Notes under the pieces: model-generated
Told to the model about the DNA's origin: nothing
Databases searched by the model: none
What the model saw: only the letters and a program-made list of their open reading frames with translations
Assembly: GCA_000004985.1 (NCBI GenBank)
Contig: GG738867.1
DNA length: 64,000 nt
Origin: Naegleria gruberi
Lineage: Eukaryota
Reading direction: 5' to 3' (one strand)
Translations under genes and position numbers: made by a program
Shown: one piece after another, positions 1 to 64,000 of the stretch
Layout of the letters: each line of letters begins with the position of its first letter
How positions within the stretch are numbered: the first letter of the stretch is position 1

Positions 1-459
1 CAACAACAACGTGTCTTGTTTGTGAAAGTTAACAACAACAATAATCAACAAGCTACTCCAAGTGAACAACAATCAAGTAGTGCCAATGTTAATGATGCAA
101 CCAGTACTTCCAAAGAGGAATCTAGAAAGCCAAAGACCACTTCTCAATCAGCAGCCACTACAGGCAAAAAGGTAAAGAAAGATGCTCCTAAACAACCACC
201 ACAACAAAAGGCACCAGTTTCCACTGGACCTAAGAGATACTCTCAACAAGATTATTCTACTGGAAGCCAATCACCAACTCTTTACAATAATTACAATCCT
301 TATCGTAATAATAGTGGAAAGAAATCTTTCAATACACCATCAGGAAATACTGAAAGAATTAACAGCTTTAAATTAGATGCTAATGCTAAGTCCTTTGTTC
401 CTCCACCTTCCTTTACTCCAATTATTATTGAATCTCCAAAACAAGAGAATCAAACCTAA
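1..459 (+). CDS. 3' end of a 5'-truncated CDS encoding a low-complexity Ser/Thr/Asn/Gln-rich protein with a C-terminal PAM2-like motif (FKLDANAKSFVPPP).
   Basis: The frame is open from window position 1 to the stop at 457-459. The composition is low-complexity. The motif L-x-x-N-A-x-x-F-x-P matches the PAM2 PABP-binding consensus. There is no start codon inside the window. Confidence 0.4.
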   Translation, partial: QQQRVLFVKVNNNNNQQATPSEQQSSSANVNDATSTSKEESRKPKTTSQSAATTGKKVKKDAPKQPPQQKAPVSTGPKRYSQQDYSTGSQSPTLYNNYNPYRNNSGKKSFNTPSGNTERINSFKLDANAKSFVPPPSFTPIIIESPKQENQT

Positions 460-643
460 ATGGTTTCTGTATTACTAACATTAGTAATTCTGGAAAATAC
501 CTAATATTTTCCTTACAGAAATTTTGGATAGTTGAAGGAAATATTCAATTGACCTATCATCCTGTTGGATATTTTATTGAGCGATGACTATGAACCAAAA
601 AATACGGAGAACTAATGCATTTCTTTCAATTTTAGCAGTCAAG

Positions 644-1988
644 TCAACTTAACAAACTTTCAGCCATCTCTACACCATTTAAAATACGTTTAAATGGTTC
701 CACACAAAGTCCTGGTCTCTCATCTTTATCAGTAAACAAGTTATGATTGAGATGGTCAATTCTTTTTGTCAATGCATAATTACACATTATATCGACCAAC
801 ATGCAAGGAGTTAGTTTTCTATTTAGTCCTAATACTTTCTGTACTCTACTCAAGTATTTCTCTTTGATGCTTTCTGACCATTCATTCACCTCATGATTCT
901 GTGGATCACAATTTGAAATATCAAAATGGTAAAGTGTGATAATATTCTCTGGTTGGTTTTCAAAATATAGTACCAGCTCTGTATACTTTAAATCGTTGAA
1001 AAAATCATGTTCACAACAATACCTCAAACAGAAAGTATCTTGTCCATCCTCAATCCTGCCCTTAAATTTTACAGTAAGAAAAGCTTTCACAGTAGTCTTG
1101 GTTTTGTAATATTGTAAAGGTGATGATTCGATAATAGTGTTGTAGAGTGGAAGAGTTAAAGTGATGGGAATAGAGCATGTTGTCATAGTTTGGCAATAAG
1201 CTAGATTCTTAATTGTATACAAAGTTTGGAGATTGATTTTGCCCTCTTGATTGGATAGTAGTTGTATTGTTTTTGATCCAGCAGCTATACCTTTTTGATT
1301 GATTTCACTTGTTGCCCAACAGTAGAGACTTGAATTTGAGGGAGGCTCTACATTGGTGTATAGCTCAATGACTTGTTTGGCAATTTCTTGGTTGTCCCAC
1401 GATAAATATGGGATAACACAATTTAAAAAGTCTGTCTTATCCACTAATTTATCTAATTCCTCCCTATTGATCATCCTTTCAGATAGTGTGTCAAATATAA
1501 TCACATGTAAAAGTTTCCTGTTTTCATGTGCTACAGCAAATTCACGACAATTAGATCTAAAACTTGCTTCCACAATATTAAACTTGACAAATGACTCATT
1601 CACTGGAATCAATTGATCTATAAAAACTCCTATCACATTGATAGAAGCATTCATAATTTTTGTGGTCATTCTCAATATTTTGAATTTCTCCTCCCAATCG
1701 ATAAACCAAGCCAAGATAAAAATTCCTCCTTTCCCATTCAGATTCGAATTCTATTTCTTGTTCTTTCAAAAACTTGGCAATCCTCAATGCATGATAACTT
1801 GGAAAATCACGAGAATTTACAATTTTTACAATTGATGAACAAGTTACATAGAAATTACACTGACAAGTAATATCCAAAAATCCAAATAAATTCTCCACAA
1901 TCAATGGTTCCATCGGAAGTGTCTTTTGCTGTTTCGTACGTTTCTTATCAAATTTTGATTGAGAATTTTCATTCTTTCGTTTTTTCAT
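644..1988 (-). CDS. F-box-like protein; proposed structure complement(join(644..1750,1821..1988)) with a 70-nt GTAAAT...AAATAG intron.
   Basis: The N-terminal exon (ATG at 1988) encodes an F-box-like segment LPMEPLIVENLFGFLDITCQCNFYVTCSSIVKI. The downstream 356-aa ORF is in another frame. A phase-0 donor ATT|GTAAAT at about 1820 and an acceptor AAATAG| at about 1751 join the two frames without stops. Confidence 0.5.
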
Positions 1989-2027
1989 TTTTTTTTAAAT
2001 TTTAAAAAATTATTTTAGGCGGGAAAC

Positions 2028-3016
2028 ATGGATCTAAATAAGGTCAAAAAAATGCTTACACATTCTCTTCATAGATCTGCTTGTTTTCGCGGAGTGATGA
2101 AATCATCAGGTTATTCTTCTTCTTGTTTATTGATGAATGGATTCCGATCATCATCACCATCAGCAACAACAACATGTTTTAAAAACAATTTATTGAATAG
2201 TAGTACAACATTTGCCTCTCCGAAAGTTTCATCATTTAGTAGAGCCAATTTATTATATAAACCAATACAAAAGTCAGCAAGTAAATCATCATCAGCTGAG
2301 GAGGATGAAGAACCAAAGTTTTTACTTCATTTTGGTGGATTGACAATTCCTTTCGGAGAAAAGCCTGACAATATAGAGGTAGGTTTGGGTACCGAGTGTT
2401 AAATATTAATGTATTAATGGAATATTGTGTGGAATAATATTAGGATTTGAGAGATTTTGTTGCACAAGGTTTATCAATTAAAAAGAATAGAGATTGTATC
2501 AGATTTTTTGAAATTAATGAAGGAAAATTCAAGGAACAATTATCTGGACTTGTTAAAGTTAAAAAGGAAGTTACTGATATGAAGAATTTTAATGGAGTTT
2601 CATTACAAGCAGTGTTAAAAATTAGAGTTCATCCTTACTCATTCCTCCAACTTCAGGAACCATTTACTCTCTATCTTCATGATATGAAATCATCAGATGA
2701 TCTTGCTACAGCTCTTCATACCTACACTAGAAAGTACAAGTACAGCTATGTGGATAAGATTTCAGCTCCAGCAGATCCTACAACTCCAACACCGGCAGCC
2801 CCAACCACAACAGAAGGTCAACAACCAGCAAGTGCTCAACCTAAACCTCCAACTAAGCAAGTTGATGTAAAGAAACAAACCATTCTCCAACTCATTGATG
2901 AGGGTAAGGATTTACAATTTGTTGTGAGGACCACTAGAAAAGCTCACATTTATAGAGCTACTCAATTTGGTACATGCTTAATGGTTTGTCTTTGCTTCTA
3001 CTTGTTCGTTCTTTAA
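2028..3016 (+). CDS. Hypothetical protein with a mitochondrial-presequence-like N-terminus, a Pro/Thr-rich linker and a C-terminal hydrophobic segment; join(2028..2378,2444..3016).
   Basis: There is an ATG at 2028. The N-terminus MDLNKVKKMLTHSLHRSACFRGVMKSSGY is basic and hydroxylated with no acidic residues. A phase-0 donor GAG|GTAGGT sits at 2379 and an acceptor TATTAG| at 2443 (65-nt intron), and the downstream frame is continuous to the stop at 3016. The C-terminus LMVCLCFYLFVL is hydrophobic. I do not recognise the family. Confidence 0.4.
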
Positions 3017-3069
3017 ATGAAATTTTTAGTTGTTTATTTGATTTTTTTAGTGATTTTTTGATTTTTTAA

Positions 3070-6000
3070 CTAAACCCAGTTGGTCTGTCTTCCTAAAGTA
3101 TAAATGTCTTGAAGAGTGGATGTAAAGGTATTTTTTTGTTTGAGTTCTAGGTACTTCTTGTAGAGTCTTAATGCAGTTCTGGCATCCTCTATACTGTCGT
3201 GCGTATCTTGTTGAATATCTTGATTCAATAAATATTTACAAAGGAATCTCAAAGAAATCTTTCTTTGATTTGGTAATCTATATAATTCTACAGTGTCAAT
3301 TATTTGTTCCTTAGGTACGAAAATGTTAATAATCTTAAAATCGTTTGGCAAGCCATGACCGATAAATTTAACCTTCTTCACATCAAGTAAATATCTCAAC
3401 TTGAGGTAGGTATTCTTAATATCAGTAACATGGTGGGTATTAGACTTGTTATTAATATCCAAGTCTCCAGCCTTCAATCCAGAGAATCGTGTCATGTAAT
3501 CTCCAATACGTTTCTCAGCAGTTGAAATGTAATCGTCAATGAGTATCTCCTCATTGAATGTAATAATACTGACTCTACCCAAACCAAAACGTTGTCCATC
3601 ATCAATTTGATCTTCCTTTCTTGTTCTAACAAATTCAGCATCAATAGATACAATATCACCACTAAAGTTTACAATAGTTTTGAATTCGTCATTGTTGAAT
3701 AGGGAGGTATTTTCAGAGATTGGATTTACAGGGTTTACAGTTGGTAGGACGTTCTGAATATCTTGTCTCACGTAGAAAAGTAATGCTGGTGTCTTCCAAG
3801 TTTGACTGTAGATAGTAACATCCTTTTCTTTCTGTGGACTGATGGAAAAATCGTTGAAGAGAACCCAATCATTTGCAATCTTGATGAGAGCTACACAGTG
3901 ACCATCAAAATTCTTTGAGAGAGAAATATTTTCATTTTCTTCCTCACATTCATCTTCTTCATTTTCATTCTCATTTTCAATATTTTCGTAATCTTCCTTG
4001 TTGGCACTTTCAATAATTTTGGTTGTTTGAGTTTTTGGAGCAGTTGACTTTTCTTGGAATGGATGTTTAACTTGGATAATAACAGCAGCCAAATTATAGG
4101 TGATGGACATTGGAGGTTTTCTCTTCTGCTTGGTATAGACCTCGGCAGGTTGAATGTTGTGAATTGACTCTTGTAATTGCTTTTGCTTTTCGTCATTATA
4201 GATAAATGGCTCCCATTGATTCTTATCAGTACCGTGAATAATTGTAAAGTGGAGAGGTATGGTGGTATTTGTCAATTCATTTACAGTATGTTGTGTTCTT
4301 ATCCATCTAATGTCTTCTTCTCTTGCTGGTACAGTGAAGTTGAAAATATTAGGCAATGTCAACAAGCTTCCAGAGCTATTGTTGAGATAATCTTTCAACA
4401 TGACTTCAAAGTTGTCGTATGGATATTGTGGATTGACGCTCTTGAGCTTGTTATCAAAGTTAGTATCAACAGTTTTTTGAGTTTGAACTTCAGAACCAAA
4501 GAGAATGTCTACCATTGTTCTTTGTCTTCTCTTGTTTTGCTTCTTCAAGAGTTGAATGTTACTATTGTTGGTTGCTATAACTTGTTTCTTATTGTTTGGT
4601 GTGCTTCTCAAAAAATTGTAATTTGGTGAAGCAAAGATATATGGATAGGTCATGGAATAACTAAAGGTGGATGCTGATAAAAATTCCTTGTGAAGTTGTT
4701 TGATAATGTATGAGTGGAACTTTTGGATTGTTTCTATACAGGAAATTTTGCTACTCTTTTCATTCAAAAAGGTAAGTTCGAGATTTTGAATAGTTCTATA
4801 CAAGTTGGTAGCTTCTACTGCCTTCTTTTCAGTCTTTTCTGCTTGTTCAATCATGGTGAACAGGAAGCCAAGTTCTGAGGCAATACAGTTAGTCTTCTCA
4901 GATAGATGGTTCATGAGGCACACTCTCAATTGGGGAACAATGTGGTAGAGCACTTGGACGTAGGCATTAAAGATGGATGCTATTTCTAGGCCATTTTCTA
5001 ATCCAACAAATTTAGTGTCGTTATATTTTGAATAGTCAAATTCTTGGAAACGAAGTCTATTGTTGTGTTTAGCAACGTTCAAAGAGAACTCCTTTGGAAT
5101 GACACGCAAAACTCTTGAAAGTTTCTTCTTTGATTTGACATTGTCTTGTGCAAAATCTTTAAATGTTCTTCTTTCTAAATAGCCATCAATGACACGTTTT
5201 AGACCTGGGTTAATACTGGTTCCATAACTAATTTTAGAGTTGGGAGGGTTCTTATATTGAAGATTTTCTAAAATTTGGGGATGTATCTCAAGTGGATGTT
5301 GTCCAACCATGTAGGAATAATTTGGCCAATCAGACAACAGGGATGATCCATCATTTGTAACTTCTTCATCGTCAACGAGTTTGTGTAAATTCAATGGCTT
5401 GAAATCGTCATCGAAAGAAGATTGGTTTTGTGTTGAATAAAAGTGAAGAGTATTGGATGTATCTGCAAATGTCAATACATTTCCTGTTGTGCTAATATCA
5501 AATGATTGAATACCATTAGAATTATCTTGGTCAAATATTTGATAGAGGTTACCATCAGAATTTTGGTATCTATGATCAAATGAAGCTTGTAAATCTTTGA
5601 ATTGGAAATAACCTGTTTGAGATACCATCATTAAGAGTGAGTTGACTCTTGGATGGAATCCCAAAAATGTTGGATCAAGTTGGAAGTGAACTTGACCAAG
5701 CATTCTCAAAGTTCTAAGATCGTATGCTTTTACCATATTGTCAACACTTAGCTCACCATATCTATTGTTAAAACCACAAGTGACCAAGACATTATCTTTG
5801 ATGGCAATATCATTAATGGTACCTGTGTGGACTTCAAAAGAGTGTTCACTCTTGAGTGTTCTTGGATCTCTCAAGGACAATTCTCCCAAAGTACCACCAC
5901 AGCATACATATCTTCCTCCAGTTTTCATTACACAAATACCTTGATTGGTTTCTACTTGGAGACCCATCTTTTGAGCATTTAAATCAAAACTAAAGAGCTT

Positions 6001-6633
6001 GGTGAAATTACCTCCCATGATGAGAGAGTATTGTGATCTACTGCCAGATGATGAATTTCCTGGTGTGTGATCTGAATTGAATGCACATGACAATAATTGT
6101 TCACCAAATAGTTTAGAATCTTCATAGCTGTATCTGTATAGACCACCTCTTGTATGAACAGCAAAACCATTTGAACACAATGAATAAATTCTCTCCTTTT
6201 GAACGATCAATTGTTTGACATCGTAATTGGGTTCAAATGCTCTGAAGGAACAATACTTTTCCATGTTTGGATAATAGTAACCTGTGATTCTACCGTTTGA
6301 TGATCCTGTCCAAATGCACTCATCATAATTGTCTGTTACAACAACACGATTATCGTCTGGAGTGTCTACAGATGGCAGTTGACACCAATCTCCACTATTT
6401 GATTGTCTAGTATTTGAATAAAAATCATCGTTTGAATATCCATAACCATAGTTTACCATTTGACGTTGATAATTCTGTTGTTGTTGATAATAATATGGAG
6501 ATGATTGTTGCTTTCCTAGAGATGGTGATCGTTGTGGAGATCCACCACCTTGGTAATTATTCTTTCTTCCATTGTTTCCATATGAAGAACCTCTATAATT
6601 TGATTGTTGTGGTGAATATTGATTATAATACAT
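3070..6633 (-). CDS. PAN2: PAN2, the PAB-dependent poly(A)-specific ribonuclease catalytic subunit (WD40 region, UCH-like middle domain and C-terminal DEDDh exonuclease); single exon, 1187 aa.
   Basis: The ATG is at 6633 on the minus strand. The C-terminal exonuclease motifs are present: VSIDAEFV (the DxE motif), IGHGLPNDFKIINI and HDSIEDARTALRLYKKYLEL (the H...D motif). The N-terminal half has a WD40-like beta-propeller signature and the middle domain is ubiquitin-hydrolase-like. The size is typical of PAN2. Confidence 0.85.
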   Translation of the reverse strand: MYYNQYSPQQSNYRGSSYGNNGRKNNYQGGGSPQRSPSLGKQQSSPYYYQQQQNYQRQMVNYGYGYSNDDFYSNTRQSNSGDWCQLPSVDTPDDNRVVVTDNYDECIWTGSSNGRITGYYYPNMEKYCSFRAFEPNYDVKQLIVQKERIYSLCSNGFAVHTRGGLYRYSYEDSKLFGEQLLSCAFNSDHTPGNSSSGSRSQYSLIMGGNFTKLFSFDLNAQKMGLQVETNQGICVMKTGGRYVCCGGTLGELSLRDPRTLKSEHSFEVHTGTINDIAIKDNVLVTCGFNNRYGELSVDNMVKAYDLRTLRMLGQVHFQLDPTFLGFHPRVNSLLMMVSQTGYFQFKDLQASFDHRYQNSDGNLYQIFDQDNSNGIQSFDISTTGNVLTFADTSNTLHFYSTQNQSSFDDDFKPLNLHKLVDDEEVTNDGSSLLSDWPNYSYMVGQHPLEIHPQILENLQYKNPPNSKISYGTSINPGLKRVIDGYLERRTFKDFAQDNVKSKKKLSRVLRVIPKEFSLNVAKHNNRLRFQEFDYSKYNDTKFVGLENGLEIASIFNAYVQVLYHIVPQLRVCLMNHLSEKTNCIASELGFLFTMIEQAEKTEKKAVEATNLYRTIQNLELTFLNEKSSKISCIETIQKFHSYIIKQLHKEFLSASTFSYSMTYPYIFASPNYNFLRSTPNNKKQVIATNNSNIQLLKKQNKRRQRTMVDILFGSEVQTQKTVDTNFDNKLKSVNPQYPYDNFEVMLKDYLNNSSGSLLTLPNIFNFTVPAREEDIRWIRTQHTVNELTNTTIPLHFTIIHGTDKNQWEPFIYNDEKQKQLQESIHNIQPAEVYTKQKRKPPMSITYNLAAVIIQVKHPFQEKSTAPKTQTTKIIESANKEDYENIENENENEEDECEEENENISLSKNFDGHCVALIKIANDWVLFNDFSISPQKEKDVTIYSQTWKTPALLFYVRQDIQNVLPTVNPVNPISENTSLFNNDEFKTIVNFSGDIVSIDAEFVRTRKEDQIDDGQRFGLGRVSIITFNEEILIDDYISTAEKRIGDYMTRFSGLKAGDLDINNKSNTHHVTDIKNTYLKLRYLLDVKKVKFIGHGLPNDFKIINIFVPKEQIIDTVELYRLPNQRKISLRFLCKYLLNQDIQQDTHDSIEDARTALRLYKKYLELKQKNTFTSTLQDIYTLGRQTNWV

Positions 6634-7408
6634 AGTGTTATGTTGTTAATGATGAAATTCTATACAATAATATTCACAAATTAATAATGTATTCTAATGA
6701 TGCAAAATATCTCTGATCCGACTGTTATTTCACTTTTTAGAGTTATTATTATTGTTGTTGTTGCTAGATGATGAATATTGATTATTAAATAATAATTAAT
6801 TGATGATGATCGTGTGATGATCACCCGATGAAAAATTGCAACGAATCAATTGCACAATAAATAAGTTCTTTAGATCTCAAAGTTCATACTATCACCACAT
6901 AGGTGTGTTAATATTTGAACAAGGAAACCTAGTAGTGGAAGAGAACACAACAAGAACGCGATCACTACTTGTGTTGTTGTTGCTTGTTGATCAACGTTGT
7001 GATGAATTTTTTATTGATTGAAAAGCTTGGAAATTTGATTTGGCGCCAAAAATCAAATCGTTAAAAAAAAAGACTTGAACAATTTCTTGTGTTCGATAAT
7101 TATTGGAAAAGAAGGAGGAGCATATGCTATAATTTGTTATTATTGGAAAATAGCCTGTCAATTTGCCATTTAATTAAAGGTTTCCGATGTAGATTAATTC
7201 AAATGACATTATTTCAAATAAGGAGGATGTGTCTTTTCATCTCCATCATTGCTTATCATCATTAGGAAACAACAATCTCAGAAGAAAAAGAAAAAACTGA
7301 GCGAATTAGTGGTTTTAGTTAACAAGCTGAATATTTCTTCTACATTCCATCATCAATAATATTATTATTATTACATATAATAATCTATCATTGAAACATT
7401 AAACAACG

Positions 7409-10103
7409 ATGAGCAAAAAGATAGTGCCCATTTTGAGTCTGTATGAGCCTACTATATCAGATTCCGATCAGGTGTTAGCTTCAGGTCGATCAGCTCGTTA
7501 CCAAGGAAAACTCCAATTACATTCATCTACTGCATCCATCTACAAAACACCTTCATTAGCTCATATGACAACCACGGCTAGTATTAGATCTTCCGTAACT
7601 GATTTAGTCAAGTTCAATAGGCTCTCTCCTCATTTAAAACCTGAAGAGGAAGGGAAAGAGGAAAGAGTTTCCAAGTTTTTCTTATCAATCAAGTTTTTCC
7701 TGATTTTAATTATTTGTGGAATTGTAATTATGAGCTCTGTAGTTTTATCATCGACATGGATTGGAGCTTTATTGCCCTCAATCTGGGGGTTGAGTAATAG
7801 TGTAAAGGACAAACAAGTATTTGAGATAGTGAATAATATCAAAGAAACCATACAGGAGGTGCTGATCGTTTCTTCAGCAACAAAAAGTCAATTAGTTCAT
7901 TCACTGAATTATACAGACAGAGCTTGGATAGAAAAGCACATGTATACCATCTACAAATCTGAGTTGGATTTTCACAAGGATTTAATGATTACAACATACA
8001 TTGGAGATAATTTGGGAACTTGTTATGGAATAATAACATGGGATTCAAAAGTAGCCTTAGTGCACACCAACCTGAATGATCAGCAGTTATATTTTTGTGA
8101 GGATGTTGTAACATATGATTATTGTAAACGCAATTCAAAACCTGATATTACTTTAGGCAAATTTGAAATGTCAGAAATAGTTGAAACTGCAAACCTTTAT
8201 GCAGGATTTCCAGCATTTACACTGAGCTATGCAGATCGTACAATGCCTCAGTATGTGTTTATTAGTTTGATTAATAGTTGGAAAAGAGCTGCTCCTGTGA
8301 ATGGAACCAATTTTGACTATTATTTTGGATATGATATCAGTGTTGCAACCTTAACAACTCATGTTGAAAAGATTTTGGATCGTTCATATGGGGATAGATT
8401 TGCAATTGTAGAAACTGCTACTAATTACGTTATAGCAATGGATCACACAACACAATTTCTTTCTTGGGATTCGGATCGTTATACTCGAATGAGTATAAAT
8501 TCAGTCCAAGACACACAAATGAAATACATCTTCTCACAGATTAGTGGTGACTACTCATCAATGAAGACTGTCAAATGTAATAATCAAGAGTATCTGTCTA
8601 AGGGTGGATATTTCATAGCTCTTCATCGTTACTGTACTGGAAATAACATTGATTGGATGATTGTCTATACAGGTTTGTTTTAATAGATTGAATTGAAAAT
8701 AACACAAATTCTTCAGTTCCTGAATGGAATTTTACTGGAAGTTTTATTGTTGGCATGTTATCAGCTTTAACTGGAACAGTATTGATAATGATTGTAAGCG
8801 CAATTGTTGGAATTATTGTTTCATATAGAATTGTGAGACCATTCAATAACCTTATTGAACTATTTGAGAGTGTTTCTCATATGGATTTAGACAGATTGAC
8901 CGTTTCGAAAACCTACTTTTCAGAAGTTGTTAAACTCCAGAAAAACTTTTTATTTATGGTGAATAGAATTAGAAGTTACAAAAGCTTCATTCCTCCTCAC
9001 TTGATCAGCCAAATAGAGAATGGAGGAATGGAAATTCCCGAAGTTGAAGATCCAAGCACTTCACGGCAGCAAAGTGAGGGATATAATTCGAACAATTCTC
9101 TATCAAGTACTGGAAGTTTACGGAAAACTACTCTTGCGAAGAGTGGAAAGAAGAAGTATATTGCTTCAAAAACAATGTTCTCTCTACACTTGGAAATAAG
9201 GCAGGTTACAATCGTTACCATATTAATGGAAGGACTCAATGAAATGTTGAATGAAGCAAATGCTAAAGAGGTTGTGAATTTGTTGAGTGATGTATTTCTG
9301 GAGATTAGTACTGCCGTAAAACCAAAAGGAGGTCAACTAATTGGAACTGATAATGACATGTTTACCATTTCATTTAATGCTTCGACTGATCTTTCAAGGC
9401 ATGAAGAAAAAGCTCTTTCAGCATCTCAATTATTGAGAGACAAGTTATCGAAGCTAAAATCAATCAAATGGAAAAATTTGGAATATTGGAAGAAACATAG
9501 TTTCTTTTTGGATAAAGTCGTTTTCAGAACAGCTATCCTTTGCCAACAATCTCAAACTGGAAATATTGGTACCTCTGACTCAAAAACTTTTACAATTATT
9601 GGAAGTTTCAAATATAATGCTGATGCTTTGCTTGAGGTTGCCCAACGTTTAGATTTGGATGTGGTTGTCACTGAAAGATTATACTCTCAATTTTCCCATT
9701 TGTACTATATGAGATTTGTAGACAGTGTCGACTTGGCAAACGACTCCATGTACACCTCACCAAAGTTTAAAGAGGATAATATCTATGTTGGGAATGTGTT
9801 TGAAGTTGGTGACTTGTGTGAAACAAAAGCAGATGGTAAGTTTTCTAATTTCATTTTAATTAATTGTTATTTCTGATTTTAGAATGGATGTACGAATTGG
9901 AGGAACAAGGAAAGAAAGAAAAATGGAAAATCTACAATAAGGCTTGTGATTTATTCTTTGAAATGGTACATACAGAAGCTATAGAGCTATTTGAAGAATT
10001 CCTTCATCAACACAACCAAACAGCTTCTACCATTGATAAACCAGCTCATCATCTTATCAACGTATGTAGATCACAAATGGAAGAAGAAGAAAAAAGAGAG
10101 TAA
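7409..10103 (+). CDS. Receptor-type class III adenylate/guanylate cyclase (TM, extracellular sensor domain, TM, HAMP-like linker, cyclase domain); join(7409..8672,8717..9835,9883..10103), about 867 aa.
   Basis: TM1 is FFLSIKFFLILIICGIVIMSSVVL, followed by an extracellular domain of about 300 aa, then TM2 ALTGTVLIMIVSAIVGIIVSY. The cyclase core reads VTIVTILMEGLNEML...KPKGGQLIGTDNDMFTISFNAS. Introns of 44 nt (GTTTGT..TTCAG) and 47 nt (GTAAGT..TTTTAG) restore the frame across the three ORF-track segments. Confidence 0.75.
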
Positions 10104-10493
10104 TAGACTGGCTCAATTAATAACCAACACTGCCAATGGCTCGTTAAATTATAAAATACCTTACAGTGTATGTAGAGTTTTGGAAATTTAATAGATTCAA
10201 ATTCAGATATTTGATAAGATGACCCTAAAGATGTCCCACACCACAATTAAAATTTGAAGTTTACTCAAACAATAGAAGAGCGATGGATTCAGTTTGAATC
10301 ATCATACCGATGCCTGTGTGGTTAGTTGGGACTCTCAACTACAGCGCTGTTACGGAGATATCCTTGTTATGTATTTCACCACACACAAGATGAACCTTAT
10401 CAGAGGTACCTTATCGACCCATGTAACACACCCAAAAAACACACTTTCAACTCACGTTCCAAAATGATTGCAATGCAACTTGCCATAGTCACT

Positions 10494-10502
10494 ATTTAAA
10501 TC
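10494..10502 (+). promoter_or_regulatory. TATA-like element TATTTAAAT about 55 bp upstream of the acid-phosphatase ATG.
   Basis: There is a canonical TATA-box-like sequence in the 5' flank of the single-exon gene starting at 10555. Confidence 0.3.
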
Positions 10503-10554
10503 ACCGGAGCAGAGAGCACCATTCTTTCACAACAGCAACAATATCTCTAAAAAA

Positions 10555-12018
10555 ATGTTTCAAGAAGAACACCACCAACACCAGTTCGGTAAATTGCTTA
10601 TTGGTAGCATGCTGCTATTGATGTGTTGCTGCTGTGTGATGATGGGTGAGGTTAGTGCAACACTTGAGGTTACGAGGGCTGAGAAACAAGCAGTTACATC
10701 TAAGGGAATTTTGCAAATTCAAGCAATTTCTAGACACTGTGATAGATTGCCAGTTTCAGAGTTGAATATTCCTAATGATCCGATTGATTTTGAAAAGATT
10801 TCCAAGTTGAAATTGGGTGAGTTAACTGGTTTGGGACAATATCAATGCAATCAAATGGGTAATAACCTGTACAATAGATACATCAGTGAACAATCATTGA
10901 ATAGAGTTAGAGGTATTTCAACACAATATGTATCAAGTGATTATTCATTTAGATCAACAGATTTAGATAGAACATTGATGAGCATGTGGTCTGTTTCAAT
11001 GGGTTTATTCAAGCAAGGAACTGGAAATACACCAATTGTTAATTTTATGAATGTAAATGATTTGGAAGGTAATTCAATGTTTTCACTTCCAAATGGTACT
11101 CAAGCAGTTCCTGTTCACACAGTTCCACAAGAGTCGGATTCAGTCTTGATTGGATATCAATTTTGTAACAGCGTAATGAAAAGAATGCATGCGGTGAATA
11201 CTCAATCAGCTATTGAATATTTCAATAAGAATCGTCAATTAATTAATGAATTGTTCAAGGTTACTGGATGGGATGCCTCTAAGGGTGATTTATCTTTGGC
11301 AACACTTGTTGATGTTTTAACAGTTCAAAAATCTCACAATTTACTTTCTCTCCAATGGGTTCATGAACATTGGGATGAGATTTGTGCATTGAGAGATGGA
11401 TATTTGAAATTAATTTATACCTATCCAGTATTTGGAAGAGAAGGAAGTAGTGATCTTGTTACATTGATGAATTACAATGTTGCTCAGACCAAAGTCAAGT
11501 ATTATCACTACTCGGCTCATGACACTACTCTGCAAGCACTTGCTGCCAGTTTGAAATTAACTGCTGATTATCCTTATTTGGCCAATCAACCAGGTTATGG
11601 ATCATTCATGGTTATGGAATTACATGAAATGAGTGATGGATCTAAGGCTGTCAGATTTGTTCATGCCAAGCAATTTAATGATACTTCATTCACTCCTCTC
11701 ACAATGACCTCATTGGGTTGCAAGAGTGAATATTGTCCATTAGAACAATTTTCTGAGCTAGTTAGTGAATATTCAATGGTCCCTTCTGATTCAACATGGT
11801 GTATGGAATGTAAAAATTCAAATAGAGATTTGTGTGCTAGCGAATTTATTCAAACCTACCAAGAATCCAATAAGGCATTGATGATTACCACTCCAATTCT
11901 TGCCTTTACTAATCTTTGCACCATTTTTATCATGATTGCAGTAATTGCTTGTTGCATTAGAAAGAATAGAAAACTAGCAAACCAACAACAAGATGCCATG
12001 TATCATGGAATGAAATAA
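10555..12018 (+). CDS. Membrane-anchored histidine acid phosphatase (branch 2 of the histidine phosphatase superfamily) with a signal peptide and a C-terminal TM; single exon, 487 aa.
   Basis: The N-terminal signal-like segment is LLIGSMLLLMCCCCVMMGEVSA. The catalytic motif is SRHCDRLP, an RHGxRxP-type motif with Cys in place of Gly. The downstream proton-donor motif is YSAHDTTL. The C-terminal TM is ILAFTNLCTIFIMIAVIACCI. Confidence 0.8.
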   Translation: MFQEEHHQHQFGKLLIGSMLLLMCCCCVMMGEVSATLEVTRAEKQAVTSKGILQIQAISRHCDRLPVSELNIPNDPIDFEKISKLKLGELTGLGQYQCNQMGNNLYNRYISEQSLNRVRGISTQYVSSDYSFRSTDLDRTLMSMWSVSMGLFKQGTGNTPIVNFMNVNDLEGNSMFSLPNGTQAVPVHTVPQESDSVLIGYQFCNSVMKRMHAVNTQSAIEYFNKNRQLINELFKVTGWDASKGDLSLATLVDVLTVQKSHNLLSLQWVHEHWDEICALRDGYLKLIYTYPVFGREGSSDLVTLMNYNVAQTKVKYYHYSAHDTTLQALAASLKLTADYPYLANQPGYGSFMVMELHEMSDGSKAVRFVHAKQFNDTSFTPLTMTSLGCKSEYCPLEQFSELVSEYSMVPSDSTWCMECKNSNRDLCASEFIQTYQESNKALMITTPILAFTNLCTIFIMIAVIACCIRKNRKLANQQQDAMYHGMK

Positions 12019-12067
12019 ATCAATATTAAAAAACAAGATTGATGTAGATTTATCTATACAAAGAGAT

Positions 12068-14455
12068 TTATTCACAAATCCTTGAGATGAGTCCATAAAA
12101 TTCAACACCTGCAAGGGAAAAATAATTATTGTTCGAAGAATTGTTAGCAGTTTGAGTAATTTTGAAATATTGATAGTATGAGGTACAATTCAAATCCCAG
12201 GAACCGGTAGAGCCTTTGAGATTCAAAGCTTGGTCATTGGTATGTGTGAAAATATCTGAATAATTGATACCGTCTGAACTTCCACTCAAAGTCCAATGAC
12301 GAAGAGCTTCTCCATCTCTAGACATGGTGTGTCTGAGAGAATATTTGGTTGGCATCACTCTAATGGTTTCAAATTTGATAATTATGAAAGCATTGGCCTT
12401 TCCAATAAGATTACATTTAGTTGGTTCATGACTCACCAAGTCCTTTGCTGAGCCAACCTCAAAGTTGGATGAGGCAGTAACAGAAAGGTACGATCTATCC
12501 ATTGGGCTAGTGTATGCTTCTTGACTGTAATTGGTACCCAACCAATACAAGATTCCATTAGTATCAAAGTCCTTTTCATAGATAAAGACACGAATTTTTC
12601 TTGGTCTCGTGCTGTAAACAGATTCATCATTCTTCTTACCTTCCAATCTGCTAACTCTACTCCACAAAGCTTCCAAAATGTCTTCCTTAGATACAAAGAG
12701 TGGATCATTCTTGAGTTTAGTCAAGAGTGGAATGCTCAAGTAGGTATATCTTACACATTTGAATATTTGGACTTTTTGTTCTTGAGTCAACTTGTCCTTA
12801 TTACTTTCAATATAGTTGCAAGCAATTTCATAAACTTGATCCTCATCTTTAGTATAAAGTTCATCACATCTCAATAATTCTACAAATGTATTTGGCAATA
12901 CATCATAAATAATTGTACTTCTACCAGAGTTGAGTAAAGTGTAAAAGTTTGCAGCCAAAATTTGTGAACATTTACCAGATTGCTCTTCCAATTCTGGTAC
13001 ATGAGAATCACAGTATTGTAAATACTTGATAGCAAGTTCTACATCCAATGATCTAGAATCTACAGATGCATTGATAATGTTTTTAAATAATTCAATATTA
13101 TCAAATGCTTTGAACTCGTCAATAAATCTCTGTACAATTTCTGAAACAATTTTAACTCTCTCTTCGGTTGGATTACTCTTCATATTCTTATTTCCAATAA
13201 TGGAGAAGAAAATATCAAGAGGGAATTTACGATCATTATCAAAGACCTTTTCCACCAACTTTTGATTAAGAATATCAAAGTTATAAGCAATAGAATCAAC
13301 ACAAATACTCTTGATAGAATTATCATTTGAAATAATAGCAGAATCCAAAACATCAAACACATTCTCTGCATTGATAAATGAAAGCAAAAAGTTTTCAACT
13401 TCACACTTCAAAGGATCTACATCTAAAAAGTTGGCCAACAACTTCAAAGAAACCACATTGTATCTGTCAATGGTAATCATACCCGAATATAAATATTCTA
13501 TTAAAATTCATATATAATTACAATTATTAATAATTAATAATAATTATTACTATTACATACCAATGACTGTTGGAAAAACTTGATCAACATTACACAATGA
13601 TAAATTAGAACTCTTCTCATCAATAACACAATCCGAAGTAGTTTGGAATATCTCTCTGAAATAGGATGATCTATAACCCAGAACCATCTTGTGTACCTTG
13701 AATTGAACACCACCACATGTAACTGTAGCATCAGTAAACAAACCAGACTTGTAGAATGGTAAAAATCCTTCAATAAACAATCCAGGAATAACTTTAGCTT
13801 GCTCAATCACTTCCAATGGAACAACATCAACTTTTTCTGTTGTTGCTGTGGCTGGTGTTACTGGAGTCGGTACAGCAGTGGTGGTTGTTGTTGGAGTTGG
13901 CAATGTAGTAGTGGCAGCAGCAACAGGTGTTGGAGTTGTTGTTGTTGCAAGAGTCGGATCAACAGGTGGAGGAACACTCTTGTACTTTGTGATGAGACTA
14001 CTCGTTGGATCGACTTGAACCAGTGATTTGTATTCCTTTGTGGCGTTGTTATAGTTTGGAATGACAGCTAGAGTGAAGAGTTTAGAGCCTTCTAAAGGTT
14101 TCTTATTTATCTTTATGCCTTTTGGTGAAGAAGCAATAACATCAGTAGCACTATCTAATGTTGTTGAATCATCTGAAGCACTAGCAGTTGTAGTAGCAAG
14201 AGTTGTTGTTGTATCATCAGCAGCTGTTGTAAATAAACTACTTGTTGTTTGAGTATCAGCGGATGAAGCTTCTTGTCCTTGATCTGTTATTGTTGTTGTT
14301 GTTACTGTTGTACCTTGAATATCTCCTCCCTCTCCATTATTTGCTATCGATGAAGATGTTGCTCCCAATGTTGCAGGCGTGGTGGTTATTGTTGTTGTTG
14401 AATCCTCACTAGTGTTTGATCCAATTTCCATTTTTTTGCTTGTTGTAAAAATCAT
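12068..14455 (-). CDS. BTB/POZ-BACK protein with a Thr-rich N-terminus and a C-terminal beta-sandwich (PHR or galactose-binding-like) domain; complement(join(12068..13497,13561..14455)), about 775 aa.
   Basis: The BTB core is TDATVTCGGVQFKVHKMVLGYRSSYFREIF. A 63-nt intron (GTATGT...TTTTAATAG, phase 1) joins to ...YLYSGMITIDRYNVVSLKLLANFLD. The C-terminal segment reads GILYWLGTNY...RHWTLSGSSDGINY...FSLAGVEFYG. Confidence 0.7.
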
Positions 14456-14601
14456 GAGTTCATCAACTTGCTTGTCTTTTCAAAGTTGAACTCAAAACCA
14501 CTTGAAAATAACAAATTATAAACTTGGAATTATTGAGAATGATAATTGAGAAAGGAATGTGAGTTTTTAATAGAGAAATAATGATTGGAAGAAGTGTGAA
14601 A

Positions 14602-17600
14602 TTATAAAATTTCCTTTCTTTGAGCATTGGGTGGTTCTCTAATTCTGGCAATTTTGATGAATTGCTCGACAGTCATGGTGCTTCCATAGAGTGCAGAGGC
14701 TTCTCGTTGTTGCTTTTGGATCATCATTTGGATTTGGAAAACTGGTTGGATGGCAAAGTCAACTCGACACTTTTCCAATCTGTTCATGGCTGTGGCAAGT
14801 TCTTCAAATTTGGCCCATCGAATCATGTTATTGTGATGTTTCACATAGGTTTCAGTTGAGTAAAAGTAGCTCAATTCTTCCTGTTGTAAAAAATCCATAA
14901 AATGATTCTGAATATACATGAGCTCTCTCAAGTGAGCTTCAACAATTGGAAGACAAGGAGTTCTGCATCCATCAAATAGGTCATTATAATTCTGATATCG
15001 AGAATCTTCAACAACTACTACATCGATATGATAATTGGATGGATCAAATCCGAAAAAGATGTCATATTTGGATTTGAAATGAATGAGGGATGGAGTTGGC
15101 ATGTGAGAGAAGGAAGAATCTTTTGATTTGGCAGTATGGTGATCCTCATAAAAGACTACGAGTGGATTAGTTTCCACTTCTTCAGCTTCATTGTCATCCT
15201 CTGAGGCAATTTGTTGCTGTTTGATTGAGTTGTTGACACTTGTTGGAATTACTCTGACAGTGCTTATTGATTCCTTTCTTCTGACAATATTTGGAGATGG
15301 AAGGGAACTTTCTACATTGACAGAAGTGGAACTATTGATAGAGAATGAGTCGAATGAGCCTGATTTTCTCATTTCTTGAACAATGGTATGGCTGTGTTTT
15401 GGGTGACCGAGATTTCTCACAATACTCTTGAAACTAAAGTTGGCATTTCCTTTGAATTTCTTTTTGGATTCATCGACAGTATGGTAGAGATTTTCCTTAA
15501 TGGCTGGATGTGAAAAGATGGTAGCAAGTGCATGGGCAGCACCATAGTTTTGCATATTGTACAATTCAATAATGATTTGCTTAATCTTGATGATCAATTC
15601 AACACGATCCTTGATGTGTGGTTTATCCAAGACATCACACATAAGCCAATTAGCTCTATCGTGGATCAACTCGAGATATTGACACAATTTAGGACAATTC
15701 ATCTTGAAATATTGAGATCTAAAATTGGAAATGGCCATATTGAAATCCAAGTAGCCATACGTCTTTTTACAATTCTTTACAGAGAGAATGGAATAATTCA
15801 AAAATTCAACACTCGAAATTTCACTATAAAAGTAATAATCCATAATAGTGAATTGTCTAGATAATTCTACAGGTGACACATCTGACCATTTGAGAGAGGA
15901 TGAAAAGACATTTGGAGGAATGTTTGGTCTTGGACATTTTGACGAGTCCATGTAAATGGTTTTGTAAAAGTGATAATATTCGTCAGTGTTGGTATTATCA
16001 TCATCAAGATTTTCATCGGTATCAATTGAAGTTTCCAAGGCATTCCTCTTTCCTCTTCTATTGTTGCCATTAGTGAAGATTACATCAGAATCTGATTCAG
16101 ATAAATGGGACGAGAAGAAATTAGACAACTTATCAGAGAATGACTCTGTGTCGGTCTTTTCAATTTCCAGCGAAGTGAATTGGGTATATTCCTTAATGCT
16201 GACCTTCTTTCTCAGATTCTTCTTACCTAAAATTGTTGCCATTTTCTTTTTCAATGTTGTATTGATAGTTTCACATAATTCGAGTGCATTTCCAACTTTT
16301 GATAGAGTCACAACCGAGTCTGGAATCTTGCTTGACTCAACCTTTTTCAATAAGTGTAGGGATTTTATCTGTTCGATAATCTTTGAGAGAAATTCGAACA
16401 TGTTTTGATTCCATTGATAGTAATATTCCGATAGCCAATAGCTCAACACATCGAGACAACAAATAATAATTTCAATACACTCTACAGTTTCCAAAAGTTT
16501 TGACATTGTGTTGGTAATTCTATCAACGTGTTCACCGACTGATTCTTCAAGAATATTATCATTAGTGACATCAGTAGAGGAAAAGACTCCCTTACTATCT
16601 AATCCGAAATTTTTCATGATCAAGATGAGTGGAAGACTCAACCTTTCGAATATTTTCAATAGGAGACCATCTGGAGACAGAATGTGAACATATCCCCTGA
16701 AGAATGCCTTTCTAAAAGTGTCCTTTGTTTCGATTCTTGTCTCAGGACGTACACAATTCTCTCCAAATACTTCGAAATAATCATTAGCAACAGTATCGTA
16801 TTCTCTGAAACGAATCTTACTCATAGTATCGAATAGTCTGTGCTCAGTGACTGTAACCATTTCAATGAGTTTGTTCAAAGTCAATCCAAATAAGACGTTG
16901 TGATTCTTATCGTCGTCTTTGAATGTATAAAAATTGGAGAATGAGTCAAATAATTCATGATGTTCTCCAGTGCTTTGATTCTTCCTCTCTATGAATAGTT
17001 TTCGTTGTTTGATATCATTTGAGGTCAGAGTTTCGAATGCAATCTTGGGAATGTTTGAGAACTCCTCCCAATAGGAAGGTTTCAGAGAGAGCTTGTTAGA
17101 TTGAGAACGAAGGAGGAATTTTTGGAAGAAATTTTGAGTTACTGTTTTCGAAGGAATGAAAGTGTTTCTTCTGATGGTACTTTCTCTCACTCTCGATTTG
17201 GCAGGCGAGAGAGGAGAATTTTTGCTCGATAAAGTGCTAGCTCTTCCATGAATGGAACGAAGCTTTTCCAATGTTTCGGCAGCTGTTGGTCTTCCAATAG
17301 GATTAGGATCCAATAATTTACAAATCAATTCGGCCAATTCAGTTCCATTAGTTACACATTCCATAACTTGTTGTCTGAGTTGGGCATGGAAATTCACATT
17401 CTGATACACCTCAATGTAAAATTGTCTATTCAAGACTTGGAACAAGAGTTCATAAAATACACAACCAAGAGACCACATATCTGTCGAATATCCATATGGT
17501 TCCTGGGACATCATTTCTGGTGAGCAATATTTAACAGTACCCAGAAGAGTTTGTTCAGAGCTAAAGCTTTGTGGAACAAGAAGCTGGTCAGTGTGAATAC

Positions 17601-18426
17601 TGCCATTATTCCTATTGAAAAAATTACCTCTTTCCTTTTCCAATTCTACTGCTTCTTCACTGGTGGAGAATTTCATCTTTTTCATAGTTTCAAAATCTCC
17701 AATCTTGATCGACTTTTCATCATTGGTAACAAAAATGTTACTCGGCTTTAAATCCAAATGTACAAATCCCTCGGAATGCAAATACTTGACACCCTCTGCA
17801 ATTTGAATCATGTAACTCAATAATTGATCTCTCGAAATGACTTCAAATATTGAATTGACATGACAATTATTCGTACTTTCGTATTGTTTAGTTTTCTTCT
17901 TCAAATAGGTATCCAAATCACCATGTTTAAAGTATTCCATTTGAAAGCAAATCCAATAACTTTGTTTCTTATCAACAAGCTGACTCAAATTCTCAACTTG
18001 CATCTTGATAGATGATGATGAATCGGAAGAAATTGAACCTGCTTCAGCAATTTCATTCTCATCCTCATCGTCATCTTCACTTCCAACAAGTAATTTGGAT
18101 TTTTCACTAGCTTCATTCTTTGTATTGGCAACAAACTGATTACCATTCACATTCCCAGTACCAGTACCAACACTATTTCCTCCTCCACCTCCTCCCAAAT
18201 TAGAATTACTATTCGAATTATTTGTATTCATAATATTTGCAAACTTTTCAAAAAAGATATCTTCAATTTCTACAAGATTTGGCGACTTTAAATGTCTCAA
18301 TTTCCATCCCTCAGATATAAATCTGTTCAACTCATCCTCCGAGTAGCATTGTGTCTTTTTGAGAACTTTTGTAATGTGCTCTCGGGTGACAATGACGAGA
18401 ACCATTTGTTGATTATTCTTCATCAT
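14602..18426 (-). CDS. Dual-domain signalling protein with an N-terminal protein-kinase-like domain (atypical motifs) and a C-terminal RasGEF (CDC25-homology) domain; single exon, 1274 aa.
   Basis: Kinase-like motifs are HLDLKPSNIFV, IKIGDFE (DFG replaced by DFE) and GTVKYCSPEM, and I see no clear GxGxxG loop. The RasGEF motifs are ELSRQFTIMDYYFYSEI, ANWLMCDVL and MQNYGAAHALATIFSHPAI. The MMKNNQ start at 18426 is ATG ATG; an additional upstream exon is possible. Confidence 0.75.
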   Translation of the reverse strand: MMKNNQQMVLVIVTREHITKVLKKTQCYSEDELNRFISEGWKLRHLKSPNLVEIEDIFFEKFANIMNTNNSNSNSNLGGGGGGNSVGTGTGNVNGNQFVANTKNEASEKSKLLVGSEDDDEDENEIAEAGSISSDSSSSIKMQVENLSQLVDKKQSYWICFQMEYFKHGDLDTYLKKKTKQYESTNNCHVNSIFEVISRDQLLSYMIQIAEGVKYLHSEGFVHLDLKPSNIFVTNDEKSIKIGDFETMKKMKFSTSEEAVELEKERGNFFNRNNGSIHTDQLLVPQSFSSEQTLLGTVKYCSPEMMSQEPYGYSTDMWSLGCVFYELLFQVLNRQFYIEVYQNVNFHAQLRQQVMECVTNGTELAELICKLLDPNPIGRPTAAETLEKLRSIHGRASTLSSKNSPLSPAKSRVRESTIRRNTFIPSKTVTQNFFQKFLLRSQSNKLSLKPSYWEEFSNIPKIAFETLTSNDIKQRKLFIERKNQSTGEHHELFDSFSNFYTFKDDDKNHNVLFGLTLNKLIEMVTVTEHRLFDTMSKIRFREYDTVANDYFEVFGENCVRPETRIETKDTFRKAFFRGYVHILSPDGLLLKIFERLSLPLILIMKNFGLDSKGVFSSTDVTNDNILEESVGEHVDRITNTMSKLLETVECIEIIICCLDVLSYWLSEYYYQWNQNMFEFLSKIIEQIKSLHLLKKVESSKIPDSVVTLSKVGNALELCETINTTLKKKMATILGKKNLRKKVSIKEYTQFTSLEIEKTDTESFSDKLSNFFSSHLSESDSDVIFTNGNNRRGKRNALETSIDTDENLDDDNTNTDEYYHFYKTIYMDSSKCPRPNIPPNVFSSSLKWSDVSPVELSRQFTIMDYYFYSEISSVEFLNYSILSVKNCKKTYGYLDFNMAISNFRSQYFKMNCPKLCQYLELIHDRANWLMCDVLDKPHIKDRVELIIKIKQIIIELYNMQNYGAAHALATIFSHPAIKENLYHTVDESKKKFKGNANFSFKSIVRNLGHPKHSHTIVQEMRKSGSFDSFSINSSTSVNVESSLPSPNIVRRKESISTVRVIPTSVNNSIKQQQIASEDDNEAEEVETNPLVVFYEDHHTAKSKDSSFSHMPTPSLIHFKSKYDIFFGFDPSNYHIDVVVVEDSRYQNYNDLFDGCRTPCLPIVEAHLRELMYIQNHFMDFLQQEELSYFYSTETYVKHHNNMIRWAKFEELATAMNRLEKCRVDFAIQPVFQIQMMIQKQQREASALYGSTMTVEQFIKIARIREPPNAQRKEIL

Positions 18427-18922
18427 GGATGAATCTGCTATGGAGAGTAAATCAGCAGCAGGAATGTTATTTGTGGAGGCATCAGAAAGAGCGAGAGAAT
18501 TATGTGGTGAAGATGATGAGATGATGATTATTGATGGGATTCGAATATTGATGACTTCCGAAACTAGAGGAAGAAATTCGTTGTGAATTGGAAACGGATA
18601 GACATTTAACCACTTGATATTGTTGTTGCGAAGATGATGACTTCATCCTCGATGCTCTGGTGAACTAGTTTAAAATGTGTTGAGATGAAGAGGCTAAATA
18701 TTATTCGAAACGAAGCAGATTTTTTTGGACTGTAATATGACAAGTTAATGAGGTGTCAGATAGGTGCATCCAATTTTGCCTTTTACAATTTCTTCCTGTA
18801 CTGTAATCAAACTCCTATTCAAAGGTTACACAATCAAATTGGCGCCATTTTAAAATCTTTTTGAAAAATAAGAAAAATAGAAAAAAGGCACAAAACTTTG
18901 GAAAAACAAATTACAAAAAAAA

Positions 18923-20216
18923 ATGTCCTTATTTTCCAACTCATTATTCACGCCTCCTACAGTTGCTAATAGTGATGATTGTAAAGATTGCACAGAGGAG
19001 GGATTTACCAGTCCTATGAGTTATGTGTGTTCCGATTGTTCCTCCAATTTGTGTTGTTATCACGGACAAAAACATATGAAGGAAAATTCTGATCATTCTG
19101 TTGTAGCTAAATCAGCTTACAGTAGTAATAGTAGTAGTAATAGTGGAAATGTAACAACAAGTGGTAGCAATTTGTTTGGATTTATGAGTTCTTCTTCTTC
19201 TTCTGGTATTTTCGGATCAACAAGTAATAGTGCTAATAGTATTTTCGGATCAACAAGTGGAACAACAAGTGGTGGTGGTTTGTTTGGTAATAGTAGCAGT
19301 ACTAATAATTCTGGATCGATATTTAGTGGTGCTTTTTCAACTTCATCCCCGATTGTTGAGCTTACTCCAGAGGAAATTATGAAGAAAAATCTTGAAGCTG
19401 TTGAAATGTTTGAGAATAGTAGGGATTCTGCATTATCACTCTTTATTGCAATGCATAACCATGTTCCTGTTAACAATAGTTGTAAATTGATTTTGGTTGT
19501 AAGTGAAATATTTTCTAATTTTTTCATCTATTTGAAATATTGTTAGGGAGATAGCTGTGGAAAATCATCCTTTGTTAAAAGATTAATCTCAAATGAATTC
19601 CATGGGCCATACATTCCAACCCTTGGTGTCTCTGTTCATGCAAAGGTAAGCTCTCTTGATTAATATTAATTCAAATTGACTTTATTGAAGAAATTTGAAA
19701 CAACCCATGGTGATATCACTTTCAACATTTGGGATTGTGCAGGTCAAGAAAAGTTTGGAGGCAAGTTGACTTTATTAAGCAATTCTAATATTATTTTATA
19801 ACATTTTAGGATTGAGAGAAGGTTATTATATCAATGGTAATTGTGCCATCATTATGTTTGATTGTGTAAATTCTTTGAAAAGTGTTAATAATTGGCTTAG
19901 AGATGTTGTAAGAATTTGTGAAGGCATTCCAATTGTATTGTGTCTCAATAAGGCTGATCTCTTATCAGAGGAAGCAAGACAAAGACTCAAATTTGAAATA
20001 GCAGGTTTTCGTGGTCGTATTCTCAACTATTTCGAGTTGTCAAATAAGGATTCATTGAATTTGGAAGATCCACTCGAATATTTGGCCAAAGCACTGCTCA
20101 AAAACAAACATGTTTCATTCTTTTCCAAGGTAAGAAAGCAACAAGAAAATGTATTCCATCAAAAGCTTCAAAACACTTCCATGACAGCAGATGCCAACAT
20201 CAAGACAATTGAGTAA
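18923..20216 (+). CDS. Ran-like small GTPase with a 192-aa N-terminal extension (Cys/His zinc-finger-like cluster plus FG repeats); join(18923..19498,19547..19645,19691..19760,19810..20216), 384 aa.
   Basis: G1 is GDSCGKSSFVKR, G2 is PTLGVSV, G3 is WDCAGQEKFGG|LREGYY and G4 is NKAD, with the Ran-like CAIIMFD...NWLRDVVRICEGIPIVLC. The N-terminus has CKDC...CSDCSSNLCCYHGQKH followed by GIFGS/SIFGS/GLFGN repeats. The introns are GTAAGT..TGTTAG (48 nt), GTAAGC..TTGAAG (45 nt) and GCAAGT..TTTTAG (49 nt, GC-AG). Confidence 0.8.
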
Positions 20217-20394
20217 ATTAATCTACAGAATTGTTGTAAAATGAATATTGCGGTTTACTCCAACTCTTGATGAACAGTTCTGTTGATCCATGATGGGGTA
20301 ATAGACAACGATCCGTGTCCAGTACAGAAAAGACTGTTGATGAACGATACATTCCATTACATTCCACCATTACCAAATTTTCCACAAAAACGAA

Positions 20395-23300
20395 ATGTCA
20401 TCATCACACTCATTCACTCTAATCTTTCTAACTATTGCTGTTATATTGCTAACTTTAAATGGGCACTATTCGATATTTGCCTTTGATCTTACTTTTCCAA
20501 CATTTCCTGATGCCAAGTTTCGATCGGATACTTCCAATGCCACTGAAGTGTTTATTAAAGACTCAATTGACCAAATTGCTAAACAACTCGAGCCACCATC
20601 TTTAGCTCTTCCATATTATATTGATGGACCAATAGCACTATTCGCAGAAGTGGTTGGAGTTCTCTCAAATAGTGACACGTACAGTAAACCTTACGTAAAA
20701 CCACCAGATGTTATTTCGAATAGTACACACGAAATGTTGAACATAATGATGACCAAAGTATTGAACCGAGTAGAAACTGCCCTGTTAGAAACCAAATATG
20801 ATAAGCTTGTTATTGCTCTCGTTATTGAACTCGATAAGGATCTTGAAGTTGCTGATTGTAACATTTCGCCAATCATTCCAATAGAAATATCAAAAAAACT
20901 TGCTGACATTACTGTCTATTTGACAATTAATGGTCATTCCTTGAATATGAAATGTGGTGGAGATTATTTATTCTCTAGTGGTCCAGATTCCAATTGGAAC
21001 ATTGTTATTAACAGAGCAGTACTTTCGAATATATATTTTACTGGAAATTATGTTTTCAAAAAGGTTGAATTTTTGGCTCAATGTGAAATATCAGCTTCTA
21101 GTTTTTTAGTATTCATCAAATCCAAGACTCTTCACACACTATATATTCCCTACATTAGTGCTATTAAGGAATTGATATTTATTGATAGTGTTATGGATAA
21201 ATTAAGAGTGGATTTCATTCAAGAGTTTCATCTATTTTTGGCAAGTAATAGTTTGATTGGTTTAGGAATGTTCGATTGTGAAATTAAGAATGTTTGGCTG
21301 TATAATTCAAAGGTTTATCTAGAAGACAGGTTTATTATTGAAAGTTCTGATCAATTCATATTATTTAACTCAACTATTCAATCAAAGAACTCTCCAATAC
21401 AGATGAGAATAGAATATTCGAAACTTATTTTCATAGATGGCTTTAAAAATTCTCATACTCCAATCATGCTCTCACTTTCACATTCCATTTCTGTTGTAAT
21501 GAAAAACATATTACTCAATTCTGCCACTTTACAACAAGAATCACTTCTTAATTTTCGAGGAATCAAATCATTATCCATCTATTCCTCCATATTTAAAGAA
21601 AACAATGCAAATAGAATTATAGACATTAGTGATTCAAGTGAGGTTGACATTAAAGAGATTTTATTTGAGGAGAATTCTGCTACTGATAGTCCAATTTGCA
21701 TTTCTCCTGGTGGAGCTAAGAGCTCACATACCCGTATTGTGGACAGTGTTTTTAATAGGAATAAGGCGGGAAATAAGGCAGTGATTGCATTGTCTCATCC
21801 AATTATATTGGCCCGATCTGTTTTTAATGAAAATGAGGGAGTTAGTGGAGGTTTGTATATTTTGATTTAAATTGGTGGTTGACCATGTTTAGGAGCTATT
21901 TATGTTGAAGCTGGATTTACTATTTCTGGGTCCACTTTCAAGAAGAACAAGGCCAAGAATGGAGGAGCTCTGTATATTCACTCAGAAATTGGTGCTTCAG
22001 GTACCATGCAAAATGTTGATTTTGTGGAAAATCAAGTAACAGATCTAGATGATGTTAAAGTGTGTGGTCAAGATAGTTGTGATGGAAGTGGAGGTGCTAT
22101 TTATTATAACCAAAACGACCTTTTCTCAATAATGTCATGCAATTTTGTCAAGAATTTGGCTGTCAGAGGAGGTGCCATCTTTGCAAATTTTGAAAATGAT
22201 ACCATTTTTATTACTTATTCGAAATTCAAAGAAAATTATGCAAGTTATGGAGGAGGTGCAATCTATTCTAATTCTGCCTCATATCTTCCATTAATTTATG
22301 AAGAATTGGGAAGTGGAAATAAGGCTAAAGTATTTGGAGATTATGTTGCTTCTTCCATTGCTAGTGTGAATTGGAGAGTTCAAATTGAGGATCAAAAAGA
22401 TAGATTATATGAAGGAAATCAAACTATTTCAGTATATCCAGGTCAATTATTTACCATTATTCCCTATTTTACTGACCTTTACAATAATTCTTTTGTAATG
22501 AATAAGGAAGTTTCAAAAATCAAAGTTTCAGGATCAAATTTCACAATTAGTCAATCATCAGAAAAGGAATTTACTAATCTATTCATTGCATCAACCGGTC
22601 CACTTCCAAATTCTGAACATTTACACATGACAACACTTACCATTTCATTTTACAAAACCGAAACCAATCTAAAAGTCCAACTTCTCCCCTGTCCAAAGAA
22701 TTTCTATTTGAAAGATAATCAATTTAGTAAGAATCTTGTCTGTGTCTATGAAGAATCCAGAGAATATCTGATTGCTGTAGCTGTTTCAGTAACCATTGTG
22801 GTCATTACCCTTCTCCTATGCTCAATAGGTGTCATTTCCATGCTCTGCTACAAGATATCCCACAAGGTAAAGTATTGGATGCGTAGAGATAAGGCAGAAA
22901 AGGAAATTGAAAAGCGATTACTCGAATCTGATCTATGTCCAGAAGAGGAATTGCTCAGTGTTCGAAATTTGAATTTTGTGATTAGTATTGATCAGATTAC
23001 ATTGGAAAGAAAGATTGGAGAAGGTGGTTCTGGAATTGTTTATTTGGGAAAATGGCATCACCATCCAGTTGCTGTCAAATGTCTTAAACTTCAAGATGCT
23101 TATCAAAATTCAGATGAAATTGAAAAGGAAGCAGCTCTATTATGCAAACTTAGACATCCCAATATTGTATTATTCTTTGGTGTTTCATTAACTCCACAGA
23201 AACAATATCTCATTGTGGAATATTTGGAGAAGGGAAGTTTGGAGAAACATATTTCATTAATGAAACGAAACCATCAATTCGAATTTGTTGACAAGTTGAA

Positions 23301-24086
23301 GCTTTTGATTGATATCACATGTGGAATGGCATATCTTCATTCCCTTAAAGTTATTCATAGGTATGTGAAATATTTAAACTATTTATTCCTAATATTCGAA
23401 ACAGAGATTTGAAACCTGGAAATATTCTATTAGATTCTGTTGGAGTAGCCAAAGTTTGTGATTTTGGCATTTCTAGAATTGCTGGAAACACTGCAGCAAA
23501 CTCCACAACCATCTGTGCTGGAACTTTAACCTACATGGCTCCTGAACTATTGCAATCAGATGCCGAAAAGAATCGAATTACAACCTCAGTCGATGTTTAC
23601 AGTTTCTCAATTATCATGTATGAAATATTCTTTGAGGAAGCTCCCTATGCAAAATCTTTGAAAATCAAACAATTTAAACAGGAAAGAAATGGAAAAATTC
23701 ATAATTCTCATTCAGAAGATGGTTTTTATAATAATCATCATCTTGTAACTCCATTTTCAGTTATTTCCAAAGTGATTAAGGGAGTGAGACCTGAAATTCC
23801 ATTCGAAAATCCACAAGATATTGCTGAATGGCTTCAATTATACATGTTTGAATATGGATTACTTTCCGATATTTGTAAATCAAAGGCAATTTCTATTGTA
23901 AATGATTATGTGGAATTGATGAAAGCTTGTTGGAGTGCAGAGCCAGATCAGAGACCAAACTTTGAAACTGTTCTCAATTGTCTTTCATTGTTGAGACAGC
24001 AATTTATGGACTTGACAGATTATCATAAACAGATATCTGGTTCTCTATCCTCTACATCAACAACTACTACAACTGCCTATGACTAA
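20395..24086 (+). CDS. Receptor-like protein kinase with a signal peptide, a Pmp-type (GGAI) parallel beta-helix repeat ectodomain, one TM and a TKL-like kinase domain; join(20395..21850,21893..23360,23405..24086), about 1200 aa.
   Basis: The signal peptide is MSSSHSFTLIFLTIAVILLTLNG. The ectodomain has repeated GGAIY/GGALY motifs separated by FxxN spacers. The TM is IAVAVSVTIVVITLLLCSIGVISMLCY. The kinase motifs are GEGGSGIVYLG, VAVK, HRDLKPGN, CDFGISR and YMAPE. A 42-nt in-frame intron (GTTTGT..GTTTAG) contains two stops, and a 44-nt intron (GTATGT..AAACAG) splits HR|DLKPGN. Confidence 0.8.
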
Positions 24087-24186
24087 AATTCTACTTGTTT
24101 CGAATAGCCAATCATTAACTAAATATTAAAATACAATCTCTTCTGTTGTTGGGAAGATAATTAGTAAATAAATGTCCATTTTGTGA

Positions 24187-25520
24187 TTATATTGAATTAC
24201 CGTGTAGAGATTCTTCTGCCATTGCATTAAAATTAGAAACAGTTTCGTCCTGTGAAACTGAAATACTACTACAAGGTGTACCATTAATATCATGTGGTGG
24301 AGTTGCAACTGGAGTGCCTGAATCAGAAGGCGACAAGATCAACTCTGAAATCTTTGCCTTCTCTCCAATTGGCACAAATACAGAGCTACGATTTCTTGGA
24401 CTTGTTGGAATTGTTTTCGTTTCGGAACAATTAGATTTCGTATCATCCATATGCAACTCTTTGAAAACTGTCTCAGTCTGAATGAATAACGGATAGAATA
24501 GAGCAAGAGTCAAGCTGGCAAAAAATAAAATTCCAGCACAGTTTACAAAATGCCAAATAAACTTGAATTCGTCCTTGTCAGCAACGAGTGCAGCTCCAAT
24601 GATTACTGCTAAAAGTTGAAGCAAGATACAGGCAATTAAGCCAATCAGGAGAGAGAATGTCACAATAAATGGGTTTTCCATCTTTTTTTGATGACTAGTG
24701 ACGTTCTTAATCTTTTGGATGGACTTTCGAATAGTTTTAATCACTAATATTCCAGAAGTTAAAATAGCAATGGTATCTTTTGCATATAAAACTAGAATAA
24801 TTCCAAATAGTACAAAGTTAAGGGTGGTAGTTTCTGTTTTGTTAAAGATATTAAACTTGGTCAGAGGAACAAATAAACTTGCCAAGGTTAATACAATGAA
24901 AGTGGCAATTACGAAAAGAACTATTGTGATCTGAGTAAAGATTCTAACTCTCTTGAATGCCTTCTTTGAAATGGCTCTCATGGTTACAGCAGTTCTCCAA
25001 CTATTTTTTCTATTAGAATCAAAACTAAATTATTCGAAACTTACAAAACCATCTGAACGAAAAACAAAATCACAAACAACATGATAAAGTTCAGAAACAT
25101 GAAGAATGATGAAAATCCAGCAGTTACCCAAATAGCCATATAGTGTGAGTAAGAAACCCTTTCACCTCTCTCAACAATTATTCTAGCTCTAATGAATAGG
25201 ATATCATTTACTATACGAATCAGTAAATTGATACATTGGATAGCTACCATGGACCCTGCCAATAAGAACATGATGATATGATTCCTTTTCATGATTCCTT
25301 CACCAACTTTCTTCTCAGACGAAACGTGTTGATGTTTAATTCTATTTCGAATAAGACTCAATAACAATCCAAAGCAAATAAAGTAAATAATAAACAAGCA
25401 CAAATAGAAACCAGAATTAGCCATCGAAGCAGCTGGACCCCATATTGGTGGAAAGGCATTCACAGACGAAACATTGACGAAACCATCACCAGGGAACGAA
25501 ACAGTAACATTTGAAGACAT
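24187..25520 (-). CDS. Seven-transmembrane receptor-like protein, paralog A; complement(join(24187..25000,25045..25520)), about 429 aa.
   Basis: I count seven hydrophobic helices, for example FYLCLFIIYFICFGLLLSLI, IIMFLLAGSMVAIQCINLLI and FIWHFVNCAGILFFASLTLALF. The N-terminus is short and N-glycosylation-rich and the C-terminal tail is Ser-rich. A 44-nt intron (GTAAGT..AAAATAG, phase 2) joins ...FFVQMV|FWRTAVTMRAISKK. Confidence 0.6.
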
Positions 25521-25975
25521 TTTTTTATAGTAGAAGCTCGTTATTCTCTCACTCAACACCTGTATTAACGTTTGATGGAATGGTTATCATATAGTACAGA
25601 GATAAAACATGTCAAATTGACAGTTGGCTCTTTCCAAATATGGAATAATCTCACTTTTCATGTTGGTATGATATTTAGTAATAGACACCAAAGAAATACA
25701 ACTACTATATAGGAATGATGGAAGTGAGATATTGAAAAAAGCAAAGAACCACTTGTACTGTAAAATACTGAATTGTAAACTTGGTGAGACTTGATGTCAT
25801 CAAATGCGTACTACACAAGATTAATGCTTACAGTAAGTTTCTAGTTCATGAAAAGATTCTGATGAAATTGTTGGTCCACAGTGATGGAAGGTTTCTTCAA
25901 AGTTTAGAATAGTTTGGTTTCTGACCACAAAATATTCGAAATTCTCGAAAGTTTCAACTTGATTGCAATAGTTTC

Positions 25976-27296
25976 TCATTCAATCATTGCAATGACAGAT
26001 TCACTACTTGGTAAGGGCATGAAATTCGAAAGTGTTTCACCAGGAGTTTCATTCGAAAGTGCACTACTGCTCGATGTTCCAGAATTTCCCTGCAATATTT
26101 GCAATGTTGCATCACCAGGTGATAAAACCATTGCACTCTTCTTATTATCAATTGAAAGAAGCATTGAATTTCTATTATTCGATTCGTTTCTTCTACTTTC
26201 AGATAGATTAGAAATGTTTGACTTTGTATCATCAATATGCAATTCCTTAATCACCGTCTCTGTCTGAATAAACAATGGATAGAATAATCCAAGTGTCAAA
26301 ATGGCAAACATTAAAATTCCAGCACAATTAATGAAATGCCAAACAAATTTCAATTCTTCCCTATCAGAAACCAAAACTGCTCCGACAATTACTGCAAGGA
26401 ATTGAAGTAAAATGCAAGAAATTAAAGCTATCAGTAAGGAAAATGTGACAAGGAATGGATTTTCCATTTTCTTGTGTTGAGTGGAAATGTTCTTAATTTT
26501 CAGAATGGACTTTCGAATGGTTTTAATGACCAGTATTCCAGAAATGAGAATGGCAATGGTATCTTTGGAGTATAATAGAACGATTAATCCTAGTAAAATA
26601 AAGTTGACTGTGTTGCTTGTTGATTTTGAAAGGTAATCGAATTTCAATAGGGGAACTGAGATACTAATGAGGATTAGTAAGACGAAAGCAGCAAATACAA
26701 AGAGAGAAATGGTGATTTGAGTAAAGATTCTAACTCTCTTGAATGTCTTCTTTGAAATGGCTCTCATTGTTGCGGCAGTTCTCCAACTAGTTTTTCTGTT
26801 AGAAACAAAATATTAAATTATTCGAAACTTACAAAACCATCTGAACGAAAAATAGAATCACAAACAACATGATATAGTTAAGAAACATGAAGAATGATGA
26901 AATACTAGTCAATGACCACATGGCTGCATAGTGAGCGAAGGTTATCCTTTCACCTCTCTCAACAATTAATCTTGCCTCCATGAATAGGATATCAGAAACT
27001 AATCTGATCAGTAAATTAATACATTGAACGGCAACCATGGACCCTGCCAATATGAACATGATCACATGATTACGTTTCATCACTTGTTTAGTTCTGTTTT
27101 GATCCACTCTCTTTCGAATAGTTCTAAACAACAAGCCGAAACATATGAAATAAATGGCAAAGAGAACCAGATAGAAACCAGAATTAGCCATCGAAGCAGC
27201 AGTTCCCCACACAGGAGGAAATACATTCACAGACGAAACATTGACGAAACCATCCTCTGAAAATTTAATGGTTTCATTGCAACAACCTTTTGACAT
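25976..27296 (-). CDS. Seven-transmembrane receptor-like protein, paralog B, tandem duplicate of 24187..25520; complement(join(25976..26786,26833..27296)), about 424 aa.
   Basis: Paralog B is about 70-75% identical to paralog A over the same 7-TM topology, for example MRAISKKTFKRVRIFTQITISLF versus MRAISKKAFKRVRIFTQITIVLF. The intron is at the homologous position (46 nt, GTAAGT..AAACTAG) and the flanking nucleotide sequence is nearly identical to paralog A. Confidence 0.6.
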
Positions 27297-27708
27297 TTTT
27301 TCCACTTATCCTAAAACCATTCGCTTAAATTGCTACCATTCAAAGTTCTGAAAATTTCACTTTTCACATGCCAATTAGGATTGTCATCTTCGTTAATAGA
27401 AACTCCACAATGGCGTTTGAAAAGAATGAAGTTTAGGTGGAACAATGAATTATGTCTCAAAAATGCAATCCAGCCAATTTTTAATACCATATCTTTTTTC
27501 CAACTGTTTCTTCTCAACAATTTCAATGAGAAAGAATGAGAACAAATCATGAGAATAGCTTCTCTATACTCTTATCTTCCATTTAATATCTTCAATTTTC
27601 CAATATTTGACCTCAATCTCCAACCATATGGCAAATAATCATTCCATAATCAAAATTCTCAGAAAATCATCTTTTGGCTGATTTTTGGTAATTTTTTATT
27701 AAAAAAAA

Positions 27709-29379
27709 ATGTTATCAAAAGCAGATGCCGATCAAAGAATTTTAGATTTTCCGAGCAGTATTTTTAGTCAGGGTACAATTTGTAGGTTTTTACATGATCG
27801 GAATGTGTTGATCATTGATTATGATGCCAATCCTACTTGGATTTTCTATTTTTCCAATTAATTATTATTATTAATTACTATTAATTATTATTATTTAAAT
27901 ATTTGATGATCAAAAATCAATTCAGGGGTTTGTGGAAGAAATGTTGATGGACAATTACTTACACCATGTAAAGATACAACTTTCCACTCAGTATCAGATA
28001 TTCTTCCTGTCGAAGTTTCTGAAATATTTCCATATGGTGATAGTTTAAAGTGGATTGGAGCTGGAGATCATTTTACAATTCTCGTGACCAAATCAAATGT
28101 TGTCTATGCTGCTGGACAAAATACGAGTGGTCAGCTTGGATTAGATCACAACAAGGTTTTGACTGAAAAGGTTGTTCGAGTTCACTTTTTTGATCACAAG
28201 AATATTGCAAGTATTAGTTGTGGAGCTTATTATACGTTTTTTATGGAGGAAATTGGAGATTCACAAATTGTTTATGTGTGTGGAAAGAATAATAGTGGAG
28301 TGAGTATTTATTGTTATTCAAAATGTTGCTGAACGGAGTTTTCATGAAATTGTTGTGAATATTGTGAATTTATTAAATATTATTAACGGAATAATATAGC
28401 AATTGGGAATTACATACAATGAAGATGAGGATAATTTGATCTTTCCACCTCATAACTTGAATTTATCATTTATTGAAAATGATAGAATTGAAAAGATTGT
28501 TTGTGGATATGAAACTACCTTGATATTATGCAGTAAGTAGAGGTATCAATTTCGCATTGCGAAATACTATAACCATTTAGAGAGTGGAAAGCTTTATGGT
28601 GCAGGAGCAAATACCACCAATCAATTGGCTAGACCATCATCAGATCCATTACTACACAAATCAGGAAGTTTTGAATTATGTAATTTTGAATCCTTAATTT
28701 CCGATCACGAAAAGATCATCGACGTTTCCTTGGGAACAAGTTATGTTCTAATTTTAACAGATATTGGCAATGTGTACAGCAATGTGAATACATCGTATCC
28801 ATTTTTCAAGAGAATTGGCTTGAATAGCTCACCATTTTCCAAAATTCATTTTGGAGCATCAAATGGTATGTTTCAAAAATTCAAGAATTTTACAATTTCT
28901 TGAAAATAGCTTATTTGAAAATTTCAGATAATCACCCAAACGAAGATATTGCAGGAAAGATTACACAATTACTCATTGATAATCAATCGGGTTCATTTGA
29001 CAATAATTTGAATATACTAGACCCAGTAATTAACAATTCAGATACAAATATTGCAATTATGAGTGGATTGACAGGATTCTTTTTCATTTCAGCTGACTAT
29101 TCCCAAGTATTCTCCCTTGGAAGTTCTGGATCTGGTGAATTGGGTTATATAGTACATTCTGTACCTGTTCCAGAAAGGAATTTTATTGTAGAAACAATTA
29201 TTTCAAGAACTCGATCCTCATCCAATAGAGAACTAGAACCAAAAATTGTTTGTGGTTACAGTCACACATTATTGTACTTTTCAGATGTTAGATCCAGAAA
29301 TTATCTTCTCTTTGTTGCTAATATGGAAAAGCACAGTCACACTACCACTTATCTGTGTGATATTTCTTTTGTATTTTAA
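27709..29379 (+). CDS. RCC1-repeat (regulator of chromosome condensation-like) protein; proposed join(27709..27772,27926..28299,28400..28532,28581..28865,28910..29379).
   Basis: RCC1 blade motifs appear in every exon: GVCGRNVDGQLL, VVYAAGQNTSGQLGLDHNK, YVCGKNNSG|QLGITYNED, KLYGAGANTTNQLARPSS and FSLGSSGSGELGYI. The introns are GTGAGT/GTAAGT/GTATGT..AG of 44-153 nt. The first exon (donor GTACAA) is the least certain. Confidence 0.55.
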
Positions 29380-29639
29380 TCTTGTTTTCCTCTTCCGCCA
29401 CTGCCATTGCTATCATCATCATTATTTAATTTCTCACTAATACTTTTATAAAGATCCGATTCAGCAAATTGCTTCATTAATTTGTAATCCGATTGGGCAG
29501 TACTACTGGCTTGATCTGAGCACATCAGTGAATAGGTAGAATTGGCCTTGCTGCAAATACTATTGGAGTTTGATTGTCGGAGAGATTTGACTAGAAATTT
29601 GGGAGCACAACAGGAAATACGTGACGACATTTTTTTCAA
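29376..29639 (-). CDS. Possible small Ser/Cys-rich protein of about 84 aa (MSSRISCCAPKF...), tail-to-tail with the RCC1 gene.
   Basis: The ORF is in the track and contains an internal ATG. It has no recognisable domain. Positions at the upstream end are uncertain by about 1 nt. Confidence 0.2.
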   Translation of the reverse strand: MKKMSSRISCCAPKFLVKSLRQSNSNSICSKANSTYSLMCSDQASSTAQSDYKLMKQFAESDLYKSISEKLNNDDDSNGSGGRGKQD

Positions 29640-29764
29640 ATTGAAGTTATAAATGATTCTATTTCGTGTGTTTTTAATTCGCCTCCACTTGACTTGTTCG
29701 ATTCCTTATTTTTTGAGTTTCGCCTCAATTCATTTAAATTAATGTTTTAAAAATAAATATTGAT

Positions 29765-31786
29765 TTATTGTTGTGCTGTAGTTGGAGCTTGTTCTGAGTT
29801 TGAACCTTCTCCCTCTTTGGATTTTTGATAAGTGTAAAGTGGAATGTGAAGTTCTTCTTCCTCTTGAATTTCGACTTTCTTTTCAGTTGGTATAAATGAA
29901 CTTTGTCCATTGAAAGCAATCATTTCCAAATACTTTTTGGCATCTCTGACCTTTCTCAATTCATGAGAGACCATTTCCACAATAGCACTATCTACAGTGA
30001 AATGAACATTGGCAATCAACTTGTCAATATAAAGATCTTCATCACCTTCCTCATCCAAATCGTGAATTGATGCATACGAAGCTGTCTTTTTAGTTTCCAC
30101 AACAGTGACATTGTTTTGCATTGGCATTGCACCCTTACTTTCTTCCTTCTCTTCCTCTTCCTTTCTTTCCTCAGAAACTTGGGTTTCAAATGATTTCATA
30201 GCATGGGCAATAGCTGATTGCTTGAATTTGATAATAGTATTACAAATTTCAATACCTGCACACAACATGAACACCTCAGCATTGGTCTCTCGTTTGGTCA
30301 TGGCATCACTCATAAAGAGGTGTAATCTCTTTGAAAATCCTTGTTCCTTATAGAACTTGTCAAATCTACTTGACATTTTTTGTTGAATAAGACTCAGTAG
30401 TGAGTCAACTTCATATAATCCTGTCAATGCGGTAATCATGGACACTAAATTCTTCTTTACCTTTTCTACCTTTGTCAGCGATAAATCCCTATGATTTTCC
30501 AAAATAATATCCTTTGCTTTGAGTTCCTTCCCCAAAGTTGAAGATTGTTGAGCATTTACAAATACACTCTTCACAAGATCTGGGAGAACAAGCATTGTAG
30601 ATCGTGACAATCTATCGATACCCATAGTCTTTTCCAATGTAATATTACCATTACATTCTTTACACATAATGGTACAAGTACCGGCCTTGAGTCTCTTTCT
30701 AATCTTGGTAGATCCGCAAGATGGACATTCCTTTGTATCGAAATTTTTACAAAAGGCAACTGTTGGATAAATACCAATACAATTTGGTAAATTAAAGTTT
30801 GCAATAGTATCGATCATGATATCTCTAATTTGATTCTTTACAGCATCGGCCTTATTTAACACAAAAATGATTGGAATTCCCTTGAGCTCATCTCTACAAA
30901 ATTCTGCTTCAAAAGGTTGGAATCTAGCTTGAGTTAAATCAAGCACATACCAAACAACGTGTACGTGCTTGGCAAGATCTTTTTCACCTCTAATTTTCTT
31001 GAAAAATCTTCTTGTATCAGCAACAAATCCATCTTGAATATATCCGTGTTCAATACCTCTACTGTCATAAATAACAACTGGACTGTGTTCACCAGCATAT
31101 TTGGTATATTGTTGTGTTACTGGTTTACCTTCACCAATTTCGGCCAAAGATTTACCAAAAACCGCATTAACAAGTGATGATTTTCCACTTCCACTACCAC
31201 CTAATAAGAGAATATTTGGTTTGCTAGTTTTTTCTGCAATTGTACTACAGTCACTAGAGAGTTGTTCCTTCATTTGATTGACTTGACTATAAATGATTCT
31301 AGAGTTTTCATCCTTATCGACAATTGTTAAATTTTCCCCGAATTGTGTTTGCAATGAATTAACTTCACTCTTCTCCACATATTTACTTCTTATTCTTGAC
31401 CATTGTTTTCTTCTAGCAAAATCAAAAAGTGAATTATAGGCGTGTGACCAACTTTTAGAATCATCACTCCATGAGTGACAATATTCCCAAGAATCCTCTC
31501 CTTCACTAGTCCACTCCTTTGACAACCAACTCCAACCACCTTCCGTAGCCTTCTTTTCCACTGCACTAAAAGTAATATCCTTAAAATCGGCAGTCTTGTA
31601 CACTCCTGATTTTACAGCAGGTTGAAAATCACCAAACACTCTTCTTGTTTGGTATTCATAAACAATATCAGTTAATAAAACTTTTGTCTTTGAGTTGGAT
31701 GCATCTATTAATTGTGTTCCGGATGATGAAGAAGGAAAACTTGTACTTGATGACGATGATGCAACAACAACTTTATCTTCGCTCAT
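29765..31786 (-). CDS. Multi-domain P-loop GTPase (MMR_HSR1/IRG-like G domain) with a Trp-rich N-terminal region and an internal C4 zinc ribbon; single exon, about 673 aa.
   Basis: G1 is LLLGGSGSGKSSLVNAVFG, G3 is IYDSRGIE and G4 is IFVLNKADAV. The zinc ribbon is CPSCGSTKIRKRLKAGTCTIMCKECNG. The C-terminus is acidic and coiled. The true ATG is at 31786; the track start at 31795 is TTG. Confidence 0.6.
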   Translation of the reverse strand: MSEDKVVVASSSSSTSFPSSSSGTQLIDASNSKTKVLLTDIVYEYQTRRVFGDFQPAVKSGVYKTADFKDITFSAVEKKATEGGWSWLSKEWTSEGEDSWEYCHSWSDDSKSWSHAYNSLFDFARRKQWSRIRSKYVEKSEVNSLQTQFGENLTIVDKDENSRIIYSQVNQMKEQLSSDCSTIAEKTSKPNILLLGGSGSGKSSLVNAVFGKSLAEIGEGKPVTQQYTKYAGEHSPVVIYDSRGIEHGYIQDGFVADTRRFFKKIRGEKDLAKHVHVVWYVLDLTQARFQPFEAEFCRDELKGIPIIFVLNKADAVKNQIRDIMIDTIANFNLPNCIGIYPTVAFCKNFDTKECPSCGSTKIRKRLKAGTCTIMCKECNGNITLEKTMGIDRLSRSTMLVLPDLVKSVFVNAQQSSTLGKELKAKDIILENHRDLSLTKVEKVKKNLVSMITALTGLYEVDSLLSLIQQKMSSRFDKFYKEQGFSKRLHLFMSDAMTKRETNAEVFMLCAGIEICNTIIKFKQSAIAHAMKSFETQVSEERKEEEEKEESKGAMPMQNNVTVVETKKTASYASIHDLDEEGDEDLYIDKLIANVHFTVDSAIVEMVSHELRKVRDAKKYLEMIAFNGQSSFIPTEKKVEIQEEEELHIPLYTYQKSKEGEGSNSEQAPTTAQQ

Positions 31787-32076
31787 TTTTTTCAATCAAA
31801 TTTGTTTCACGTTTTTTAATTCCAACAGAAAAATCCGAACAACAATTATTAATAGCCGTGTTTATACCTACAATTGAATTGGAAGGCAAATAATAATGAA
31901 TAGGAATGAATTTTGATATAAAGTTCAAGAATTTAATTCCTTTTAAAAAAATATTTTTACCTTAGAGTGTCCTTAGAAATATGGTACAATAGTAGGTTCA
32001 TTATGTGATGAGAATTAATATAACAATAGTAGTGCTAGTACTAGTAGTGAATTTACAATTGGGGTTGGAAAAAGCC

Positions 32077-32933
32077 TTAAATAATATCTTGAACATTCTT
32101 CAAATCGGTTTCCTTTGAATTGGATGCTGAAATTGATGAGAATAATCCACCTCCACCACTATTTCTTCTCTTCTTCTTTTCATCTTCGAATGGATTGGTT
32201 TTTGGTTGTTGTCCTCTTTCGAAATCTCTCATCTCCCTCACAATACTCTCAAAACATTCCTTGAGATTTTCAGTAGTTTTGGCACTAGCAAAGAATAATG
32301 GTGTATTCTCTGGTAGTAACAAGTGTGTTTTCATGAATTCTTTGGTTTCCTTCTCGGTAATTCCTTTTAATTTTGGATTTTCCTTCAGCATATCAACCTT
32401 ATTTCCGATTATAATTATTGGACATTCCTTTCCATCGACTGGTTTGTTGACATCCATCTTGATTCTGGAAATTCTCTCGGTATACTTTTGTAATTCTTCC
32501 AAGGATTGATGAGAAGTACAATCAAAGACCAGGACGAAACCGAATGCTGTTCTCATATAAACATCCTGGAGAGCAGAGAATTCATCTGATGTATTATAGA
32601 ATTAATAATTATTATATAATTAATAATATTTTGATGATGATGAAAATAGGATAATTTAGAAATTAATTTTCAGAAACACAAACCTTGTCCAGCAGTATCT
32701 ACAATTGTCAAATAGGTTGTTTTGTTATCAACTTTTCTAGCAATATCAAAGGTATTCTCAATAGTTGGATCATAGCTATTTGAAATATTCCATAATGATT
32801 TATTATGTGATAATACTTACATTTCAATGAATGTATCTTGAGTCCATCTAATGGTGATTGACGATTTACCAACACCTCCACCTCCACATACAGCAAATGT
32901 AAAGCATTCTTCTCCTTTATCGTTCTTTGGCAT
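32077..32933 (-). CDS. Ras-family small GTPase (Ras/Rap-like, no CAAX box); complement(join(32077..32585,32684..32775,32821..32933)), about 237 aa.
   Basis: Exon 1 encodes MPKNDKGEECFTFAVCGGGGVGKSSITIRWTQDTFIE (the P-loop). Exon 2 encodes YDPTIENTIDIARKVDNKTTYLTIVDTAGQ (switch I and II). Exon 3 encodes DEFSALQDVYMRTAFGFVLVFD...IIGNKVD...FFASAK. The introns are GTAAGT..CAAATAG (45 nt) and GTTTGT..ACATCAG (98 nt). Confidence 0.8.
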
Positions 32934-33219
32934 GATGATTTTTTTTGATTAGTGATGAATAGCTGTTGACATCTCTTGCATTGCAAGTTGAAACAAAGAA
33001 CAAGAGAAGAACCTTGTTCATGATGAACATGAGAACTAATTTCAACCAACTCATCTATGTTCTGAACAAATTAAATATTATTTAATATATTATTAATAAT
33101 TAAATAGCTATGTTATATATATTAAATTAAAACATAAGCCACTTTCCTTTCCTCATCAAAATACCGAATAGGGTTGGGAATTCTAACAACGGCCCATTCT
33201 AAATAATTTGCAAAACAAA

Positions 33220-36200
33220 ATGGAAGACATGTACCTGTGGGATGAAGATTTGATGGAGGCTCTTCATCAATCCAATATCGATCATTTTGCCACTAATAAA
33301 TCATCAAGCAACTCCTCCAAGCACAACAAGAACAGCACAGATTGTATTGAATTCTCCAAATTAGAGTTTGGTAATTTCGATGATCGAGAAATGACCACCT
33401 TCCGAAGGGTAACCACTCGACACTCCTTTCATGATGTTCATTCGACAAGTTTCAAGGTATATTGGAAGGAAGGTGGTGATTTTTCAGTCTTCTTTCTGAT
33501 TAAACCTCATCATCAGTTTTGGATTGAAATCAATAGAAACATTATACGGAAGGTAATCATTGTTGATAATGAAAGTATTGCCATTGTACTGGATCAGGCT
33601 CCAAGTGTTCACAGAAAACGTGATGGTGATGATAACAAGACAAGAATGGCTGCTCCAACTGATAAAACTACTCAGGCACATAGTTTCTGGTTGCACAATT
33701 TCAATGTGACAAAATCTCTGCTCCTCTCTGGTATTCGATATGAGCATGTGGAAATTCTCAAAAGTAAGACTTCAAAGACACACTATTTATATGGAACAAA
33801 ATCATGTACAGCTCTAACAATGAAGGATGTGAATGGTATGGATTGGAAGGGCCAATTGAATATTGAGCTTGGTATTCCATTTCATACCATGTATTTATTA
33901 TTGTGCTTGAATTGTAAAGTTCCTGGCTTACTTGCTAGTTATGAAAGATTATCAGAGATTAAGCAACTCTTTAATGAATTGAAAGATAGTAACAACAACT
34001 CATATGACTTGGTGAATGTTGCTCTGGAAAAGTGTTTACAACACGAAGGGTTCTTTCCTTCAGAGTTTACTACTCTCTTCAAAAAACATTCTCACAAACG
34101 CCAACACAAAAGCTTTGTAAAGGTTGATGACAATATGTTTGAAATCAGAAAGGTAATGATCACACCAACAGGAATCAAGTATTTCCCAAAAATCCTCGAA
34201 TCTGGAAATCGAGTCTTGAGAAAATACAAGCAATACGAAGATAGATTTCTCAGAGTGACATTTTGTGATGAGGGTCTTAATAGAGTTAGCGCTGAAAAGG
34301 TCACAAACATGCACCCTCGATTGGAGGAATTCCTTAATAATGGTTTTACTATTGGAAATAGACATTATGAGATGTTGGCCTATTCGAATAGCCAACTCAG
34401 AAGTCATAGCTGTTGGTTTTTGAATACGGAAGGAATTCGTGAACTGTCAGTGAGTTCTATCATTGAAGGTCTTGGTGACTTTTCTGATATTAAAGTAATG
34501 GCCAAATATGCTGCAAGAATTGGTCAATGCTTTTCCAATACTTTCAATGGTATCAAATCAGAATTTATAGAAGTAAATGATATTGTCTATCGAGAAATTG
34601 AAAGAAATGGGGACATTAAGGAAAACGTTCTCAATGACGGATGTGGCCGAATGTCTGTAAGTTTTGCAGAACAGGTTAGCAAGCAAATGAAAATTAGAAT
34701 TCATGGCAAAGCCTACATTCCATCAGCTTTACAATTCAGATTGGGTGGCTATAAAGGGGTAGTAGTACAAGATAAGGATGTTGCTGATATATTTGGAAAG
34801 GATCTGGTTCTCACTAAGAGTCAAAACAAGTTCAAGGACGAAAAGAGTGATGAATTTGAGATGGTAGCCTTCTCGAAACGTCCAAAGTTTTCCAGTCTCA
34901 ATAGACAAATTATTATTCTACTTTCCTCCAATGGCTTGCCTGACAGTGCCTTGATGAAATTTGTAGATAGAGAGATAGAGACTTGGAGGTCAAGAACAAC
35001 AAAAAAACTGAGTATTAGAAAGTTACTGAGAAAGGTGTGGGAAAATGTGGTTGGTTCGAATATCAAAAAGGTCATTTCATCAGAGTATTTAGATCTCAAA
35101 GCTCAGGTCCTTGCAAGTCAGGTCAAAGGAATGTCACAACAACATGTTGAATACTTTTACAATGTTGATCCATTACTCTGTACTCTATGCGATAAGATTT
35201 TGATTAACCAATTCTCCAGCTTGAAAACAAATCTTCCAGTTGATAAGTGTTCACTATTGATGGGTGTTGTTGATTTTTATGGAGTGCTAGAAGATGACGA
35301 GGTTTTTGTACAACTTTCTTCATTTGAGAGCTATGAAAGAGATTTATATGATCCTGGCTCGTATGCTGAAGGTGGAATAGTGAGTGGAAATGTATTTGTT
35401 ACAAGGAATCCTTGTCTTCACCCAGGAGATGTTAGAAAGTTTAAAGCTGTCAGTGATGACAGAATTAATGTTCTCAAACATTTGAAAGATGTTATTGTAT
35501 TCAGTCAAAAATCAAAACAATCCCAGGCTAGCAAGATGAGTGGAGGCGACTTGGATGGGGACCTTTTCATGGTGTGTTGGGATCCAGAGCTTTTAAATTT
35601 CACAGAACATAAACCAATGAAACACACTCAACTGAAACCTTTGGAAAAGAATGATGGTTTTGATTATAAGGCAATCAGAGATTTTCTTAAGGAGTATGTT
35701 GTGAATGACAATTTGGGAGTAGTTGCTTTTATGCATATGGAACACTATGATCAATCTTCAAAGGGAGCACTCGATCAAAACTGTTTGGATCTTGCTGATT
35801 ATCACTCTCACCAAGTTGATTATGCCAAGACTGGTGTTAGAAAGGCCTTACCAATGGAGCTGGTATCAGAGTATAGACCTCACTATATGCCAAAAAGTTT
35901 CATGAAGAAGACTTATCATTCAACCAAAATTATAGGAAAGAGTAAGTTATTGAGAATTTGATTTTTCTAACCACACAACAGTTCATGATAAGGTTGAGGA
36001 ATTTATGAAATCAAACAAAAAATTGAAAGAGAAGGTTAAAGAATCCGATCCCTTCCATCCACATTTTAAAACTTTGGATCTATTATTTGTAAAATACAAA
36101 CCTCTACAAATGCTTTTCATAGAGCATGACCAATTAAAGGAAGTGAAGAATGCCAATGAGGACTCTTTAATAACCAAAGATATTGCGGATATTTACAATT

Positions 36201-36553
36201 CAATCAAGAAGCTTTATAAGGAATACAAATCAGATTTGAAGAATCTAACCTCAATGTACTATGTTACTGAGCCCGAACTGGTGGTTGGATCTATAGATTT
36301 TAAGAAATTGGAGCATAAATGTGGAAGCAGTTCTTTCAAGTTAAGAGAAGAGATTCAGTCTAATGTGGATAAATTCATCAAGTACTATGCCAAGACAAGT
36401 AAACAAATTATCAAACCAAGTACTCTCTCAAAACAAGAGATTGCCTCCATATTTTATATTGTCGTACGTAATGACAATATAACAAAGAGAAAGTTTAAGG
36501 AAATGTTTGGGTTGACCTTTTATTGGCTCGTTATTGACAAGATATTAAAGTGA
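33220..36553 (+). CDS. Eukaryotic cellular RNA-dependent RNA polymerase (RDR/QDE-1 family, RNAi); join(33220..35941,35982..36553), about 1100 aa.
   Basis: The catalytic signature is SKMSGGDLDGDLFMVCWD (the DLDGD motif), with NPCLHPGDVRKFKAV upstream. A 40-nt intron (GTAAGT..CAACAG, phase 1) joins ...KIIGK|IHDKVEEF... The C-terminal exon carries the conserved RDR tail YKSDLKNLTSMYYVTEPELVVGSI. The true ATG is at 33220; the track's 33208 is TTG. Confidence 0.85.
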
Positions 36554-36604
36554 GATTTATTCGTAAATATTTAGAGAATTCTTCATTAAACAAATTTATT
36601 AACA

Positions 36605-37293
36605 TCAACAAGGTCTATTCTTTTTACCAAGATACTGACTCACATCAAATAATAAGTTTGGCCTCTCATGAAGAGCTTGATTGGCTAGGGAAGTTGGAAT
36701 CATTCCGTTGGGATTTGATTGAACCATCATGGTGCACTTCACATCATTGTCAATTTGATAAAATTTGAACAATGTGAAATAGTTAGTTCCTCTCACTAAT
36801 GACTTGTCATTAGAATTGAATGAATAATAATCATCAATAGAGGTACTCAACCATCCTATGTATTCATTTGAATGGATGGAATGACCAACCAGTATGAAAT
36901 CTCGTTCAGAAACAAAACGAGCTGTTGATGATATTTAAATATTGGAAAGTTCAGAAGAAACTACTTACATGGTGAAGAGAATATAAAATGTCTTATACTC
37001 CAACTATCAATTCTCTCAATTTCCTTGAAATATTTGGCCTTCTTATCATAACTCTTCACTACTTCCCAATCTGGTGTTTCGAATAGCTTTAAAATTTGGT
37101 CAACCTTACAATTTTCCGCAATCGTCTCACCCTTAATCACAATTCCCCTCTCAGAATCGCCTTTGTAATGAGAAATGGCTACTCCATTAACATCTTCTAA
37201 ATATCCTTCAAATTCCTTCTCTGCATACACTTCAGCGTTCTTCAATTCAACGTTCCAATGTTTTTGGATTTCTTCAATTTTTACTTTTTGCAT
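36605..37293 (-). CDS. START/Bet v1-like lipid-transfer domain protein; complement(join(36605..36921,36969..37293)), about 213 aa.
   Basis: Exon 2 carries the START C-terminal signature VRGTNYFTLFKFYQIDNDVKCTMMVQSNPNGMIPTSLANQ. A 47-nt intron (GTAAGT..TCAACAG, phase 1) restores the frame. The TAG stop of the exon-1 ORF lies inside the donor. Confidence 0.6.
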
Positions 37294-37517
37294 TTTGTTT
37301 TTTTTTAATTTGTTTACAGATTTTCTTTAAATATTGTTGGGAGAAGAATTATTATTAGAATGAAGTGGAGGTTAAATAATAGTACGTTGCCATTTTGTTA
37401 CCATTTATACACCAATTATTTATTTTTTTGTAATCTATTTTGTCAATTCCGAACTATTTAATAGTATTTAATATTTAAATAATATTAAATAAAATTGTAT
37501 TTATATTAAAAAAAAAA

Positions 37518-39929
37518 ATGTACAATCCAGTAGCAGAGGAAATTCCATACAACATTGAGGAGGAAGAACCATCCATCCCTCCTCCATCATCAGAAAATAC
37601 ATTTAATTACCAATCCAATCTTAATGATCATCAATCAATTACATCATCTGGTAGTACTTCTCATAGTAATTCCATAGATTTTGAAGCTAGGAGTGATAAA
37701 TCCAATAATGCACCAGAGTTTAGATATGGTCGGAAGGAGATGAATATTCGAGTTAATAATCTGCTCTTAAATCAATCGATTGATTATGAATGTATTCCTC
37801 AGGTGGTTCGGGAATGGATTAATCAAGATCAATTAAGAAGATTTGAATGTAATAATAGTAATAATAATAATAATAGCAAAATTGAGGAAAATGGAAAGGA
37901 TTGGAGTTGTTTGGAGAATTTGCCACAAGATGTCAAATTTGAAATTATTGATTTCATTCCGACCTTTTCGATGAGGAGAGATTTGAATATAAAACTCTCT
38001 GATAGGGAAACTGATGAATATATTGTGGATGAGGAGGCAGTGATTGGATATATTGATGAAATGAATCAAGTACTGCAATGGAAGGAAAGGAGAATGGAAC
38101 AATGCTTGATTGTGAGAGATGTTCCAATAAAGACAATGCACAAGATGAGAGTTATCTCAAAGGAATATGCAAAGAGAATGAAATTCAAGCTAATGACACT
38201 TTCACATTTGGATTTACCTTTTGCACTGTCCAAGATAGGATTGTGTTATTTTGCCTCCTTTTTAAAAGCTCAACAATTGTATTTGGATAAGAAAATTGAT
38301 GAAAATGGAGAAGATTTTTTAATTTACAAGGAGATGCCTTATATTAATAGAGAACTTGATGAGGAAATTGAAGAGATTGACGATGCTTTGAATGAAGTAG
38401 ATAATTTCAGGACGCTCTATGAAGCATCTCCGTTGGAATTAGTAATGTTTGAATATGCAGAACCCGATGAAAATCTACTTCCAAATTCTCTAGTTGAATT
38501 TGTAGGATCTAACATTGTAGTTAAATCAGTCAAGACAACTAGAAAGCCAAATATTATAGAGCTAATATTTGCCACCTGTAAAAGCTTACAGTCCTTTGTT
38601 TCAGATTCCAGAGTGCTTGTTCATCACTCATTACCTAGTTTAGAGCATTGGACTTGTGCATTCTTTTATGGAGGTGATTATCATTTCGAGTCAGAAATAG
38701 AAAAAATCTGTGGGGTGGCTCCAAATATTAAAACAATAGACATGATATTCACTGCTGAAAGACAAAGGAATTTCAAACAGGAATTTTTAGATAATATTGA
38801 TATTGGAGAGGATACTAAACTGATAGTGGATGGTTTTGTCAATAAGATTATCCCACCCTCTTCAGGTAAGACTGAACGAGAGGTCAATATTACTATTACT
38901 CATTTGGAATCTTCAGATGTAAATACCATTATGAAATACATGGAATACTTTAGACCACCTACAAGTGATTGTTACTATCTGAATGACCTTATCTTTTCAC
39001 AAAGATATTTAACCTTGGAAGAGAGAAAAAATCTGGCTGAGAATTTGTTTACACGAGAGGATGAAAGATTTCCAATTGAACGGCTCAGATTTGATCAGCA
39101 TAGTTCATATTCTCAAGAGGATGCAATGGACATGTTTGCCTACATTATTTACCTTTCAAACGAATATCAGAATGGATTTTTATTTAACTTGGTTACTTAT
39201 CTTAATGAACAGGTTGTTGATGATGCCTTGGAGTATGGATGGAAACCTGCCAAATGGGATGAACTCTTACTGTTGAAATCAAATTTCACAGTGAGTCAAG
39301 TTGAAAAATTATTACAATTAATTCGTTGTGAATATCAAAACGATGTGAATTTCTTCAAATATGTCAGACTATTACTTTGCAAGGTTTACTCTGAAAGATA
39401 TTCATTTGCTGCTACGGACAAAAGTTTGGTGAGAGGATTGACCAATTATTTAAGGAAAAACAAATTCAATTCAAGTTTTATGAAAGTACTATTCAAGCCG
39501 TCACAGCTCTGTCTCTCCAAGGACTACTTTCCAATTATCAAGTACGCTACCATTCTAATACCAAATATTATAGCAGTCTCCTCTGATGTTGTTTCCTTTG
39601 TATCATTGTTGGATTTCTATCCTGACGAGTATTGGAATTTACAAAATGAGAATGGAGATAATATTTTACACATTTTCCTGTTATCACGTGAGCCTGGAAG
39701 TGAAAATGAATTGCTAGCATTGGATAAAATCATTAGGAAACATCCAGAGCTATTGAACATGTTGAATCATCAAAATAGATCACCTGTCCATATTGCCTTC
39801 TCTACTGAGGATTCTGGTATTATTAGATTATTTTCCCTTTATGATATTAATCTAGAGGAGAAAGATTGTCTTGGAAAAACGCCTTTGGATTATTTAACCG
39901 ATGACTCTTTAAGGGATTATTTTGAATAA
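37518..39929 (+). CDS. Large hypothetical protein with an F-box-like segment and C-terminal ankyrin repeats; single exon, 803 aa.
   Basis: The F-box-like segment is LENLPQDVKFEIIDFIPTFSMRRDLNIKLSD. The C-terminus NENGDNILHIFLLS...NHQNRSPVHIAF...CLGKTPLDYL is ankyrin-like. Confidence 0.5.
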   Translation: MYNPVAEEIPYNIEEEEPSIPPPSSENTFNYQSNLNDHQSITSSGSTSHSNSIDFEARSDKSNNAPEFRYGRKEMNIRVNNLLLNQSIDYECIPQVVREWINQDQLRRFECNNSNNNNNSKIEENGKDWSCLENLPQDVKFEIIDFIPTFSMRRDLNIKLSDRETDEYIVDEEAVIGYIDEMNQVLQWKERRMEQCLIVRDVPIKTMHKMRVISKEYAKRMKFKLMTLSHLDLPFALSKIGLCYFASFLKAQQLYLDKKIDENGEDFLIYKEMPYINRELDEEIEEIDDALNEVDNFRTLYEASPLELVMFEYAEPDENLLPNSLVEFVGSNIVVKSVKTTRKPNIIELIFATCKSLQSFVSDSRVLVHHSLPSLEHWTCAFFYGGDYHFESEIEKICGVAPNIKTIDMIFTAERQRNFKQEFLDNIDIGEDTKLIVDGFVNKIIPPSSGKTEREVNITITHLESSDVNTIMKYMEYFRPPTSDCYYLNDLIFSQRYLTLEERKNLAENLFTREDERFPIERLRFDQHSSYSQEDAMDMFAYIIYLSNEYQNGFLFNLVTYLNEQVVDDALEYGWKPAKWDELLLLKSNFTVSQVEKLLQLIRCEYQNDVNFFKYVRLLLCKVYSERYSFAATDKSLVRGLTNYLRKNKFNSSFMKVLFKPSQLCLSKDYFPIIKYATILIPNIIAVSSDVVSFVSLLDFYPDEYWNLQNENGDNILHIFLLSREPGSENELLALDKIIRKHPELLNMLNHQNRSPVHIAFSTEDSGIIRLFSLYDINLEEKDCLGKTPLDYLTDDSLRDYFE

Positions 39930-39970
39930 TATTATGATTAAGAAAATAATAATTAGACTGTATTGATAAT

Positions 39971-40909
39971 TTATTTAGCGAGGATTACAACATTAGCTAT
40001 GGAAATTATCTCAATTTCTTCATCATTGTTGCTGATATTGAACTCTCTTCTGGAGACTTGGTCAATTCTGTCCAGTAATTCCTTCTCAGTGGAGGTAACT
40101 TGTGGATTTTCTTTGAGATATTTCTGAACAAGTGTAGCAAACTGATTGCCCATATTGAAAATATTCTGCAATTCAGAATATTTCATTTTCAAGGATTGTG
40201 TCACTTGTCTGATTTCAACATGTTCAAATCCTGCCTCCCTGCAACGTTGCTCAAAAACCTTTGGATCTTGGAGTGCAAATGGAGGTCTATTTTGTTGCAA
40301 CACTTCAAACAAAGCTTGAGATGAGACACGATTTGGAAAATCATCAGTCCAAGAATTCACAAATGCCATTCCTCCCTTCTTCAAAACTCTTTTAATTTCA
40401 GATAATCCTTGCACCATTTTTGGATAAAACATTACTCCCATATTAGAATAGACAATATCAAATGATTCGTCTGGGAATTTCAATTCTTGACCATCCATTA
40501 CTTGAAATTTCAAATTGTCCCAATCAAATTCCACTTGTTTCTCTTCAATTCTTGATTGTTTCTTATACTCTGCTCCTTCAATCATAGATGCAGCAAAGTC
40601 AATCCCATCCAATGCGGAAATCTTGATCTTATCAGGGAGTATCTTCTCATCAACAAATTTGAAAGGTACCAATCCAGTTCCAGTGGCCAAATCAAGAATA
40701 CTAACATTTCTCTCCTCAGTTGTGATGTTAAAGTACAAGTCAATGGATCTTTGAATGAGATCAGATGCAAAGAAATCTAGAAAAATCTTGGACTTTTCCA
40801 TTAATTTGACCTTGTTTTCCCAGTGGTTTTTGTTAAGGTCATGATGTGTAGTGGTTATGGTTGCAGTGTTGGACATTTTTTTATTGTTGTTATGAAATTT
40901 GTTTTGCAT
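39971..40909 (-). CDS. Class I SAM-dependent methyltransferase (Methyltransf_11/25-like); single exon.
   Basis: Motif I is SILDLATGTGLVP, the post-I region is LDGIDFAASMIEGA, and the downstream motifs are FDIVYSNMGVMFYP...LKKGGMAFVNSW. The ATG MQNKFHNNNKKMSNT sits at about 40909; the track ORF extends further upstream from an alternative start. Confidence 0.75.
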   Translation of the reverse strand: MQNKFHNNNKKMSNTATITTTHHDLNKNHWENKVKLMEKSKIFLDFFASDLIQRSIDLYFNITTEERNVSILDLATGTGLVPFKFVDEKILPDKIKISALDGIDFAASMIEGAEYKKQSRIEEKQVEFDWDNLKFQVMDGQELKFPDESFDIVYSNMGVMFYPKMVQGLSEIKRVLKKGGMAFVNSWTDDFPNRVSSQALFEVLQQNRPPFALQDPKVFEQRCREAGFEHVEIRQVTQSLKMKYSELQNIFNMGNQFATLVQKYLKENPQVTSTEKELLDRIDQVSRREFNISNNDEEIEIISIANVVILAK

Positions 40910-41245
40910 TTCTAATGAGGGGTATTTATGCGCTTTGAAATGGATACCATGGAGTGCGTAAAGGTTTATTTTGCAAATGACCTTTATTGGAGATATTTGA
41001 AGCACTGCTGGTTCAACAAAAAGATGAATCACACATCTTTCATCAATGTTTTAGATTATTGGGTGTATTAGGATATTTGAGAGTTTTTTATTAAAATAAT
41101 AACCAAATGAGTTTTTGATTTAAAAAATGTTAAGGTTAATTAAGCAAACACATCTAAGAGAAAAATCTGAAGTAGTACATGAATACAAAAGAAATGGGTT
41201 GGAGGCAACCTCAAATTCGAATTTTTTGTGTATATTTAAATTTAA

Positions 41246-42438
41246 TCAAGGTGTTTCTTCACTAACTTTTAACAAAATCTTTCCAGTTGCTTTACGTCCT
41301 TCAATTTCATTATGAGCTTCCTTAATTTCTTCCAAATTGAAAACCTTGTGAATGTTAATATCAATGAGCCCTTGTGAAACCCAGGAAAATAATTTGTGAC
41401 TCTTCTCTTGTAATTCATCAAAGGTGGTTACAAAGTCACCCATTTTAGGTCTTGTAAAATTAATTGAACCTCTTCTTGATAAATCCAAAGGATTAATTAA
41501 ACCAACAGGTCCTGATGCATTACCAAAAGAAATGAATAAACCTCTCACCCCTAAAGAATTGAGTGAAGATTGATAGGTATCCTTTCCAACACCATCAAAG
41601 ACAATATCCACTCCCTTCCCATTGGTAATTTCCTTGACTCTCTCCACAACATCTTCTGTAGAATATTGAATAACATGAGTACAACCCAATTTGAGAGCCA
41701 AATCAACCTTTTCTGGAGATCCAACTGTTCCAATAATTGTGCTACATTTCTTAATCTTGGACATGATTTGAACAAGCAATCTTGATGTACCTCCAGCTGC
41801 AGAGTGAATCAAAACAACGTCTGATCTAATGCTTGGAATGTCAAAAGCCAAATAATAAGCTGTCAATCCATTAATCATACAAGCAACAGAATCCTTCAAA
41901 CTAATTTCACTTGGCAACTTGGCAACACTATTATAATCTACAGCAGCATATTCAGCATATGATCCAGAAGAACTAGAAAAGGCAACACGATCTCCAACTT
42001 TTAGTCCACATTCCTTTGGCACTTGATCACCAATCTTTTCAATTATACCACTTCCTACACAAAATCCAATTTTCAAGTGTTGTGTACATTAAATTAAAAC
42101 GTTAAAATTATTAAATTAACCATCGAACAAATAATTTTCAAATTTTCCAATCATCACAATTTTGATCAAAATAAATCAAAATATTAAATTAATCAAATAT
42201 TGATCAAAAATTATCTTCCTAAATATTTAAATATTAGAAACTAACCATCTTGTCCAAGAACCTTTGGAAGGGATGGAACAGGATACAATCCCGATCTAAA
42301 ATAGGTATCAATGAAATTTACGCTCGAGTAGGCAATTTTGATCAGGACTTGATGGTGGGAAATTTCTGGGATTGGCACATTGGTATCTACTTGTAAAACG
42401 TTCACGTCGCCGGTTTCGTGTATTCTGACTGCTTTCAT
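41246..42438 (-). CDS. Zeta-crystallin-type NADPH:quinone oxidoreductase (MDR superfamily); complement(join(41246..42054,42246..42438)), about 333 aa.
   Basis: Exon 1 is MKAVRIHETGDVNVLQV...GLYPVPSLPKVLGQD|G. A 191-nt intron (GTTAGT..TGTGTAG) joins to SGIIEKIGDQVPKECGLKVGDRVAF. The Rossmann motif is VLIHSAAGGTSRLLVQI. Confidence 0.8.
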
Positions 42439-43552
42439 TTTTTTTTAAATTGTGTGTTTTTACTATTATTTAATAATTGCTATTTTTGTAAAGTTGTAAT
42501 ATATTAATTAGTCCGATGAAGCGGCTGGATTATTTGATGGAAGGATTTGAGATTTGAAATTTTGATGAGGGAAAACATGTTGCGAATGCACAAACAATCG
42601 ATTTTATATGAAATTTCTGTAAAGTGAATTAATGAAATATTCCATTTAAGGAAAATACTTTAATCACCAAATGTTGAACAAACGCACGTTTATTACACCA
42701 GTTTAATATTATTACACCAGGTTCTTCTCCAATATGATATCCACTCTGGGAATTTGGATCCTAATGCTTGGTTGGCAAAATATAGATTTGCAGATATTGC
42801 AGTTAATGAATTTAAGAAACTTAATGTGAACGTGTATTTTGCTTACATCACCACAACAAGAGTTAGCGCAGAAAATATAGCAGCTTTGGAGAAACACAAG
42901 CACTACGACAAGGTAATTCTTTTCAGTCATAATACAGAATCTGAGTATTTCCCACCCAATTTATTACCTTATTATAAGGGATTTTTATTTACATTTTAAA
43001 CAGAAAACCCCACCATTACTACCATCCTTGTCCACTGATAAGTATAGTCAAGAACAAGAACACCTCCAATCTGAATACTCCCAAATCTCTCCCTTTTAGA
43101 ACATATTTCTCGACTGTAATTGCACATTTATCCTATATTGATATCTGAAGATTTTTGGATTTCCAGAATTATCGAACCATATTATCAATTCTATTGAGGG
43201 ATATATAACAGTGGAGAGTTTTGTCTTGATGGCAAACTGGTATTCTAAGGAGGAAAATCAGCACGATGAGTTTGTAATTATAAACAATATTATCTTTGAA
43301 TGTTTCACAAACTGAAACACACAACCTCAAGCTTGGTTGTGGAGAGGTTTAAGGGCGGCCGTTATTTAAAAACAAGTTGCGATGAACTCAGTTCTGTTTC
43401 GGGTTAGAATCATGATCTTGTATGTCCTTATTAAGTCAATTTTGAAATAAACATTAATTGTAAACCAAAGAGTCCAAAACAGGTGCATTCACTAGAACCT
43501 TCTTTTACCAGGGCCTTAATAAAAATCAAAAAAAAAACAAACAAACAACAAA

Positions 43553-44826
43553 ATGGTTGAATCGCTCACTCAACAATTAAGCACATTGTCCATGTCAAGA
43601 GAACTCTTCCAATCCGACTTGACCTACTATGTCAATGAACCAAACTGGACTGCTATGGATGAACACGCCAAGACTGTGCCAGAGGAACTTACCAAGAGCT
43701 TTACCAAAACTGTACAATATTTAACAAGTAAATTTGAATCTCCACAAGAAAAGGCTCGTGCCATCTTTGCCTGGATTGGTTACAATGTAACCTATGATAA
43801 CAAGGTTGCTGAAACTGGTGATTTTAGCAAGTATGAAAGATTTAGAGAAGATCATAAGGATAAGTTTACTGAAGAGGAATGTAAGGAATACTCCAGCTAT
43901 GGTAAGGTTGTCTACTCTTTGAGAACTGGTGTCTGTGGTGGATTTTCCAACTTGTTCAAGGATATGTGTAAATGTGCAGGAATTGGTGATAGATGTGAAA
44001 TTGTTTCTGGTTTCACAAAGGGAGGAAATGGTGTCAATCCTGTTGAAGTAATGGCAGCGCTGAGGGTGGTTCTGCATCTTTCACTCCAAGACACTTCTAC
44101 ATGAGTCCGTATGAAAGGATTGCTTCTCACTTCCCAAAGAAGGATGAATTCCAATGTTTGCCAACTCCTGTTCCTGCCAATGTCATGGAAAAGAGAGCTC
44201 AAATAATTCTCAGTGGTTTCAAGTGGGGTCTCAGAACTGTCTCACATCCTGATGCTTATTTGATTTTGAAGGATTCCAACGTTGTTGAAATTACCCTCCA
44301 TATTGAAAAGACTGGTTTGCAATTCTATTCTCAATTGCTCGATAATGCCACAATGGCCGAAACAAAGGGAGTTACTGAAATTATTCAACATGGAAATACT
44401 GTTAAATTGACAGTTTGTGTTCCAGAAAAGGAAAAGGACTATAAGGTCTATATCTTTGCTCGTGAATCTGCCGATCAAAAATTTGAATACATGCTCGGTT
44501 ATGGTTTCAATGTTGATGCCAATGCCACGATGCAAGAAGTTTCCTTCCCAACCTATTATCCAGATATGGCTAATTATGGAGCTGAACTCATTTCACCAAA
44601 GCATGTCAAGATGCACGTTGGTCAAACCTACAATTTCAGAATTAAATTCCCATTCGAAGATTTGATGAGTGTCTTGATTCTTCCAGATAAGAAATTCAAG
44701 AGTTTGGGCTGTGGTGAATATGAACTTGATTTTACACCAACTGCTGCTGGTAAGGTATTGATGTATGCTTGTAAGAAGACTGAAACTCAAGCTAAGGGTC
44801 TTTTGCAAATGGTTGTTTTTGAATAA
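43553..44826 (+). CDS. Transglutaminase-like (KY/Cyk3 family) protein in two frame-discontinuous segments (43553..about 44040 and about 44065..44826); either a 23-32-nt micro-intron or a frameshift.
   Basis: The TGase-core motif is RTGVCGGFSNLFKDMCKCAGIGDRCEIVSGFTKGG. The downstream segment GGSASFTPRHFYMSPYERIAS... continues only in the +2 frame, overlapping the first ORF by 4 nt. The candidate splice GT(44033 or 44042)..AG(44064) is shorter than any other intron here. Confidence 0.55.
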
Positions 44827-44922
44827 ATTAACAATTGTTAAATATTGTAAATATTGATACTTTGAAAAGATTGTTCCAAGTTCAATGTGCCTTGTCAATT
44901 GTTTTCAACAAATCAAAAAAAA

Positions 44923-46086
44923 ATGCTCAGCTCATCCAGCAAATCCTCCTCATCGTCAGATCAGAGAATCATCTCATTTTCCATCAATAAGAAGGAAATT
45001 ATTGAAAAATTCCCACCATCCTTCTTTTCCAAAAACAAAGTCTTTCTCTATTCTCTACACTCTGATCAATTGGATTATGAAGGTGATTTAATTTATTCGA
45101 GATTTAAAGCAAGGACTCGACCAAAAGCCTATAAGAAGGAAGTTGCAGAAGATCAGGTGTGTGAGGTGATTGTTTCAAGTGATGGTTTCAAGTATGATGA
45201 AAAGTTGAAGGTTGGGGAGGAGAATGCCAAGCATTGGTATTTGAATTTTGCAGATGAGAGATTGTTTATTGCTTGGAAAGGTCAATTGTTTGCTCAGGAT
45301 GAGATTCAAGTTTGTGAACATCCAATTTTGGGAAGTTTGTGTGAATATTTGAGAAAGGAAAGTTTAAATGATGCAAGATATAGTCCAATAACTCAACAAA
45401 CATCTCCCACTCCAGTATTGATTCAGAATGTGGATAGAAGAATTGCAGTCAATGTTAAAGACTATAATATTTATGGAAATAACTTTGCCAAGGCATCTAC
45501 TGATATTATTGAACAAGCAACAACTGTTTTGGACATGAAAACGAATAGAAAATCAAATATTTTGGCAATTAGTGCACCTAGGTAGGTTTTGGATTTGAAT
45601 TTCTCATATTTGAAAATATAGAGGTGGACATGGAGAGTACAAATTGGGAGAAGTTAATTTCATATTCGATACTTTATATAGTGGATTTAAGGCATGTTGC
45701 ATGGATACTGAAATGTATGCCCAGGATCCAGAAAATCCACCAACTGTTGTCATTCACACAGGTAATTTTGGTTGTGGTGCCTTTGGTAACAATAGAGTAA
45801 GTATAATTGTTGAATAGAAATGGAAACTAATCTTTTCGAATAGGAATTGATAGCAATTCTTCAAATATTGGCAGCAAGAATGGCAGGTATCAAGTATCTA
45901 TATTATCATGCATTCAGTGAGGAAGGTGTAAAATCTGTCAAAAAGGCCATTAAGGTAATTGATGAAGAATTTGATTTGGTATGCAAAGATCCATCCGATA
46001 TAGAAGGTAATTTAGTTTCCCTTAATAAGCTTTTCGATATGATTTTACAAAAAGGATATAAATGGGGTTTTTCCGATGGAAATTAA
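44923..46086 (+). CDS. Poly(ADP-ribose) glycohydrolase (PARG)-like protein; join(44923..45581,45622..45796,45844..46086), about 358 aa.
   Basis: Exons 2 and 3 encode VVIHTGNFGCGAFGNNR|ELIAILQILAARMAGIKYLYYHAF, which matches the PARG signature ATGNWGCGAFGGD..LKALIQILAAA. The segment RGGHGEYKLGEVNF sits at the position of the GGG-x-QEE catalytic loop. The introns are GTAGGT..ATATAG (40 nt) and GTAAGT..CGAATAG (47 nt). Confidence 0.6.
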
Positions 46087-46151
46087 CTTTATTAAACAAT
46101 ATTCAATATTAATATTAACAATTTTAAAGATCTTTAAATATTAAAAAAAAA

Positions 46152-47645
46152 ATGAAAAGAAGTATTCAAGCACTTGACCATGAAGAAAATCCACAATCAA
46201 AATATGTAAAATTACTACACAATGATGATGCTCAACAATACCTCTTCTCCAATGATGTGCTCGGAATCATTTCATCCTTCCTTCCATTTCATGATGGAAC
46301 TTTAAATTGTCGTCTTGTTAATCATCAGTGGAAGGCTACATTTGAGAATGATTATCGATTCATGTTTATTCAAGCTGTAGAAAATCATCTACTCGCCAAT
46401 TTGAAAGGAAATGATGATTCGGAATTATTGGATTGTCAATACTTGATTTCTATAAAGTATTGGATCGGAGCAAGACAGCACTTGTTGAAATTGTTAAATG
46501 AAGATGTAAACAAGTGTAAACAAGAGGAATTGAAAAGATTGTGGACTAGGAAAGATGATGAATTTCCAAATATTAGGTTTTTGGCTTTTGATAGAACAAA
46601 CACTGAAGAATTTGCTGTTTTGATGATTAATTTAAATGTAAATACAAGGTTAAGGATGACAATAATGTATTCAGACTGTGAGGATTTTATAATCTATGTG
46701 GATGTTGTGGAGAATGGTCCATCAGTGTTTGATTGGAAGAACTTGTTGAACATTGATTCGAAAGTGGAGAGAAATGTAGTTTTGAAAGTGAATGCAACAT
46801 TATATGAGGATCCAACAGGGATTGCAGAACAGTGTGTGAACGATCCATTCTTTGATAATCTCTTTAAAATGTTGGATATTACTGAGCCAACGCCTTTTGA
46901 AGTTGAATCACCAACACCTTTTGGTGTTTTATTATGGAAATATGGATATGAAGAAAGAGTTATTTATGGAAATAACGATATGATTCAAAATGTTGAATTT
47001 GAGAGGAGGTGCGAAATTTATGAGGAGAGAGTGGATCCCTTAGTGAAACTAGTAAATTTGGATCAAATCAATGAGTTGAAAGTATTGGAATATGCTTGGA
47101 AAAAAGCCAATAGGATCTATACAAAAAAACGTGAGGAGAATTGCAATAATACTACATCAGATATTTCAGTTTCCAATGTAAATGGAAGACTTGTTATTGT
47201 GGATCTGTATAGAGCTCCGCGATTTGTTACAGAAATTTCATTTAATTTGAAATTTAAGGAAAGTGAATTTATCGTCAATTCCAATTTCGAGCTGGAATTT
47301 GAAAGTGAAATACATAGTCCATGCAGAGTTTCAATACTCAATTGCACCTCTGTACGCAATCCAGCACTAAGATATCAATTTCACGTTTTTCCAAACGAAA
47401 CTTCTTTAATATGGGTGGATAGTTGCCTATCACTGATGGGCGAAGAGAGTCCAATCGATTTGACTATTCCTCCAAATCCATTCGAAAATGACCAACAAGA
47501 TCTCCAATTGATATTTGAAAAGGTGTTGAGAATTGTTCCCAGATATTGCCTATTCAACAGTGATAAGAATCTATCCATTCCAGAATTATTGAAATTCTTT
47601 GTTGGAAATGAGAGTTTTATAACATCCCAAACATCCATCATTTAA
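46152..47645 (+). CDS. Hypothetical protein with an N-terminal F-box-like segment; single exon, 497 aa.
   Basis: There is an ATG at 46152. The N-terminal segment LFSNDVLGIISSFLPFHDGTLNCRLVNHQWKATFE is F-box-like. I recognise no other domain. Confidence 0.4.
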   Translation: MKRSIQALDHEENPQSKYVKLLHNDDAQQYLFSNDVLGIISSFLPFHDGTLNCRLVNHQWKATFENDYRFMFIQAVENHLLANLKGNDDSELLDCQYLISIKYWIGARQHLLKLLNEDVNKCKQEELKRLWTRKDDEFPNIRFLAFDRTNTEEFAVLMINLNVNTRLRMTIMYSDCEDFIIYVDVVENGPSVFDWKNLLNIDSKVERNVVLKVNATLYEDPTGIAEQCVNDPFFDNLFKMLDITEPTPFEVESPTPFGVLLWKYGYEERVIYGNNDMIQNVEFERRCEIYEERVDPLVKLVNLDQINELKVLEYAWKKANRIYTKKREENCNNTTSDISVSNVNGRLVIVDLYRAPRFVTEISFNLKFKESEFIVNSNFELEFESEIHSPCRVSILNCTSVRNPALRYQFHVFPNETSLIWVDSCLSLMGEESPIDLTIPPNPFENDQQDLQLIFEKVLRIVPRYCLFNSDKNLSIPELLKFFVGNESFITSQTSII

Positions 47646-47710
47646 TCATCACAAGCTATATATTTATTATTTGATTTCACAAGAGAGTTTTCATTCTCAA
47701 GCATAGAGAA

Positions 47711-48499
47711 TTATTTTTGATAAGAACCACCTTGGTATTGTTGTTGACCAGAAGTTCCAAATCCTTGTTGAGAGGATGGAATATTTGGAATATTAGATTG
47801 ACCAGGTGTTGTACCAGTTGTTGTGCTAGTCCAAGTTTGACCAACAGTTTGTTGACCAAATCCAATACCTCCAGGTTGTTGACTTCCTAATCCTTGTTGA
47901 CCAATACTACTTGGTTGCAATGGTTGTTGCTGGTTAAAACCTTGTTGACCAAAACCACCACCATATGATTGTTGACCTGTGCCAAATCCTTGTTGTCCAT
48001 AAGTTTGTCCAGTTAAGCCAGGTTGTTGACCAACACCATAACCATGTCCAATACTTGGCTGTTGTCCAGTCAATCCTTGTTGCTGTCCATACAAGCCTTG
48101 TTGCTTCTTTCCTGGAATATTTTGGATTTGTCCTCCAGATCTAAGGTAAAGGAATGAATTGACAAATTCCTCAATTCCAACTCTTCCATTTTGGTCCTTG
48201 TCAACCATTCTTCCAATCAGTTTACTCTTAACCTTGTCATAACCTAATGCTTGAACTGCTTTCTTGAATTCCTTCTTATCCAAGAATCCAGTACGATCAC
48301 GATCGTATTGGTAGAAAACTTGTTCTGCTTGATTAATGTAAGTTTCCTTATTTTGCAAAACCTCATTGGAAACTGTAAAGTTTTCTGGTTGCCATCTTGG
48401 AGTCTTTCCTCTGTACCAAAATCCTTGCAATTTTCCAAGAATACCTTGTTGTTGACCAGTTACTCCGGTTGGTTGAGTTTGAGAGAATGTAGAGTGCAT
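47711..48499 (-). CDS. EF-hand calcium-binding protein with a Gly/Gln-rich C-terminal tail; single exon, about 262 aa.
   Basis: There are two canonical EF loops, [13 protein letters not shown] and [13 protein letters not shown]. The tail has (G/Q)-rich repeats [10 protein letters not shown]...GFGQQ. The ATG (MHSTF) is at about 48499; the track start at 48505 is TTG. Confidence 0.7.
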
Positions 48500-49601
48500 T
48501 TTCAATTAAATTGTTGTAAAATTGTTTTTTTGATTATTGGAGAAACAGAGAGCCAACTAGTGTGGAGATTTATAGGATTCAAAGGCACGATCCATTATTG
48601 GTAAATTCACATAAACAACCAATTAGGTTTGGATCTTGACTCAAAACAGCTTGGTTTTTGAATTTGTCTTTTACAATTTGGGAGTTTTTCTATAAATGTA
48701 ACATGAATATTAGATCAATAACCCATTCTTTGATAAGACTGTCTTATATTTCCAGGGTTTTGCAACAAACCGTGCTGTTGAATAGCTATTTCCTGAGGAA
48801 TTTCCACATTTCAGTTTCCATTTGTACGTACACGTGTTGGAGAACAAGATGTTATTCAAATGATTCATTCCCCTCAATGCTATCAAACGTCTCAACTTAT
48901 GGGCAATACACAGATTGAAAGATTTGGAATGATTATACAATTTCAAAACCTTGTTAAGATTTTCATCACTTCGTACTGGTCACAGGAAGGGACAGCAATT
49001 AAATTTGGATGCTAAAAAATTACCCCCAATTTTACGGTTTTTATTGAGGGGATTATCAATATTTTACTATTAATTTACAATATCTTTTATTAACCTTCTG
49101 TTTGGAATATTAAGCCGTAAGAAAGAAAGAAAATTATTCAAGTAAATTTTTAAATATCATAAAGCAATTTTCGTGTTTTTCCTTTAATTACAAATTTCTT
49201 TATTGCAAAGCACCTGTTAGTGGAAATTTCATCAACCAAGGCGATTCTAACAACAGAGAATGGAAATTCACCATTCTTGTTTCTTATCATCTTTTGTAAA
49301 CTTTGTTTCTAAGGTTATCATTTGACGGAGTTGCTTTGATTGCGTTTTCCAATTTAAAAAAAATCGTTTAGCTCCTCCATTCCCAAGCGGGCGTTTTGAT
49401 CCTTTGAAAAATCTTTGCGTTTTTTGTCTTCAAAACTCATCAACAAGACTTGTTGAATTATATCATCATCATTGTCATCATTATTCCAAAATAATAATAT
49501 ATTAGGTTTATAATCAAACTCTAATTTTTTACCACAACCCTCACTGCTGCTGATATTTATTTAATATCTTTCTCTATAGATACAAATTGTAATTTTAAAC
49601 G

Positions 49602-50252
49602 ATGCAACAACAAGAAGAAGGAACCAGTAGAGAAATTATTCTCACCTCTGATCTTGCTACTAATGAATCTATTATTCAATCTAAAATTCCATCGAAATTT
49701 ATATTTGCTTTTGGAGCAAGCAAGATCCTCCACTCTGCTCGTATTAGTTTATTAGATTCTGAACGTTTGTCCAACTTGAGATATTTAATCCTCTCCGATG
49801 AAGCTATCTATATCTTTGATGATCAAGATTTTGAACGTAGAATACCAAATGAACACATTTCTGAAATTGTCAAGTCTCGTGAACCAAGTGTTTCATCAAC
49901 TGAACAAAAATCACACAGAATTCTCATCCGTGTTCATCATTCTAATGAAGGATCAGATCTAATTATTATTTCTAAAGGTGCTACTGGTGTTTTGGAAGCT
50001 TTTGAAAAAGCCAAATATACATTCACACTGGTAGATCCTTCCGAAGATTTATTTTCTATGGCTAGATTTGTTTCTGACAATGCTCAACAACCATCAATTG
50101 ATTCTCTGAAACAACATTTGGATAAGGCCTTACAATCATCAGATTTAAAGAATACAATGCTCTATTTGGAAACTTTGAGAAGAAACAAACATGCTGATTG
50201 GGAAAATGATGAATTAATTTCAAAAGCTATTGAATTTGTAAAGAGTAAATAA
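49602..50252 (+). CDS. Hypothetical protein with a possible GRAM/PH-like domain; single exon, 216 aa.
   Basis: There is an ATG at 49602. The segment FIFAFGASKILHSARISLL...LILSDEAIYIFDD is weakly GRAM/PH-like. Confidence 0.35.
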   Translation: MQQQEEGTSREIILTSDLATNESIIQSKIPSKFIFAFGASKILHSARISLLDSERLSNLRYLILSDEAIYIFDDQDFERRIPNEHISEIVKSREPSVSSTEQKSHRILIRVHHSNEGSDLIIISKGATGVLEAFEKAKYTFTLVDPSEDLFSMARFVSDNAQQPSIDSLKQHLDKALQSSDLKNTMLYLETLRRNKHADWENDELISKAIEFVKSK

Positions 50253-50626
50253 TCAGGATAATTTTCAAAGCTGCAATTCTCCTCTTTTCCAATCTTCCAT
50301 AAATCGTTCATTAGTATTATTTTGAATAATACCAATTAGAGTTCTTGATCATGATGATCAACAACATTATTATTAATTATTTAAATAATTGATTATCATC
50401 GGATCATGAATTTTATCAAAAAAATAATCTCAAATTGTTATATTACTTGATCGTTATCTTCTTCCTGTACATATTTAAATATCAACAATCATCATCATTT
50501 TGATTATTATCTTTTTTGTATCATATATAAATTAACCTGTACAGAACATTGTAAATATAGAGTTGGAAATAATATTAAAATTTAAATAATACTATTTAAT
50601 CATCATATAATAATAACAAAAAGGAG

Positions 50627-51376
50627 ATGGCTGTTGTATCTAGTAAAAACTACCTCACCCTATATAATTCATTGGCAACATTGGAGTGGATTTATTTATT
50701 ACTTTTTAGAACTCTACAACCACTCATTCAACGACATTCTAGTAGATTAAAAGTAAACAAGCAGGCTGCTGATAGGATTGCTCTGAGGAAGCCTTCATTA
50801 TGGCAATTGAATGGAGGCTTTTTAAAGTACATTCAAACACAAGCCTTGTTGGAATCGGTTCATAGTTTCTTCGGAATTACTTCCTCACCAGTCAGGACAA
50901 CATTTGGCCAAACTTGTGGACGATTGTTTATTACACATTTGATAGGAGATGATTTACCAACGAATGATTTATTATCGGATTGTTTAATGACCACTTTACA
51001 ATTATCTTGGTCTGCTGCTGATATTGTTAGGTATTTGTTTTATTTGGGTCAATTGTGGAAATTAGATCAAACACATCCAAAAGTTGCTAGTATTTTAAAG
51101 TTTTTGAGATATAATGCCTTTTTAGTATTATATCCTGTGGGAATGTTATCGGAAGTTTCAATGGTTTTGAGAGTAGTTTTCACAAAATGGATTGATTTGG
51201 AGGCAATTCACCCAGAAAATCCAGAAAAGAAGAGAAGAAAACCAGTTGTGAAAAAGCCACCCTATCCTCTTGTGAAAAAGTTCATGATTGTATTCTTCTT
51301 CCTGTTTATTGTCTGTGTTGGATATCCAACAGTTTATTTACACATGTTATCACAGAGACGAAAGAGTATGAAATGA
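50627..51376 (+). CDS. Very-long-chain 3-hydroxyacyl-CoA dehydratase (PTPLA/HACD/Phs1 family); single exon, 249 aa.
   Basis: The conserved PTPLA blocks are TQALLESVHSFFGITSSPVRTTFGQTCGRLF and RYNAFLVLYPVGMLSEV. It is a multi-pass membrane protein with a Lys-rich C-terminal tail. Confidence 0.75.
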   Translation: MAVVSSKNYLTLYNSLATLEWIYLLLFRTLQPLIQRHSSRLKVNKQAADRIALRKPSLWQLNGGFLKYIQTQALLESVHSFFGITSSPVRTTFGQTCGRLFITHLIGDDLPTNDLLSDCLMTTLQLSWSAADIVRYLFYLGQLWKLDQTHPKVASILKFLRYNAFLVLYPVGMLSEVSMVLRVVFTKWIDLEAIHPENPEKKRRKPVVKKPPYPLVKKFMIVFFFLFIVCVGYPTVYLHMLSQRRKSMK

Positions 51377-51562
51377 ATTCATTAATGGTGGATATTATTT
51401 GAGAAGATTTGAAATCTTGGTGATTATCATATTTTGAGAGTGTTGTGAAATCAAAATGGTTCAAAGAAATTGAATTTCTTTTCAACAACGATCAGGACTA
51501 AATATTTCTCATAGTTCCATTTAAAAGAAATAGATATTTCATAATCCAATTTATCAAACTAT

Positions 51563-52489
51563 TTATTGCCCAATAAGGGATGGATAAATTGATCTTGGAT
51601 AACCACCCTCATTAAAAACATTAATAACATATCTATTTCCGTTAATTTTAACATCAGAAAGATTCTTCTTTCCACTTGGTTGTAAACTCTCCAAATAGGC
51701 CAGTGTGGAAAGTGCCAATAGGCACTCTGGAGAAATACCAACAAAAAAGCTTCCACAAGATTTGAATAATTGATTATCAGATTGACCATCTCCATCCACG
51801 TCTTCATCCTGTTTGAAACGAACACAGACATAATCAGGAGTTGACTCATTATCCAATCTTCCAGCAAATGAAATCACATCTTGACCTGTATGATTATCAG
51901 TCGAATCATCCAACAAGTATTTGAACCAATAGTGATAACCACTCACTTTATCACCATTCTTCTCACCTACAACAAGATGCTCAAATCCAGACAGGTCCTT
52001 ATAGTTGTGTAAGTTATATTGTTTGAACCAAATTTCTCTCAATTTCACTTTCAACTCTGTAGGTGTGGAAAGTTTCATATATTTCTGGCCCAGAATTCTC
52101 ATACACTTGGTTTGAACAATACTTTCAAGAAATTGCTCAACTTCCTTTCTCTCCTCCTCAGTATTCACCTCGCGACTATGTTGATCAAGTGAATAATTAT
52201 CAAATAATCTGGAAATTAATTTGTAATTCTTTGCCTGTTTGCTGTTAGATTGTAAAAATTCGGAATTCTTCACCTGAACATAGACATGCTTGGTGGCATC
52301 GTATTGGTACAATTTGAAGAGTGTAAAATTTGGATTGGATCTCTTACGATCCATTCCACACACAACACATATGTATTCTCCACCAATCGGACCTTGTGGT
52401 TTGATCTTGACTGGAGTGAGACGATTCTCATCCGCTTGCCAAATCTCATCCATTAACGTTGCAGAGAATTGATAGGAGTGTGAAGACAT
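51563..52489 (-). CDS. EndoU/XendoU-family poly(U)-specific endoribonuclease; single exon, 308 aa.
   Basis: The catalytic block is SGFEHLVVGEKNGDKVSGYHYWFKY, which matches the XendoU GFEHVF.GE...G.HNW motif. The downstream block is KSCGSFFVGISPECLLALSTLAYL. Confidence 0.8.
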   Translation of the reverse strand: MSSHSYQFSATLMDEIWQADENRLTPVKIKPQGPIGGEYICVVCGMDRKRSNPNFTLFKLYQYDATKHVYVQVKNSEFLQSNSKQAKNYKLISRLFDNYSLDQHSREVNTEEERKEVEQFLESIVQTKCMRILGQKYMKLSTPTELKVKLREIWFKQYNLHNYKDLSGFEHLVVGEKNGDKVSGYHYWFKYLLDDSTDNHTGQDVISFAGRLDNESTPDYVCVRFKQDEDVDGDGQSDNQLFKSCGSFFVGISPECLLALSTLAYLESLQPSGKKNLSDVKINGNRYVINVFNEGGYPRSIYPSLIGQ

Positions 52490-52602
52490 TTTTTTCTTAC
52501 TTGTTTGATGTGCTGATGTGGATGAATCATCAACGATTACAATAAAAGTTCATTCATACTTCAGTTTACTTGAAAAAATAATTTATCACAATAAATTAAC
52601 AC

Positions 52603-53903
52603 TTAATTGAGGGAAATCTTACTCTTAATTGCTACTTGATAGAGAATCTTTCTGTTATCGATATTATCTTCGTTGGAGAAGAGGGCATACTTCATCAAGA
52701 CAGCATTTCTATAATTACAAACAATGAATGTTACAAATACTTGTTCTCCATGAACAAATGCACGGCAACAGGTTTGAATGGCCTTGACATATCTGTGACT
52801 AGTTTGTTCTCCTCTCACATCTTCATTAAATGACAAGAGAGCATACTTGGTTCCTGATCCATTTTGAATAGTTTTCAAAAAATCATGATTGAGTTCATCA
52901 AATGCTGTATTTACATGTTCTGCATCTGTCTTCAAATAGGTAATGGAGAGTGAATTCTTAGTGAGTGGATCAATAAATGACAAGAGCATATCTCTATTTC
53001 TTGCAACTTCAATACTATCTGAATGAAGAACAAAGGATGTAGGAATACTTGGTTCAAAGAATGGTATTTTCAAATCTAAATTACAGAATGAAACACTTGT
53101 ATCATGCGCAGATGATAACAGAGTTCTAGATCTTGCAGTTCCACTAATTCTATGAGTAGTATCCCACTTGTATTCAATGTGAAGTACTCCTGATTTAACT
53201 CCTTGCAATTTCAATGTTTGTTTATATGATACATTGGCTGTTATTTCATCTGGAACAATTTCAAATCTAACTCTTCCTAAAAAGTCCTACATTATTTTCA
53301 CAAATCATTCAAATTCCAAATCAATGACAACATGAACATATTCTCACTTACATCCTTTGTAAATCTATTTCAATATTATAATAAATATTCAACCAAAATC
53401 ATTGTTAGCAACCTACCTATCCCAATCAAACACTTCAAACAATAATTTAAAAGTAGCAACATCTTCCGAACAAATAGAAAATCTAAAAGTTGAATTCCAA
53501 ACAGGATCCAAAGTAGCCATACATGTTTTAGTCTTTCTCATAATTCCACAATTATCTGAAGCATCATCTTCAATCACCATACAATATCTATATTTTCATT
53601 ATCATCATCAATACAATCATCATCATCATCATATACATAAATATATATAATAATTCATTCCGCCATCATCATCATCATCATGATTAATTTTTCATCACAT
53701 ACAAAATTCCGAACATTAAACTCAAACTCTACTTTATATATATAAACTTACGGATCACTACAATATTCTCTGACTAGTAACACTATTATTTACATAAACC
53801 AAAAAACCTACGATTTTCCATTAATATCAGAACTCTCCAATTTTTCTGCCTTTTCCACGAGTAGTATAATTTGATCACCTGGTTGAAAAGATGATGTTGC
53901 CAT
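52603..53903 (-). CDS. C2-domain protein of about 319 aa with a 13-nt micro-exon; complement(join(52603..53286,53352..53364,53417..53587,53812..53903)).
   Basis: Exon 1 is MATSSFQPGDQIILLVEKAEKLESSDINGK(S) and exon 2 is YCMVIEDDASDNCGIMRKTKTCMATLDPVWNSTFRFSI...LLFEVFDWD(R). The micro-exon ATTTACAAAGGAT encodes FTKD. Exon 4 is DFLGRVRFEIVPDE..., a C2 fold. The introns of 224, 52 and 65 nt all have GTAGGT or GTAAGT donors, and the phases are consistent. Confidence 0.6.
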
Positions 53904-54099
53904 ATTTTTTTTTTCTTCTAATTTGAAAGTTCTGGGAACTTGAAGTACAGAATTGGAAATTAAAAAGGTTGCATGGAATGGTGGCATGTTCAAGGTGACA
54001 TGTGGCACCCTCAATGATGGAATTCGAACAGGATTTTCAATAAGGTGCAATTGTGGAATGCGTTTTGGAGTATAGTGGAAGAATTTAAATTGAAAAAAA

Positions 54100-55200
54100 A
54101 TGAAACGAAACAAAACGAATTCAACCCGCAAACAGAAACTTCAACAACTGCAAGAGAATTATTATGGACAACATTTATTATTTATCACATCGGGGGATGT
54201 TTGGATAAACCATGTATTTCCTAGAATTGATTTATTAACCATTAGGTCTCTTTCGTTTGTTGATAAAACGTTTAGGCAATTTATATCGGAAAGTATTGAT
54301 CAATATTTTTGGAAAATGAGATTACAATTATTTCCACAAGAAGTGGGAGGGAAATTGAGCGATGGTGATCAGTACATTTCGAATTGTTTCTTTAAAAACT
54401 ATTCGATTGAAAAAAAATTAGAAAATGAAACGTTTCAGAATTTTACATTCAAAGTTATGAGAAATTACTTGATGGAACAAAAAAAGAATCAAAGAATTTA
54501 TGTTCAAAAATCAACATTAAGATTGGCAAAAAAGGTTTTGAAATCATTGCCCAATATGAAATTCACATTATTGGCAGATTCTGATAATTTCACTTTTGCT
54601 AAATTATTACTGACATGTTTATCTACGGGAGAATTCGTTTCAGATTCCTCTCAATTAATCCAATATCTCTACAGAGATTCATTTAAAATTTTATCAGATT
54701 CGAAAGCTAAATCAGTGGAAATTCCATCTTTGGAGATTCGTTTGGATAGTTTGGAAAATAGTAATGAAGAATTAAAGGTCTCTCCTGTGGAATACACATT
54801 TGATGGGTCGTGCTTTGTGGTGCTTTTCAATAGATTGGATAGAGAAAATTTTACATCTGCCACCAATAATGCATTGAGATATGTCAGAAATCATTCATTT
54901 AATGAAAAGCCAATTATTCTAATAGGATTTAATTGGTGCAGATTCTTTCTAAATTATTCCTATATGAAAACACATTTCATGCACCAAAGAGTTTTGAAAC
55001 ATTCAAAAGATTTTGTGTCAAATGATGAAATTCTTTCATTTTGTCAAAAACATTCAAATGTCATTGGATACATTGATGCCAAGCCATCCAAAGAACGAGA
55101 TATTTCAGATATTTTGATGAAACTTGTGTCATTGAGCATGCTCTCCAAAAGAATCAATTGTCTTTCAGATTTGGAAACTAGCTCATTATGTCTTTATTAA
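54100..55200 (+). CDS. Hypothetical protein with an F-box-like N-terminus; single exon, 366 aa.
   Basis: There is an ATG at 54100. The segment WINHVFPRIDLLTIRSLSFVDKTFRQFISESIDQYFW is F-box-like. Confidence 0.35.
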   Translation: MKRNKTNSTRKQKLQQLQENYYGQHLLFITSGDVWINHVFPRIDLLTIRSLSFVDKTFRQFISESIDQYFWKMRLQLFPQEVGGKLSDGDQYISNCFFKNYSIEKKLENETFQNFTFKVMRNYLMEQKKNQRIYVQKSTLRLAKKVLKSLPNMKFTLLADSDNFTFAKLLLTCLSTGEFVSDSSQLIQYLYRDSFKILSDSKAKSVEIPSLEIRLDSLENSNEELKVSPVEYTFDGSCFVVLFNRLDRENFTSATNNALRYVRNHSFNEKPIILIGFNWCRFFLNYSYMKTHFMHQRVLKHSKDFVSNDEILSFCQKHSNVIGYIDAKPSKERDISDILMKLVSLSMLSKRINCLSDLETSSLCLY

Positions 55201-55689
55201 TCGATTTTTAAAAATAAAAATTGTTACTACTTCACTCACTTCAAAATTTCAAAATGAGGAGTATCAACAATCGTAAGTTGAAATGGAGGGAAAATCCATA
55301 AAATATTATTTTGGTCAATGGCCACACTTGAGCCTCAACTAGGCGTGCAGGTGGATACCACGAGATGATCTCTTGTTTCAGATGGCATTTCGGCTGTTTA
55401 CAAAACGCCAGTTTTTTAGTGGCTATAAGAGGATCCACTCTCGATTGAGTTGTCAGGCTTGAGAGGAGTATTGAAAAATCCTTCAAAAAAAAACAAATAA
55501 CGCTCAACCTTGAAAATTTGATACTTGAAAAAAGCTGGTAACTGTTCTGCTCAATCATTATCATTCAAGATATTCATACACAAAAACGCATCATCTCAGT
55601 TGAGAGAGTCTCTGGAATATTAATCATCAGAGAAGAAATATTTCATCTCAACATCATCATCGCACCATCAAACAAGAAGCCTTTGAAAT

Positions 55690-57306
55690 ATGAGCAAACA
55701 AAATAATCATGAAGAGGATCTTCAACAACCTTCCTCTAATTCCTCTTCAATAGAGAATTCAATACAATCATCATCGCCACAACAACAACAACAAGTTGCT
55801 ACTTCGAATATTGCCACTCTAACAATAGAAGTTCATGAAAATCCAAGTGAAACTCAAGAAATAACAATCCCTCCAACAACAACAACAACAATAACCACTA
55901 CCGACACAAATAACAACATCAATAATACAATTGGAATGTCTCGAATTGGCTCTATCAATGCCATCTCCACAATCAACACCAAACAACAACAACCAACATC
56001 CCCAACTACTAATATTGCCTCCCCCACAGTCGTCAAACCAATTGAAACAAAGGAATGGCAAGTAGACTTTTCCAAATTCCCCATTGTTGATACCGATAGA
56101 ATGAAGCAATCATCAAAGAAAAAGTTGAGAAAGAAGGTTTCCCAATTCTATGAAAAACAAAATGAGCTTGTTGAAGGATATGCTGAATTATATACCAATA
56201 CAGTGACTAAGGAATTTCTGAAGGATTCCGATGAAGAAGGAGAGGAAGGTGATTCCTTTTTAAAAGATACCAGTGCTGATGATGAAAAGAGAGAAGCAGC
56301 TGAGGCCCTTGAGAGGAAGGAGAGTAGATATGCTTCATTTTGTATCCAAGCCAGTTTTTGGGTCAATGTCTTGCTCTTATTCTTGAAAGTTTCTGCCAGT
56401 TTGCTTTCCTTGTCCCTTTCTGTTATTACATCAACCATTGACTCGATTTTGGATTTGGTCTCTGGACTCATTCTCTTCTATACAAACCTTTTGAAGAAAA
56501 AGAAGAGTGATCTTCACTTGTATCCAGCTGGTAAGGAAAGATTGGAACCATTAGGTTTTATCATCTTTGCCACCTGTATGTCAACAGCCAGTTTACAAAT
56601 TATTAAGGAAGGTGTTGTTGGTATCATTACAGGTCTAGTTACTGGCGACCCGTATCTCCCAACAGATTCTCAAAACATTGTAGAATGGATTATGAAACCA
56701 GAGTTACTCAATGGAGAAATGGAATGGATGCTTGGTATCAAAATTCCTTCCACTTTCAAAATGGTATTTTACATTTATGGTCTTTTTGTATTGTTTATTG
56801 CTATTGTGTTGAAATCTGTCCTCTATGTTTTGTGTATCAGAGCTAAGGATTCTCCATCATGTGAAGCTTATGCCTTCGATCACAGAAATGATGTATTGAG
56901 CAATACCTTTTTAATTATATCTCTCTTTGTTTCTCAGTGGGTTTGGTGGTTGGATCCTTTTGGTGCTACTCTGTTATCCATTTATATTATTTATGGTTGG
57001 GTTGGTGAGTCGATGGAACATGTGACTAAATTAGTTGGTTTGACTGCCGAATCAGAGTTTATCAAAAAGTTGACCTTTATTGCTGTAAATCAGAGTGAAA
57101 AGATCATGAAGGTTGAAACTGTTACTGCCTGGTACAGTGGTATGAATATTATTGCTGAGATTCACGTTGTACTTCCACCTAACATGTCCCTTAGAGAAGC
57201 CCATAATATTGGTGAGGATTTGCAAATGAAGATAGAGTCTGTCCCAGAGGTGGAACGATGTTTCGTACATTTGGATTTCAATGATAACCATAAAATAAGT
57301 AAATAA
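55690..57306 (+). CDS. Cation diffusion facilitator (CDF) metal transporter, Mn-CDF (MTP8-11-like) group; single exon, 538 aa.
   Basis: The TM region contains SLSVITSTIDSILDLVSGLILFYT and YPAGKERLEPLGFIIFATCM. The C-terminal cytoplasmic domain is VETVTAWYSGMNIIAEIHVVLPPNMSLREAHNIGEDLQ...CFVHLDF. Confidence 0.85.
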   Translation: MSKQNNHEEDLQQPSSNSSSIENSIQSSSPQQQQQVATSNIATLTIEVHENPSETQEITIPPTTTTTITTTDTNNNINNTIGMSRIGSINAISTINTKQQQPTSPTTNIASPTVVKPIETKEWQVDFSKFPIVDTDRMKQSSKKKLRKKVSQFYEKQNELVEGYAELYTNTVTKEFLKDSDEEGEEGDSFLKDTSADDEKREAAEALERKESRYASFCIQASFWVNVLLLFLKVSASLLSLSLSVITSTIDSILDLVSGLILFYTNLLKKKKSDLHLYPAGKERLEPLGFIIFATCMSTASLQIIKEGVVGIITGLVTGDPYLPTDSQNIVEWIMKPELLNGEMEWMLGIKIPSTFKMVFYIYGLFVLFIAIVLKSVLYVLCIRAKDSPSCEAYAFDHRNDVLSNTFLIISLFVSQWVWWLDPFGATLLSIYIIYGWVGESMEHVTKLVGLTAESEFIKKLTFIAVNQSEKIMKVETVTAWYSGMNIIAEIHVVLPPNMSLREAHNIGEDLQMKIESVPEVERCFVHLDFNDNHKISK

Positions 57307-57452
57307 TTAGTTAATAAGAAGTGCTAAGCTTTTTGGAACGAAATGTTTTGGTTCTGATTTAAGTTGTTTCTCTAGCTGAAAGTGAAACTCTTCCACAACT
57401 TTCAAAAATTGTATCATTGTCAATGAAATAGTAGTAAAATTATGCTTTCTGT

Positions 57453-59870
57453 TTAAGTGTTATAATTTCCTCTTCCAACAATTTTATTTCTTTCCAATAG
57501 TTCTTTCACTTGTTTGTTTTTTTCAAATGTAATTTTATCCACTTCCTCAGCTAGTTGAGAGTAACTTTTCAATGGCATGATTTTCTTAAATTCTTCAATT
57601 TCATTGGTAATGTTCAATGTTAAATCTTTAATTTCACCTCGCAAGAATTTCAAAATATTCTCAATTATTAAAAGGTGTAAATAACAATTCAATATTTTGG
57701 TTGAATCTCTTTGAATCATTGTAATGATACATCTGATCAATAGTTCATTAATTCCAACTTCTGGATCGATAGAATGATTGATCAGTTTTTCAATTGCATA
57801 ATGTAATTTCATTTCTCCTTCAGTTGTTGTTATTACAGTATAGAAATACTTTCCATATCCACTAAAGTATGGATAGCCATTATTGTACTTTGAAACATCT
57901 GGATCAGTTACAAATTTTTCATCCAGTTGTAATGGACAATTGGTCAGTAATTTCAAAAAAATACATCCCAAAGAGAAAATATCAGATGAAGTGGTTATTT
58001 GTCCAATATTGTGAGCTAATCTATCGTTATCACCATATTTAAACATGTTGTCAGTGTAATTGTCATGTGAAACCTCAGGAGACATGTAGGCATACTTTCC
58101 ACGTGCAATTGTAATTGAGTGACCTATCTTAATAACTCTTGATGTTTCAAAATCAATAATTTTAAAAGTATCTCCAATTTTAACAATATTTTGCGGATCT
58201 AAATCTCTGTGAGCAATATTATGATCATGAATTGACTTGACTGATCTCAATACTTTGGTGAATATTTCAAACAATTCTATTAATTTGTCCTTGGTTAAGA
58301 AGGTGTCTCGATAAATGTCATTATTTCTGTAAATATAATGTGACAATGATTCCTCTCCAAGCTCCATCACTGAATACAAATGATTTTGAATAACAGCACA
58401 TTCAAAACACTTGATCTTTCCTTCAATATCTGTTCTTTTCAATAAATTAATTGTGTAGTTGGTAGCAGCTTCAGAACCCTCTGGATCATATTTGAATTTC
58501 ATGGCTCGTAAAGATTTTGTTTTTTTGTGAAATACTTTGAAAACGACGCCTTCTGCTCCATATCCTAAAACTGAAATAAAGTCATATTCCATTTTGAAAT
58601 GAATATAGTAATAATTGAGTGCTTTGAAAATTTTTGCTAAATCTCCTCGTAATTCATTGTATTTACACAATATTTGTTTGTAATTCTCAAATGTTTGCTC
58701 ACTTTCAAACCATTTAATGACAAAACTCATAATTTCCATAATTTCCTTTGTTGAATAAAAAGAGGTTTTGAAATTACTTGAAACATTTTCCACAACATTC
58801 TTCAAATCCTTCATGTCTGTTGTTTGGGAAGGATTATCTTTAAGAAAATTATCCAATCTGAAACAAAATAAATGAAAGTTAGCACTTTCTGAAATAGGAA
58901 TATTGTTGGACAATTCTTCGTGGTTCATTTGTTTCAATATTTGGAAGGTGATTAATTTTTCAACAAGTAGTGGTGAATAGGTTTTTTGGTTGAAATAATT
59001 AAATAGTGCGCTTTTGGATTTTGGATTAAATAGTGAACTTAACTCAATAGCAAAATATAAATCCTTTTCTTCCAAATACTTTTTTGAGTATAGTTCAATA
59101 ATATTTGTTGATAGCATTCTATGTAAATCAACACAATCCTCAATGCTTTTGGTAATAGAAGGAGAGAATTCTTTTGCAATCTTGGTATTGTGTTTGAATA
59201 GGGAGAAAATGAAAGGAATATCTCCTTTAAATGAGTTATCAACATGTTCAAGTACCAATCTATTTTGTTTAACAGCTTCCAATACTATTTCTCTATCTTT
59301 TTTAAATGATTCATCTGCACGTTGAAGTGCATTTCCATTTTGTTTAACAGCTTCCAATACAAATTCTCTATCCTTTTTAAAAGATTCGTCAACATATTCA
59401 AGTACCTTTCCATTTTGTTTAACAACATTCAAAACAAAATTTCTATCTTTTTTCAATGATTGATCAGCAAAGTCAAACAAAAATTCATGCAACACAACAA
59501 CTTGCAATAAAAATTGTCTATCTTTTTTCAATGATTCATCCGCATATTTAAGTAACAGTCCATATTGAACTGCAGCATTCCAATCACTATCAGTTTCCTT
59601 TCCTTTAACAGCTTCCAATATTATCTCTCTATCTTTTCTAAGTGATTCATCAGCACATTGAAGTGCCAATCCATTTTGTTTAACAGCTTCCAATACAATT
59701 TCTCTATCTTTTTTGAATGATTCATCTGCATATGTAAGTAACAATCCATTTTGTTTAACAATATTCAATACAAATTCTCTATCTTTTGTACGCTTCAAAA
59801 CTCCCAATACGATATCTTGTAGTTGTTGTTCTTGTTGTTCTGTATTATTGTTATCATTGCTAGCTATCAT
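57453..59870 (-). CDS. Protein kinase with about nine N-terminal DUF4116-type 21-aa repeats; single exon, 805 aa.
   Basis: The repeats follow the pattern VKQNG.AL..ADES.KKDRE.VLEAV. The kinase motifs are LGYGAEGVVFKV, RAMKFK, HRDLDPQN (Asp in place of the usual Lys), IIDFETSR (DFG replaced by DFE) and YMSPEV. Confidence 0.75.
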   Translation of the reverse strand: MIASNDNNNTEQQEQQLQDIVLGVLKRTKDREFVLNIVKQNGLLLTYADESFKKDREIVLEAVKQNGLALQCADESLRKDREIILEAVKGKETDSDWNAAVQYGLLLKYADESLKKDRQFLLQVVVLHEFLFDFADQSLKKDRNFVLNVVKQNGKVLEYVDESFKKDREFVLEAVKQNGNALQRADESFKKDREIVLEAVKQNRLVLEHVDNSFKGDIPFIFSLFKHNTKIAKEFSPSITKSIEDCVDLHRMLSTNIIELYSKKYLEEKDLYFAIELSSLFNPKSKSALFNYFNQKTYSPLLVEKLITFQILKQMNHEELSNNIPISESANFHLFCFRLDNFLKDNPSQTTDMKDLKNVVENVSSNFKTSFYSTKEIMEIMSFVIKWFESEQTFENYKQILCKYNELRGDLAKIFKALNYYYIHFKMEYDFISVLGYGAEGVVFKVFHKKTKSLRAMKFKYDPEGSEAATNYTINLLKRTDIEGKIKCFECAVIQNHLYSVMELGEESLSHYIYRNNDIYRDTFLTKDKLIELFEIFTKVLRSVKSIHDHNIAHRDLDPQNIVKIGDTFKIIDFETSRVIKIGHSITIARGKYAYMSPEVSHDNYTDNMFKYGDNDRLAHNIGQITTSSDIFSLGCIFLKLLTNCPLQLDEKFVTDPDVSKYNNGYPYFSGYGKYFYTVITTTEGEMKLHYAIEKLINHSIDPEVGINELLIRCIITMIQRDSTKILNCYLHLLIIENILKFLRGEIKDLTLNITNEIEEFKKIMPLKSYSQLAEEVDKITFEKNKQVKELLERNKIVGRGNYNT
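59270..59800 (-). repeat. Intragenic tandem nucleotide repeats of about 60-63 nt encoding the DUF4116-like protein repeats of the kinase.
   Basis: Units of the form TTGTTTAACAGCTTCCAATAC.ATTTCTCTATCTTTTTT.AATGATTCATC recur about eight times. Confidence 0.7.
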
Positions 59871-60841
59871 TGCGATTGCGATAATGGTACTTTAACGTTG
59901 TGGATTTTTTTTTAAGTAAAACGTGATTCTAAATTAATGTACTCATGAATGTCAATAATTTTACAAAATGTACTCGTCATTCTTGGGCACGGAATTGTTG
60001 TGAATCAGGAAAAGTTGAATAGAGCTACAGCTTGTTCCAAATCCTATCTCATATATAATTAAGGCAAATTTTAAAAATTGAAGCCAATAAATGAAGGAAA
60101 ATTCCGAACAATGATATGGTTGCCCATCTTTCCATTTAGATCGACCAGTGATGATTTTACTGAAAATTGACTTTCATTATCCTAGTTCCATCCTAGTTAC
60201 AAATTTATATTAATCCAATAATTAAAAATTCCACGAATTATTTTGATGATGTTAATATATTGTGATGGTTTCATTATTTGATGAATTGAAACCATGTTGA
60301 AAATCAACAAACTTCCGAATCATTGGTTTTCACTGCATGTTGATTCAGTTTTTGATAGTGTAAACATCAAATAATTATAGTTAATAAGAAGTGGCGTTTA
60401 GACCTTAATAAGGGAAAATTTGTAAAACAGCTGATCCTGGCAAACTTCAATGTATTCTGTTCCAAGTTTATTTGGCTCAAAGATGCTGTGTTTGAAATGA
60501 AATTACCATGAGTATTCAACAAACTGTAGGGGGTTTTCATGTATAAAATTCCCAGAGATATCACTCGACGCAAACTCAATTATAAATCAATTTTTAACGA
60601 CAGTATCCAAATAGAAGTGGCTGCGCTTTGATATACATTAGCCATGGTTCCGATCTAAGGATCTGTCGAACTTTGGCTGTGGCTTGTGAAGAGTCAAAAG
60701 CAATTGTGGTGGTCAGATAGCCTTAATTGGTCAAATATTTGAATGAACTCCCCACGCCCAAAACAACAGAACACAACAACACAAACGGCAATATCACAAC
60801 AAAAACAATAAAAATAAGAAGAACCCCAAACACAATTTAAT

Positions 60842-63800
60842 ATGAACCCGACACAACCGAGCAGCAATCCCAATCTCCTGCAGGTACAAGGCTCTGCAAA
60901 CCATAATGTCAGTGGTGCTAGTTTAAGCTTTGATGATGTTGGTAGTCATCATAGCGGATTTGGAGGCATTGGTTTCAATGGAGAGTCAAGCCAGGTAGAT
61001 CCCTCCGTTACACAAAAGAGTCGTTCTAGTTCCAATAATACGAATAATCCTTTGGTTATATTTGAGAGGAGTTTTTCGATATTCATCTCGGCGTTAAGGA
61101 ATACTCTAGAATCAACAACATACATATATTCTGTTCTGCTGTATATTTGGATAATTTTGCAAACATTTTCTTTATCTTCCTATTATGAATACAGGTGGGG
61201 AAATATTGCAGGATGGATAATGAGAGGAATAGCAGCAATATGGACATTAGGGTTTGATTTTATGCCATATAATGTAAGTATATAGTGATTAGAGGTGTAA
61301 TGATTAATATTGTGTTTCCTTAATGATTGTTACTACTCAATTTACTGGTTCTATTTTAACAACTTCATCAACCCTAAAATCCTTTTCATCCCAATGAATA
61401 ATTATTAACTTGCAATCTCTCAACAGGGTCATATTGTTATAATATCTCTGTCTTTGGCCCTTAACATTGTAACATTATTAATGTTCTTATATTGCAAATC
61501 TGCGCTTGGAAATGGCAGTAAACATTGGGATAGACTAAAACGATACACAAGAAAGATGTGTGTCATTCATCTCGTATTTTCTGTTCCGATGATGTATTGC
61601 TATGGAGTGTTTTGGCACTGTGATTATACGACACTGAAATTGTTCGCCTTCTCTGAAGTTGAATGTTGGTCTCCTTCTAATAGTGGCCTTGCATCAATAT
61701 CAATGTTGGGAGCATTAATGACTTTCATTATTACATTAATATCAAGTTTGGTTCTTGTAGATATCAATCCAGCAAGTAAGGGAATATTTGTGAGTTTTAC
61801 TCCATTCTTTTTTGCTTCTCTAGTTGCTTCGAATACTCTTTTTGCATTCCTTCAACAAGCTATTCCTCCTTACATTTACTATGCTGTCCCATCATTATTT
61901 ATTGTGAAACAGTTATTGTTGTGTGTAGCGCTTGTTCAGAGATATCCATTCTTTAGAAGAGTGGAAAATTCAGTCATGTTTGGGGTATTGGTAGGCTCTG
62001 GAATGTGGGCAGTAGCAAATCTGGTTGTCTTCTCTGTAAATAGTAATGTTCCTTCAATTGATCTGGAAACATCAGGACTTGCAATAATGGGTGTTGGTTT
62101 CTTGTTGCCCATCACTGGGATCGTTCTCGGTTTTGTTGGTATTGAAATTGCCACTCGTGTCATTGTTTCAAAAGTAAAACATGATCTCGATAACTTAATG
62201 AGCAGTCCTCAAGGTGAACTGGAAGAAATGAAGTATTCTCATTTATTTATTCAGTGGGCCATGAAAGATCATTCCCTTGCAGAGTACGTGCGGTATCTTA
62301 TTAATGAAGTTTCTTCAACCAAGGTGGATCTCTCATTCATCGATTTGATAACGAGTGCTTGTTATATGCACTATTTGGTGGAAGATTTTCAAACCAGTGC
62401 ACTCTTGTTGCTTAAAAGATCTGAAGAAATGTTTGATTCTGTTTGGTTCATTGACAGATTAGAACTCCAAATAAGAAAGAGAGAAATCACTAGCCACATT
62501 CATGCTGAAAGCGCTGAAGTGTCTGAGTACTTGACAAAAGTTGTAGCTAAACAAGACACAATTCTAATTCTCCAAAGATCATTCTGGAAAATTGTCCTAT
62601 CAGAAGAAATATCTGAATTGGCGATGGAACAAGCAGGAAGAAAGATATGGTCAACTCTTTGAATGAATACAGATATATTCAAAAAAATTTAGAGCTCTAT
62701 GGAACTCTTGATACTGAGAGGTTTGAATCCATTAAAGGAAGATTGGCTTGGTATGCCAGTATGATAAATGAAATGGTGAAAACAGTACAATCTAATTATT
62801 TCACAGATGAAATGAAAAATGATATGCTTGGAACTAAGAGTGAAGTGTTTCTTCCTTCTCTTTCTGCTGACGGTAGCTATACGTTCAGCACAAAGAATAT
62901 GACATATTCAGAATTGATGCATTTGATCGGTTCTGTTACATCAGTATTAGCCAATAGTACTTTAGAAACTTTTAGGAATACCACAAACTTTGAGTACATC
63001 TTTTTGTGGAAGAACAGGTTACTCTTTATTGATTATTTCGAGGTCTTTTGCGATATTTTGACTGCAAGAAACTTTGAACATTTGAATGCATGGTCCAACA
63101 TTATTATTGGTGTAATGTCAACCCTGATAGGTCTATTTACCATATATTTGATCGTGTTTTGGGTAATTGTTGGTGGCTATATGAAGGCATCATCCAAGCT
63201 ATTCAAGCTTTACAAGTTTTTACCAAAGGATGAAGTAGGAAAGCTTTTCCATGAATTGGAGAAAAAGACAAGCCAGCTTAATCAAAGAATTGAGTTTAGA
63301 AAGTCCAATCTATTATCTCCTTCAAACGTTATGATCTACTTTTTGGCTTTAGTCTTCTTACTAACTTATATTTCAGTTGGATTGATATTTTTTGAGGCCC
63401 TTTACAACTCTGTTTACAACAGACAAGCAATTTCCAAAGTTCAACATGGTACAGAAATTACGCACGATTTGACCAAGATCACCTTTGGTTCATTCCAATC
63501 CTTATTTGATGATACTGATTATCTTCAATATACACACGATGAATTGTATGAATTTGCAAAGCGGTACAATACCATGGACGAGTACACTGATTTCAGATAC
63601 GGAACAGAGGATGCAGGTTATTATAATTTAATTGGTATGACATCTTCTATAGATACACAAGTTGAGCACCGTGGAACAGATGCTAAATGCAAGAATTACA
63701 CTTTGATTAATTTTGATATTTCACAAATAGAATGCATGAGCATGGATGAATTGATTAATGCAAATGCTTACTATTTAGCTAAACAAGTAGAAGATATTTA

Positions 63801-64000
63801 CAAGAAGAAATATTCAGAAGAACAATTGTTGGCAACTTTTTGGAAGAATTACTTGGTATACATTCAGACAAGAAAAAAGAGTTGGGGAATCATGCTTGAA
63901 TCTGTTGATTATTTCACCTCTAGAATTAATCAGAGAATAATAAGTGGTTTGGCTTGTGCCTTGCCTGCTCTGGTTGCTCTGTTAGCGTATATGGCTTTTA
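60842..64000 (+). CDS. Large polytopic membrane protein running off the window end; join(60842..61273,61427..about 62650,about 62641-62695..>64000), with the last junction unresolved.
   Basis: A 153-nt intron (GTAAGT..TCAACAG, phase 0) joins exon 1 to a 6-TM block. After the 62662 stop, a different frame is open from 62617 to the end of the window with further TM helices (IIIGVMSTLIGLFTIYLIVFWVIVGG). I recognise no family signature. Confidence 0.5.

What the first reader, a model, noticed from the sequence alone, without database searches (positions are those of the whole stretch)
7409..10103. Receptor-type class III cyclase with bacterial-like sensor-TM-HAMP topology and a possibly substituted metal-binding residue
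The architecture is TM, a sensor domain of about 300 aa, TM, a HAMP-like linker, then a class III cyclase. That matches bacterial and protist receptor cyclases. In the first catalytic block the canonical F-A-D-I-V-G-F-T reads I-L-M-E-G-L-N-E, so the first metal-binding Asp appears to be replaced. The second block still has IGTDNDM. This could be a pseudo-cyclase or a regulatory subunit, or it could have altered metal or substrate handling.
Basis: partly seen in the sequence, partly recalled or inferred. Interest (0 to 1): 0.5.

Follow-up and report, generated by a model that had tools for sequence, protein, structure and literature searches.

The report
Naegleria sensor receptor with dead cyclase
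This Naegleria gruberi gene encodes a membrane receptor with a bacterial-type ligand sensor outside the cell and, inside it, a nucleotide cyclase domain that has lost most residues needed to make cAMP or cGMP; it belongs to a large family of such predicted "pseudo-cyclase" receptors in Naegleria and related amoeboflagellates that I could not find described.

Summary
Window 7409-10103 (+) is a three-exon gene (introns 8673-8716 and 9836-9882) encoding 867 aa. It is Naegleria gruberi NAEGRDRAFT_67478 (XP_002677353.1, "predicted protein"). The architecture is cytosolic tail, TM, dCache sensor, TM, HAMP-like segment, disordered linker, class III cyclase homology domain (CHD), then one TPR-like motif.

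The CHD is real. A family profile hits CyaB at E 7e-20, and the AlphaFold model superposes on CyaB at TM 0.8. The catalytic set is largely missing:
- Metal Asp1 is Leu591.
- The base-specifying Lys is Gly631.
- The transition-state Arg is Ala725 (or Leu726).
- The catalytic Asn is Tyr721, or is kept as Asn722 if a one-residue gap is allowed.
- Only Asp2 (Asp635) and Thr714 clearly remain.

Among 118 family representatives (Naegleria spp., Percolomonas, metagenomes), none has Asp1 or the Lys. The CHD is nevertheless as conserved as the sensor.

Best reading: a ligand-sensing receptor whose inactive CHD acts as a dimerisation or scaffold module with a TPR output. Activity itself was not tested. 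This is a new variant of a known kind, of moderate interest.

The parts
7409..10103 (+). Whole gene: 3 exons (7409-8672, 8717-9835, 9883-10103), 867 codons plus TAA. It is N. gruberi NAEGRDRAFT_67478 / XP_002677353.1 / UniProt D2VF26.
   Evidence: ORFs, splice sites, translation. (junctions conserved). (857/858 aligned residues identical to the annotated N. gruberi protein, which differs only by a 27-nt extra 'intron').
8673..8716 (+). Intron 1 (44 nt, GT..AG, phase 1), inside the end of the sensor domain.
   Evidence: Splicing restores ..IVYT-V-PEWNF.., which aligns with all homologues.
9836..9882 (+). Intron 2 (47 nt, GTAAGT..TTTTAG, phase 1), inside the conserved D-E-W motif.
   Evidence: Splicing restores ..KAD-E-WMYEL.., invariant D794, E795 and W796.
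7409..7672 (+). N-terminal cytosolic tail, aa 1-88. Poorly conserved and predicted disordered.
   Evidence: pLDDT <50. 28% identity to the N. fowleri orthologue, against 47-57% for the folded domains.
7673..7774 (+). Transmembrane helix 1, aa ~89-122.
   Evidence: Kyte-Doolittle mean up to 2.8 over 19 residues. Continuous helix 94-165 in the model.
7775..8727 (+). Extracellular double-Cache (dCache) sensor domain, aa 123-425 (includes intron 1). Conserved Y274 and D309; invariant Cys230, 239, 390 and 409.
   Evidence: Foldseek: PctD 7prq E 4e-7 to 5e-8, also TlpQ, TlpA, TlpC dCache, Mlp24, PctA and CqsR. Family profile hits dCache sensor chains 7k5n, 3c8c, 6mni and 5ave at about 1e-5. pLDDT 82-98.
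8728..8832 (+). Transmembrane helix 2, aa ~426-460.
   Evidence: Hydropathy. Helix 424-475 in the model.
8833..8982 (+). HAMP-like segment, aa 461-510 (R-I-V-R-P463-F..L.. / connector / S-E491-V..L...F..M).
   Evidence: P463 and E491 are nearly invariant and invariant, respectively, in the family. Helix-loop-helix in the model. The best PDB hit of the segment profile is the NarQ HAMP (residues 174-228), but at E 0.25 only.
8983..9018 (+). Conserved Y-[KR]-x-F-I-P-x-H-[IL]-L helix, aa 511-522. It resembles the motif that precedes the catalytic domain in class III cyclases.
   Evidence: F512, P514, H516 and L518 are invariant or >=90% in 50 sequences. The resemblance to the cyclase transducer element is from memory and was not tested.
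9019..9174 (+). Low-complexity Ser/Thr/Asn/Lys-rich linker, aa 523-574. Predicted disordered.
   Evidence: pLDDT 33-39. 22% identity to the orthologue. Not conserved in A2.
9175..9822 (+). Class III cyclase homology domain with a degenerate active site, aa 575-790.
   Evidence: Family profile: CyaB 3r5g E 7e-20, Cya2 2.5e-18, CyaC 3e-14. Foldseek: CyaB TM 0.80-0.81, rmsd 3.2-3.6 A. pLDDT mostly >90.
9223..9225 (+). Codon TTA = Leu591, at the position of the first metal-binding Asp.
   Evidence: CyaB, CyaC, Cya2 and two bacterial PF00211 proteins all place Asp in this column of the family HMM. 0 of 118 family representatives have Asp here.
9343..9345 (+). Codon GGA = Gly631, at the position of the base-specifying Lys (Glu in guanylyl cyclases).
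   Evidence: No Lys in this column in 118 representatives.
9355..9357 (+). Codon GAC = Asp635, the retained equivalent of the second metal-binding Asp, at the beta2-beta3 hairpin.
   Evidence: Hairpin E628-633/E636-641. Asp in only 38 of 118 representatives.
9592..9630 (+). T714-I-I-G-S-F-K-Y721-N722-A-D-A725-L726. Thr714 is kept. The catalytic Asn aligns with Tyr721 (or Asn722 with a 1-residue gap). The transition-state Arg aligns with Ala725 (or Leu726).
   Evidence: Column 726 is L/M/I/V in 111 of 118 representatives, and column 725 is Arg in 11 of 118.
9823..10100 (+). C-terminal D-E-W-M-Y-E-L motif plus one TPR-like repeat and a capping helix, aa 791-867 (includes intron 2).
   Evidence: D794 and W796 are >=90% conserved. 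Profile hits TPR proteins SRP72 at 9e-8 and YbgF at 2e-5. Weak Pfam TPR hits in orthologues. Helices 799-806, 810-820, 824-838 and 847-866, pLDDT >85.

Best explanation
The gene encodes a type of receptor built like a bacterial chemoreceptor or receptor cyclase.

**Proposed mechanism.**
- An extracellular double-Cache domain binds a small ligand.
- The signal crosses the membrane through TM2 into a HAMP-like four-helix module.
- The intracellular cyclase homology domain is catalytically inactive, i.e. a pseudo-cyclase.
- The CHD is kept as a dimerisation or scaffolding module.
- Together with the conserved C-terminal DEW/TPR motif, it relays the signal through protein-protein contacts rather than by making cAMP or cGMP.

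**Shown.**
- The gene model.
- The dCache and CHD folds.
- Loss of Asp1, the Lys and the Arg in this protein.
- Absence of Asp1 and the Lys in all 118 family representatives; the Arg columns are not conserved.
- Comparable sequence constraint on the CHD and the sensor.
- A single TPR-like repeat at the C-terminus.

**Inferred.**
- Lack of catalysis, from established class III cyclase mechanism: two Asp hold the two metal ions, Lys/Asp or Lys/Thr read the base, and Asn and Arg stabilise the transition state.
- Dimerisation.
- A protein-binding output.
- The ligand class. The distal Cache pocket keeps the Tyr and Asp that bind an amino group in amino-acid and amine sensors, but lacks the Arg/Trp carboxylate clamp. 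An amine-like ligand is therefore a lead only.
For: **Homology and fold of the CHD.**
- Profile hits: CyaB E 7e-20, Cya2 2.5e-18.
- Foldseek: CyaB TM 0.80-0.81.

**Catalytic residues.**
- In a control alignment to the same HMM, CyaB, CyaC, Cya2, P0168 and P0171 show D/K(E)/D/T/N/R.
- This protein shows L591/G631/D635/T714/Y721/A725 in the same columns.

**Family census of 118 representatives.**
- 0 have Asp at column 591.
- 0 have Lys at column 631.
- Asp635 is kept in 38.
- Column 726 is hydrophobic in 111.
- No conserved acidic column lies at the end of beta1 or in the beta2-beta3 hairpin.

**Constraint.** Identity to the N. fowleri orthologue is CHD 47%, dCache 48%, HAMP 54% and TPR 57%, against 22-28% for the linker and tail. 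Strongly conserved non-catalytic CHD residues are N642, H650, G703, N704, G706 and R754.

**Other domains.**
- dCache fold.
- TPR-like tail.
- A disordered ~50-aa linker lies between the HAMP and the CHD. This argues against the rigid coiled-coil coupling used by active receptor cyclases.

**Distribution.** N. gruberi, N. fowleri, N. lovaniensis, Percolomonas cosmopolitus and metagenomes.
Against: - No enzymatic measurement exists. Inactivity is inferred from sequence.
- Asp635, Thr714 and possibly Asn722 are retained in this orthologue group. Many members carry Asp/Glu/Gln two residues after the lost Asp (E593 here), so an unconventional site cannot be formally excluded.
- No partner protein, ligand or dimer has been shown.
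- The HAMP assignment is statistically weak (E 0.25).
- The model is a monomer, so the dimer interface was not examined.
Confidence: 0.6

Rival explanations
1. The inactive CHD works as a regulatory partner. It heterodimerises with the CHD of one of the many catalytically competent Naegleria cyclases. Because each class III active site is built from both subunits, it would silence or tune that enzyme in response to the dCache ligand, acting as a ligand-controlled dominant-negative or allosteric subunit.
For: - Class III sites are shared between two subunits (established mechanism). This protein lacks residues from both half-sites: Asp1 on one side, Lys and Arg on the other. A heterodimer with it would therefore have no complete site.
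- Interface-region residues G703-N704-x-G706 are 92-98% conserved.
- Naegleria encodes at least 81 cyclases (PMC9928731).
Against: - No partner has been identified.
- The family has its own full receptor architecture and more than 100 divergent representatives. That fits autonomous receptors better than accessory subunits.
- Heterodimer modelling was not possible with the tools.
Confidence: 0.2
2. It is still an active nucleotide cyclase, or another nucleotidyl transferase, that uses a non-canonical metal site (for example Glu593 and/or Asp633 together with Asp635) and an unusual substrate pocket.
For: - Asp635 and Thr714 are retained, and Asn722 under one register.
- Column 593 is Glu/Asp/Gln in 45 of 118 representatives, and column 633 is Glu/Asp in 61 of 118.
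- The fold is intact with high model confidence.
Against: - None of these acidic positions is conserved. Column 593 is also Pro 19, Ser 12 and Thr 8. Column 635 is Asp in only 38 of 118.
- No column with >=60% acidic residues lies in the catalytic cleft.
- The base-reading Lys is absent in all 118 representatives. The Arg column is Arg in 11 of 118 in the ungapped register (column 725) and in none in the gapped one (column 726).
- In characterised class III cyclases, mutation of the first Asp abolishes activity (general knowledge, not tested here).
Confidence: 0.1
3. It is a decaying gene: a former cyclase on its way to becoming a pseudogene, with no selected function.
For: - Loss of catalytic residues.
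- No Pfam match for the single sequence.
Against: - The 867-codon reading frame is intact, with canonical splice sites.
- One-to-one orthologues exist in N. fowleri and N. lovaniensis, with the same motifs.
- Conservation is domain-specific: 47-57% in folded domains against 22-28% in linkers.
- A second N. gruberi-like sequence differs at only 6 of 373 residues.
- The same degenerate pattern is kept across Heterolobosea.
Confidence: 0.03

Closest known systems
Bacterial class IIIb/c adenylyl and guanylyl cyclase catalytic domains (P. aeruginosa CyaB 3r5g, Spirulina CyaC 1wc1, Synechocystis Cya2 2w01)
   Same: - Same fold: TM 0.73-0.81.
- Significant profile homology: E 7e-20 to 3e-14.
- Shared G-N-x-G hairpin, Thr at the second specificity position, and the second metal Asp.
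   Different: - First metal Asp, base-specifying Lys/Glu and transition-state Arg are all replaced: L591, G631 and A725/L726.
- It carries a C-terminal DEW/TPR tail.
- It is embedded in a eukaryotic receptor.
Cache/HAMP-containing membrane nucleotidyl cyclases of Discoba and bacteria. This covers the 'pan-eukaryotic' NCIII subfamily with TM + HAMP + Cache1 described for Euglena, kinetoplastids and N. gruberi (PMC6366073), the single Naegleria Cache-containing 'bacterial-type adenylate cyclase' (PMC4822843), and M. tuberculosis Rv2435c.
   Same: Identical overall layout: TM, Cache sensor, TM, HAMP, one CHD.
   Different: - Those proteins are treated as cyclases and are detected by Pfam PF00211 and Cache models.
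- This protein matches no Pfam model.
- It lacks the catalytic residues, has a ~50-aa disordered insert between the HAMP and the CHD, and ends in a TPR motif.
- Whether the published subfamilies include this family was not checked.
dCache_1 ligand-binding domains of bacterial chemoreceptors and kinases (PctD, TlpQ, PctA, Mlp24/Mlp37, TlpC, CqsR)
   Same: - Same two-module fold between two TM helices.
- Conserved Tyr (Y274) and Asp (D309) at the positions that contact the ligand amino group in Mlp37.
   Different: - The Arg-x-Trp-Tyr carboxylate-binding motif is absent.
- Four invariant cysteines suggest disulfides.
- The output is a pseudo-cyclase rather than an MCP signalling domain, a kinase or a GGDEF domain.
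Pseudoenzyme domains inside receptors, for example the kinase-homology (pseudokinase) domain of animal membrane guanylyl cyclases
   Same: A catalytic fold retained for regulation or dimerisation after loss of catalytic residues (analogy from general knowledge).
   Different: - Different fold and position.
- Here the pseudo-domain is the cyclase itself, and no active output domain remains in the polypeptide.

Membership tests
Class III nucleotidyl cyclase (catalytically competent, Pfam PF00211 Guanylate_cyc) | Cyclase homology domain fold (beta-alpha-alpha-beta-beta-alpha-beta core) | tested here: met
   Model pLDDT >90 over aa 578-790. Foldseek: CyaB TM 0.80-0.81, rmsd 3.2-3.6 A; CyaC 0.73-0.79; Cya2 0.77.
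Class III nucleotidyl cyclase (catalytically competent, Pfam PF00211 Guanylate_cyc) | Sequence match to the family model above the curated threshold | tested here: not met
   No Pfam hit at E<=1 for this protein. Best among 6 orthologues and paralogues is E 0.53. Distant family members do pass (P0072 40.7 bits, P0050 28.3 bits against a cut-off of 21.9). The family profile hits solved cyclases at E 7e-20, so homology is established but the protein itself is below threshold.
Class III nucleotidyl cyclase (catalytically competent, Pfam PF00211 Guanylate_cyc) | Two metal-binding Asp (end of beta1; beta2-beta3 hairpin) | tested here: not met
   First Asp is Leu591; second is Asp635. 0 of 118 family representatives have the first Asp.
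Class III nucleotidyl cyclase (catalytically competent, Pfam PF00211 Guanylate_cyc) | Base-specifying pair (Lys + Asp/Thr for ATP; Glu + Cys/Gly for GTP) | tested here: not met
   Gly631 replaces Lys/Glu. Thr714 is retained. No Lys in column 631 in 118 representatives.
Class III nucleotidyl cyclase (catalytically competent, Pfam PF00211 Guanylate_cyc) | Transition-state Asn and Arg (N-x-x-x-R) | tested here: not met
   Tyr721/Ala725 in the ungapped register, or Asn722/Leu726 with a one-residue gap. Arg is absent in both.
Class III nucleotidyl cyclase (catalytically competent, Pfam PF00211 Guanylate_cyc) | cAMP or cGMP synthesis | not testable with these tools
   Requires a biochemical assay.
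dCache_1 extracellular sensor domain | Long N-terminal helix followed by two PAS-like alpha/beta modules, located between two TM helices | tested here: met
   Model H94-165, then two beta-sheet modules, pLDDT 82-98. Foldseek: PctD 5e-8, also TlpQ, TlpA, TlpC dCache, Mlp24, PctA and CqsR. Profile hits 7k5n, 3c8c, 6mni and 5ave at 5e-6 to 1e-5.
dCache_1 extracellular sensor domain | Match to the Pfam dCache/PDC models above threshold | tested here: not met
   No hit for this protein. Only sub-threshold MCP-like_PDC_1 hits in distant members (20.4 and 18.6 bits against 27).
dCache_1 amino-acid sensor subclass | Arg-x-Trp-Tyr carboxylate clamp plus Tyr and Asp amino-group ligands in the distal module | tested here: not met
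   Alignment to Mlp37/Mlp24: the D-P-R-V-R-P-W-Y stretch aligns with non-conserved residues. Only the Tyr (Y274) and Asp (D309) equivalents are kept.
HAMP domain | About 50 aa directly after TM2: amphipathic helix with conserved Pro, connector, second helix starting with conserved Glu | tested here: inconclusive
   Pro463 and Glu491 are conserved in the family. Helix-loop-helix in the model at moderate confidence, pLDDT 73-79. The best PDB hit of the segment profile is exactly the NarQ HAMP (174-228), but E 0.25. No Pfam HAMP hit.
Tetratricopeptide repeat | 34-residue helix-turn-helix with the W/Y..A..Y..A..F..L..P pattern | tested here: met
   C-terminal profile hits TPRs of SRP72 (9e-8), YbgF (2e-5), BepA and consensus TPR proteins. 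Weak Pfam TPR_1/TPR_2 hits in 3 of 6 close homologues. Only one repeat plus a capping helix.
Cyclase transducer element (helix preceding class IIIa/b catalytic domains) | Conserved ~19-aa helix with an L-P-x-x-V/I motif immediately N-terminal to the CHD | not tested
   Y-[KR]-x-F-I-P-x-H-[IL]-L is highly conserved and resembles the motif from memory. Here it is separated from the CHD by a ~50-aa disordered linker. No reference alignment was available for a test.

The most novel reading that the evidence does not exclude
Heterolobosean amoeboflagellates possess a large, previously unrecognised class of eukaryotic chemoreceptors. In this class, a bacterial-type dCache sensor (possibly for amines) signals not through a second messenger but through a conserved pseudo-cyclase/TPR module that recruits cytosolic partners. 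This would be a non-enzymatic output for a cyclase fold. It is expanded into several paralogues per Naegleria genome and into ankyrin-repeat-bearing variants in uncultured relatives.
Probability: 0.3. Interest if true: 0.65.

Novelty: new variant of a known kind. Interest (0 to 1): 0.42.

Why it matters
Naegleria genomes are noted for very large cyclase repertoires that are assumed to sense the environment. If a sizeable, conserved subset cannot make cyclic nucleotides, three things follow:
- Counts of "cyclases" overstate cAMP/cGMP signalling capacity.
- A distinct receptor class with an unknown output exists in this lineage, which includes the pathogen N. fowleri (orthologue FDP41_013114).
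- The cyclase fold gains a documented receptor-embedded pseudoenzyme family that can be tested directly by activity assays, back-mutation and partner pull-downs.

The work also gives a corrected gene model for NAEGRDRAFT_67478.

Tried and rejected
- **Single-sequence searches.** Pfam gave no hit and phmmer against the PDB gave E 0.9. Both were too insensitive, so I moved to profiles.
- **Word-indexed homologue searches with alignments**. They added no new family members, only P0018 and four bacterial proteins. The exhaustive representative search supplied the family.
- **Exact look-ups of window ORFs**. They found nothing because the annotated models differ. Identity came instead through the cluster of P0018.
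- **First AlphaFold run with 6 sequences**. It gave a poor second half of the CHD (pLDDT <50). It was replaced by the 50-sequence run.
- **afdb50 fold search**. Unavailable, so taxonomic spread could not be read from AlphaFold DB.
- **One-residue shift restoring the metal Asp.** Rejected: no Asp exists in aa 583-612.
- **Complementary half-site subunit of the mammalian C1/C2 type.** Rejected: this protein lacks residues from both half-sites.
- **Amino-acid-sensing dCache.** Rejected: the carboxylate clamp is absent.
- **Other family members in the window.** None found.
- **Literature searches** for pseudo-cyclase or inactive CHD families in Naegleria. No description of this family was found.
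Full report
**1. What is at the coordinates**

ORF listing and the raw sequence show three in-frame pieces on the + strand. They are separated by two short GT..AG introns (8673-8716, 44 nt; 9836-9882, 47 nt). Splicing gives a 2604-nt CDS and an 867-aa protein.

Both junctions recreate peptide strings that are conserved in all homologues..IVYTVPEW.. and ..KADEWMYEL... The window is AT-rich (33% G+C) and carries ordinary eukaryotic neighbours, including PAN2, a histidine acid phosphatase, a kinase-RasGEF and an RdRP.

The gene is Naegleria gruberi NAEGRDRAFT_67478 (XP_002677353.1, EFC44609.1, UniProt D2VF26, "predicted protein"). The annotated 858-aa product is identical to my model except that it removes 27 nt (8251-8277), replacing QYVFISLINS with H. 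That stretch is conserved in the orthologues (L287, N289 and S290 are invariant). The annotated mini-intron is therefore probably spurious.

**2. Architecture**

- Hydropathy gives two transmembrane segments, aa ~89-122 and ~426-460.
- An AlphaFold model built with a 50-sequence family alignment has mean pLDDT 81. Only aa 1-92 and 523-573 are disordered.
- The 300-aa region between the TM helices is a double-Cache fold. Foldseek finds the ligand-binding domains of PctD, TlpQ, TlpA, TlpC, Mlp24, PctA and CqsR. The family profile hits dCache sensor chains 7k5n, 3c8c, 6mni and 5ave at about 1e-5.
- Four invariant cysteines and several N-x-T sequons fit an extracellular location.
- After TM2 comes a HAMP-like helix-connector-helix with the hallmark Pro463 and Glu491, both conserved in the family. 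The best PDB match of this segment is exactly the NarQ HAMP domain, but at E 0.25. I therefore call it HAMP-like.
- A highly conserved Y-[KR]-x-F-I-P-x-H-[IL]-L helix follows.
- Next is a ~50-aa non-conserved, disordered Ser/Thr/Asn/Lys-rich linker.
- The cyclase homology domain occupies aa 575-790.
- The protein ends in a conserved D-E-W-M-Y-E-L motif and one TPR-like repeat with a capping helix. TPR hits include SRP72 at 9e-8 and YbgF at 2e-5.

**3. Is the cyclase domain real, and is the active site degenerate?**

The single sequence is too diverged for Pfam or phmmer (CyaC E 0.9). Profiles settle the question:
- Six close homologues give CyaB E 4e-6.
- Fifty family members give CyaB 7e-20, Cya2 2.5e-18, CyaC 3e-14 and the photoactivated cyclases 1e-13 to 1e-11.
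- The modelled domain superposes on CyaB with TM 0.80-0.81 at 3.2-3.6 A.

All alignments put Gly594 on the invariant Gly of F-x-D-I-x-G-F-T. The first metal Asp therefore corresponds to Leu591. No Asp exists between aa 583 and 612, so a shift cannot rescue the site.

As a positive control I aligned fragments of CyaB, CyaC and Cya2, and two bacterial PF00211 proteins, to the same family HMM.

| Catalytic role | Genuine cyclases | This protein |
|---|---|---|
| Metal Asp1 | D | Leu591 |
| Base-specifying residue | K (E in Cya2) | Gly631 |
| Metal Asp2 | D | Asp635 |
| Second specificity residue | T in 4 of 6 controls (A in P0171, G in Cya2) | Thr714 |
| Transition-state Asn | N | Tyr721 |
| Transition-state Arg | R | Ala725 |

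With the one-residue gap used, the last two become Asn722 and Leu726. Arg is absent either way. The secondary structure agrees: Leu591 lies at the C-terminal end of beta1, and Asp635 lies at the beta2-beta3 hairpin.

**4. The family**

An exhaustive profile search of 1.84 billion representatives found 4898 hits at E<=1e-3, 839 at <=1e-10 and 126 at <=1e-30.

Named members come from:
- N. gruberi: at least four paralogues (this gene, P0003, P0011, P0022).
- N. fowleri.
- N. lovaniensis.
- The heterolobosean Percolomonas cosmopolitus.

Others come from MMETSP and metagenomes, including a subgroup with N-terminal ankyrin repeats.

In 118 representatives covering the CHD:
- None has Asp at column 591 (K, R, Y, H and L instead).
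- None has Lys at column 631.
- Asp635 is kept in only 38.
- Column 726 is hydrophobic in 111.
- No column with >=60% acidic residues lies in the catalytic cleft.

Other CHD positions are 87-98% conserved: N642, H650, G703, N704, G706 and R754. Identity to the N. fowleri orthologue is 47% in the CHD, against 48% in the sensor, 54% in the HAMP, 57% in the TPR tail, and 22-28% in the linker and N-terminal tail. The degenerate domain is therefore under constraint and is not decaying.

**5. Mechanism**

The established chemistry of class III cyclases requires:
- both Asp residues for the two metal ions;
- Lys plus Asp or Thr (or Glu plus Cys) for the base;
- Asn and Arg for the transition state.

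Each site is built across a dimer. This protein lacks residues from both half-sites. A homodimer should be inactive, and a heterodimer with an active cyclase would have no complete site.

I therefore favour a ligand-sensing receptor whose CHD is a non-catalytic dimerisation or scaffold module, with the DEW/TPR tail as a protein-binding output (confidence 0.6). The inactivity part is stronger than the output part. The disordered linker between the HAMP and the CHD also differs from the rigid helical coupling of active receptor cyclases.

Rivals:
- a ligand-controlled inhibitory partner of active cyclases (0.2);
- residual activity through an unconventional metal site (0.1), which is disfavoured because no substitute acidic residues are conserved;
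- a decaying gene (0.03).

For the ligand, alignment to Mlp37/Mlp24 shows that the Tyr and Asp contacting the ligand amino group are kept (Y274, D309). The Arg-x-Trp-Tyr carboxylate clamp is absent. This hints at a non-amino-acid ligand, possibly an amine, but it is only a lead.

**6. Comparison with what is known**

The TM-Cache-TM-HAMP-cyclase layout is known in bacteria. It has also been noted in Discoba, including N. gruberi (PMC6366073; PMC4822843).

What is not described in the literature I could search is a conserved, expanded heterolobosean family in which the cyclase domain has uniformly lost its catalytic residues and gained a TPR tail. UniProt labels some orthologues automatically as "Guanylate cyclase domain-containing protein". 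On the evidence here, that label overstates their likely function.

**7. Verdict**

- Novelty: a new variant of a known kind.
- Interest is moderate (0.42). The finding is not startling for pseudoenzyme biology. It is a clean, testable family relevant to how Naegleria, including N. fowleri, senses its environment.

Noticed in passing
window 8251-8277: The public N. gruberi model (XP_002677353.1) splices out 27 nt (GT..AG), replacing QYVFISLINS with H. These residues are conserved in N. fowleri and N. lovaniensis orthologues. The real introns of the gene are 44 and 47 nt, so this mini-intron is probably an annotation artefact.
   Followed up: partly
P0018 (Logan assembly) vs window 8755-9873: A 373-aa ORF from an independent public read assembly differs from the window at 6 of 373 residues. 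None is a key CHD position. This indicates a second N. gruberi-like strain or allele carrying the same gene.
   Followed up: partly
P0055, P0059, P0063, P0068 (metagenome proteins, about 1160-1270 aa): A distant subgroup of the same family carries about 400 aa of N-terminal ankyrin repeats ahead of TM1, with the same dCache-HAMP-degenerate CHD-TPR body. The source organisms are unknown.
   Followed up: partly
window 24190-25583 (-) and 25979-27305 (-): Two neighbouring gene copies have nearly identical peptide strings (..SNRK[NT]SWRTA[VA]TMRAISKK[AT]FKRVRIFTQITI.. and ..FMFLN[FY]IMLFVILFFVQMVL). This looks like a tandem duplication of a membrane-protein gene.
   Followed up: no
window 33187-35958 (+): A long ORF gives a very strong match to eukaryotic RNA-dependent RNA polymerase (Pfam RdRP, E 8e-157). 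This is an RNAi-type RdRP gene.
   Followed up: no
window 20344-24083 (+): Consecutive ORFs carry a Chlamydia-PMP-type repeat and a protein kinase domain. This is probably one intron-split receptor-kinase-like gene.
   Followed up: no
window 57456-59891 (-) and 14605-18642 (-): Two multidomain signalling genes: four DUF4116 repeats plus a protein kinase, and a protein kinase plus a RasGEF domain.
   Followed up: no
window 3070-6633 (-) and 10555-12018 (+): The immediate neighbours of the target gene are a PAN2 deadenylase homologue (PAN2_N + UCH_1 + RNase_T) and a histidine acid phosphatase (His_Phos_2) with a hydrophobic C-terminal stretch in its translation that could be a membrane anchor. 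There is no functional link to the receptor.
   Followed up: no

What the first reader, a model, noticed from the sequence alone, without database searches (positions are those of the whole stretch)
18923..20216. Ran-like GTPase fused to an FG-repeat and zinc-finger-like N-terminal extension, spliced through a GC-AG intron
The G domain is clearly Ran-like (GDSCGKSSFVKR, WDCAGQEKFGG-LREGYY, CAIIMFD...NWLRDVVRICEGIPIVLC, NKAD). Canonical Ran is a bare G domain of about 215 aa with an acidic tail. Here 192 extra N-terminal residues carry a Cys/His cluster (CKDCTEEGF...CSDCSSNLCCYHGQKH) and nucleoporin-style FG repeats (NLFGF, GIFGS, SIFGS, GLFGN, SIFSGAF). FG repeats and Ran both belong to nuclear-transport machinery, so a covalent fusion is an unusual architecture. 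The third intron is the only one that restores FGG|LREGYY, and it uses a GC donor (GCAAGT...TTTTAG).
Basis: partly seen in the sequence, partly recalled or inferred. Interest (0 to 1): 0.6.

Follow-up and report, generated by a model that had tools for sequence, protein, structure and literature searches.

The report
Zinc-finger, FG-repeat, Ran-like fusion gene
An unannotated Naegleria gruberi gene encodes a divergent copy of the nuclear-transport switch Ran that carries a zinc-binding module and a short nuclear-pore-style FG-repeat segment at its front end, and a second species has the same layout, so the fusion is real although its function has not been tested.

Summary
Window 18923-20216 (+) is a four-exon gene with introns of 48, 45 and 49 nt, encoding 383 aa. 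It has four parts: an eight-ligand Cys/His cluster, an uncharged S/N/G/T-rich segment with four [LI]FG motifs plus IFSG, a helical linker, and a G domain that matches Ran far better than any other small GTPase.

The fusion is not a gene-model artefact. The exon that encodes the zinc cluster and FG repeats also encodes strand beta1 (CKLILV) of the G domain. All parts of that exon show coding-type codon usage in the same frame. An environmental contig (L003) from another species has the same order of parts, with all eight zinc ligands conserved.

The window is Naegleria gruberi NEG-M. No public protein corresponds to this gene, so it appears to be unannotated.

The G domain is a divergent paralogue, not a canonical Ran:
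- It keeps 46 of 58 Ran-invariant positions.
- Its P-loop is one residue short.
- SAK has become SNK.
- The acidic C-terminal tail is absent.

The GC-AG intron is supported by homology only; there is no RNA evidence. A role at the nuclear pore or with karyopherins is an inference. I rate this a new variant of a known kind, of moderate interest.

The parts
18427..18922 (.). Divergent intergenic region and 5' leader. It lies between the ATG of the kinase-RasGEF gene on the minus strand (18426) and the ATG of this gene. It ends in an A-rich leader (acaaaaaaaaATG), with an in-frame stop at 18878.
   Evidence: The L003 homologue has the same poly-A context before its ATG.
18923..19498 (+). Exon 1, 192 codons: zinc cluster, FG segment, helical linker and strand beta1 of the G domain.
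   Evidence: Open frame and codon usage. Canonical donor TTGGTT|GTAAGT. Homologous first exon in L003.
18980..19096 (+). Cys/His cluster, residues 20-58: C20-x2-C23-x12-C36-x2-C39-x4-C44-x2-H47-x3-H51-x6-H58. A presumed two-zinc cross-brace finger whose spacing fits a B-box type 1.
   Evidence: All 8 ligands are conserved in L003, while C45 is not. Pfam gives only faint hits: zf-UBP 13.9, Trim66 B-box 15.1, HIT 15.4 and AN1 13.1 bits, all below their cut-offs. The AlphaFold2 model is unusable (pLDDT 47).
19106..19348 (+). FG-repeat-like disordered segment, residues 62-142. Motifs: NLFGF, GIFGS, SIFGS, GLFGN and SIFSGAF. S, G, N and T make up 61 of the 81 residues, and one residue is charged.
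   Evidence: Shuffle test 0 of 200,000. Pfam Nucleoporin_FG 27.0 bits, E 8.7e-6, below the gathering score of 32.2. pLDDT below 50. FG/FS repeats are also present in L003.
19367..19456 (+). Predicted long alpha-helix, residues 149-178, linking the disordered segment to the G domain.
   Evidence: AlphaFold2 predicts helix 149-178 with pLDDT 75-87. The sequence is not conserved in L003, whose linker instead carries KRPPKRQ.
19481..19498 (+). Strand beta1 of the G domain (CKLILV), encoded at the 3' end of exon 1.
   Evidence: Aligns to Ran FKLVLV.
19499..19546 (+). Intron 1, 48 nt, GTAAGT...TTGTTAG, phase 0.
19547..19645 (+). Exon 2. It encodes the P-loop GDSCGKSS, which is one residue shorter than GDGGxGKT, and switch I with the conserved Thr (YIPTLGVSVH).
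19646..19690 (+). Intron 2, 45 nt, GTAAGC...TTGAAG, phase 0.
19691..19760 (+). Exon 3. It encodes the interswitch region and the start of switch II (WDCAGQEKFGG).
19761..19809 (+). Intron 3, 49 nt, with a GC donor in perfect extended consensus (GGAG|GCAAGT...CATTTTAG|G), phase 1.
   Evidence: It restores FGGLREGYY without a gap. L003 has FGGLRDGYY with no intron at this point. Read-through meets a stop at 19799-19801. No RNA evidence.
19810..20216 (+). Exon 4. It encodes the rest of switch II, NKAD (G4), SNK (G5, normally SAK) and a non-acidic C-terminal helix. It ends ...ANIKTIE and then TAA. There is no DEDDDL tail and no CAAX motif.
20130..20165 (+). Optional in-frame candidate intron, 36 nt, GTAAGA...AAAAG. 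If spliced, it would remove 12 residues from the C-terminal tail. Undecided.

Best explanation
**What it is.** This is one real, previously unannotated protein-coding gene of Naegleria gruberi. It encodes a lineage-restricted Ran paralogue whose G domain is preceded by three parts: a two-zinc Cys/His finger, a short uncharged 'cohesive-type' FG-repeat segment, and a helix.

**How it most likely works.** The FG segment gives the protein weak multivalent affinity for FG-binding transport receptors (importin-beta family, NTF2) or for the FG phase of the nuclear pore. The Ran-derived G domain keeps most of the switch II residues through which Ran contacts those same partners. The protein would therefore act as a pore- or karyopherin-tethered Ran-like module, not as the freely diffusing Ran switch.

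**Why it cannot replace canonical Ran.**
- It lacks the C-terminal linker and the acidic DEDDDL tail. That tail provides the RanBP1 handle and the C-terminal switch.
- Its P-loop is one residue short, with Ser at the position equivalent to Ras Gly12.
- Its G5 motif is SNK, not SAK.

Its nucleotide cycle is therefore probably altered: resistant to GAP, fast-exchanging, or even free of nucleotide.

**Shown.** The gene structure, the domain order, conservation of that order in a second species, and the Ran affinity of the G domain.

**Inferred.** Use of the GC donor, zinc binding, nucleotide binding, and any association with the pore or with karyopherins.
For: **Gene structure**
- All three exon junctions align to Ran without gaps.
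- Codon usage is coding-like in frame 0 across the whole of exon 1.
- Intron sizes and donor sequences match the other introns in the window.

**The fusion**
- Strand beta1 is encoded in the same exon as the zinc cluster and the FG repeats.
- The L003 homologue has the same order of parts, 8 of 8 conserved zinc ligands, FG/FS repeats and an intact Ran-like domain.

**Ran affinity**
- PDB sequence search: Ran at E 4.5e-48, Rab at about 1e-20.
- All of the top 50 Foldseek hits are Ran/Gsp1.
- 46 of 58 Ran-invariant columns are kept. These include K198, T217, D240, G243, Q244, K246, F247, R251, N295, K296 and D298.

**FG character**
- Four [LI]FG motifs in 81 residues, reached by 0 of 200,000 shuffles, with 1 charged residue.
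- Nucleoporin_FG is the only non-GTPase Pfam family to hit the full-length protein, at E 8.7e-6.
- The segment is predicted disordered.

**Similar layouts elsewhere**
- Two transcript contigs from other protists carry F-rich or SLFG low-complexity sequence directly upstream of a Ran-like domain (P0001 and P0058).
- Those FG-preceded Ran-like domains cluster with the window gene and L003 in a neighbour-joining tree. WINDOW, L003 and P0001_d1 also share an H-to-L change at a Ran-conserved position.

**Established knowledge**
- Soluble transport cofactors combine a few FG motifs with a Ran-binding module: RanBP3/Yrb2, Nup50/Nup2, Nup153 and Nup358.
- In canonical Ran, K71, F72 and R76 of switch II contact NTF2.
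Against: - There is no transcript, protein or localisation evidence of any kind.
- The FG segment is short (4-5 motifs) and scores below Pfam's gathering threshold (27.0 against 32.2 bits).
- S/N/G-rich low complexity is common in this genome.
- No pore-anchoring domain and no clear nuclear localisation signal were found in the N. gruberi protein.
- The one-residue P-loop deletion could abolish nucleotide binding. L003 has a normal P-loop, so the deletion is specific to this species and may reflect relaxed constraint.
- 12 of 58 Ran-invariant positions are lost.
- The neighbour-joining grouping with P0001 and P0058 could be long-branch attraction.
- The family is known from only two sequences, and two metagenome scans found no more.
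Confidence: 0.45

Rival explanations
1. The gene and protein are the same, but the FG-like segment and the zinc finger work away from the nuclear pore. The segment could be a generic disordered or condensate-forming linker. Alternatively, the protein could act at another Ran-dependent site, such as the intranuclear spindle of closed mitosis or the gate at the base of the flagellum during the amoeba-to-flagellate transformation.
For: - The FG segment is short and below the Pfam threshold.
- No pore-anchoring domain was found.
- Other low-complexity G/Q/F-rich tails occur in the same window, for example 47711-48505.
- Ran has known roles in the spindle and in ciliary entry (established knowledge).
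Against: - The regular [LI]FG pattern in an almost charge-free spacer is the specific signature of FG domains that bind transport receptors. It is not generic low complexity.
- The pattern is retained in the L003 homologue at only 39% identity.
- The only other contigs with a similar layout again place SLFG or F-rich repeats next to Ran-like domains.
Confidence: 0.3
2. It is a degenerating or neutrally drifting Ran duplicate. The G domain would no longer bind nucleotide, making it a pseudoGTPase or an expressed relic, and the fusion would have no specific function.
For: - The P-loop is shortened by one residue.
- SAK has become SNK, the Gly before NKxD is lost, and 12 of 58 Ran-invariant positions are changed.
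- The gene is absent from the public N. gruberi gene set.
- L003 carries a clearly degenerate Ran-like gene next door (AMKVD).
Against: - A 383-codon frame is intact across four exons, with three intact splice-site pairs.
- Codon usage is typical of the genome.
- All eight zinc ligands and most catalytic and switch residues are conserved, against an overall identity of about 39-50% to the homologue. That pattern indicates purifying selection.
Confidence: 0.15
3. It is a gene-model artefact. Either the zinc-finger and FG open frame and the Ran-like exons belong to separate transcripts, or translation starts at an internal Met (such as Met178) and gives a bare G domain.
For: - There are no RNA data.
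- Met154, Met162 and Met178 lie upstream of the G domain.
- The gene has no annotation in the reference proteome.
Against: - Strand beta1 of the G domain and the zinc/FG region are in one uninterrupted exon and one frame. The chance of such an open frame is 8e-6.
- Codon usage is coding-like throughout.
- An independent species has the same continuous first exon, running from a homologous ATG into FKIILVGDG.
Confidence: 0.05

Closest known systems
Canonical Ran / Gsp1 (Ras superfamily, Ran family)
   Same: - The G domain is about 52% identical to canonical Rans (mean over 37 sequences). It is the best sequence and fold match by a wide margin.
- Switch II is retained as DxAGQEKFGGLRxGYY.
- The switch I Thr and the NKxD motif are present.
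- There is no lipid-modification motif.
   Different: - It carries an N-terminal extension of about 186 aa, made of a zinc finger, FG repeats and a helix.
- It has no PALxPPE linker and no acidic DEDDDL tail.
- The P-loop is one residue short (GDS-CGKS).
- DTAGQ has become DCAGQ, and SAK has become SNK.
- There is a 2-residue deletion and a 3-residue insertion.
- It keeps 46 of 58 Ran-invariant positions.
Nup153 and Nup358/RanBP2 (zinc fingers plus FG repeats that bind Ran in trans)
   Same: They combine zinc fingers, FG repeats and Ran in one functional unit.
   Different: - In those nucleoporins, Ran is a separate protein captured by RanBP2-type fingers (W-x-C-x2-C-x3-N-x6-C-x2-C) or by Ran-binding domains.
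- Here the Ran-like domain is covalently attached.
- The finger here has different spacing (C-x2-C-x12-C-x2-C plus C/H3), lacks the Trp, and gives no Pfam zf-RanBP hit.
- The protein is far smaller and has no pore-anchoring region.
RanBP3/Yrb2 and Nup50/Nup2 (soluble cofactors with a few FG motifs plus a Ran-binding domain)
   Same: They are small soluble proteins that pair a short FG stretch with a module of the Ran system. They are the best functional analogy for a bivalent ligand of karyopherins.
   Different: They carry a RanBP1-homology domain that binds Ran. This protein carries a Ran-like G domain itself and has no Ran-binding domain.
AGFG1/HRB/Rip (ArfGAP zinc finger followed by FG repeats)
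   Same: An N-terminal zinc finger is followed by FG repeats, in a protein that is not a nucleoporin and is linked to small-GTPase biology.
   Different: AGFG1 has an ArfGAP-type C4 finger (C-x2-C-x16-C-x2-C) and no G domain. No ArfGap Pfam hit was found here.
Unnamed multi-domain Ran-like ORFs in marine metatranscriptomes (P0001, 611 aa; P0058, 403 aa plus)
   Same: - F-rich or SLFG low-complexity sequence lies directly upstream of a divergent Ran-like domain.
- P0058 and the first domain of P0001 share the DCAGQ/CCAGQ variant.
- The FG-preceded domains (the first of P0001, the second of P0058) group with the window gene and L003 in the neighbour-joining tree.
   Different: - They have two Ran-like domains per ORF and no zinc finger.
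- Their low-complexity composition differs.
- They are only 45-50% identical in the G domain, and orthology is not established.

Membership tests
Ran family of small GTPases | The G domain is more similar to Ran than to any other branch of the Ras superfamily. | tested here: met
   PDB phmmer gives Ran at E 4.5e-48 and 167 bits, against the best Rab at about 7e-20. All of the top 50 Foldseek hits against the PDB are Ran/Gsp1.
Ran family of small GTPases | Ran-type switch II: DTAGQEKFGGLRDGYY. | tested here: met
   The sequence is DCAGQEKFGGLREGYY. It has two conservative changes and no gap once intron 3 is removed.
Ran family of small GTPases | Intact G1-G5 nucleotide-binding motifs: GxxxxGK[ST], T, DxxG, NKxD, SAK. 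| tested here: not met
   G2 (T217), G3 (DCAG) and G4 (NKAD) are present. G1 is GDS-CGKS, one residue short, and lies entirely within exon 2, so the deletion is not a splicing artefact. G5 is SNK.
Ran family of small GTPases | C-terminal extension ending in the acidic DEDDDL-type tail. | tested here: not met
   The C-terminus reads ...KVRKQQENVFHQKLQNTSMTADANIKTIE. Every one of the 37 canonical Rans aligned has the acidic tail.
Ran family of small GTPases | Single-domain protein of about 215 aa. | tested here: not met
   The protein is 383 aa with an N-terminal extension of about 186 aa.
Ran family of small GTPases | GTP/GDP binding, regulation by RCC1 and RanGAP, and binding to karyopherins. 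| not testable with these tools
   Only residue conservation can be reported.
FG nucleoporins | Several FG motifs separated by hydrophilic, low-charge, disordered spacers. | tested here: met
   Four [LI]FG motifs plus IFSG in 81 residues, with 1 charged residue. None of 200,000 shuffles reaches this count. pLDDT is below 50.
FG nucleoporins | A match to Pfam Nucleoporin_FG (PF13634) above the gathering score. | tested here: not met
   27.0 bits against a cut-off of 32.2.
FG nucleoporins | A structured domain that anchors the protein in the pore scaffold. | tested here: not met
   No Pfam domain was found other than the GTPase families and the sub-threshold FG hit.
FG nucleoporins | Localisation at the nuclear pore. 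| not testable with these tools
   This needs microscopy or proteomics.
B-box (type 1) zinc finger | Eight ligands spaced C-x2-C-x6-17-C-x2-C-x4-8-C-x2-3-[CH]-x3-4-H-x5-10-H. This consensus is recalled from the literature, not tested against a database. | tested here: inconclusive
   The spacing C-x2-C-x12-C-x2-C-x4-C-x2-H-x3-H-x6-H fits, and all 8 ligands are conserved in L003. Pfam scores are far below their cut-offs: zf-B_box 8.1, Trim66 B-box 15.1 and ANCHR B-box 13.1 bits. zf-UBP, HIT and AN1 score similarly. The AlphaFold2 model has pLDDT 47, and the PDB profile search gave no meaningful hit.
RanBP2-type zinc finger (Nup153/Nup358) | W-x-C-x2-C-x3-N-x6-C-x2-C. | tested here: not met
   There is no Trp, the spacing between the Cys pairs is 12, and no Pfam zf-RanBP hit appears even at E up to 10.

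The most novel reading that the evidence does not exclude
The window gene, L003 and the FG-preceded Ran-like domains of P0001 and P0058 together represent a family of 'FG-tethered Ran' proteins. It would be undescribed and phylogenetically wider than one lineage. In it, the Ran-derived switch is covalently embedded in the FG phase, or permanently coupled to karyopherins. That would be an alternative solution to the problem that other eukaryotes solve with Ran-binding nucleoporins (Nup153, Nup358, Nup50). In Naegleria it would act at the pore of a nucleus that never breaks down during mitosis.
Probability: 0.15. Interest if true: 0.8.

Novelty: new variant of a known kind. Interest (0 to 1): 0.5.

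Why it matters
Ran is among the most conserved and architecturally invariant eukaryotic proteins. It is almost always a bare G domain with an acidic tail, and it meets FG repeats only indirectly, through karyopherins and Ran-binding nucleoporins.

A conserved gene that welds a Ran-derived domain to an FG segment and a zinc finger would be a natural experiment. It shows what happens when the switch is tethered to the permeability barrier or to its receptors.

The gene is also absent from the reference annotation of a model free-living amoeboflagellate, possibly because of its GC donor. It would therefore have been missed by every published survey of Naegleria GTPases and pore proteins.

If the function turns out to be unrelated to transport, the finding reduces to a lineage-specific multidomain GTPase. 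Protists have many of those.

Tried and rejected
**Searches for more family members**
- The N-terminal 192 aa found nothing in the word-indexed 5.8-billion-cluster collection.
- The exhaustive representative search gave the single hit P0228.
- Two metagenome scans gave only chance matches. One used the pattern LC[CV]YHGQ. The other used the degenerate DNA for C-x-YHGQKH, which matched 82 loci, all screened by tblastn and by eye.

**Classifying the zinc finger**
- Pfam at E up to 10 gave only faint, mutually inconsistent hits.
- A profile search of PDB sequences gave C2H2 linker and RPB12 noise.
- AlphaFold2 on the two-sequence alignment gave pLDDT 47, so I did not run a fold search on that model.

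**Exact-sequence look-ups of window ORFs and of XP_002677358.1**
- All returned nothing. That index evidently does not hold the N. gruberi assembly.
- I therefore could not read the public annotation of this locus directly. The 'unannotated' statement rests on the protein searches.

**Alternatives I rejected**
- A RanBP2-type finger: the motif is not met.
- A second Ran-like gene in the window: tblastn finds only this locus, plus an ordinary Ras/Rab-like fragment at 32077-32556.
- A GT-AG alternative for intron 3: it has a poor donor (GTTGAC), deletes a residue and loses the invariant Leu and Arg.
- A viral origin: the gene has spliceosomal introns and an ordinary host context.

**Literature searches**
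- Searches for a described Ran-FG fusion, for Ran paralogues in Naegleria and for GC-AG introns in Naegleria found nothing relevant.
Full report
**1. What is in the sequence.**

The region 18923-20216 (+) reads as a four-exon gene.
- Exon 1 (18923-19498) ends TTGGTT|GTAAGT.
- Exon 2 (19547-19645) ends GCAAAG|GTAAGC.
- Exon 3 (19691-19760) ends TTGGAG|GCAAGT.
- Exon 4 (19810-20216) ends in TAA.

The introns are 48, 45 and 49 nt. Other convincingly placed introns in the window are GTAAGT...AG elements of 35-50 nt, so these sizes are normal for the genome. The product is 383 aa.

**2. Is exon 1 coding, and does it belong to the same protein?**
- The in-frame stop upstream of the ATG is at 18878. 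The ATG is preceded by an A-rich leader.
- At the window's stop-codon frequency (0.059 per codon), a 192-codon open frame has probability 8e-6.
- I trained a codon-usage log-odds score on 14 long ORFs of the window. It is positive in frame 0 for the zinc-cluster third (+0.25), the FG third (+0.41) and the linker third (+0.33) of exon 1. The G-domain exons score +0.22 and +0.32. The other frames score negative or lower.
- The last six codons of exon 1 (CKLILV) are strand beta1 of the G domain. They align to Ran FKLVLV directly before the P-loop, which starts exon 2. The G domain therefore straddles the exon 1/2 junction and cannot be separated from the upstream open frame.

**3. The G domain.**
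- Against PDB sequences, the best 45 hits are Ran/Gsp1 (E 4.5e-48 to 1e-45), followed by Rab35 and Rab23 at about 1e-19.
- An AlphaFold2 model built with 37 Ran homologues folds residues 186-345 as a small-GTPase domain. All of its top 50 Foldseek hits are Ran/Gsp1, with target TM-score up to 0.75.
- Alignment with 37 taxonomically diverse canonical Rans shows gapless exon junctions and a Ran-type switch II (DCAGQEKFGGLREGYY). It also shows clear departures from canonical Ran:
  - The P-loop is GDS-CGKS, one residue shorter than GDGGxGKT. The deletion lies inside exon 2, so no splice choice can repair it.
  - DTAGQ has become DCAGQ.
  - There is a 2-residue deletion after the strand that follows switch II.
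  - GNKVD has become LNKAD.
  - There is a 3-residue insertion after NKxD.
  - SAK has become SNK.
  - The PALxPPE linker and the acidic tail are both absent.
- Of 58 columns invariant in the 37 Rans, 46 are kept. Of 101 columns at 90% conservation or more, 65 are kept.
- Mean identity to canonical Rans is 52%. Canonical Rans average 69% identity to each other.
- This is a divergent Ran paralogue, not the organism's housekeeping Ran.

**4. The N-terminal extension.**
- **Zinc cluster.** Residues 20-58 carry C-x2-C-x12-C-x2-C-x4-C-x2-H-x3-H-x6-H. Eight ligands imply two zinc ions in a cross-brace arrangement. The spacing fits the B-box type 1 consensus as I recall it. Pfam gives only sub-threshold, mutually inconsistent hits (zf-UBP, HIT, Trim66 and ANCHR B-box, AN1, IBR). 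A PDB profile search gives noise. AlphaFold2 gives an unusable model (pLDDT 47). It is not a RanBP2-type finger.
- **FG segment.** Residues 62-142 are 81 residues of S(31), G(13), N(9) and T(8), with seven Phe residues. Five of the seven are preceded by Leu or Ile, and four are followed by Gly. Only one residue is charged. No shuffle out of 200,000 reaches four [LI]FG motifs. Pfam Nucleoporin_FG hits at E 8.7e-6 but below its gathering score (27.0 against 32.2 bits). AlphaFold2 leaves residues 1-141 disordered.
- **Linker.** AlphaFold2 predicts a confident helix at residues 149-178.

**5. Relatives.**
- **Full-length search.** It found only canonical Rans at about 50% identity over the G domain, plus a few longer ORFs.
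- **N-terminal region in the word-indexed collection.** It found nothing.
- **N-terminal region in the exhaustive search.** This search covers 1.84 billion representatives and found exactly one hit: P0228 (E 9.6e-8, 39% identity).
- **The L003 contig.** P0228 lies on a 1,444-nt ENA metagenome contig, L003, with 40.5% GC. After an A-rich leader and ATG, it encodes CTDCSSKNFTSESTYRCTQCNTSLCVYHGQKHEKKYPTHTV, with all eight ligands aligned. Next come FG/FS repeats (LFGS, PFGS, LFGS, FSFSFS) in an S/T/N-rich, nearly uncharged spacer. A linker with KRPPKRQ follows, and then FKIILVGDG. After a 37-nt GTAAGT intron it continues GVGKSS...WDTAGQEKFGGLRDGYY...GNKID to the end of the contig.
- **What L003 shows.**
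  - The architecture is conserved in a second species.
  - Its P-loop is intact.
  - It has no intron where the N. gruberi gene has the GC-AG intron, which supports the reading FGGLR[DE]GYY.
  - The contig also carries, 140 nt upstream, the 3' end of a degenerate Ran-like gene (AMKVD).
- **P0001 and P0058.** These two metatranscriptome ORFs hold two Ran-like domains each, with F-rich or SLFG low complexity immediately upstream of a Ran-like domain. In a neighbour-joining tree, those FG-preceded domains group with the window gene and L003, outside the canonical Rans. WINDOW, L003 and P0001_d1 share an H-to-L replacement at a position conserved at 90% or more in Ran. This is suggestive only, because long-branch attraction is a plausible alternative.
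- **Further metagenome scans.** Two scans found no more members.

**6. Organism and annotation status.**
- The neighbouring genes are eukaryotic: PAN2, a kinase-RasGEF fusion, BTB/BACK, a kinase with Chlam_PMP repeats, a kinase with DUF4116 repeats, and an RdRP.
- The RdRP ORF at 33208-35961 is 913/913 identical to Naegleria gruberi XP_002677358.1 (NAEGRDRAFT_67488). The window is therefore N. gruberi NEG-M. Its 33% GC agrees with this.
- The collection holds N. gruberi RefSeq proteins, yet no protein matching this gene turned up. The gene therefore appears to be missing from the public gene set, and the non-canonical GC donor is a plausible reason.
- I could not read the locus annotation directly. 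The exact-sequence index does not hold this assembly.

**7. The GC-AG intron.**
- The donor is GGAG|GCAAGT. That is the full extended consensus with C at position +2, as is typical of GC-AG introns (established knowledge). The acceptor is CATTTTAG|G.
- Read-through reaches a stop at 19799-19801.
- One in-frame GT-AG alternative exists (19765-19816). It has a poor donor (GTTGAC), deletes a residue and replaces the invariant Leu-Arg, giving FGGKEGYY.
- Homology to Ran and to L003 favours the GC-AG junction. RNA evidence is lacking.

**8. How it most likely works.**
- **Shown:** a conserved gene that fuses a zinc cluster, an FG-like disordered segment and a Ran-derived G domain.
- **Inferred, tethering:** the FG segment provides weak multivalent binding to FG-binding transport receptors or partitioning into the FG phase of the pore. 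The G domain retains K246, F247 and R251 (Ran K71, F72 and R76, which contact NTF2), the switch I Thr and the catalytic Gln. It could therefore still engage Ran partners. The result would be a tethered, bivalent Ran-like ligand. The analogy is RanBP3/Yrb2, Nup50/Nup2 and Nup153, which pair FG motifs with Ran-binding modules.
- **Inferred, an altered cycle:**
  - Without the acidic tail, the protein cannot use RanBP1-type regulation.
  - The shortened P-loop has Ser at the position equivalent to Ras Gly12.
  - In SNK, the Ala equivalent to Ras A146 is replaced. In Ras, changes at that Ala accelerate nucleotide exchange.
  - Together these predict an altered or lost nucleotide cycle.
- **Confidence:** I give the gene and architecture about 0.9 and the pore or karyopherin mechanism about 0.3-0.35. 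The combined statement is scored 0.45.

**9. Rivals.**
- A function away from the pore (0.3).
- A drifting or pseudoGTPase relic (0.15). The intact four-exon frame and the selective conservation of the zinc ligands and switch residues argue against it.
- A gene-model artefact (0.05). The shared exon and the L003 homologue argue against it.

**10. Verdict.**
- It is a new variant of a known kind: a Ran-family paralogue with an undescribed domain architecture. It is so far seen in N. gruberi and in one environmental relative, and it is absent from the reference annotation.
- Interest is moderate (0.5). The architecture would surprise a Ran or nuclear-pore specialist and is directly testable. There is no functional evidence, the FG segment is short, and lineage-specific multidomain GTPases are common in protists.

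Noticed in passing
window 18923-20216: The window is N. gruberi NEG-M, because the RdRP ORF is 913/913 identical to XP_002677358.1. Even so, no public protein corresponds to this gene. It appears to be unannotated, possibly because of the GC donor.
   Followed up: partly
window 20130-20165: An in-frame 36-nt candidate intron (GTAAGA...AAAAG) lies inside exon 4. If spliced, it would remove 12 residues (VRKQQENVFHQK) from the C-terminal tail. It cannot be decided without RNA.
   Followed up: partly
L003 1-435: On the contig that carries the homologue, the 3' end of a second, degenerate Ran-like gene lies 140 nt upstream. It reads ...ADAALVMFAI...VACAMKVD..., with AMKVD in place of GNKVD. This suggests a local expansion of Ran-like genes in that organism.
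   Followed up: partly
L001 (P0001) and L002 (P0058): Two marine metatranscriptome contigs each encode two Ran-like domains in one ORF, with F-rich or SLFG low-complexity sequence just upstream of a Ran-like domain. In P0058 both domains carry a charged insert of roughly 45-50 residues after NKxD, and the contig retains an intron after WDCAG. In P0001 both domains have degenerate motifs (GNKFH and DVSGEK).
   Followed up: partly
window 24187-25044 and 25976-26832 (-): These are tandem paralogues (65% identity over 222 aa) encoding hydrophobic, probably multi-pass membrane proteins with no Pfam match. Each has a short GTAAGTTT intron at the same position.
   Followed up: partly
window 14602-18426 (-): A 1,274-aa single-exon ORF combines a protein kinase domain with a RasGEF domain. 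It is transcribed divergently from the Ran-like gene, with about 500 bp between the two start codons.
   Followed up: no
window 20395-24086 (+): A run of ORFs has a signal or transmembrane-like start, a Chlamydia-PMP-type repeat and a C-terminal kinase domain split by a short intron. It is probably one receptor-kinase-like gene immediately downstream of the Ran-like gene.
   Followed up: no
window 57453-59870 (-): An 805-aa ORF has five DUF4116 repeats followed by a protein kinase domain.
   Followed up: no
window 47711-48505 (-): This ORF has an EF-hand-like N-terminal part and a Q/G-rich tail containing GFG motifs. It was the only other stretch in the window with 3 or more FG dipeptides per 80 residues. 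Its composition differs from the S/N-rich FG segment of the Ran-like gene.
   Followed up: no
window 32077-32556 (-): This is the C-terminal half of an ordinary Ras/Rab-like small GTPase (GNKVD, SAK). Together with 18923-20216 it is the only Ras-superfamily match found in the window when I searched with Ran.
   Followed up: no

What the first reader, a model, noticed from the sequence alone, without database searches (positions are those of the whole stretch)
24187..27296. Tandemly duplicated 7-TM receptor-like genes with a conserved intron
Two adjacent minus-strand genes encode 7-helix proteins of about 425 aa at roughly 70-75% identity. Each has a single intron at the same codon (..FFVQMV|FWRTAV..). 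The roughly 60 nt spanning the intron and the 5' end of exon 2 are almost identical between the copies, while the coding sequence elsewhere has diverged. That pattern suggests recent gene conversion or a constrained element such as a splicing or regulatory signal. The family is not obvious to me. It is not a clear cAR/frizzled, rhodopsin or secretin match, so these may be lineage-specific receptors.
Basis: seen in the sequence. Interest (0 to 1): 0.5.

Follow-up and report, generated by a model that had tools for sequence, protein, structure and literature searches.

The report
Tandem orphan GPCR-like genes in Naegleria relative
Two neighbouring genes encode seven-helix membrane proteins of an unnamed family found only in Naegleria-type amoebae; models of two homologues have the fold of G-protein-coupled receptors, and the near-identical DNA around the shared intron is best explained by one copy overwriting the other (gene conversion).

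Summary
Two minus-strand genes, A (24187-25520, 429 aa) and B (25976-27296, 424 aa), each have one phase-2 intron in the same codon (..VQMVF|WRTA..). Both have seven hydrophobic segments. Protein identity is 65% overall and 71-73% in the membrane core.

The near-identical stretch is longer than reported: 181 nt at 92%, covering the exon 1 end, the intron and the exon 2 start. It lies within about 270 nt of low silent divergence (permutation p<0.001).

The intron is ancestral: three N. lovaniensis homologues have it at the same position and phase.

An independent N. lovaniensis tandem pair is homogenised at the same junction. Dispersed and cross-species comparisons sit at baseline. This favours gene conversion between tandem partners over a conserved nucleotide element.

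Verdict: an uncharacterised lineage-restricted family with a GPCR-type fold, of moderate interest.

The parts
25976..27296 (-). Gene B: 424-aa 7-TM protein. Exon 1 26833-27296 (N-terminus and TM1-3); exon 2 25976-26786 (ICL2, TM4-7 and a Ser/Thr-rich tail; stop TGA).
   Evidence: ORFs and splice reconstruction. Seven hydrophobic segments. Full-length similarity to Naegleria proteins, for example P0009 at 33% over 431 aa, E 1e-60 in a local BLAST of the family set.
26787..26832 (-). Intron of gene B: 46 nt, phase 2, GTAAGT...TTCTAAC...TAG.
   Evidence: Same position and phase as in gene A and in three N. lovaniensis homologues.
24187..25520 (-). Gene A: 429-aa 7-TM protein. Exon 1 25045-25520; exon 2 24187-25000 (stop TAA).
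   Evidence: Exon 2 matches metagenome ORF P0001 at 98.9%. Against that allele the TM core shows 6 synonymous and 0 nonsynonymous differences.
25001..25044 (-). Intron of gene A: 44 nt, phase 2, GTAAGT...TTCTAAT...TAG.
   Evidence: The first 19 nt are identical to the gene B intron and occur nowhere else in the window at 0 mismatches.
24934..25205 (-). Putative gene-conversion tract, copy in gene A. The core, 24934-25112, is 92% identical to B. It encodes the end of TM3, ICL2 and the start of TM4, and includes the intron.
   Evidence: Sliding identity. 167/181 identical. Silent-site scan: 10/82 differences against 79/180 outside, p<0.001. dS 0.245 against 2.1.
26720..26993 (-). Putative gene-conversion tract, copy in gene B (core 26720-26900).
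   Evidence: Same analyses.
25521..25975 (.). Intergenic spacer between the tandem copies, 455 nt. It is not alignable with the region upstream of gene B.
   Evidence: Forced-alignment identity of 30-50%.

Best explanation
Genes A and B are tandem paralogues of an unnamed 7-TM protein family. By HMMER, the family is detectable only in Heterolobosea (Naegleria, Willaertia) and in unassigned metagenome or sequencing-read sequences.

Shown:
- Both copies are intact and under purifying selection.
- They have seven helices.
- They share one ancestral phase-2 intron with distant family members.
- AlphaFold models of two homologues have a GPCR/rhodopsin-type seven-helix bundle.

Inferred:
- Topology is N-terminus outside, with conserved N-glycosylation sequons, and a Ser/Thr-rich tail inside.
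- The proteins most likely act as cell-surface receptors. The transmembrane polar core and the extracellular loops would sense a ligand. The highly conserved basic ICL2 and ICL3 would couple to a cytoplasmic partner, most plausibly one of the many Naegleria G-alpha subunits.

The paralogues have diverged most in ECL2, ICL1, TM4 and the tail, which fits different ligands or different regulation.

The ~180-270 nt of near-identical DNA across the exon junction comes from ectopic gene conversion between the tandem copies. It is not a conserved nucleotide element. Conversion appears to recur at the family's most conserved segment.
For: Gene structure and 7 TM.

Purifying selection: omega is 0.18 in the core. 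Against the metagenome allele the core shows 6 synonymous and 0 nonsynonymous differences.

Family:
- 48 representatives at E<=1e-3 among 1.84 billion proteins.
- Named members are all Naegleria gruberi, N. lovaniensis, N. fowleri or Willaertia magna hypothetical proteins.
- The window's PAN2 is 74% identical to that of N. fowleri.

Fold:
- P0009 model: TM core pLDDT mostly 80-95. P0016 model: pLDDT 81.5, pTM 0.77.
- Foldseek top hits are GPCRs.

Topology: 20-21 Lys/Arg in the ICLs against 7-10 in the ECLs plus N-terminus. There are two N-terminal sequons, one of them family-conserved.

Conserved intramembrane polar residues, gene B numbering: Q91, R98, D102, N140, Q152, N308, P325.

Divergence between A and B: ICL2 is 91% identical and ICL3 73%, against ECL2 36%, ICL1 32% and the tail 33%.

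Context from the literature: N. fowleri has 13 G-alpha subunits, some of them slow exchangers that presumably need a GEF. Only one GPCR is detectable by homology. Other 7-TM candidates are mentioned only as 'data not shown' (PMC9283941).

Ancestral intron.

Gene conversion. An independent tandem pair shows the same pattern. Codon identity is raised only between tandem partners.
Against: - No sequence link to any GPCR class. Pfam and PDB profile searches are empty, and the DRY, NPxxY and CWxP motifs are absent.
- The models are of homologues 32-35% identical to A and B, not of A or B themselves.
- There are no expression, localisation or coupling data.
- For conversion, there is no close orthologue to show phylogenetic discordance. 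Recurrence at the same site in two species could also reflect a site-specific constraint acting only on very similar copies.
Confidence: 0.5

Rival explanations
1. The proteins use the 7-TM GPCR-like scaffold for something other than G-protein signalling. Examples are a transporter or channel, a trafficking or cargo protein like TMEM87/GOST proteins, or a receptor that signals through other partners.
Against: Most top structural neighbours are GPCRs. The proteins have a short, possibly glycosylated N-terminus, a variable-length ICL3, TM5/TM6 cytoplasmic extensions in the model and a Ser/Thr-rich tail, which is the usual GPCR layout. There is no GOLD or other luminal domain and no retinal lysine.
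Confidence: 0.35
2. The near-identical tract is held constant by selection on the nucleotide sequence itself, not by gene conversion. Candidates are a splicing enhancer, an intronic or exonic regulatory element, or an RNA structure.
For: The same junction region is homogenised in two independent tandem pairs in two species. The first ~19-20 nt of the intron are identical within each pair, which goes beyond the generic 5' splice consensus.
Against: - Codon identity at identical residues within +-26 codons of the junction is at baseline (0.41-0.53) in all eight non-tandem comparisons. These include dispersed paralogues within N. lovaniensis.
- Intron sequences are unrelated between subfamilies and genera.
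- RNA folding z-scores are -0.2 to +1.1.
- There is no Rfam match.
Confidence: 0.1
3. The proteins are microbial-type rhodopsins, that is, light sensors or pumps.
Against: There is no lysine in TM7 of A or B (FVNCAGILFFASLTLALFYPLFIQ and FINCAGILMFAILTLGLFYPLFIQ), and none is conserved in the family alignment. No Bac_rhodopsin Pfam hit was found.
Confidence: 0.02

Closest known systems
G-protein-coupled receptors in general (GRAFS classes A, B, C and F, fungal class D Ste2, TAS2R)
   Different: Sequence identity to solved structures is 5-14%. No Pfam 7tm_1/2/3, Frizzled, STE2/3 or Git3 match, even at E<=10. No DRY, CWxP or NPxxY motif. The family has its own motifs instead: DG[YF]xN[VI][TS] (N-terminus), KRNxKI (ICL1/TM2), FVQxxFWxTAxxxRAISxK (TM3/ICL2), [QN]xPFxxTFGL (TM6) and LFxPxF (TM7). 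G-protein coupling is untested.
Dictyostelium cAMP receptor / cAR-like family (class E, Pfam Dicty_CAR), the only GPCR type so far recognised by homology in N. fowleri (PMC9283941)
   Same: A 7-TM protein of an amoeboid protist, of similar size, with a short N-terminus and a Ser-rich tail. The host lineage has many G-alpha subunits.
   Different: No Dicty_CAR match at E<=10 for A, B or 14 homologues. This is a separate family.
Naegleria 7TM-RGS proteins (28 in N. fowleri; PMC9283941)
   Same: Lineage-expanded 7-TM proteins of the same organisms, presumed to feed into G-protein signalling.
   Different: No RGS domain and no large extracellular domain. The tail is about 95 aa with no Pfam domain (low confidence and no secondary structure in the models of homologues).
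TMEM87 / GOST and microbial rhodopsins (non-GPCR users of the same fold)
   Different: No GOLD or other luminal domain and no Lung_7-TM_R match. No retinal-binding lysine in TM7.
Ectopic (interlocus) gene conversion between tandem paralogues
   Same: A short contiguous tract (~180-270 nt) of low silent and intron divergence, embedded in paralogues whose synonymous sites are otherwise near saturation. It is seen only between tandem partners.
   Different: The tract falls on the same exon junction in two independent tandem pairs in two species. This suggests a preferred site, probably because it is the most conserved segment.

Membership tests
GPCR superfamily (fold level) | Seven transmembrane helices | tested here: met
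   Seven hydrophobic segments in A and B. Seven long helices in the AlphaFold models of homologues P0009 and P0016.
GPCR superfamily (fold level) | N-terminus extracellular, C-terminus cytoplasmic | tested here: met
   Prediction only. The intracellular loops carry 20-21 Lys/Arg against 7-10 in the extracellular loops plus N-terminus. There are two N-x-S/T sequons in the 36-aa N-terminus, and N19 (gene B numbering) is conserved in 14/15 family members.
GPCR superfamily (fold level) | Helix bundle superposable on solved GPCRs, and closer to them than to other 7-TM folds | tested here: inconclusive
GPCR superfamily (function) | Ligand-dependent activation of a heterotrimeric G protein | not testable with these tools
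   Needs biochemistry. The only context is literature on the Naegleria G-alpha repertoire.
Class A rhodopsin-like GPCRs (Pfam 7tm_1) | Profile match and the DRY (TM3), CWxP (TM6) and NPxxY (TM7) motifs | tested here: not met
   No Pfam hit at E<=10. TM3 ends FVQMVFWRTA, TM6 is NPF.VTFSLLI.LI.CILLQ, and TM7 ends LFYPLFIQ. One N. fowleri homologue carries an automatic UniRef name, 'GPCR family 1 profile domain-containing protein'. Pfam does not reproduce this.
cAR (Dicty_CAR), secretin/adhesion (7tm_2), class C (7tm_3), Frizzled, STE2/STE3, Git3 | Significant match to the family profile | tested here: not met
   hmmscan against Pfam-A at E<=10 for A and B, and at E<=1 to 10 for 14 homologues, gave no such family. 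The PDB sequence and profile searches were empty.
Microbial (type I) rhodopsins | Retinal-binding lysine in the middle of TM7 | tested here: not met
   No Lys in TM7 of A or B, and none conserved in the family.
TMEM87 / GPR107-108 (Lung_7-TM_R, GOST) | Large luminal N-terminal domain plus a PF06814 match | tested here: not met
   The N-terminus is 36 aa, and there is no Pfam match.
Unnamed heterolobosean 7-TM family (Naegleria XP_002682837, XP_044545931 and others) | Full-length significant similarity with shared motifs | tested here: met
   hmmsearch E 1e-21 to 1e-57 against 1.84 billion proteins using the exon 2 core alone. BLASTP at 30-35% over ~340-430 aa. Motifs aligned in A5.
Unnamed heterolobosean 7-TM family | Phase-2 intron in the Phe codon before the conserved Trp (FVQxxF|WxTA) | tested here: met
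   Present in A and B, in N. lovaniensis P0009 (104 nt), in its tandem neighbour (66 nt) and at the P0003 locus (83 nt).
Interlocus gene conversion | A contiguous tract of significantly reduced silent-site divergence that includes non-coding sequence | tested here: met
   10/82 differences against 79/180 outside, with 0 of 1000 permutations reaching the score. The intron is about 40/46 identical while the flanks are unalignable.
Interlocus gene conversion | Homogenisation restricted to the interacting copies, not shared by other paralogues or orthologues | tested here: met
   Codon identity is 0.83 and 0.98 in the two tandem pairs and 0.41-0.53 in eight other comparisons.
Interlocus gene conversion | Phylogenetic discordance between the tract and the rest of the gene relative to orthologues | not testable with these tools
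   A and B are each other's closest relatives. The nearest outside sequences are only 46-54% identical.

The most novel reading that the evidence does not exclude
This family is a previously unrecognised class of G-protein-coupled receptors confined to Heterolobosea. It would supply the 'missing' exchange factors for the slow-exchanging G-alpha subunits of Naegleria. Its ICL2-coding segment would be kept uniform between tandem copies by recurrent gene conversion, preserving a common coupling interface while the ligand-facing parts diverge.
Probability: 0.25. Interest if true: 0.65.

Novelty: new variant of a known kind. Interest (0 to 1): 0.4.

Why it matters
Naegleria species, including the lethal pathogen N. 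fowleri, encode many G-alpha subunits. Some of these behave as conventional slow exchangers that presumably need a receptor, yet only one GPCR has been recognised by homology (PMC9283941).

This family has at least a dozen members in N. lovaniensis and several in N. gruberi, and models of two members have a GPCR-type fold. Its members appear in databases as 'hypothetical proteins'. They are concrete candidates for the missing receptors, and GPCRs are a druggable class.

The work also exposes annotation problems. N. lovaniensis XP_044549001 is a truncated gene model, and many metagenome ORFs of the family are calls of exon 2 alone.

Finally, the locus is a clean small example of recurrent, localised gene conversion at the most conserved segment of tandem paralogues.

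It is not a new kind of system. Lineage-specific orphan 7-TM families are common in protists.

Tried and rejected
- Pfam scans of A, B and 14 homologues found nothing, even at E<=10.
- PDB sequence and profile searches with alignments A1 and A4 returned only noise.
- Word-indexed homologue searches recovered only 1 and 4 hits. The exhaustive HMMER search was what revealed the family.
I therefore used the exon 2 core for the search, and models of homologues P0009 and P0016 as proxies.
- The afdb50 fold library was unavailable.
- Internal 3+1+3 duplication (SWEET or PQ-loop type) was hinted at by weak tblastn self-hits. I rejected it because hhalign of the TM1-3 profile against the TM4-7 profile gives probability 0.4%.
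- An RNA element in the tract is not supported: no Rfam match and folding z-scores of -0.2 to +1.1.
- A rhodopsin reading is rejected because TM7 has no lysine.
- Other paralogues in the window: none found by tblastn.
- A literature search for the metagenome project PRJEB11402 found nothing.
- A genomic locus for N. gruberi P0016 was not on record.
Full report
**1. What is in the sequence**

The window is AT-rich (about 33% GC) and gene-dense, with long ORFs and very short introns.

On the minus strand there are two adjacent genes.
- Gene A: ATG at 25520, exon 1 25045-25520, a 44-nt intron at 25001-25044, exon 2 24187-25000. It encodes 429 aa.
- Gene B: ATG at 27296, exon 1 26833-27296, a 46-nt intron at 26787-26832, exon 2 25976-26786. 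It encodes 424 aa.

Both introns are phase 2 and split the same Phe codon (..FFVQMVF|WRTA..).

A third intron in the window lies in the neighbouring kinase gene (23362-23405, 44 nt, GTATGT..CTAAT..CAG). It shows that ~45-nt GTAWGT/CTAAY/AG introns are the local norm.

Each protein has seven hydrophobic segments. The three cytoplasmic loops carry 20-21 Lys/Arg, against 7-10 in the outward-facing segments. The 36-aa N-terminus carries two N-x-S/T sequons. The ~95-aa tail is 27% Ser/Thr. Predicted topology is therefore N-terminus outside and C-terminus inside.

**2. How similar the copies are**

Protein identity is 65% over all aligned columns and 71-73% in the exon cores. By segment:
- ICL2 91%
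- TM helices 62-83%
- ICL3 73%
- ECL2 36%, ICL1 32%, tail 33%

The core is under purifying selection, with omega 0.18.

A metagenome contig (ENA ERZ929261) is 98.5% identical to window 19067-25140. Within gene A it differs at 6 synonymous and 0 nonsynonymous sites in the TM core, and at 3 nonsynonymous sites in the tail. Both genes therefore look functional.

**3. The near-identical stretch**

A 24934-25112 against B 26720-26900 is 167/181 identical. It spans the last ~68 nt of exon 1, the intron (about 40/46) and the first ~67 nt of exon 2.

dS is 0.245 in the tract, 0.6-0.95 in the rest of exon 1 and 2.1 in the rest of the exon 2 core.

A scan over silent sites used synonymous codons plus intron positions outside the splice and branch signals. 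It picks one segment, A 24934-25205 / B 26720-26993, with 10/82 differences against 79/180 outside. None of 1000 permutations reached this score. An earlier coding-only scan gave p=0.015. Sequence outside the CDS is unalignable.

**4. What the family is**

There is no Pfam match for A or B even at E<=10, and no PDB sequence match.

The word-indexed search found only the metagenome allele of gene A. The exhaustive HMMER search used the exon 2 core (TM4-7). It found 48 representatives at E<=1e-3, 25 of them at E<=1e-10.

Every member that carries a name is a 'hypothetical' or 'predicted' protein of Naegleria gruberi, N. lovaniensis, N. fowleri or Willaertia magna. The rest are unnamed metagenome or sequencing-read sequences.

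Full-length members align with A and B from the N-terminus to the end of TM7 at 30-35% identity. Shared motifs are:
- DG[YF]xN[VI][TS] in the N-terminus
- KRNxKI before TM2
- Q..L..R...D in TM2
- N....F.I.FFVQ..FW.TA...RAIS.K at TM3/ICL2
- SGxLV..TI.K at the end of TM5
- [QN]xPF..TFGL...L..C at TM6
- W.F.N..G.L.FA...L.LF.P.F at TM7

ICL3 varies from about 20 to about 100 residues. None of 14 homologues has a Pfam match. One N. fowleri member carries the automatic UniRef name 'G-protein coupled receptors family 1 profile domain-containing protein', which Pfam does not reproduce.

The window's PAN2 is 74% identical to N. fowleri PAN2 and 59% identical to that of Willaertia. The nearest N. gruberi and N. 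lovaniensis relatives of A and B are only 46-53% identical. The organism is therefore a Naegleria-clade heterolobosean, but none of the four annotated species.

**5. Fold**

The spliced proteins could not be submitted to the prediction tool. I modelled two homologues instead.
- P0009 (N. lovaniensis, 13-sequence alignment): TM core pLDDT mostly 80-95.
- P0016 (N. gruberi, 40-sequence alignment): mean pLDDT 81.5, pTM 0.77, most of the TM core above 90.

Both are seven-helix bundles with a low-confidence tail that has no secondary structure. P0016 shows cytoplasmic extensions of TM5 and TM6.

- V2R 16.9
- Ste2 16.8 and 15.2 (first and second model)
- spider rhodopsin 16.4 and 15.7
- P2Y1 16.0 and 15.7
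- GABA-B 15.5
- TAS2R14 14.8
- Smoothened 14.4

Microbial rhodopsins (up to 15.4) and TMEM87A (14.9) are close behind. The top Foldseek hits are GPCRs (microbial rhodopsins first appear at rank 20), but the E-values are weak, 2.8e-3 at best.

So the fold is the GPCR/rhodopsin-type bundle with no preference for any class. TM7 has no lysine, which excludes retinal binding. There is no luminal domain, which argues against a TMEM87-like protein. An internal 3+1+3 repeat is not supported.

**6. The intron is ancestral**

The same phase-2 intron, in the Phe codon before the conserved Trp, is present in three N. lovaniensis genes:
- P0009, 104 nt
- its tandem neighbour, 66 nt
- the P0003 locus, 83 nt. 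At this locus the annotated protein XP_044549001 is truncated, because exon 1 was missed.

Many metagenome ORFs of the family start at the Met of 'MRAISK', just after this intron. That is what prokaryote-style gene calling would produce from exon 2 alone.

Intron sequences are unrelated between subfamilies and genera.

**7. Conversion or constraint?**

N. lovaniensis offers a natural replicate. P0009 and its downstream tandem neighbour are 61% identical as proteins and belong to a different subfamily from A and B. They show 95-100% DNA identity over the last ~55 nt of exon 1, the first 20 nt of the intron and the first ~80 nt of exon 2. Elsewhere identity is mostly 55-85%, with brief peaks to ~90%.

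I measured the fraction of identical codons among identical degenerate residues.

| Comparison | Within +-26 codons of the junction | Outside that zone |
|---|---|---|
| Window A vs B | 34/41 | 123/213 |
| N. lovaniensis P0009 vs neighbour | 40/41 | 88/133 |
| Eight non-tandem comparisons | 0.41-0.53 | not measured |

The eight non-tandem comparisons are cross-species pairs and dispersed paralogues within N. lovaniensis.

A nucleotide-level functional element should be conserved in all copies, and it is not. RNA folding of the tract is no better than shuffled sequence, and Rfam finds nothing.

The best reading is ectopic gene conversion between tandem partners, recurring at the family's most conserved segment. 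A likely reason is that this segment stays similar enough to recombine, and that conversion there does not erase paralogue-specific parts. That last step is inference.

**8. How it most likely works**

Shown:
- intact, selected 7-TM genes
- a lineage-restricted family
- a GPCR-type fold in homologues
- an ancestral intron
- homogenisation specific to tandem partners

Inferred:
- a position in the surface membrane with the N-terminus outside
- ligand sensing by the polar TM core (gene B numbering: Q91, R98, D102, N140, Q152, N308) and the divergent ECL2
- coupling through the conserved basic ICL2 and ICL3 to a cytoplasmic partner
- regulation through the Ser/Thr-rich tail

G-protein coupling is plausible. 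Naegleria has lineage-specific G-alpha expansions (PMC3971589). N. fowleri has 13 G-alpha subunits, including slow exchangers that presumably need a GEF. Only one GPCR is detectable there by homology, and other 7-TM candidates are mentioned only as 'data not shown' (PMC9283941). Coupling is untested.

**9. Verdict**

The family is lineage-restricted with a GPCR-like fold and is not cAR, Frizzled, rhodopsin or secretin by sequence. Gene conversion is favoured over a constrained element.

The family is not new to the databases, where its members sit as hypothetical proteins. I found no description of it in the searched literature.

I rate it a new variant of a known kind, with interest 0.4.

Noticed in passing
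window 22006-24086 (+), intron 23362-23405; L003 10708-14522: A receptor-like kinase lies convergent to gene A. It has Chlam_PMP repeats at the N-terminus and a TKL-type kinase domain split by a 44-nt intron. A similar Chlam_PMP-kinase lies two genes from the N. lovaniensis homologue P0003, so the neighbourhood may be conserved.
   Followed up: partly
L003 ~7405-8951 (N. lovaniensis PYSW02000021.1): The annotated protein XP_044549001 (P0003, 316 aa) is a truncated gene model. Exon 1 (TM1-3) lies upstream, followed by an 83-nt intron. Several N. gruberi models (P0004, P0007, P0021) also look partial.
   Followed up: partly
L002 6754-8085 (N. lovaniensis PYSW02000031.1): The tandem neighbour of P0009 shows frame changes near the N-terminus and in TM7. 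It either has additional introns or is a decaying copy. The annotated 253-aa model at that position (L002 6926-7753) covers only part of it, as does the closely related protein P0024.
   Followed up: no
window 19067-25140 vs L001: An ENA metagenome contig (ERZ929261, k127_291569) is 98.5% identical to this part of the window. The same or a sister strain therefore occurs in an environmental sample. No paper mentioning project PRJEB11402 was found.
   Followed up: partly
window 33208-35961 (+): A eukaryotic RNA-dependent RNA polymerase (Pfam RdRP, E 8e-157).
   Followed up: no
window 57453-59870 (-) and 14602-18426 (-): Two multidomain kinases: DUF4116 repeats plus a kinase domain, and a kinase plus RasGEF. 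There are also an AIG1/MMR_HSR1-like GTPase at 29765-31795 and a Ras fragment at 32077-32556. The window is rich in signalling genes.
   Followed up: no
window 24985-25000 and 26771-26786; family alignment A5: If the intron were retained, translation would stop immediately, because TT|GTAAGT reads TTG TAA. Exon 2 carries an in-frame ATG 7 codons in (MRAISK). No evidence that this is used.
   Followed up: no

What the first reader, a model, noticed from the sequence alone, without database searches (positions are those of the whole stretch)
52603..53903. C2-domain gene that needs a 13-nt micro-exon to stay in frame
The C2 fold is split across exons. The exon ending ...FDWD(R) and the exon beginning DFLGRVRFEIVPDE can be joined in frame only by inserting the 13-nt exon ATTTACAAAGGAT (FTKD). 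It sits between a TGAAATAG acceptor and a GTAAGT donor. A direct junction gives an immediate stop. Micro-exons this small are rare and are usually missed by gene predictors.
Basis: inference. Interest (0 to 1): 0.5.

Follow-up and report, generated by a model that had tools for sequence, protein, structure and literature searches.

The report
Two micro-exons in Naegleria C2 gene
A small, apparently unannotated Naegleria gruberi gene for a calcium-sensor-type C2 protein can only be read correctly if two tiny exons (13 and 6 bases) are spliced in; this is a well-supported gene-model correction, not a new kind of biology.

Summary
On the minus strand of 52603-53903 (Naegleria gruberi) lies a 5-exon, 321-aa gene. 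The 13-nt exon ATTTACAAAGGAT (53364-53352) sits between aaatag and gtaagt. A direct junction gives R-T-F-stop.

The claim that only this exon restores the frame is overstated. Cryptic in-frame junctions exist, and 72.5% of shuffled introns offer some frame-restoring AG..GT segment.

The real support is comparative:
- The model gives FDWD-RFTKD-DFLG, ungapped against synaptotagmin and PKC C2 domains.
- All seven homologous loci found have five residues between DWD and DFLG, and a phase-0 intron right before DFLG.
- One homologue encodes the identical DWDRFTKD|DFLG contiguously.
- C2 profile score is 69.7 bits with the exon, against 40-52 bits for alternative junctions.

It supplies the D-P of GKSDPY. 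A distant homologue has it at the same position and phase (AGATCC).

Both micro-exons encode parts of the Ca2+-binding loops. The C-terminal half has a Mog1/PsbP-like fold. No N. gruberi protein in the public collections matches the gene, so it appears unannotated. Transcript proof is lacking. This is a new member of a known kind, of moderate-to-low interest.

The parts
53812..53903 (-). Exon 1 (92 nt), ATG at 53903. Encodes MATSSFQPGDQIILLVEKAEKLESSDINGK and the first two bases of the S31 codon. Donor is TC|gtaggt.
   Evidence: The N-terminus aligns with homologues P0018, P0019 and the L010 model.
53758..53811 (-). Intron 1 (54 nt), gtaggt...attgtag.
   Evidence: The equivalent intron in L010 is 53 nt.
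53752..53757 (-). Micro-exon A (6 nt, TGATCC). Completes S31, encodes D32 and the first two bases of P33 (the GKS-DP-YC motif of Ca2+-binding loop 1).
   Evidence: Including it adds 12.1 bits of C2 score (69.7 vs 57.6). An AG|N6|GT segment encoding x-D-P occurs in 4e-5 of shuffles. L010 has the same exon, AGATCC at L010:2496-2501, in the same phase between atatag and gtaggt.
53588..53751 (-). Intron 2 (164 nt), gtaagt...aaatatag. Contains (GAT)n microsatellites.
   Evidence: The L010 equivalent is 187 nt.
53417..53587 (-). Exon 3 (171 nt). Encodes the last base of P33 through the first two bases of R90 (YCMVIEDD...LLFEVFDWD). Donor is AG|gtaggt.
   Evidence: Read-through hits TAG at 53415.
53365..53416 (-). 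Intron 3 (52 nt), gtaggttgctaac...gaaatag, phase 2 within the R90 codon. Not present in any of the seven homologous loci examined.
53352..53364 (-). Micro-exon B (13 nt, ATTTACAAAGGAT). Encodes the third base of R90 plus F91 T92 K93 D94, within Ca2+-binding loop 3. This is the feature of the finding.
53287..53351 (-). Intron 4 (65 nt), gtaagt...aatgtag, phase 0, immediately before DFLG. The position is conserved in all seven homologous loci.
52603..53286 (-). Exon 5 (684 nt including stop TAA at 52605-52603). Encodes the last two C2 strands (DFLGRVRFEI...GVLHIEYKW), a low-confidence linker and a C-terminal Mog1/PsbP-like domain.

Best explanation
The region is a protein-coding gene of Naegleria gruberi with five exons of 92, 6, 171, 13 and 684 nt and four short GT-AG introns of 54, 164, 52 and 65 nt. 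It encodes a 321-aa protein with an N-terminal synaptotagmin/PKC-type C2 domain and a C-terminal Mog1/PsbP-like domain.

Shown here: the 13-nt exon is the piece of an ancestrally continuous exon (...DWD-RFTKD) that became isolated. N. gruberi carries an extra intron inside the Arg codon, 13 nt upstream of an old, family-wide intron that sits right before DFLG. The 6-nt exon is an older micro-exon, shared with a very divergent family member.

Inferred from established knowledge of splicing: in this intron-poor, short-intron genome each 50-160-nt intron is recognised as a unit (intron definition), so exon length is not what is read. A 6- or 13-nt exon cannot hold a 3'-splice-site complex and a U1 snRNP at once, so the two flanking introns are probably removed one after the other, as documented for plant micro-exons of 15 nt or less.

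Inferred from alignment: the protein has all five acidic Ca2+ ligands of a type-I C2 domain only when both micro-exons are included. D26, D87 and D89 come from ordinary exons, D32 from the 6-nt exon and D95 from exon 5. T92, from the 13-nt exon, aligns with Syt1 S235. The likely function is Ca2+-dependent membrane docking of a Mog1/PsbP-like protein- or ligand-binding module.
For: Organism: the neighbouring XendoU ORF is 100% identical over its full length to an N. gruberi protein, and GC is about 33% (PMC8296547 Table 2).

Anatomy: all four introns are GT..AG with GTAAGT or GTAGGT donors and TAG acceptors. They are of the same size and type as other probable introns in the window.

Uniqueness: this is the only feasible frame-restoring internal exon. 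A 13-nt exon with sites this strong occurs in 0.25% of shuffles.

Homology: C2 scores 69.7 bits for the full model. It scores 57.1 with FTKD deleted, 50.6 and 51.5 with the alternative acceptors, and 40.3 and 41.4 with cryptic donors. The real peptide beats nine of nine random 13-mer peptides, which score 59.5-67.6. Alignments to Syt1, Syt3, Syt7 and PKC C2 structures are ungapped through both micro-exon peptides.

Comparative: seven homologues share the C-terminal domain. Exact spliced mapping of two N. fowleri genes puts a phase-0 intron at ..RFSRN|DFLG and ..RLTPN|DFIG. The same intron and five-residue spacing occur in L005, L007, L009, L010 and L011. L011 encodes DWDRFTKD|DFLG, the identical peptide.

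6-nt exon: it is conserved in L010 at the same phase and position, with similar flanking intron lengths of 53/187 vs 54/164 nt. The chance of an x-D-P-encoding 6-mer between AG and GT is 4e-5.

Sequential splicing of micro-exons: PMC8831610.
Against: No transcript evidence of any kind was reachable, so expression and the two junction pairs are inferred.

No other family member has the intron that creates the 13-nt exon. As an exon it has no cross-species support; only its peptide and its downstream intron do.

The residue-level signal of the four encoded amino acids is modest. One of nine random peptides reached 67.6 bits against 69.7.

The family is very divergent (23-48% identity), so orthology between the N. 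gruberi gene and L010 or L011 is uncertain.

No annotated N. gruberi protein matches the gene. That could mean it was missed, or that annotators had no expression support for it.
Confidence: 0.85

Rival explanations
1. There is no micro-exon. A single 144- or 150-nt intron runs from the 53416 donor to an acceptor inside 'exon 5' (53272 or 53266), giving FDWDR-VRFEI or FDWDR-FEIVP.
For: Both junctions are GT..AG and in frame, with no stop.
Against: They delete the DFLG motif and the third-loop Asp. The C2 profile match is truncated at position 76 of 104 and drops to 50.6 and 51.5 bits. The acceptors (ttaggaAG, agagtTAG) lie inside sequence that encodes the family-wide DFLGR motif. All seven homologues keep DWD-x5-DFLG with the intron right before DFLG.
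Confidence: 0.04
2. The locus is a decaying or silent pseudogene. The 52-nt interruption of the DWDR/FTKD codons is an insertion that merely looks like an intron, and the locus makes no functional mRNA.
For: No annotated N. gruberi protein matches it. The interruption is unique to N. gruberi among the eight loci. No transcript data are available.
Against: All five exons are open. All conserved C2 core and Ca2+-ligand residues are intact. The interruption has a GTAGGT donor, a UGCUAAC-like motif and an ATAG acceptor, and a typical local intron length. The 227-codon exon 5 still folds confidently into the family's C-terminal domain. Failure of annotation is expected, because exon 5 has no in-frame ATG until about residue 193 of the protein and the upstream exons need two micro-exons (PMC8831610).
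Confidence: 0.07
3. The micro-exons are real but alternatively used. Skipping the 6-nt exon stays in frame and yields a C2 domain lacking the loop-1 Asp-Pro. Skipping the 13-nt exon yields a frameshift and stop (RTF*), so expression or Ca2+ sensitivity would be tuned by splicing.
For: Both skips are mechanically possible. The 6-nt skip stays in frame and still scores as C2 at 57.6 bits. Both micro-exons map to Ca2+-binding loops.
Against: Nothing was observed that indicates regulation. The strong consensus sites argue for constitutive use. In intron-definition systems the usual failure mode is intron retention rather than exon skipping (PMC8831610).
Confidence: 0.12

Closest known systems
Ultra-short (15 nt or less) coding micro-exons of plants (Yu et al. 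2022, PMC8831610), e.g. the 9-nt invertase micro-exon that encodes part of the beta-fructosidase motif
   Same: These are constitutive internal coding exons of a few nucleotides with canonical, strong flanking sites. They encode part of a conserved functional motif and are routinely missed by annotation, giving truncated, frameshifted or missing gene models. They arise and disappear by gain or loss of a flanking intron. The flanking introns are removed consecutively.
   Different: This case is in a heterolobosean amoeba with 1.7 exons per gene, and no micro-exon report for Naegleria was found in the searched library. No RNA evidence exists here. The 13-nt exon appears lineage-specific rather than deeply conserved.
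Neuronal micro-exons of animals (3-27 nt, SRRM4/nSR100- and PRP-40-dependent)
   Same: Tiny exons that often lie in surface loops of protein domains. Synaptotagmin-type C2 proteins are among the classic targets.
   Different: The animal micro-exons are mostly multiples of 3, alternatively spliced and tissue-regulated. They are embedded in long introns and need dedicated enhancers under exon definition. Here the introns are 52-164 nt and one exon is not a multiple of 3, so it is obligatory. No regulation is indicated.
Type-I Ca2+-binding C2 domains (synaptotagmin C2A, PKC alpha/beta/gamma C2; Pfam PF00168)
   Same: Pfam score is 69.7 bits. Alignment to solved structures is ungapped, and all five Asp ligands and the SDPY and DxDxxxxxD motifs are in place.
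   Different: It is a single C2 domain fused to a Mog1/PsbP-like domain. This architecture was found only in Naegleria and in unidentified metagenomic eukaryotes. Ca2+ or lipid binding is untested.
Mog1 / PsbP-like fold (Ran guanine-nucleotide release factor Mog1; PsbP; DcrB, LpqN and others)
   Different: Sequence identity is 10-11%. No Pfam or PDB sequence-profile match was found. There is no evidence of Ran binding.

Membership tests
Coding micro-exon (internal exon of 15 nt or less) | Bounded by a canonical 3' splice site (AG) upstream and 5' splice site (GT) downstream, with flanking introns of viable length | tested here: met
   The 13-nt exon is aaatag|ATTTACAAAGGAT|gtaagt with introns of 52 and 65 nt. 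The 6-nt exon is attgtag|TGATCC|gtaagt with introns of 54 and 164 nt. These sizes match other probable introns in the window.
Coding micro-exon (internal exon of 15 nt or less) | Inclusion is required for the reading frame and/or restores a conserved protein motif | tested here: met
   The 13-nt exon restores the frame and adds 12.6 bits of C2 score over deletion of FTKD, and 18-29 bits over alternative junctions. The 6-nt exon is not needed for frame but adds 12.1 bits and restores SDPY.
Coding micro-exon (internal exon of 15 nt or less) | Conserved as a separate exon in homologous genes | tested here: inconclusive
   The 6-nt exon is conserved in L010. The 13-nt exon is not: its downstream intron is present in all seven homologous loci, but its upstream intron is in none. 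Its peptide is conserved and is identical in L011.
Coding micro-exon (internal exon of 15 nt or less) | Observed in mature mRNA (split reads or cDNA) | not testable with these tools
   No N. gruberi transcript data could be reached.
C2 domain, Ca2+-binding type (PF00168) | Profile score above the Pfam gathering threshold | tested here: met
   67.6-69.7 bits against a cut-off of 22.
C2 domain, Ca2+-binding type (PF00168) | Five acidic ligands in loops 1 and 3 (Syt1 D172, D178, D230, D232, D238) | tested here: met
   The ungapped alignment to Syt1 C2A places D26, D32, D87, D89 and D95 at these positions. The Syt1 residue numbering comes from established knowledge.
C2 domain, Ca2+-binding type (PF00168) | Ca2+-dependent phospholipid binding | not testable with these tools
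   This needs biochemistry.
Mog1/PsbP-like fold | Structural superposition on Mog1 or PsbP | tested here: met
   [not shown]
Mog1/PsbP-like fold | Sequence-level family membership (Pfam Mog1 or PsbP) | tested here: not met
   There was no Pfam hit other than C2 at E<=1. The profile search of PDB sequences found no Mog1 or PsbP.

The most novel reading that the evidence does not exclude
The two micro-exons each carry part of a Ca2+-binding loop. They could act as splice-controlled switches. Omitting the 6-nt exon would produce an in-frame, Ca2+-blind C2 isoform. Omitting the 13-nt exon or retaining its introns would shut the gene off through a premature stop. That would be regulated micro-exon splicing in a deep-branching unicellular eukaryote. 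The 6-nt exon, shared by family members only about 28% identical, would also be among the shortest conserved exons documented outside plants and animals.
Probability: 0.12. Interest if true: 0.55.

Novelty: new member of a known kind. Interest (0 to 1): 0.35.

Why it matters
Practically, it adds a gene to the N. gruberi catalogue. No protein in two very large public collections matches it. The case also shows why: with two micro-exons and no early ATG in the long exon, standard predictors fail. The same blind spot probably hides other genes or domains in Naegleria genomes, including the pathogen N. fowleri.

Conceptually, it shows that a heterolobosean spliceosome is expected to handle 6- and 13-nt exons. 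It gives a clean example of micro-exon birth by gain of an intron next to an older, conserved one. It also defines a small, fast-evolving family of C2 plus Mog1/PsbP-like proteins.

None of this overturns current understanding.

Tried and rejected
(1) Synteny. The XendoU neighbour's orthologues in N. lovaniensis (L001) and Willaertia magna (L002) have no C2 gene next to them, and tblastn of the model against them found nothing.

(2) The window has no paralogue of the gene.

The search for a transcript-derived identical protein could therefore only be done indirectly. Searches found no near-identical protein.

(4) The word-indexed search with the family alignment returned only P0020.

(5) The search for related loci failed with the alignment. 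With the single protein it found no relative in JGI metagenomes. A DNA pattern for the exon1 / 6-nt-exon arrangement found nothing there.

(6) Introner-like origin of the introns: blastn of the four introns against the window gave only self-hits and microsatellite matches.

(7) The AFDB fold library was unavailable.

(8) A sequence-profile link of the C-terminal domain to Mog1 or PsbP was not found.

(9) A plus-strand gene under the region was rejected: there are no ORFs of note.

(10) Literature searches for Naegleria micro-exons found no relevant paper.

(11) The frame argument was rejected as sufficient evidence after the shuffle tests.

Full report
**Source and orientation.** The window is Naegleria gruberi. 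The ORF at 51563-52489 (minus), directly downstream of the feature, is 100% identical over its full length to an NCBI 'predicted protein [Naegleria gruberi]' on a 424-kb contig. The window's 30-37% GC fits the published 33% (PMC8296547, Table 2). The window is densely packed with long, mostly uninterrupted ORFs encoding eukaryotic domains such as PAN2, kinases, RasGEF and DUF4116. The feature is on the minus strand.

**The observation.** Reading the reverse complement and assembling the pieces gives the following model:

| Piece | Coordinates | Length | Notes |
|---|---|---|---|
| Exon 1 | 53903-53812 | 92 nt | ATG at 53903 |
| Exon 2 | 53757-53752 | 6 nt | TGATCC |
| Exon 3 | 53587-53417 | 171 nt | |
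| Exon 4 | 53364-53352 | 13 nt | ATTTACAAAGGAT |
| Exon 5 | 53286-52603 | 684 nt | includes TAA stop |

- The introns are 54, 164, 52 and 65 nt. All are GT..AG, with GTAGGT or GTAAGT donors and TAG acceptors.
- The CDS is 966 nt and encodes 321 aa.
The 13-mer lies between attgaaatag and gtaagt.
- A direct join of 53417 to 53286 reads FDWDRTF-stop.

**Is it more than chance?** The frame argument alone is weak.
- From the same donor, the acceptors at 53272 and 53266 are also in frame. So are cryptic donors at 53433 and 53460. 'Only' is therefore overstated.
- In shuffles of the 130-nt interval, 72.5% contained some frame-restoring AG..GT exon and 15.6% one of exactly 13 nt.
- Only 0.25% contained a 13-nt exon with sites as good as those observed.
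- Within the real interval, the 13-mer is the only feasible internal exon that restores the frame.
- Other probable introns in the window are 40-65 nt with the same donor and acceptor types. The two introns flanking the micro-exon therefore look like ordinary N. gruberi introns.

**Homology evidence.** Pfam C2 (PF00168) scores for alternative models of the N-terminal 130-149 residues were as follows:

| Model | C2 score (bits) |
|---|---|
| Both micro-exons included | 69.7 |
| 6-nt exon omitted | 57.6 |
| FTKD deleted | 57.1 |
| Alternative acceptors (53272, 53266) | 50.6, 51.5 (profile match truncated at position 76 of 104) |
| Cryptic donors (53433, 53460) | 40.3, 41.4 |

- Replacing RFTKD with nine peptides from random 13-mers gave 59.5-67.6 bits. 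The correct spacing is worth a few bits and the actual residues several more. The real peptide is the best of ten, though not by a wide margin.
- Against solved structures, the model aligns without gaps through both micro-exon peptides. For example, vfdwdrftkddflgrv aligns with Syt1 vydfdrfskhdiige, Syt7 vldydrfsrndpige and Syt3 vydfdrfsrhdligq. Likewise dingksdpyc aligns with dmggtsdpyv.
- Using the established Syt1 C2A numbering, D26, D32, D87, D89 and D95 occupy the positions of D172, D178, D230, D232 and D238. T92 occupies the position of S235.
- D32 comes from the 6-nt exon and T92 from the 13-nt exon.

**Comparative evidence.** The full model has no close relative in a 5.8-billion-protein collection. 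An exhaustive HMMER scan of 1.84 billion representatives with the exon-5 peptide found seven distant homologues at 24-33% identity, and nothing closer. No public gene model therefore covers this locus. The gene appears unannotated in N. gruberi.
- Two homologues are N. fowleri genes with the same C2 plus C-terminal-domain architecture. Exact spliced mapping places a phase-0 intron at ..YDYDRFSRN|DFLG.. and ..YDWDRLTPN|DFIG... This is exactly where N. gruberi intron 4 lies.
- Five metagenomic loci had been split into separate ORFs by prokaryote-style gene calling. All show the same GT..AG phase-0 intron (44-159 nt) before D[FS][LI]G, and five residues between DWD and DFLG.
- One of them, L011, reads EVYDWDRFTKD|gtaagt..45 nt..acag|DFLGK. 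This is the identical RFTKD peptide predicted by the N. gruberi micro-exon, encoded there in a continuous exon with R = CGT.
- The 13-nt exon is therefore the tail of an ancestrally continuous exon. It was cut off by an additional intron inside the Arg codon that only N. gruberi has among the eight loci. Gain in the N. gruberi lineage is the parsimonious reading, but this is an inference.

**A second micro-exon.** Exon 1 ends GGA AAA TC|gtaggt and exon 3 begins atatag|A TAT TGT.
- Joining them directly stays in frame but gives GKS-YC, which lacks the D-P of the near-universal SDPY motif.
- The hexamer TGATCC at 53757-53752, between attgtag and gtaagt, restores GKSDPYC.
- In shuffles, an AG|N6|GT encoding x-D-P appeared in 4e-5 of cases.
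- The metagenomic homologue L010 is 28% identical over the full length (E = 2e-39). It has the same arrangement...GGA TTT TC|gtacgt..53 nt..atatag|AGATCC|gtaggt..187 nt..acaaag|T TAT TGC, giving NGFSDPYCKV.
- The position, phase and even flanking intron lengths (54/164 vs 53/187 nt) match.
- The 6-nt exon is therefore an old, conserved feature of one branch of the family. The other six loci encode SDPY or SDPF contiguously.

**The protein.**
- Residues 1 to about 135 form a type-I C2 domain.
- Exon 5 modelled with the eight-sequence alignment gave mean pLDDT 78.4, with a disordered linker at exon-5 residues 45-63.
- The family members are only 23-48% identical to each other.

**Mechanism.**
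- Shown: the gene anatomy, the conserved spacing and the intron positions.
- Inferred: in a genome averaging 1.7 exons per gene with short introns, introns are recognised as units. Exons of 6 and 13 nt are too short to carry complexes for both neighbouring introns at once, so the introns are presumably removed sequentially. This has been shown for plant micro-exons of 15 nt or less, where such exons are also pervasively missed by annotation (PMC8831610).
- Exon 5 has no in-frame ATG until about residue 193 of the protein. This would explain why no model was called.

**Rivals.**
- A single intron to a cryptic acceptor is possible on paper. It would destroy the DFLG motif that every family member keeps.
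- A pseudogene cannot be excluded without RNA. All exons are open and all conserved residues are intact.
- Regulated use of the micro-exons is the most interesting reading. Skipping the 6-nt exon would give an in-frame Ca2+-blind isoform, and skipping the 13-nt exon would give a premature stop. Nothing observed supports this.

**Verdict.** The analysis adds a second, conserved 6-nt micro-exon, the evolutionary origin of the 13-nt exon, the organism, the domain architecture and the apparent absence of the gene from public annotation. Micro-exons missed by predictors are a known phenomenon, so this is a new member of a known kind. It is useful for annotation and mildly interesting for intron evolution in Heterolobosea. 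No report of Naegleria micro-exons was found in the searched library.

Noticed in passing
window 53752-53757 (minus): A second micro-exon of only 6 nt (TGATCC) in the same gene supplies the D-P of GKSDPY. It is conserved at the same position and phase in the metagenomic homologue L010 (AGATCC, L010:2496-2501).
   Followed up: yes
window 52603-53903 (minus): No protein in the 5.8-billion or 1.84-billion-representative collections is more than 33% identical to exon 5, although neighbouring N. gruberi proteins are present. The gene therefore appears to be missing from the public N. gruberi annotation.
   Followed up: partly
[not shown]
   Followed up: partly
window 53600-53685 (intron 2, minus): (GAT)n microsatellite runs lie inside the 164-nt intron 2. 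Similar short GAT/ATC runs occur elsewhere in the window, for example near 32607-32648 and 55759-55775.
   Followed up: no
window 24187-25044 and 25976-26832 (minus): Two neighbouring ORFs of 263-264 aa seem to be tandem paralogues. Each is preceded by a tttGTAAGT donor, and both share a ..CAAGAGAGTTAG candidate acceptor context about 101-103 nt downstream. This suggests a duplicated gene with a conserved short intron.
   Followed up: no
L003, L004, L007 vs window, L005, L009, L010, L011: Intron positions in this small family are fluid. The two N. fowleri genes and L007 have an intron before I(I/K)KKTLNP that the others lack. Only N. gruberi and L010 have the introns around the 6-nt exon, and only N. 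gruberi has the intron in the DWD-R codon.
   Followed up: partly
window 57453-59870 (minus) and 14602-18426 (minus): Large signalling proteins typical of Naegleria are present: five DUF4116 repeats fused to a protein kinase, and a kinase fused to RasGEF.
   Followed up: no
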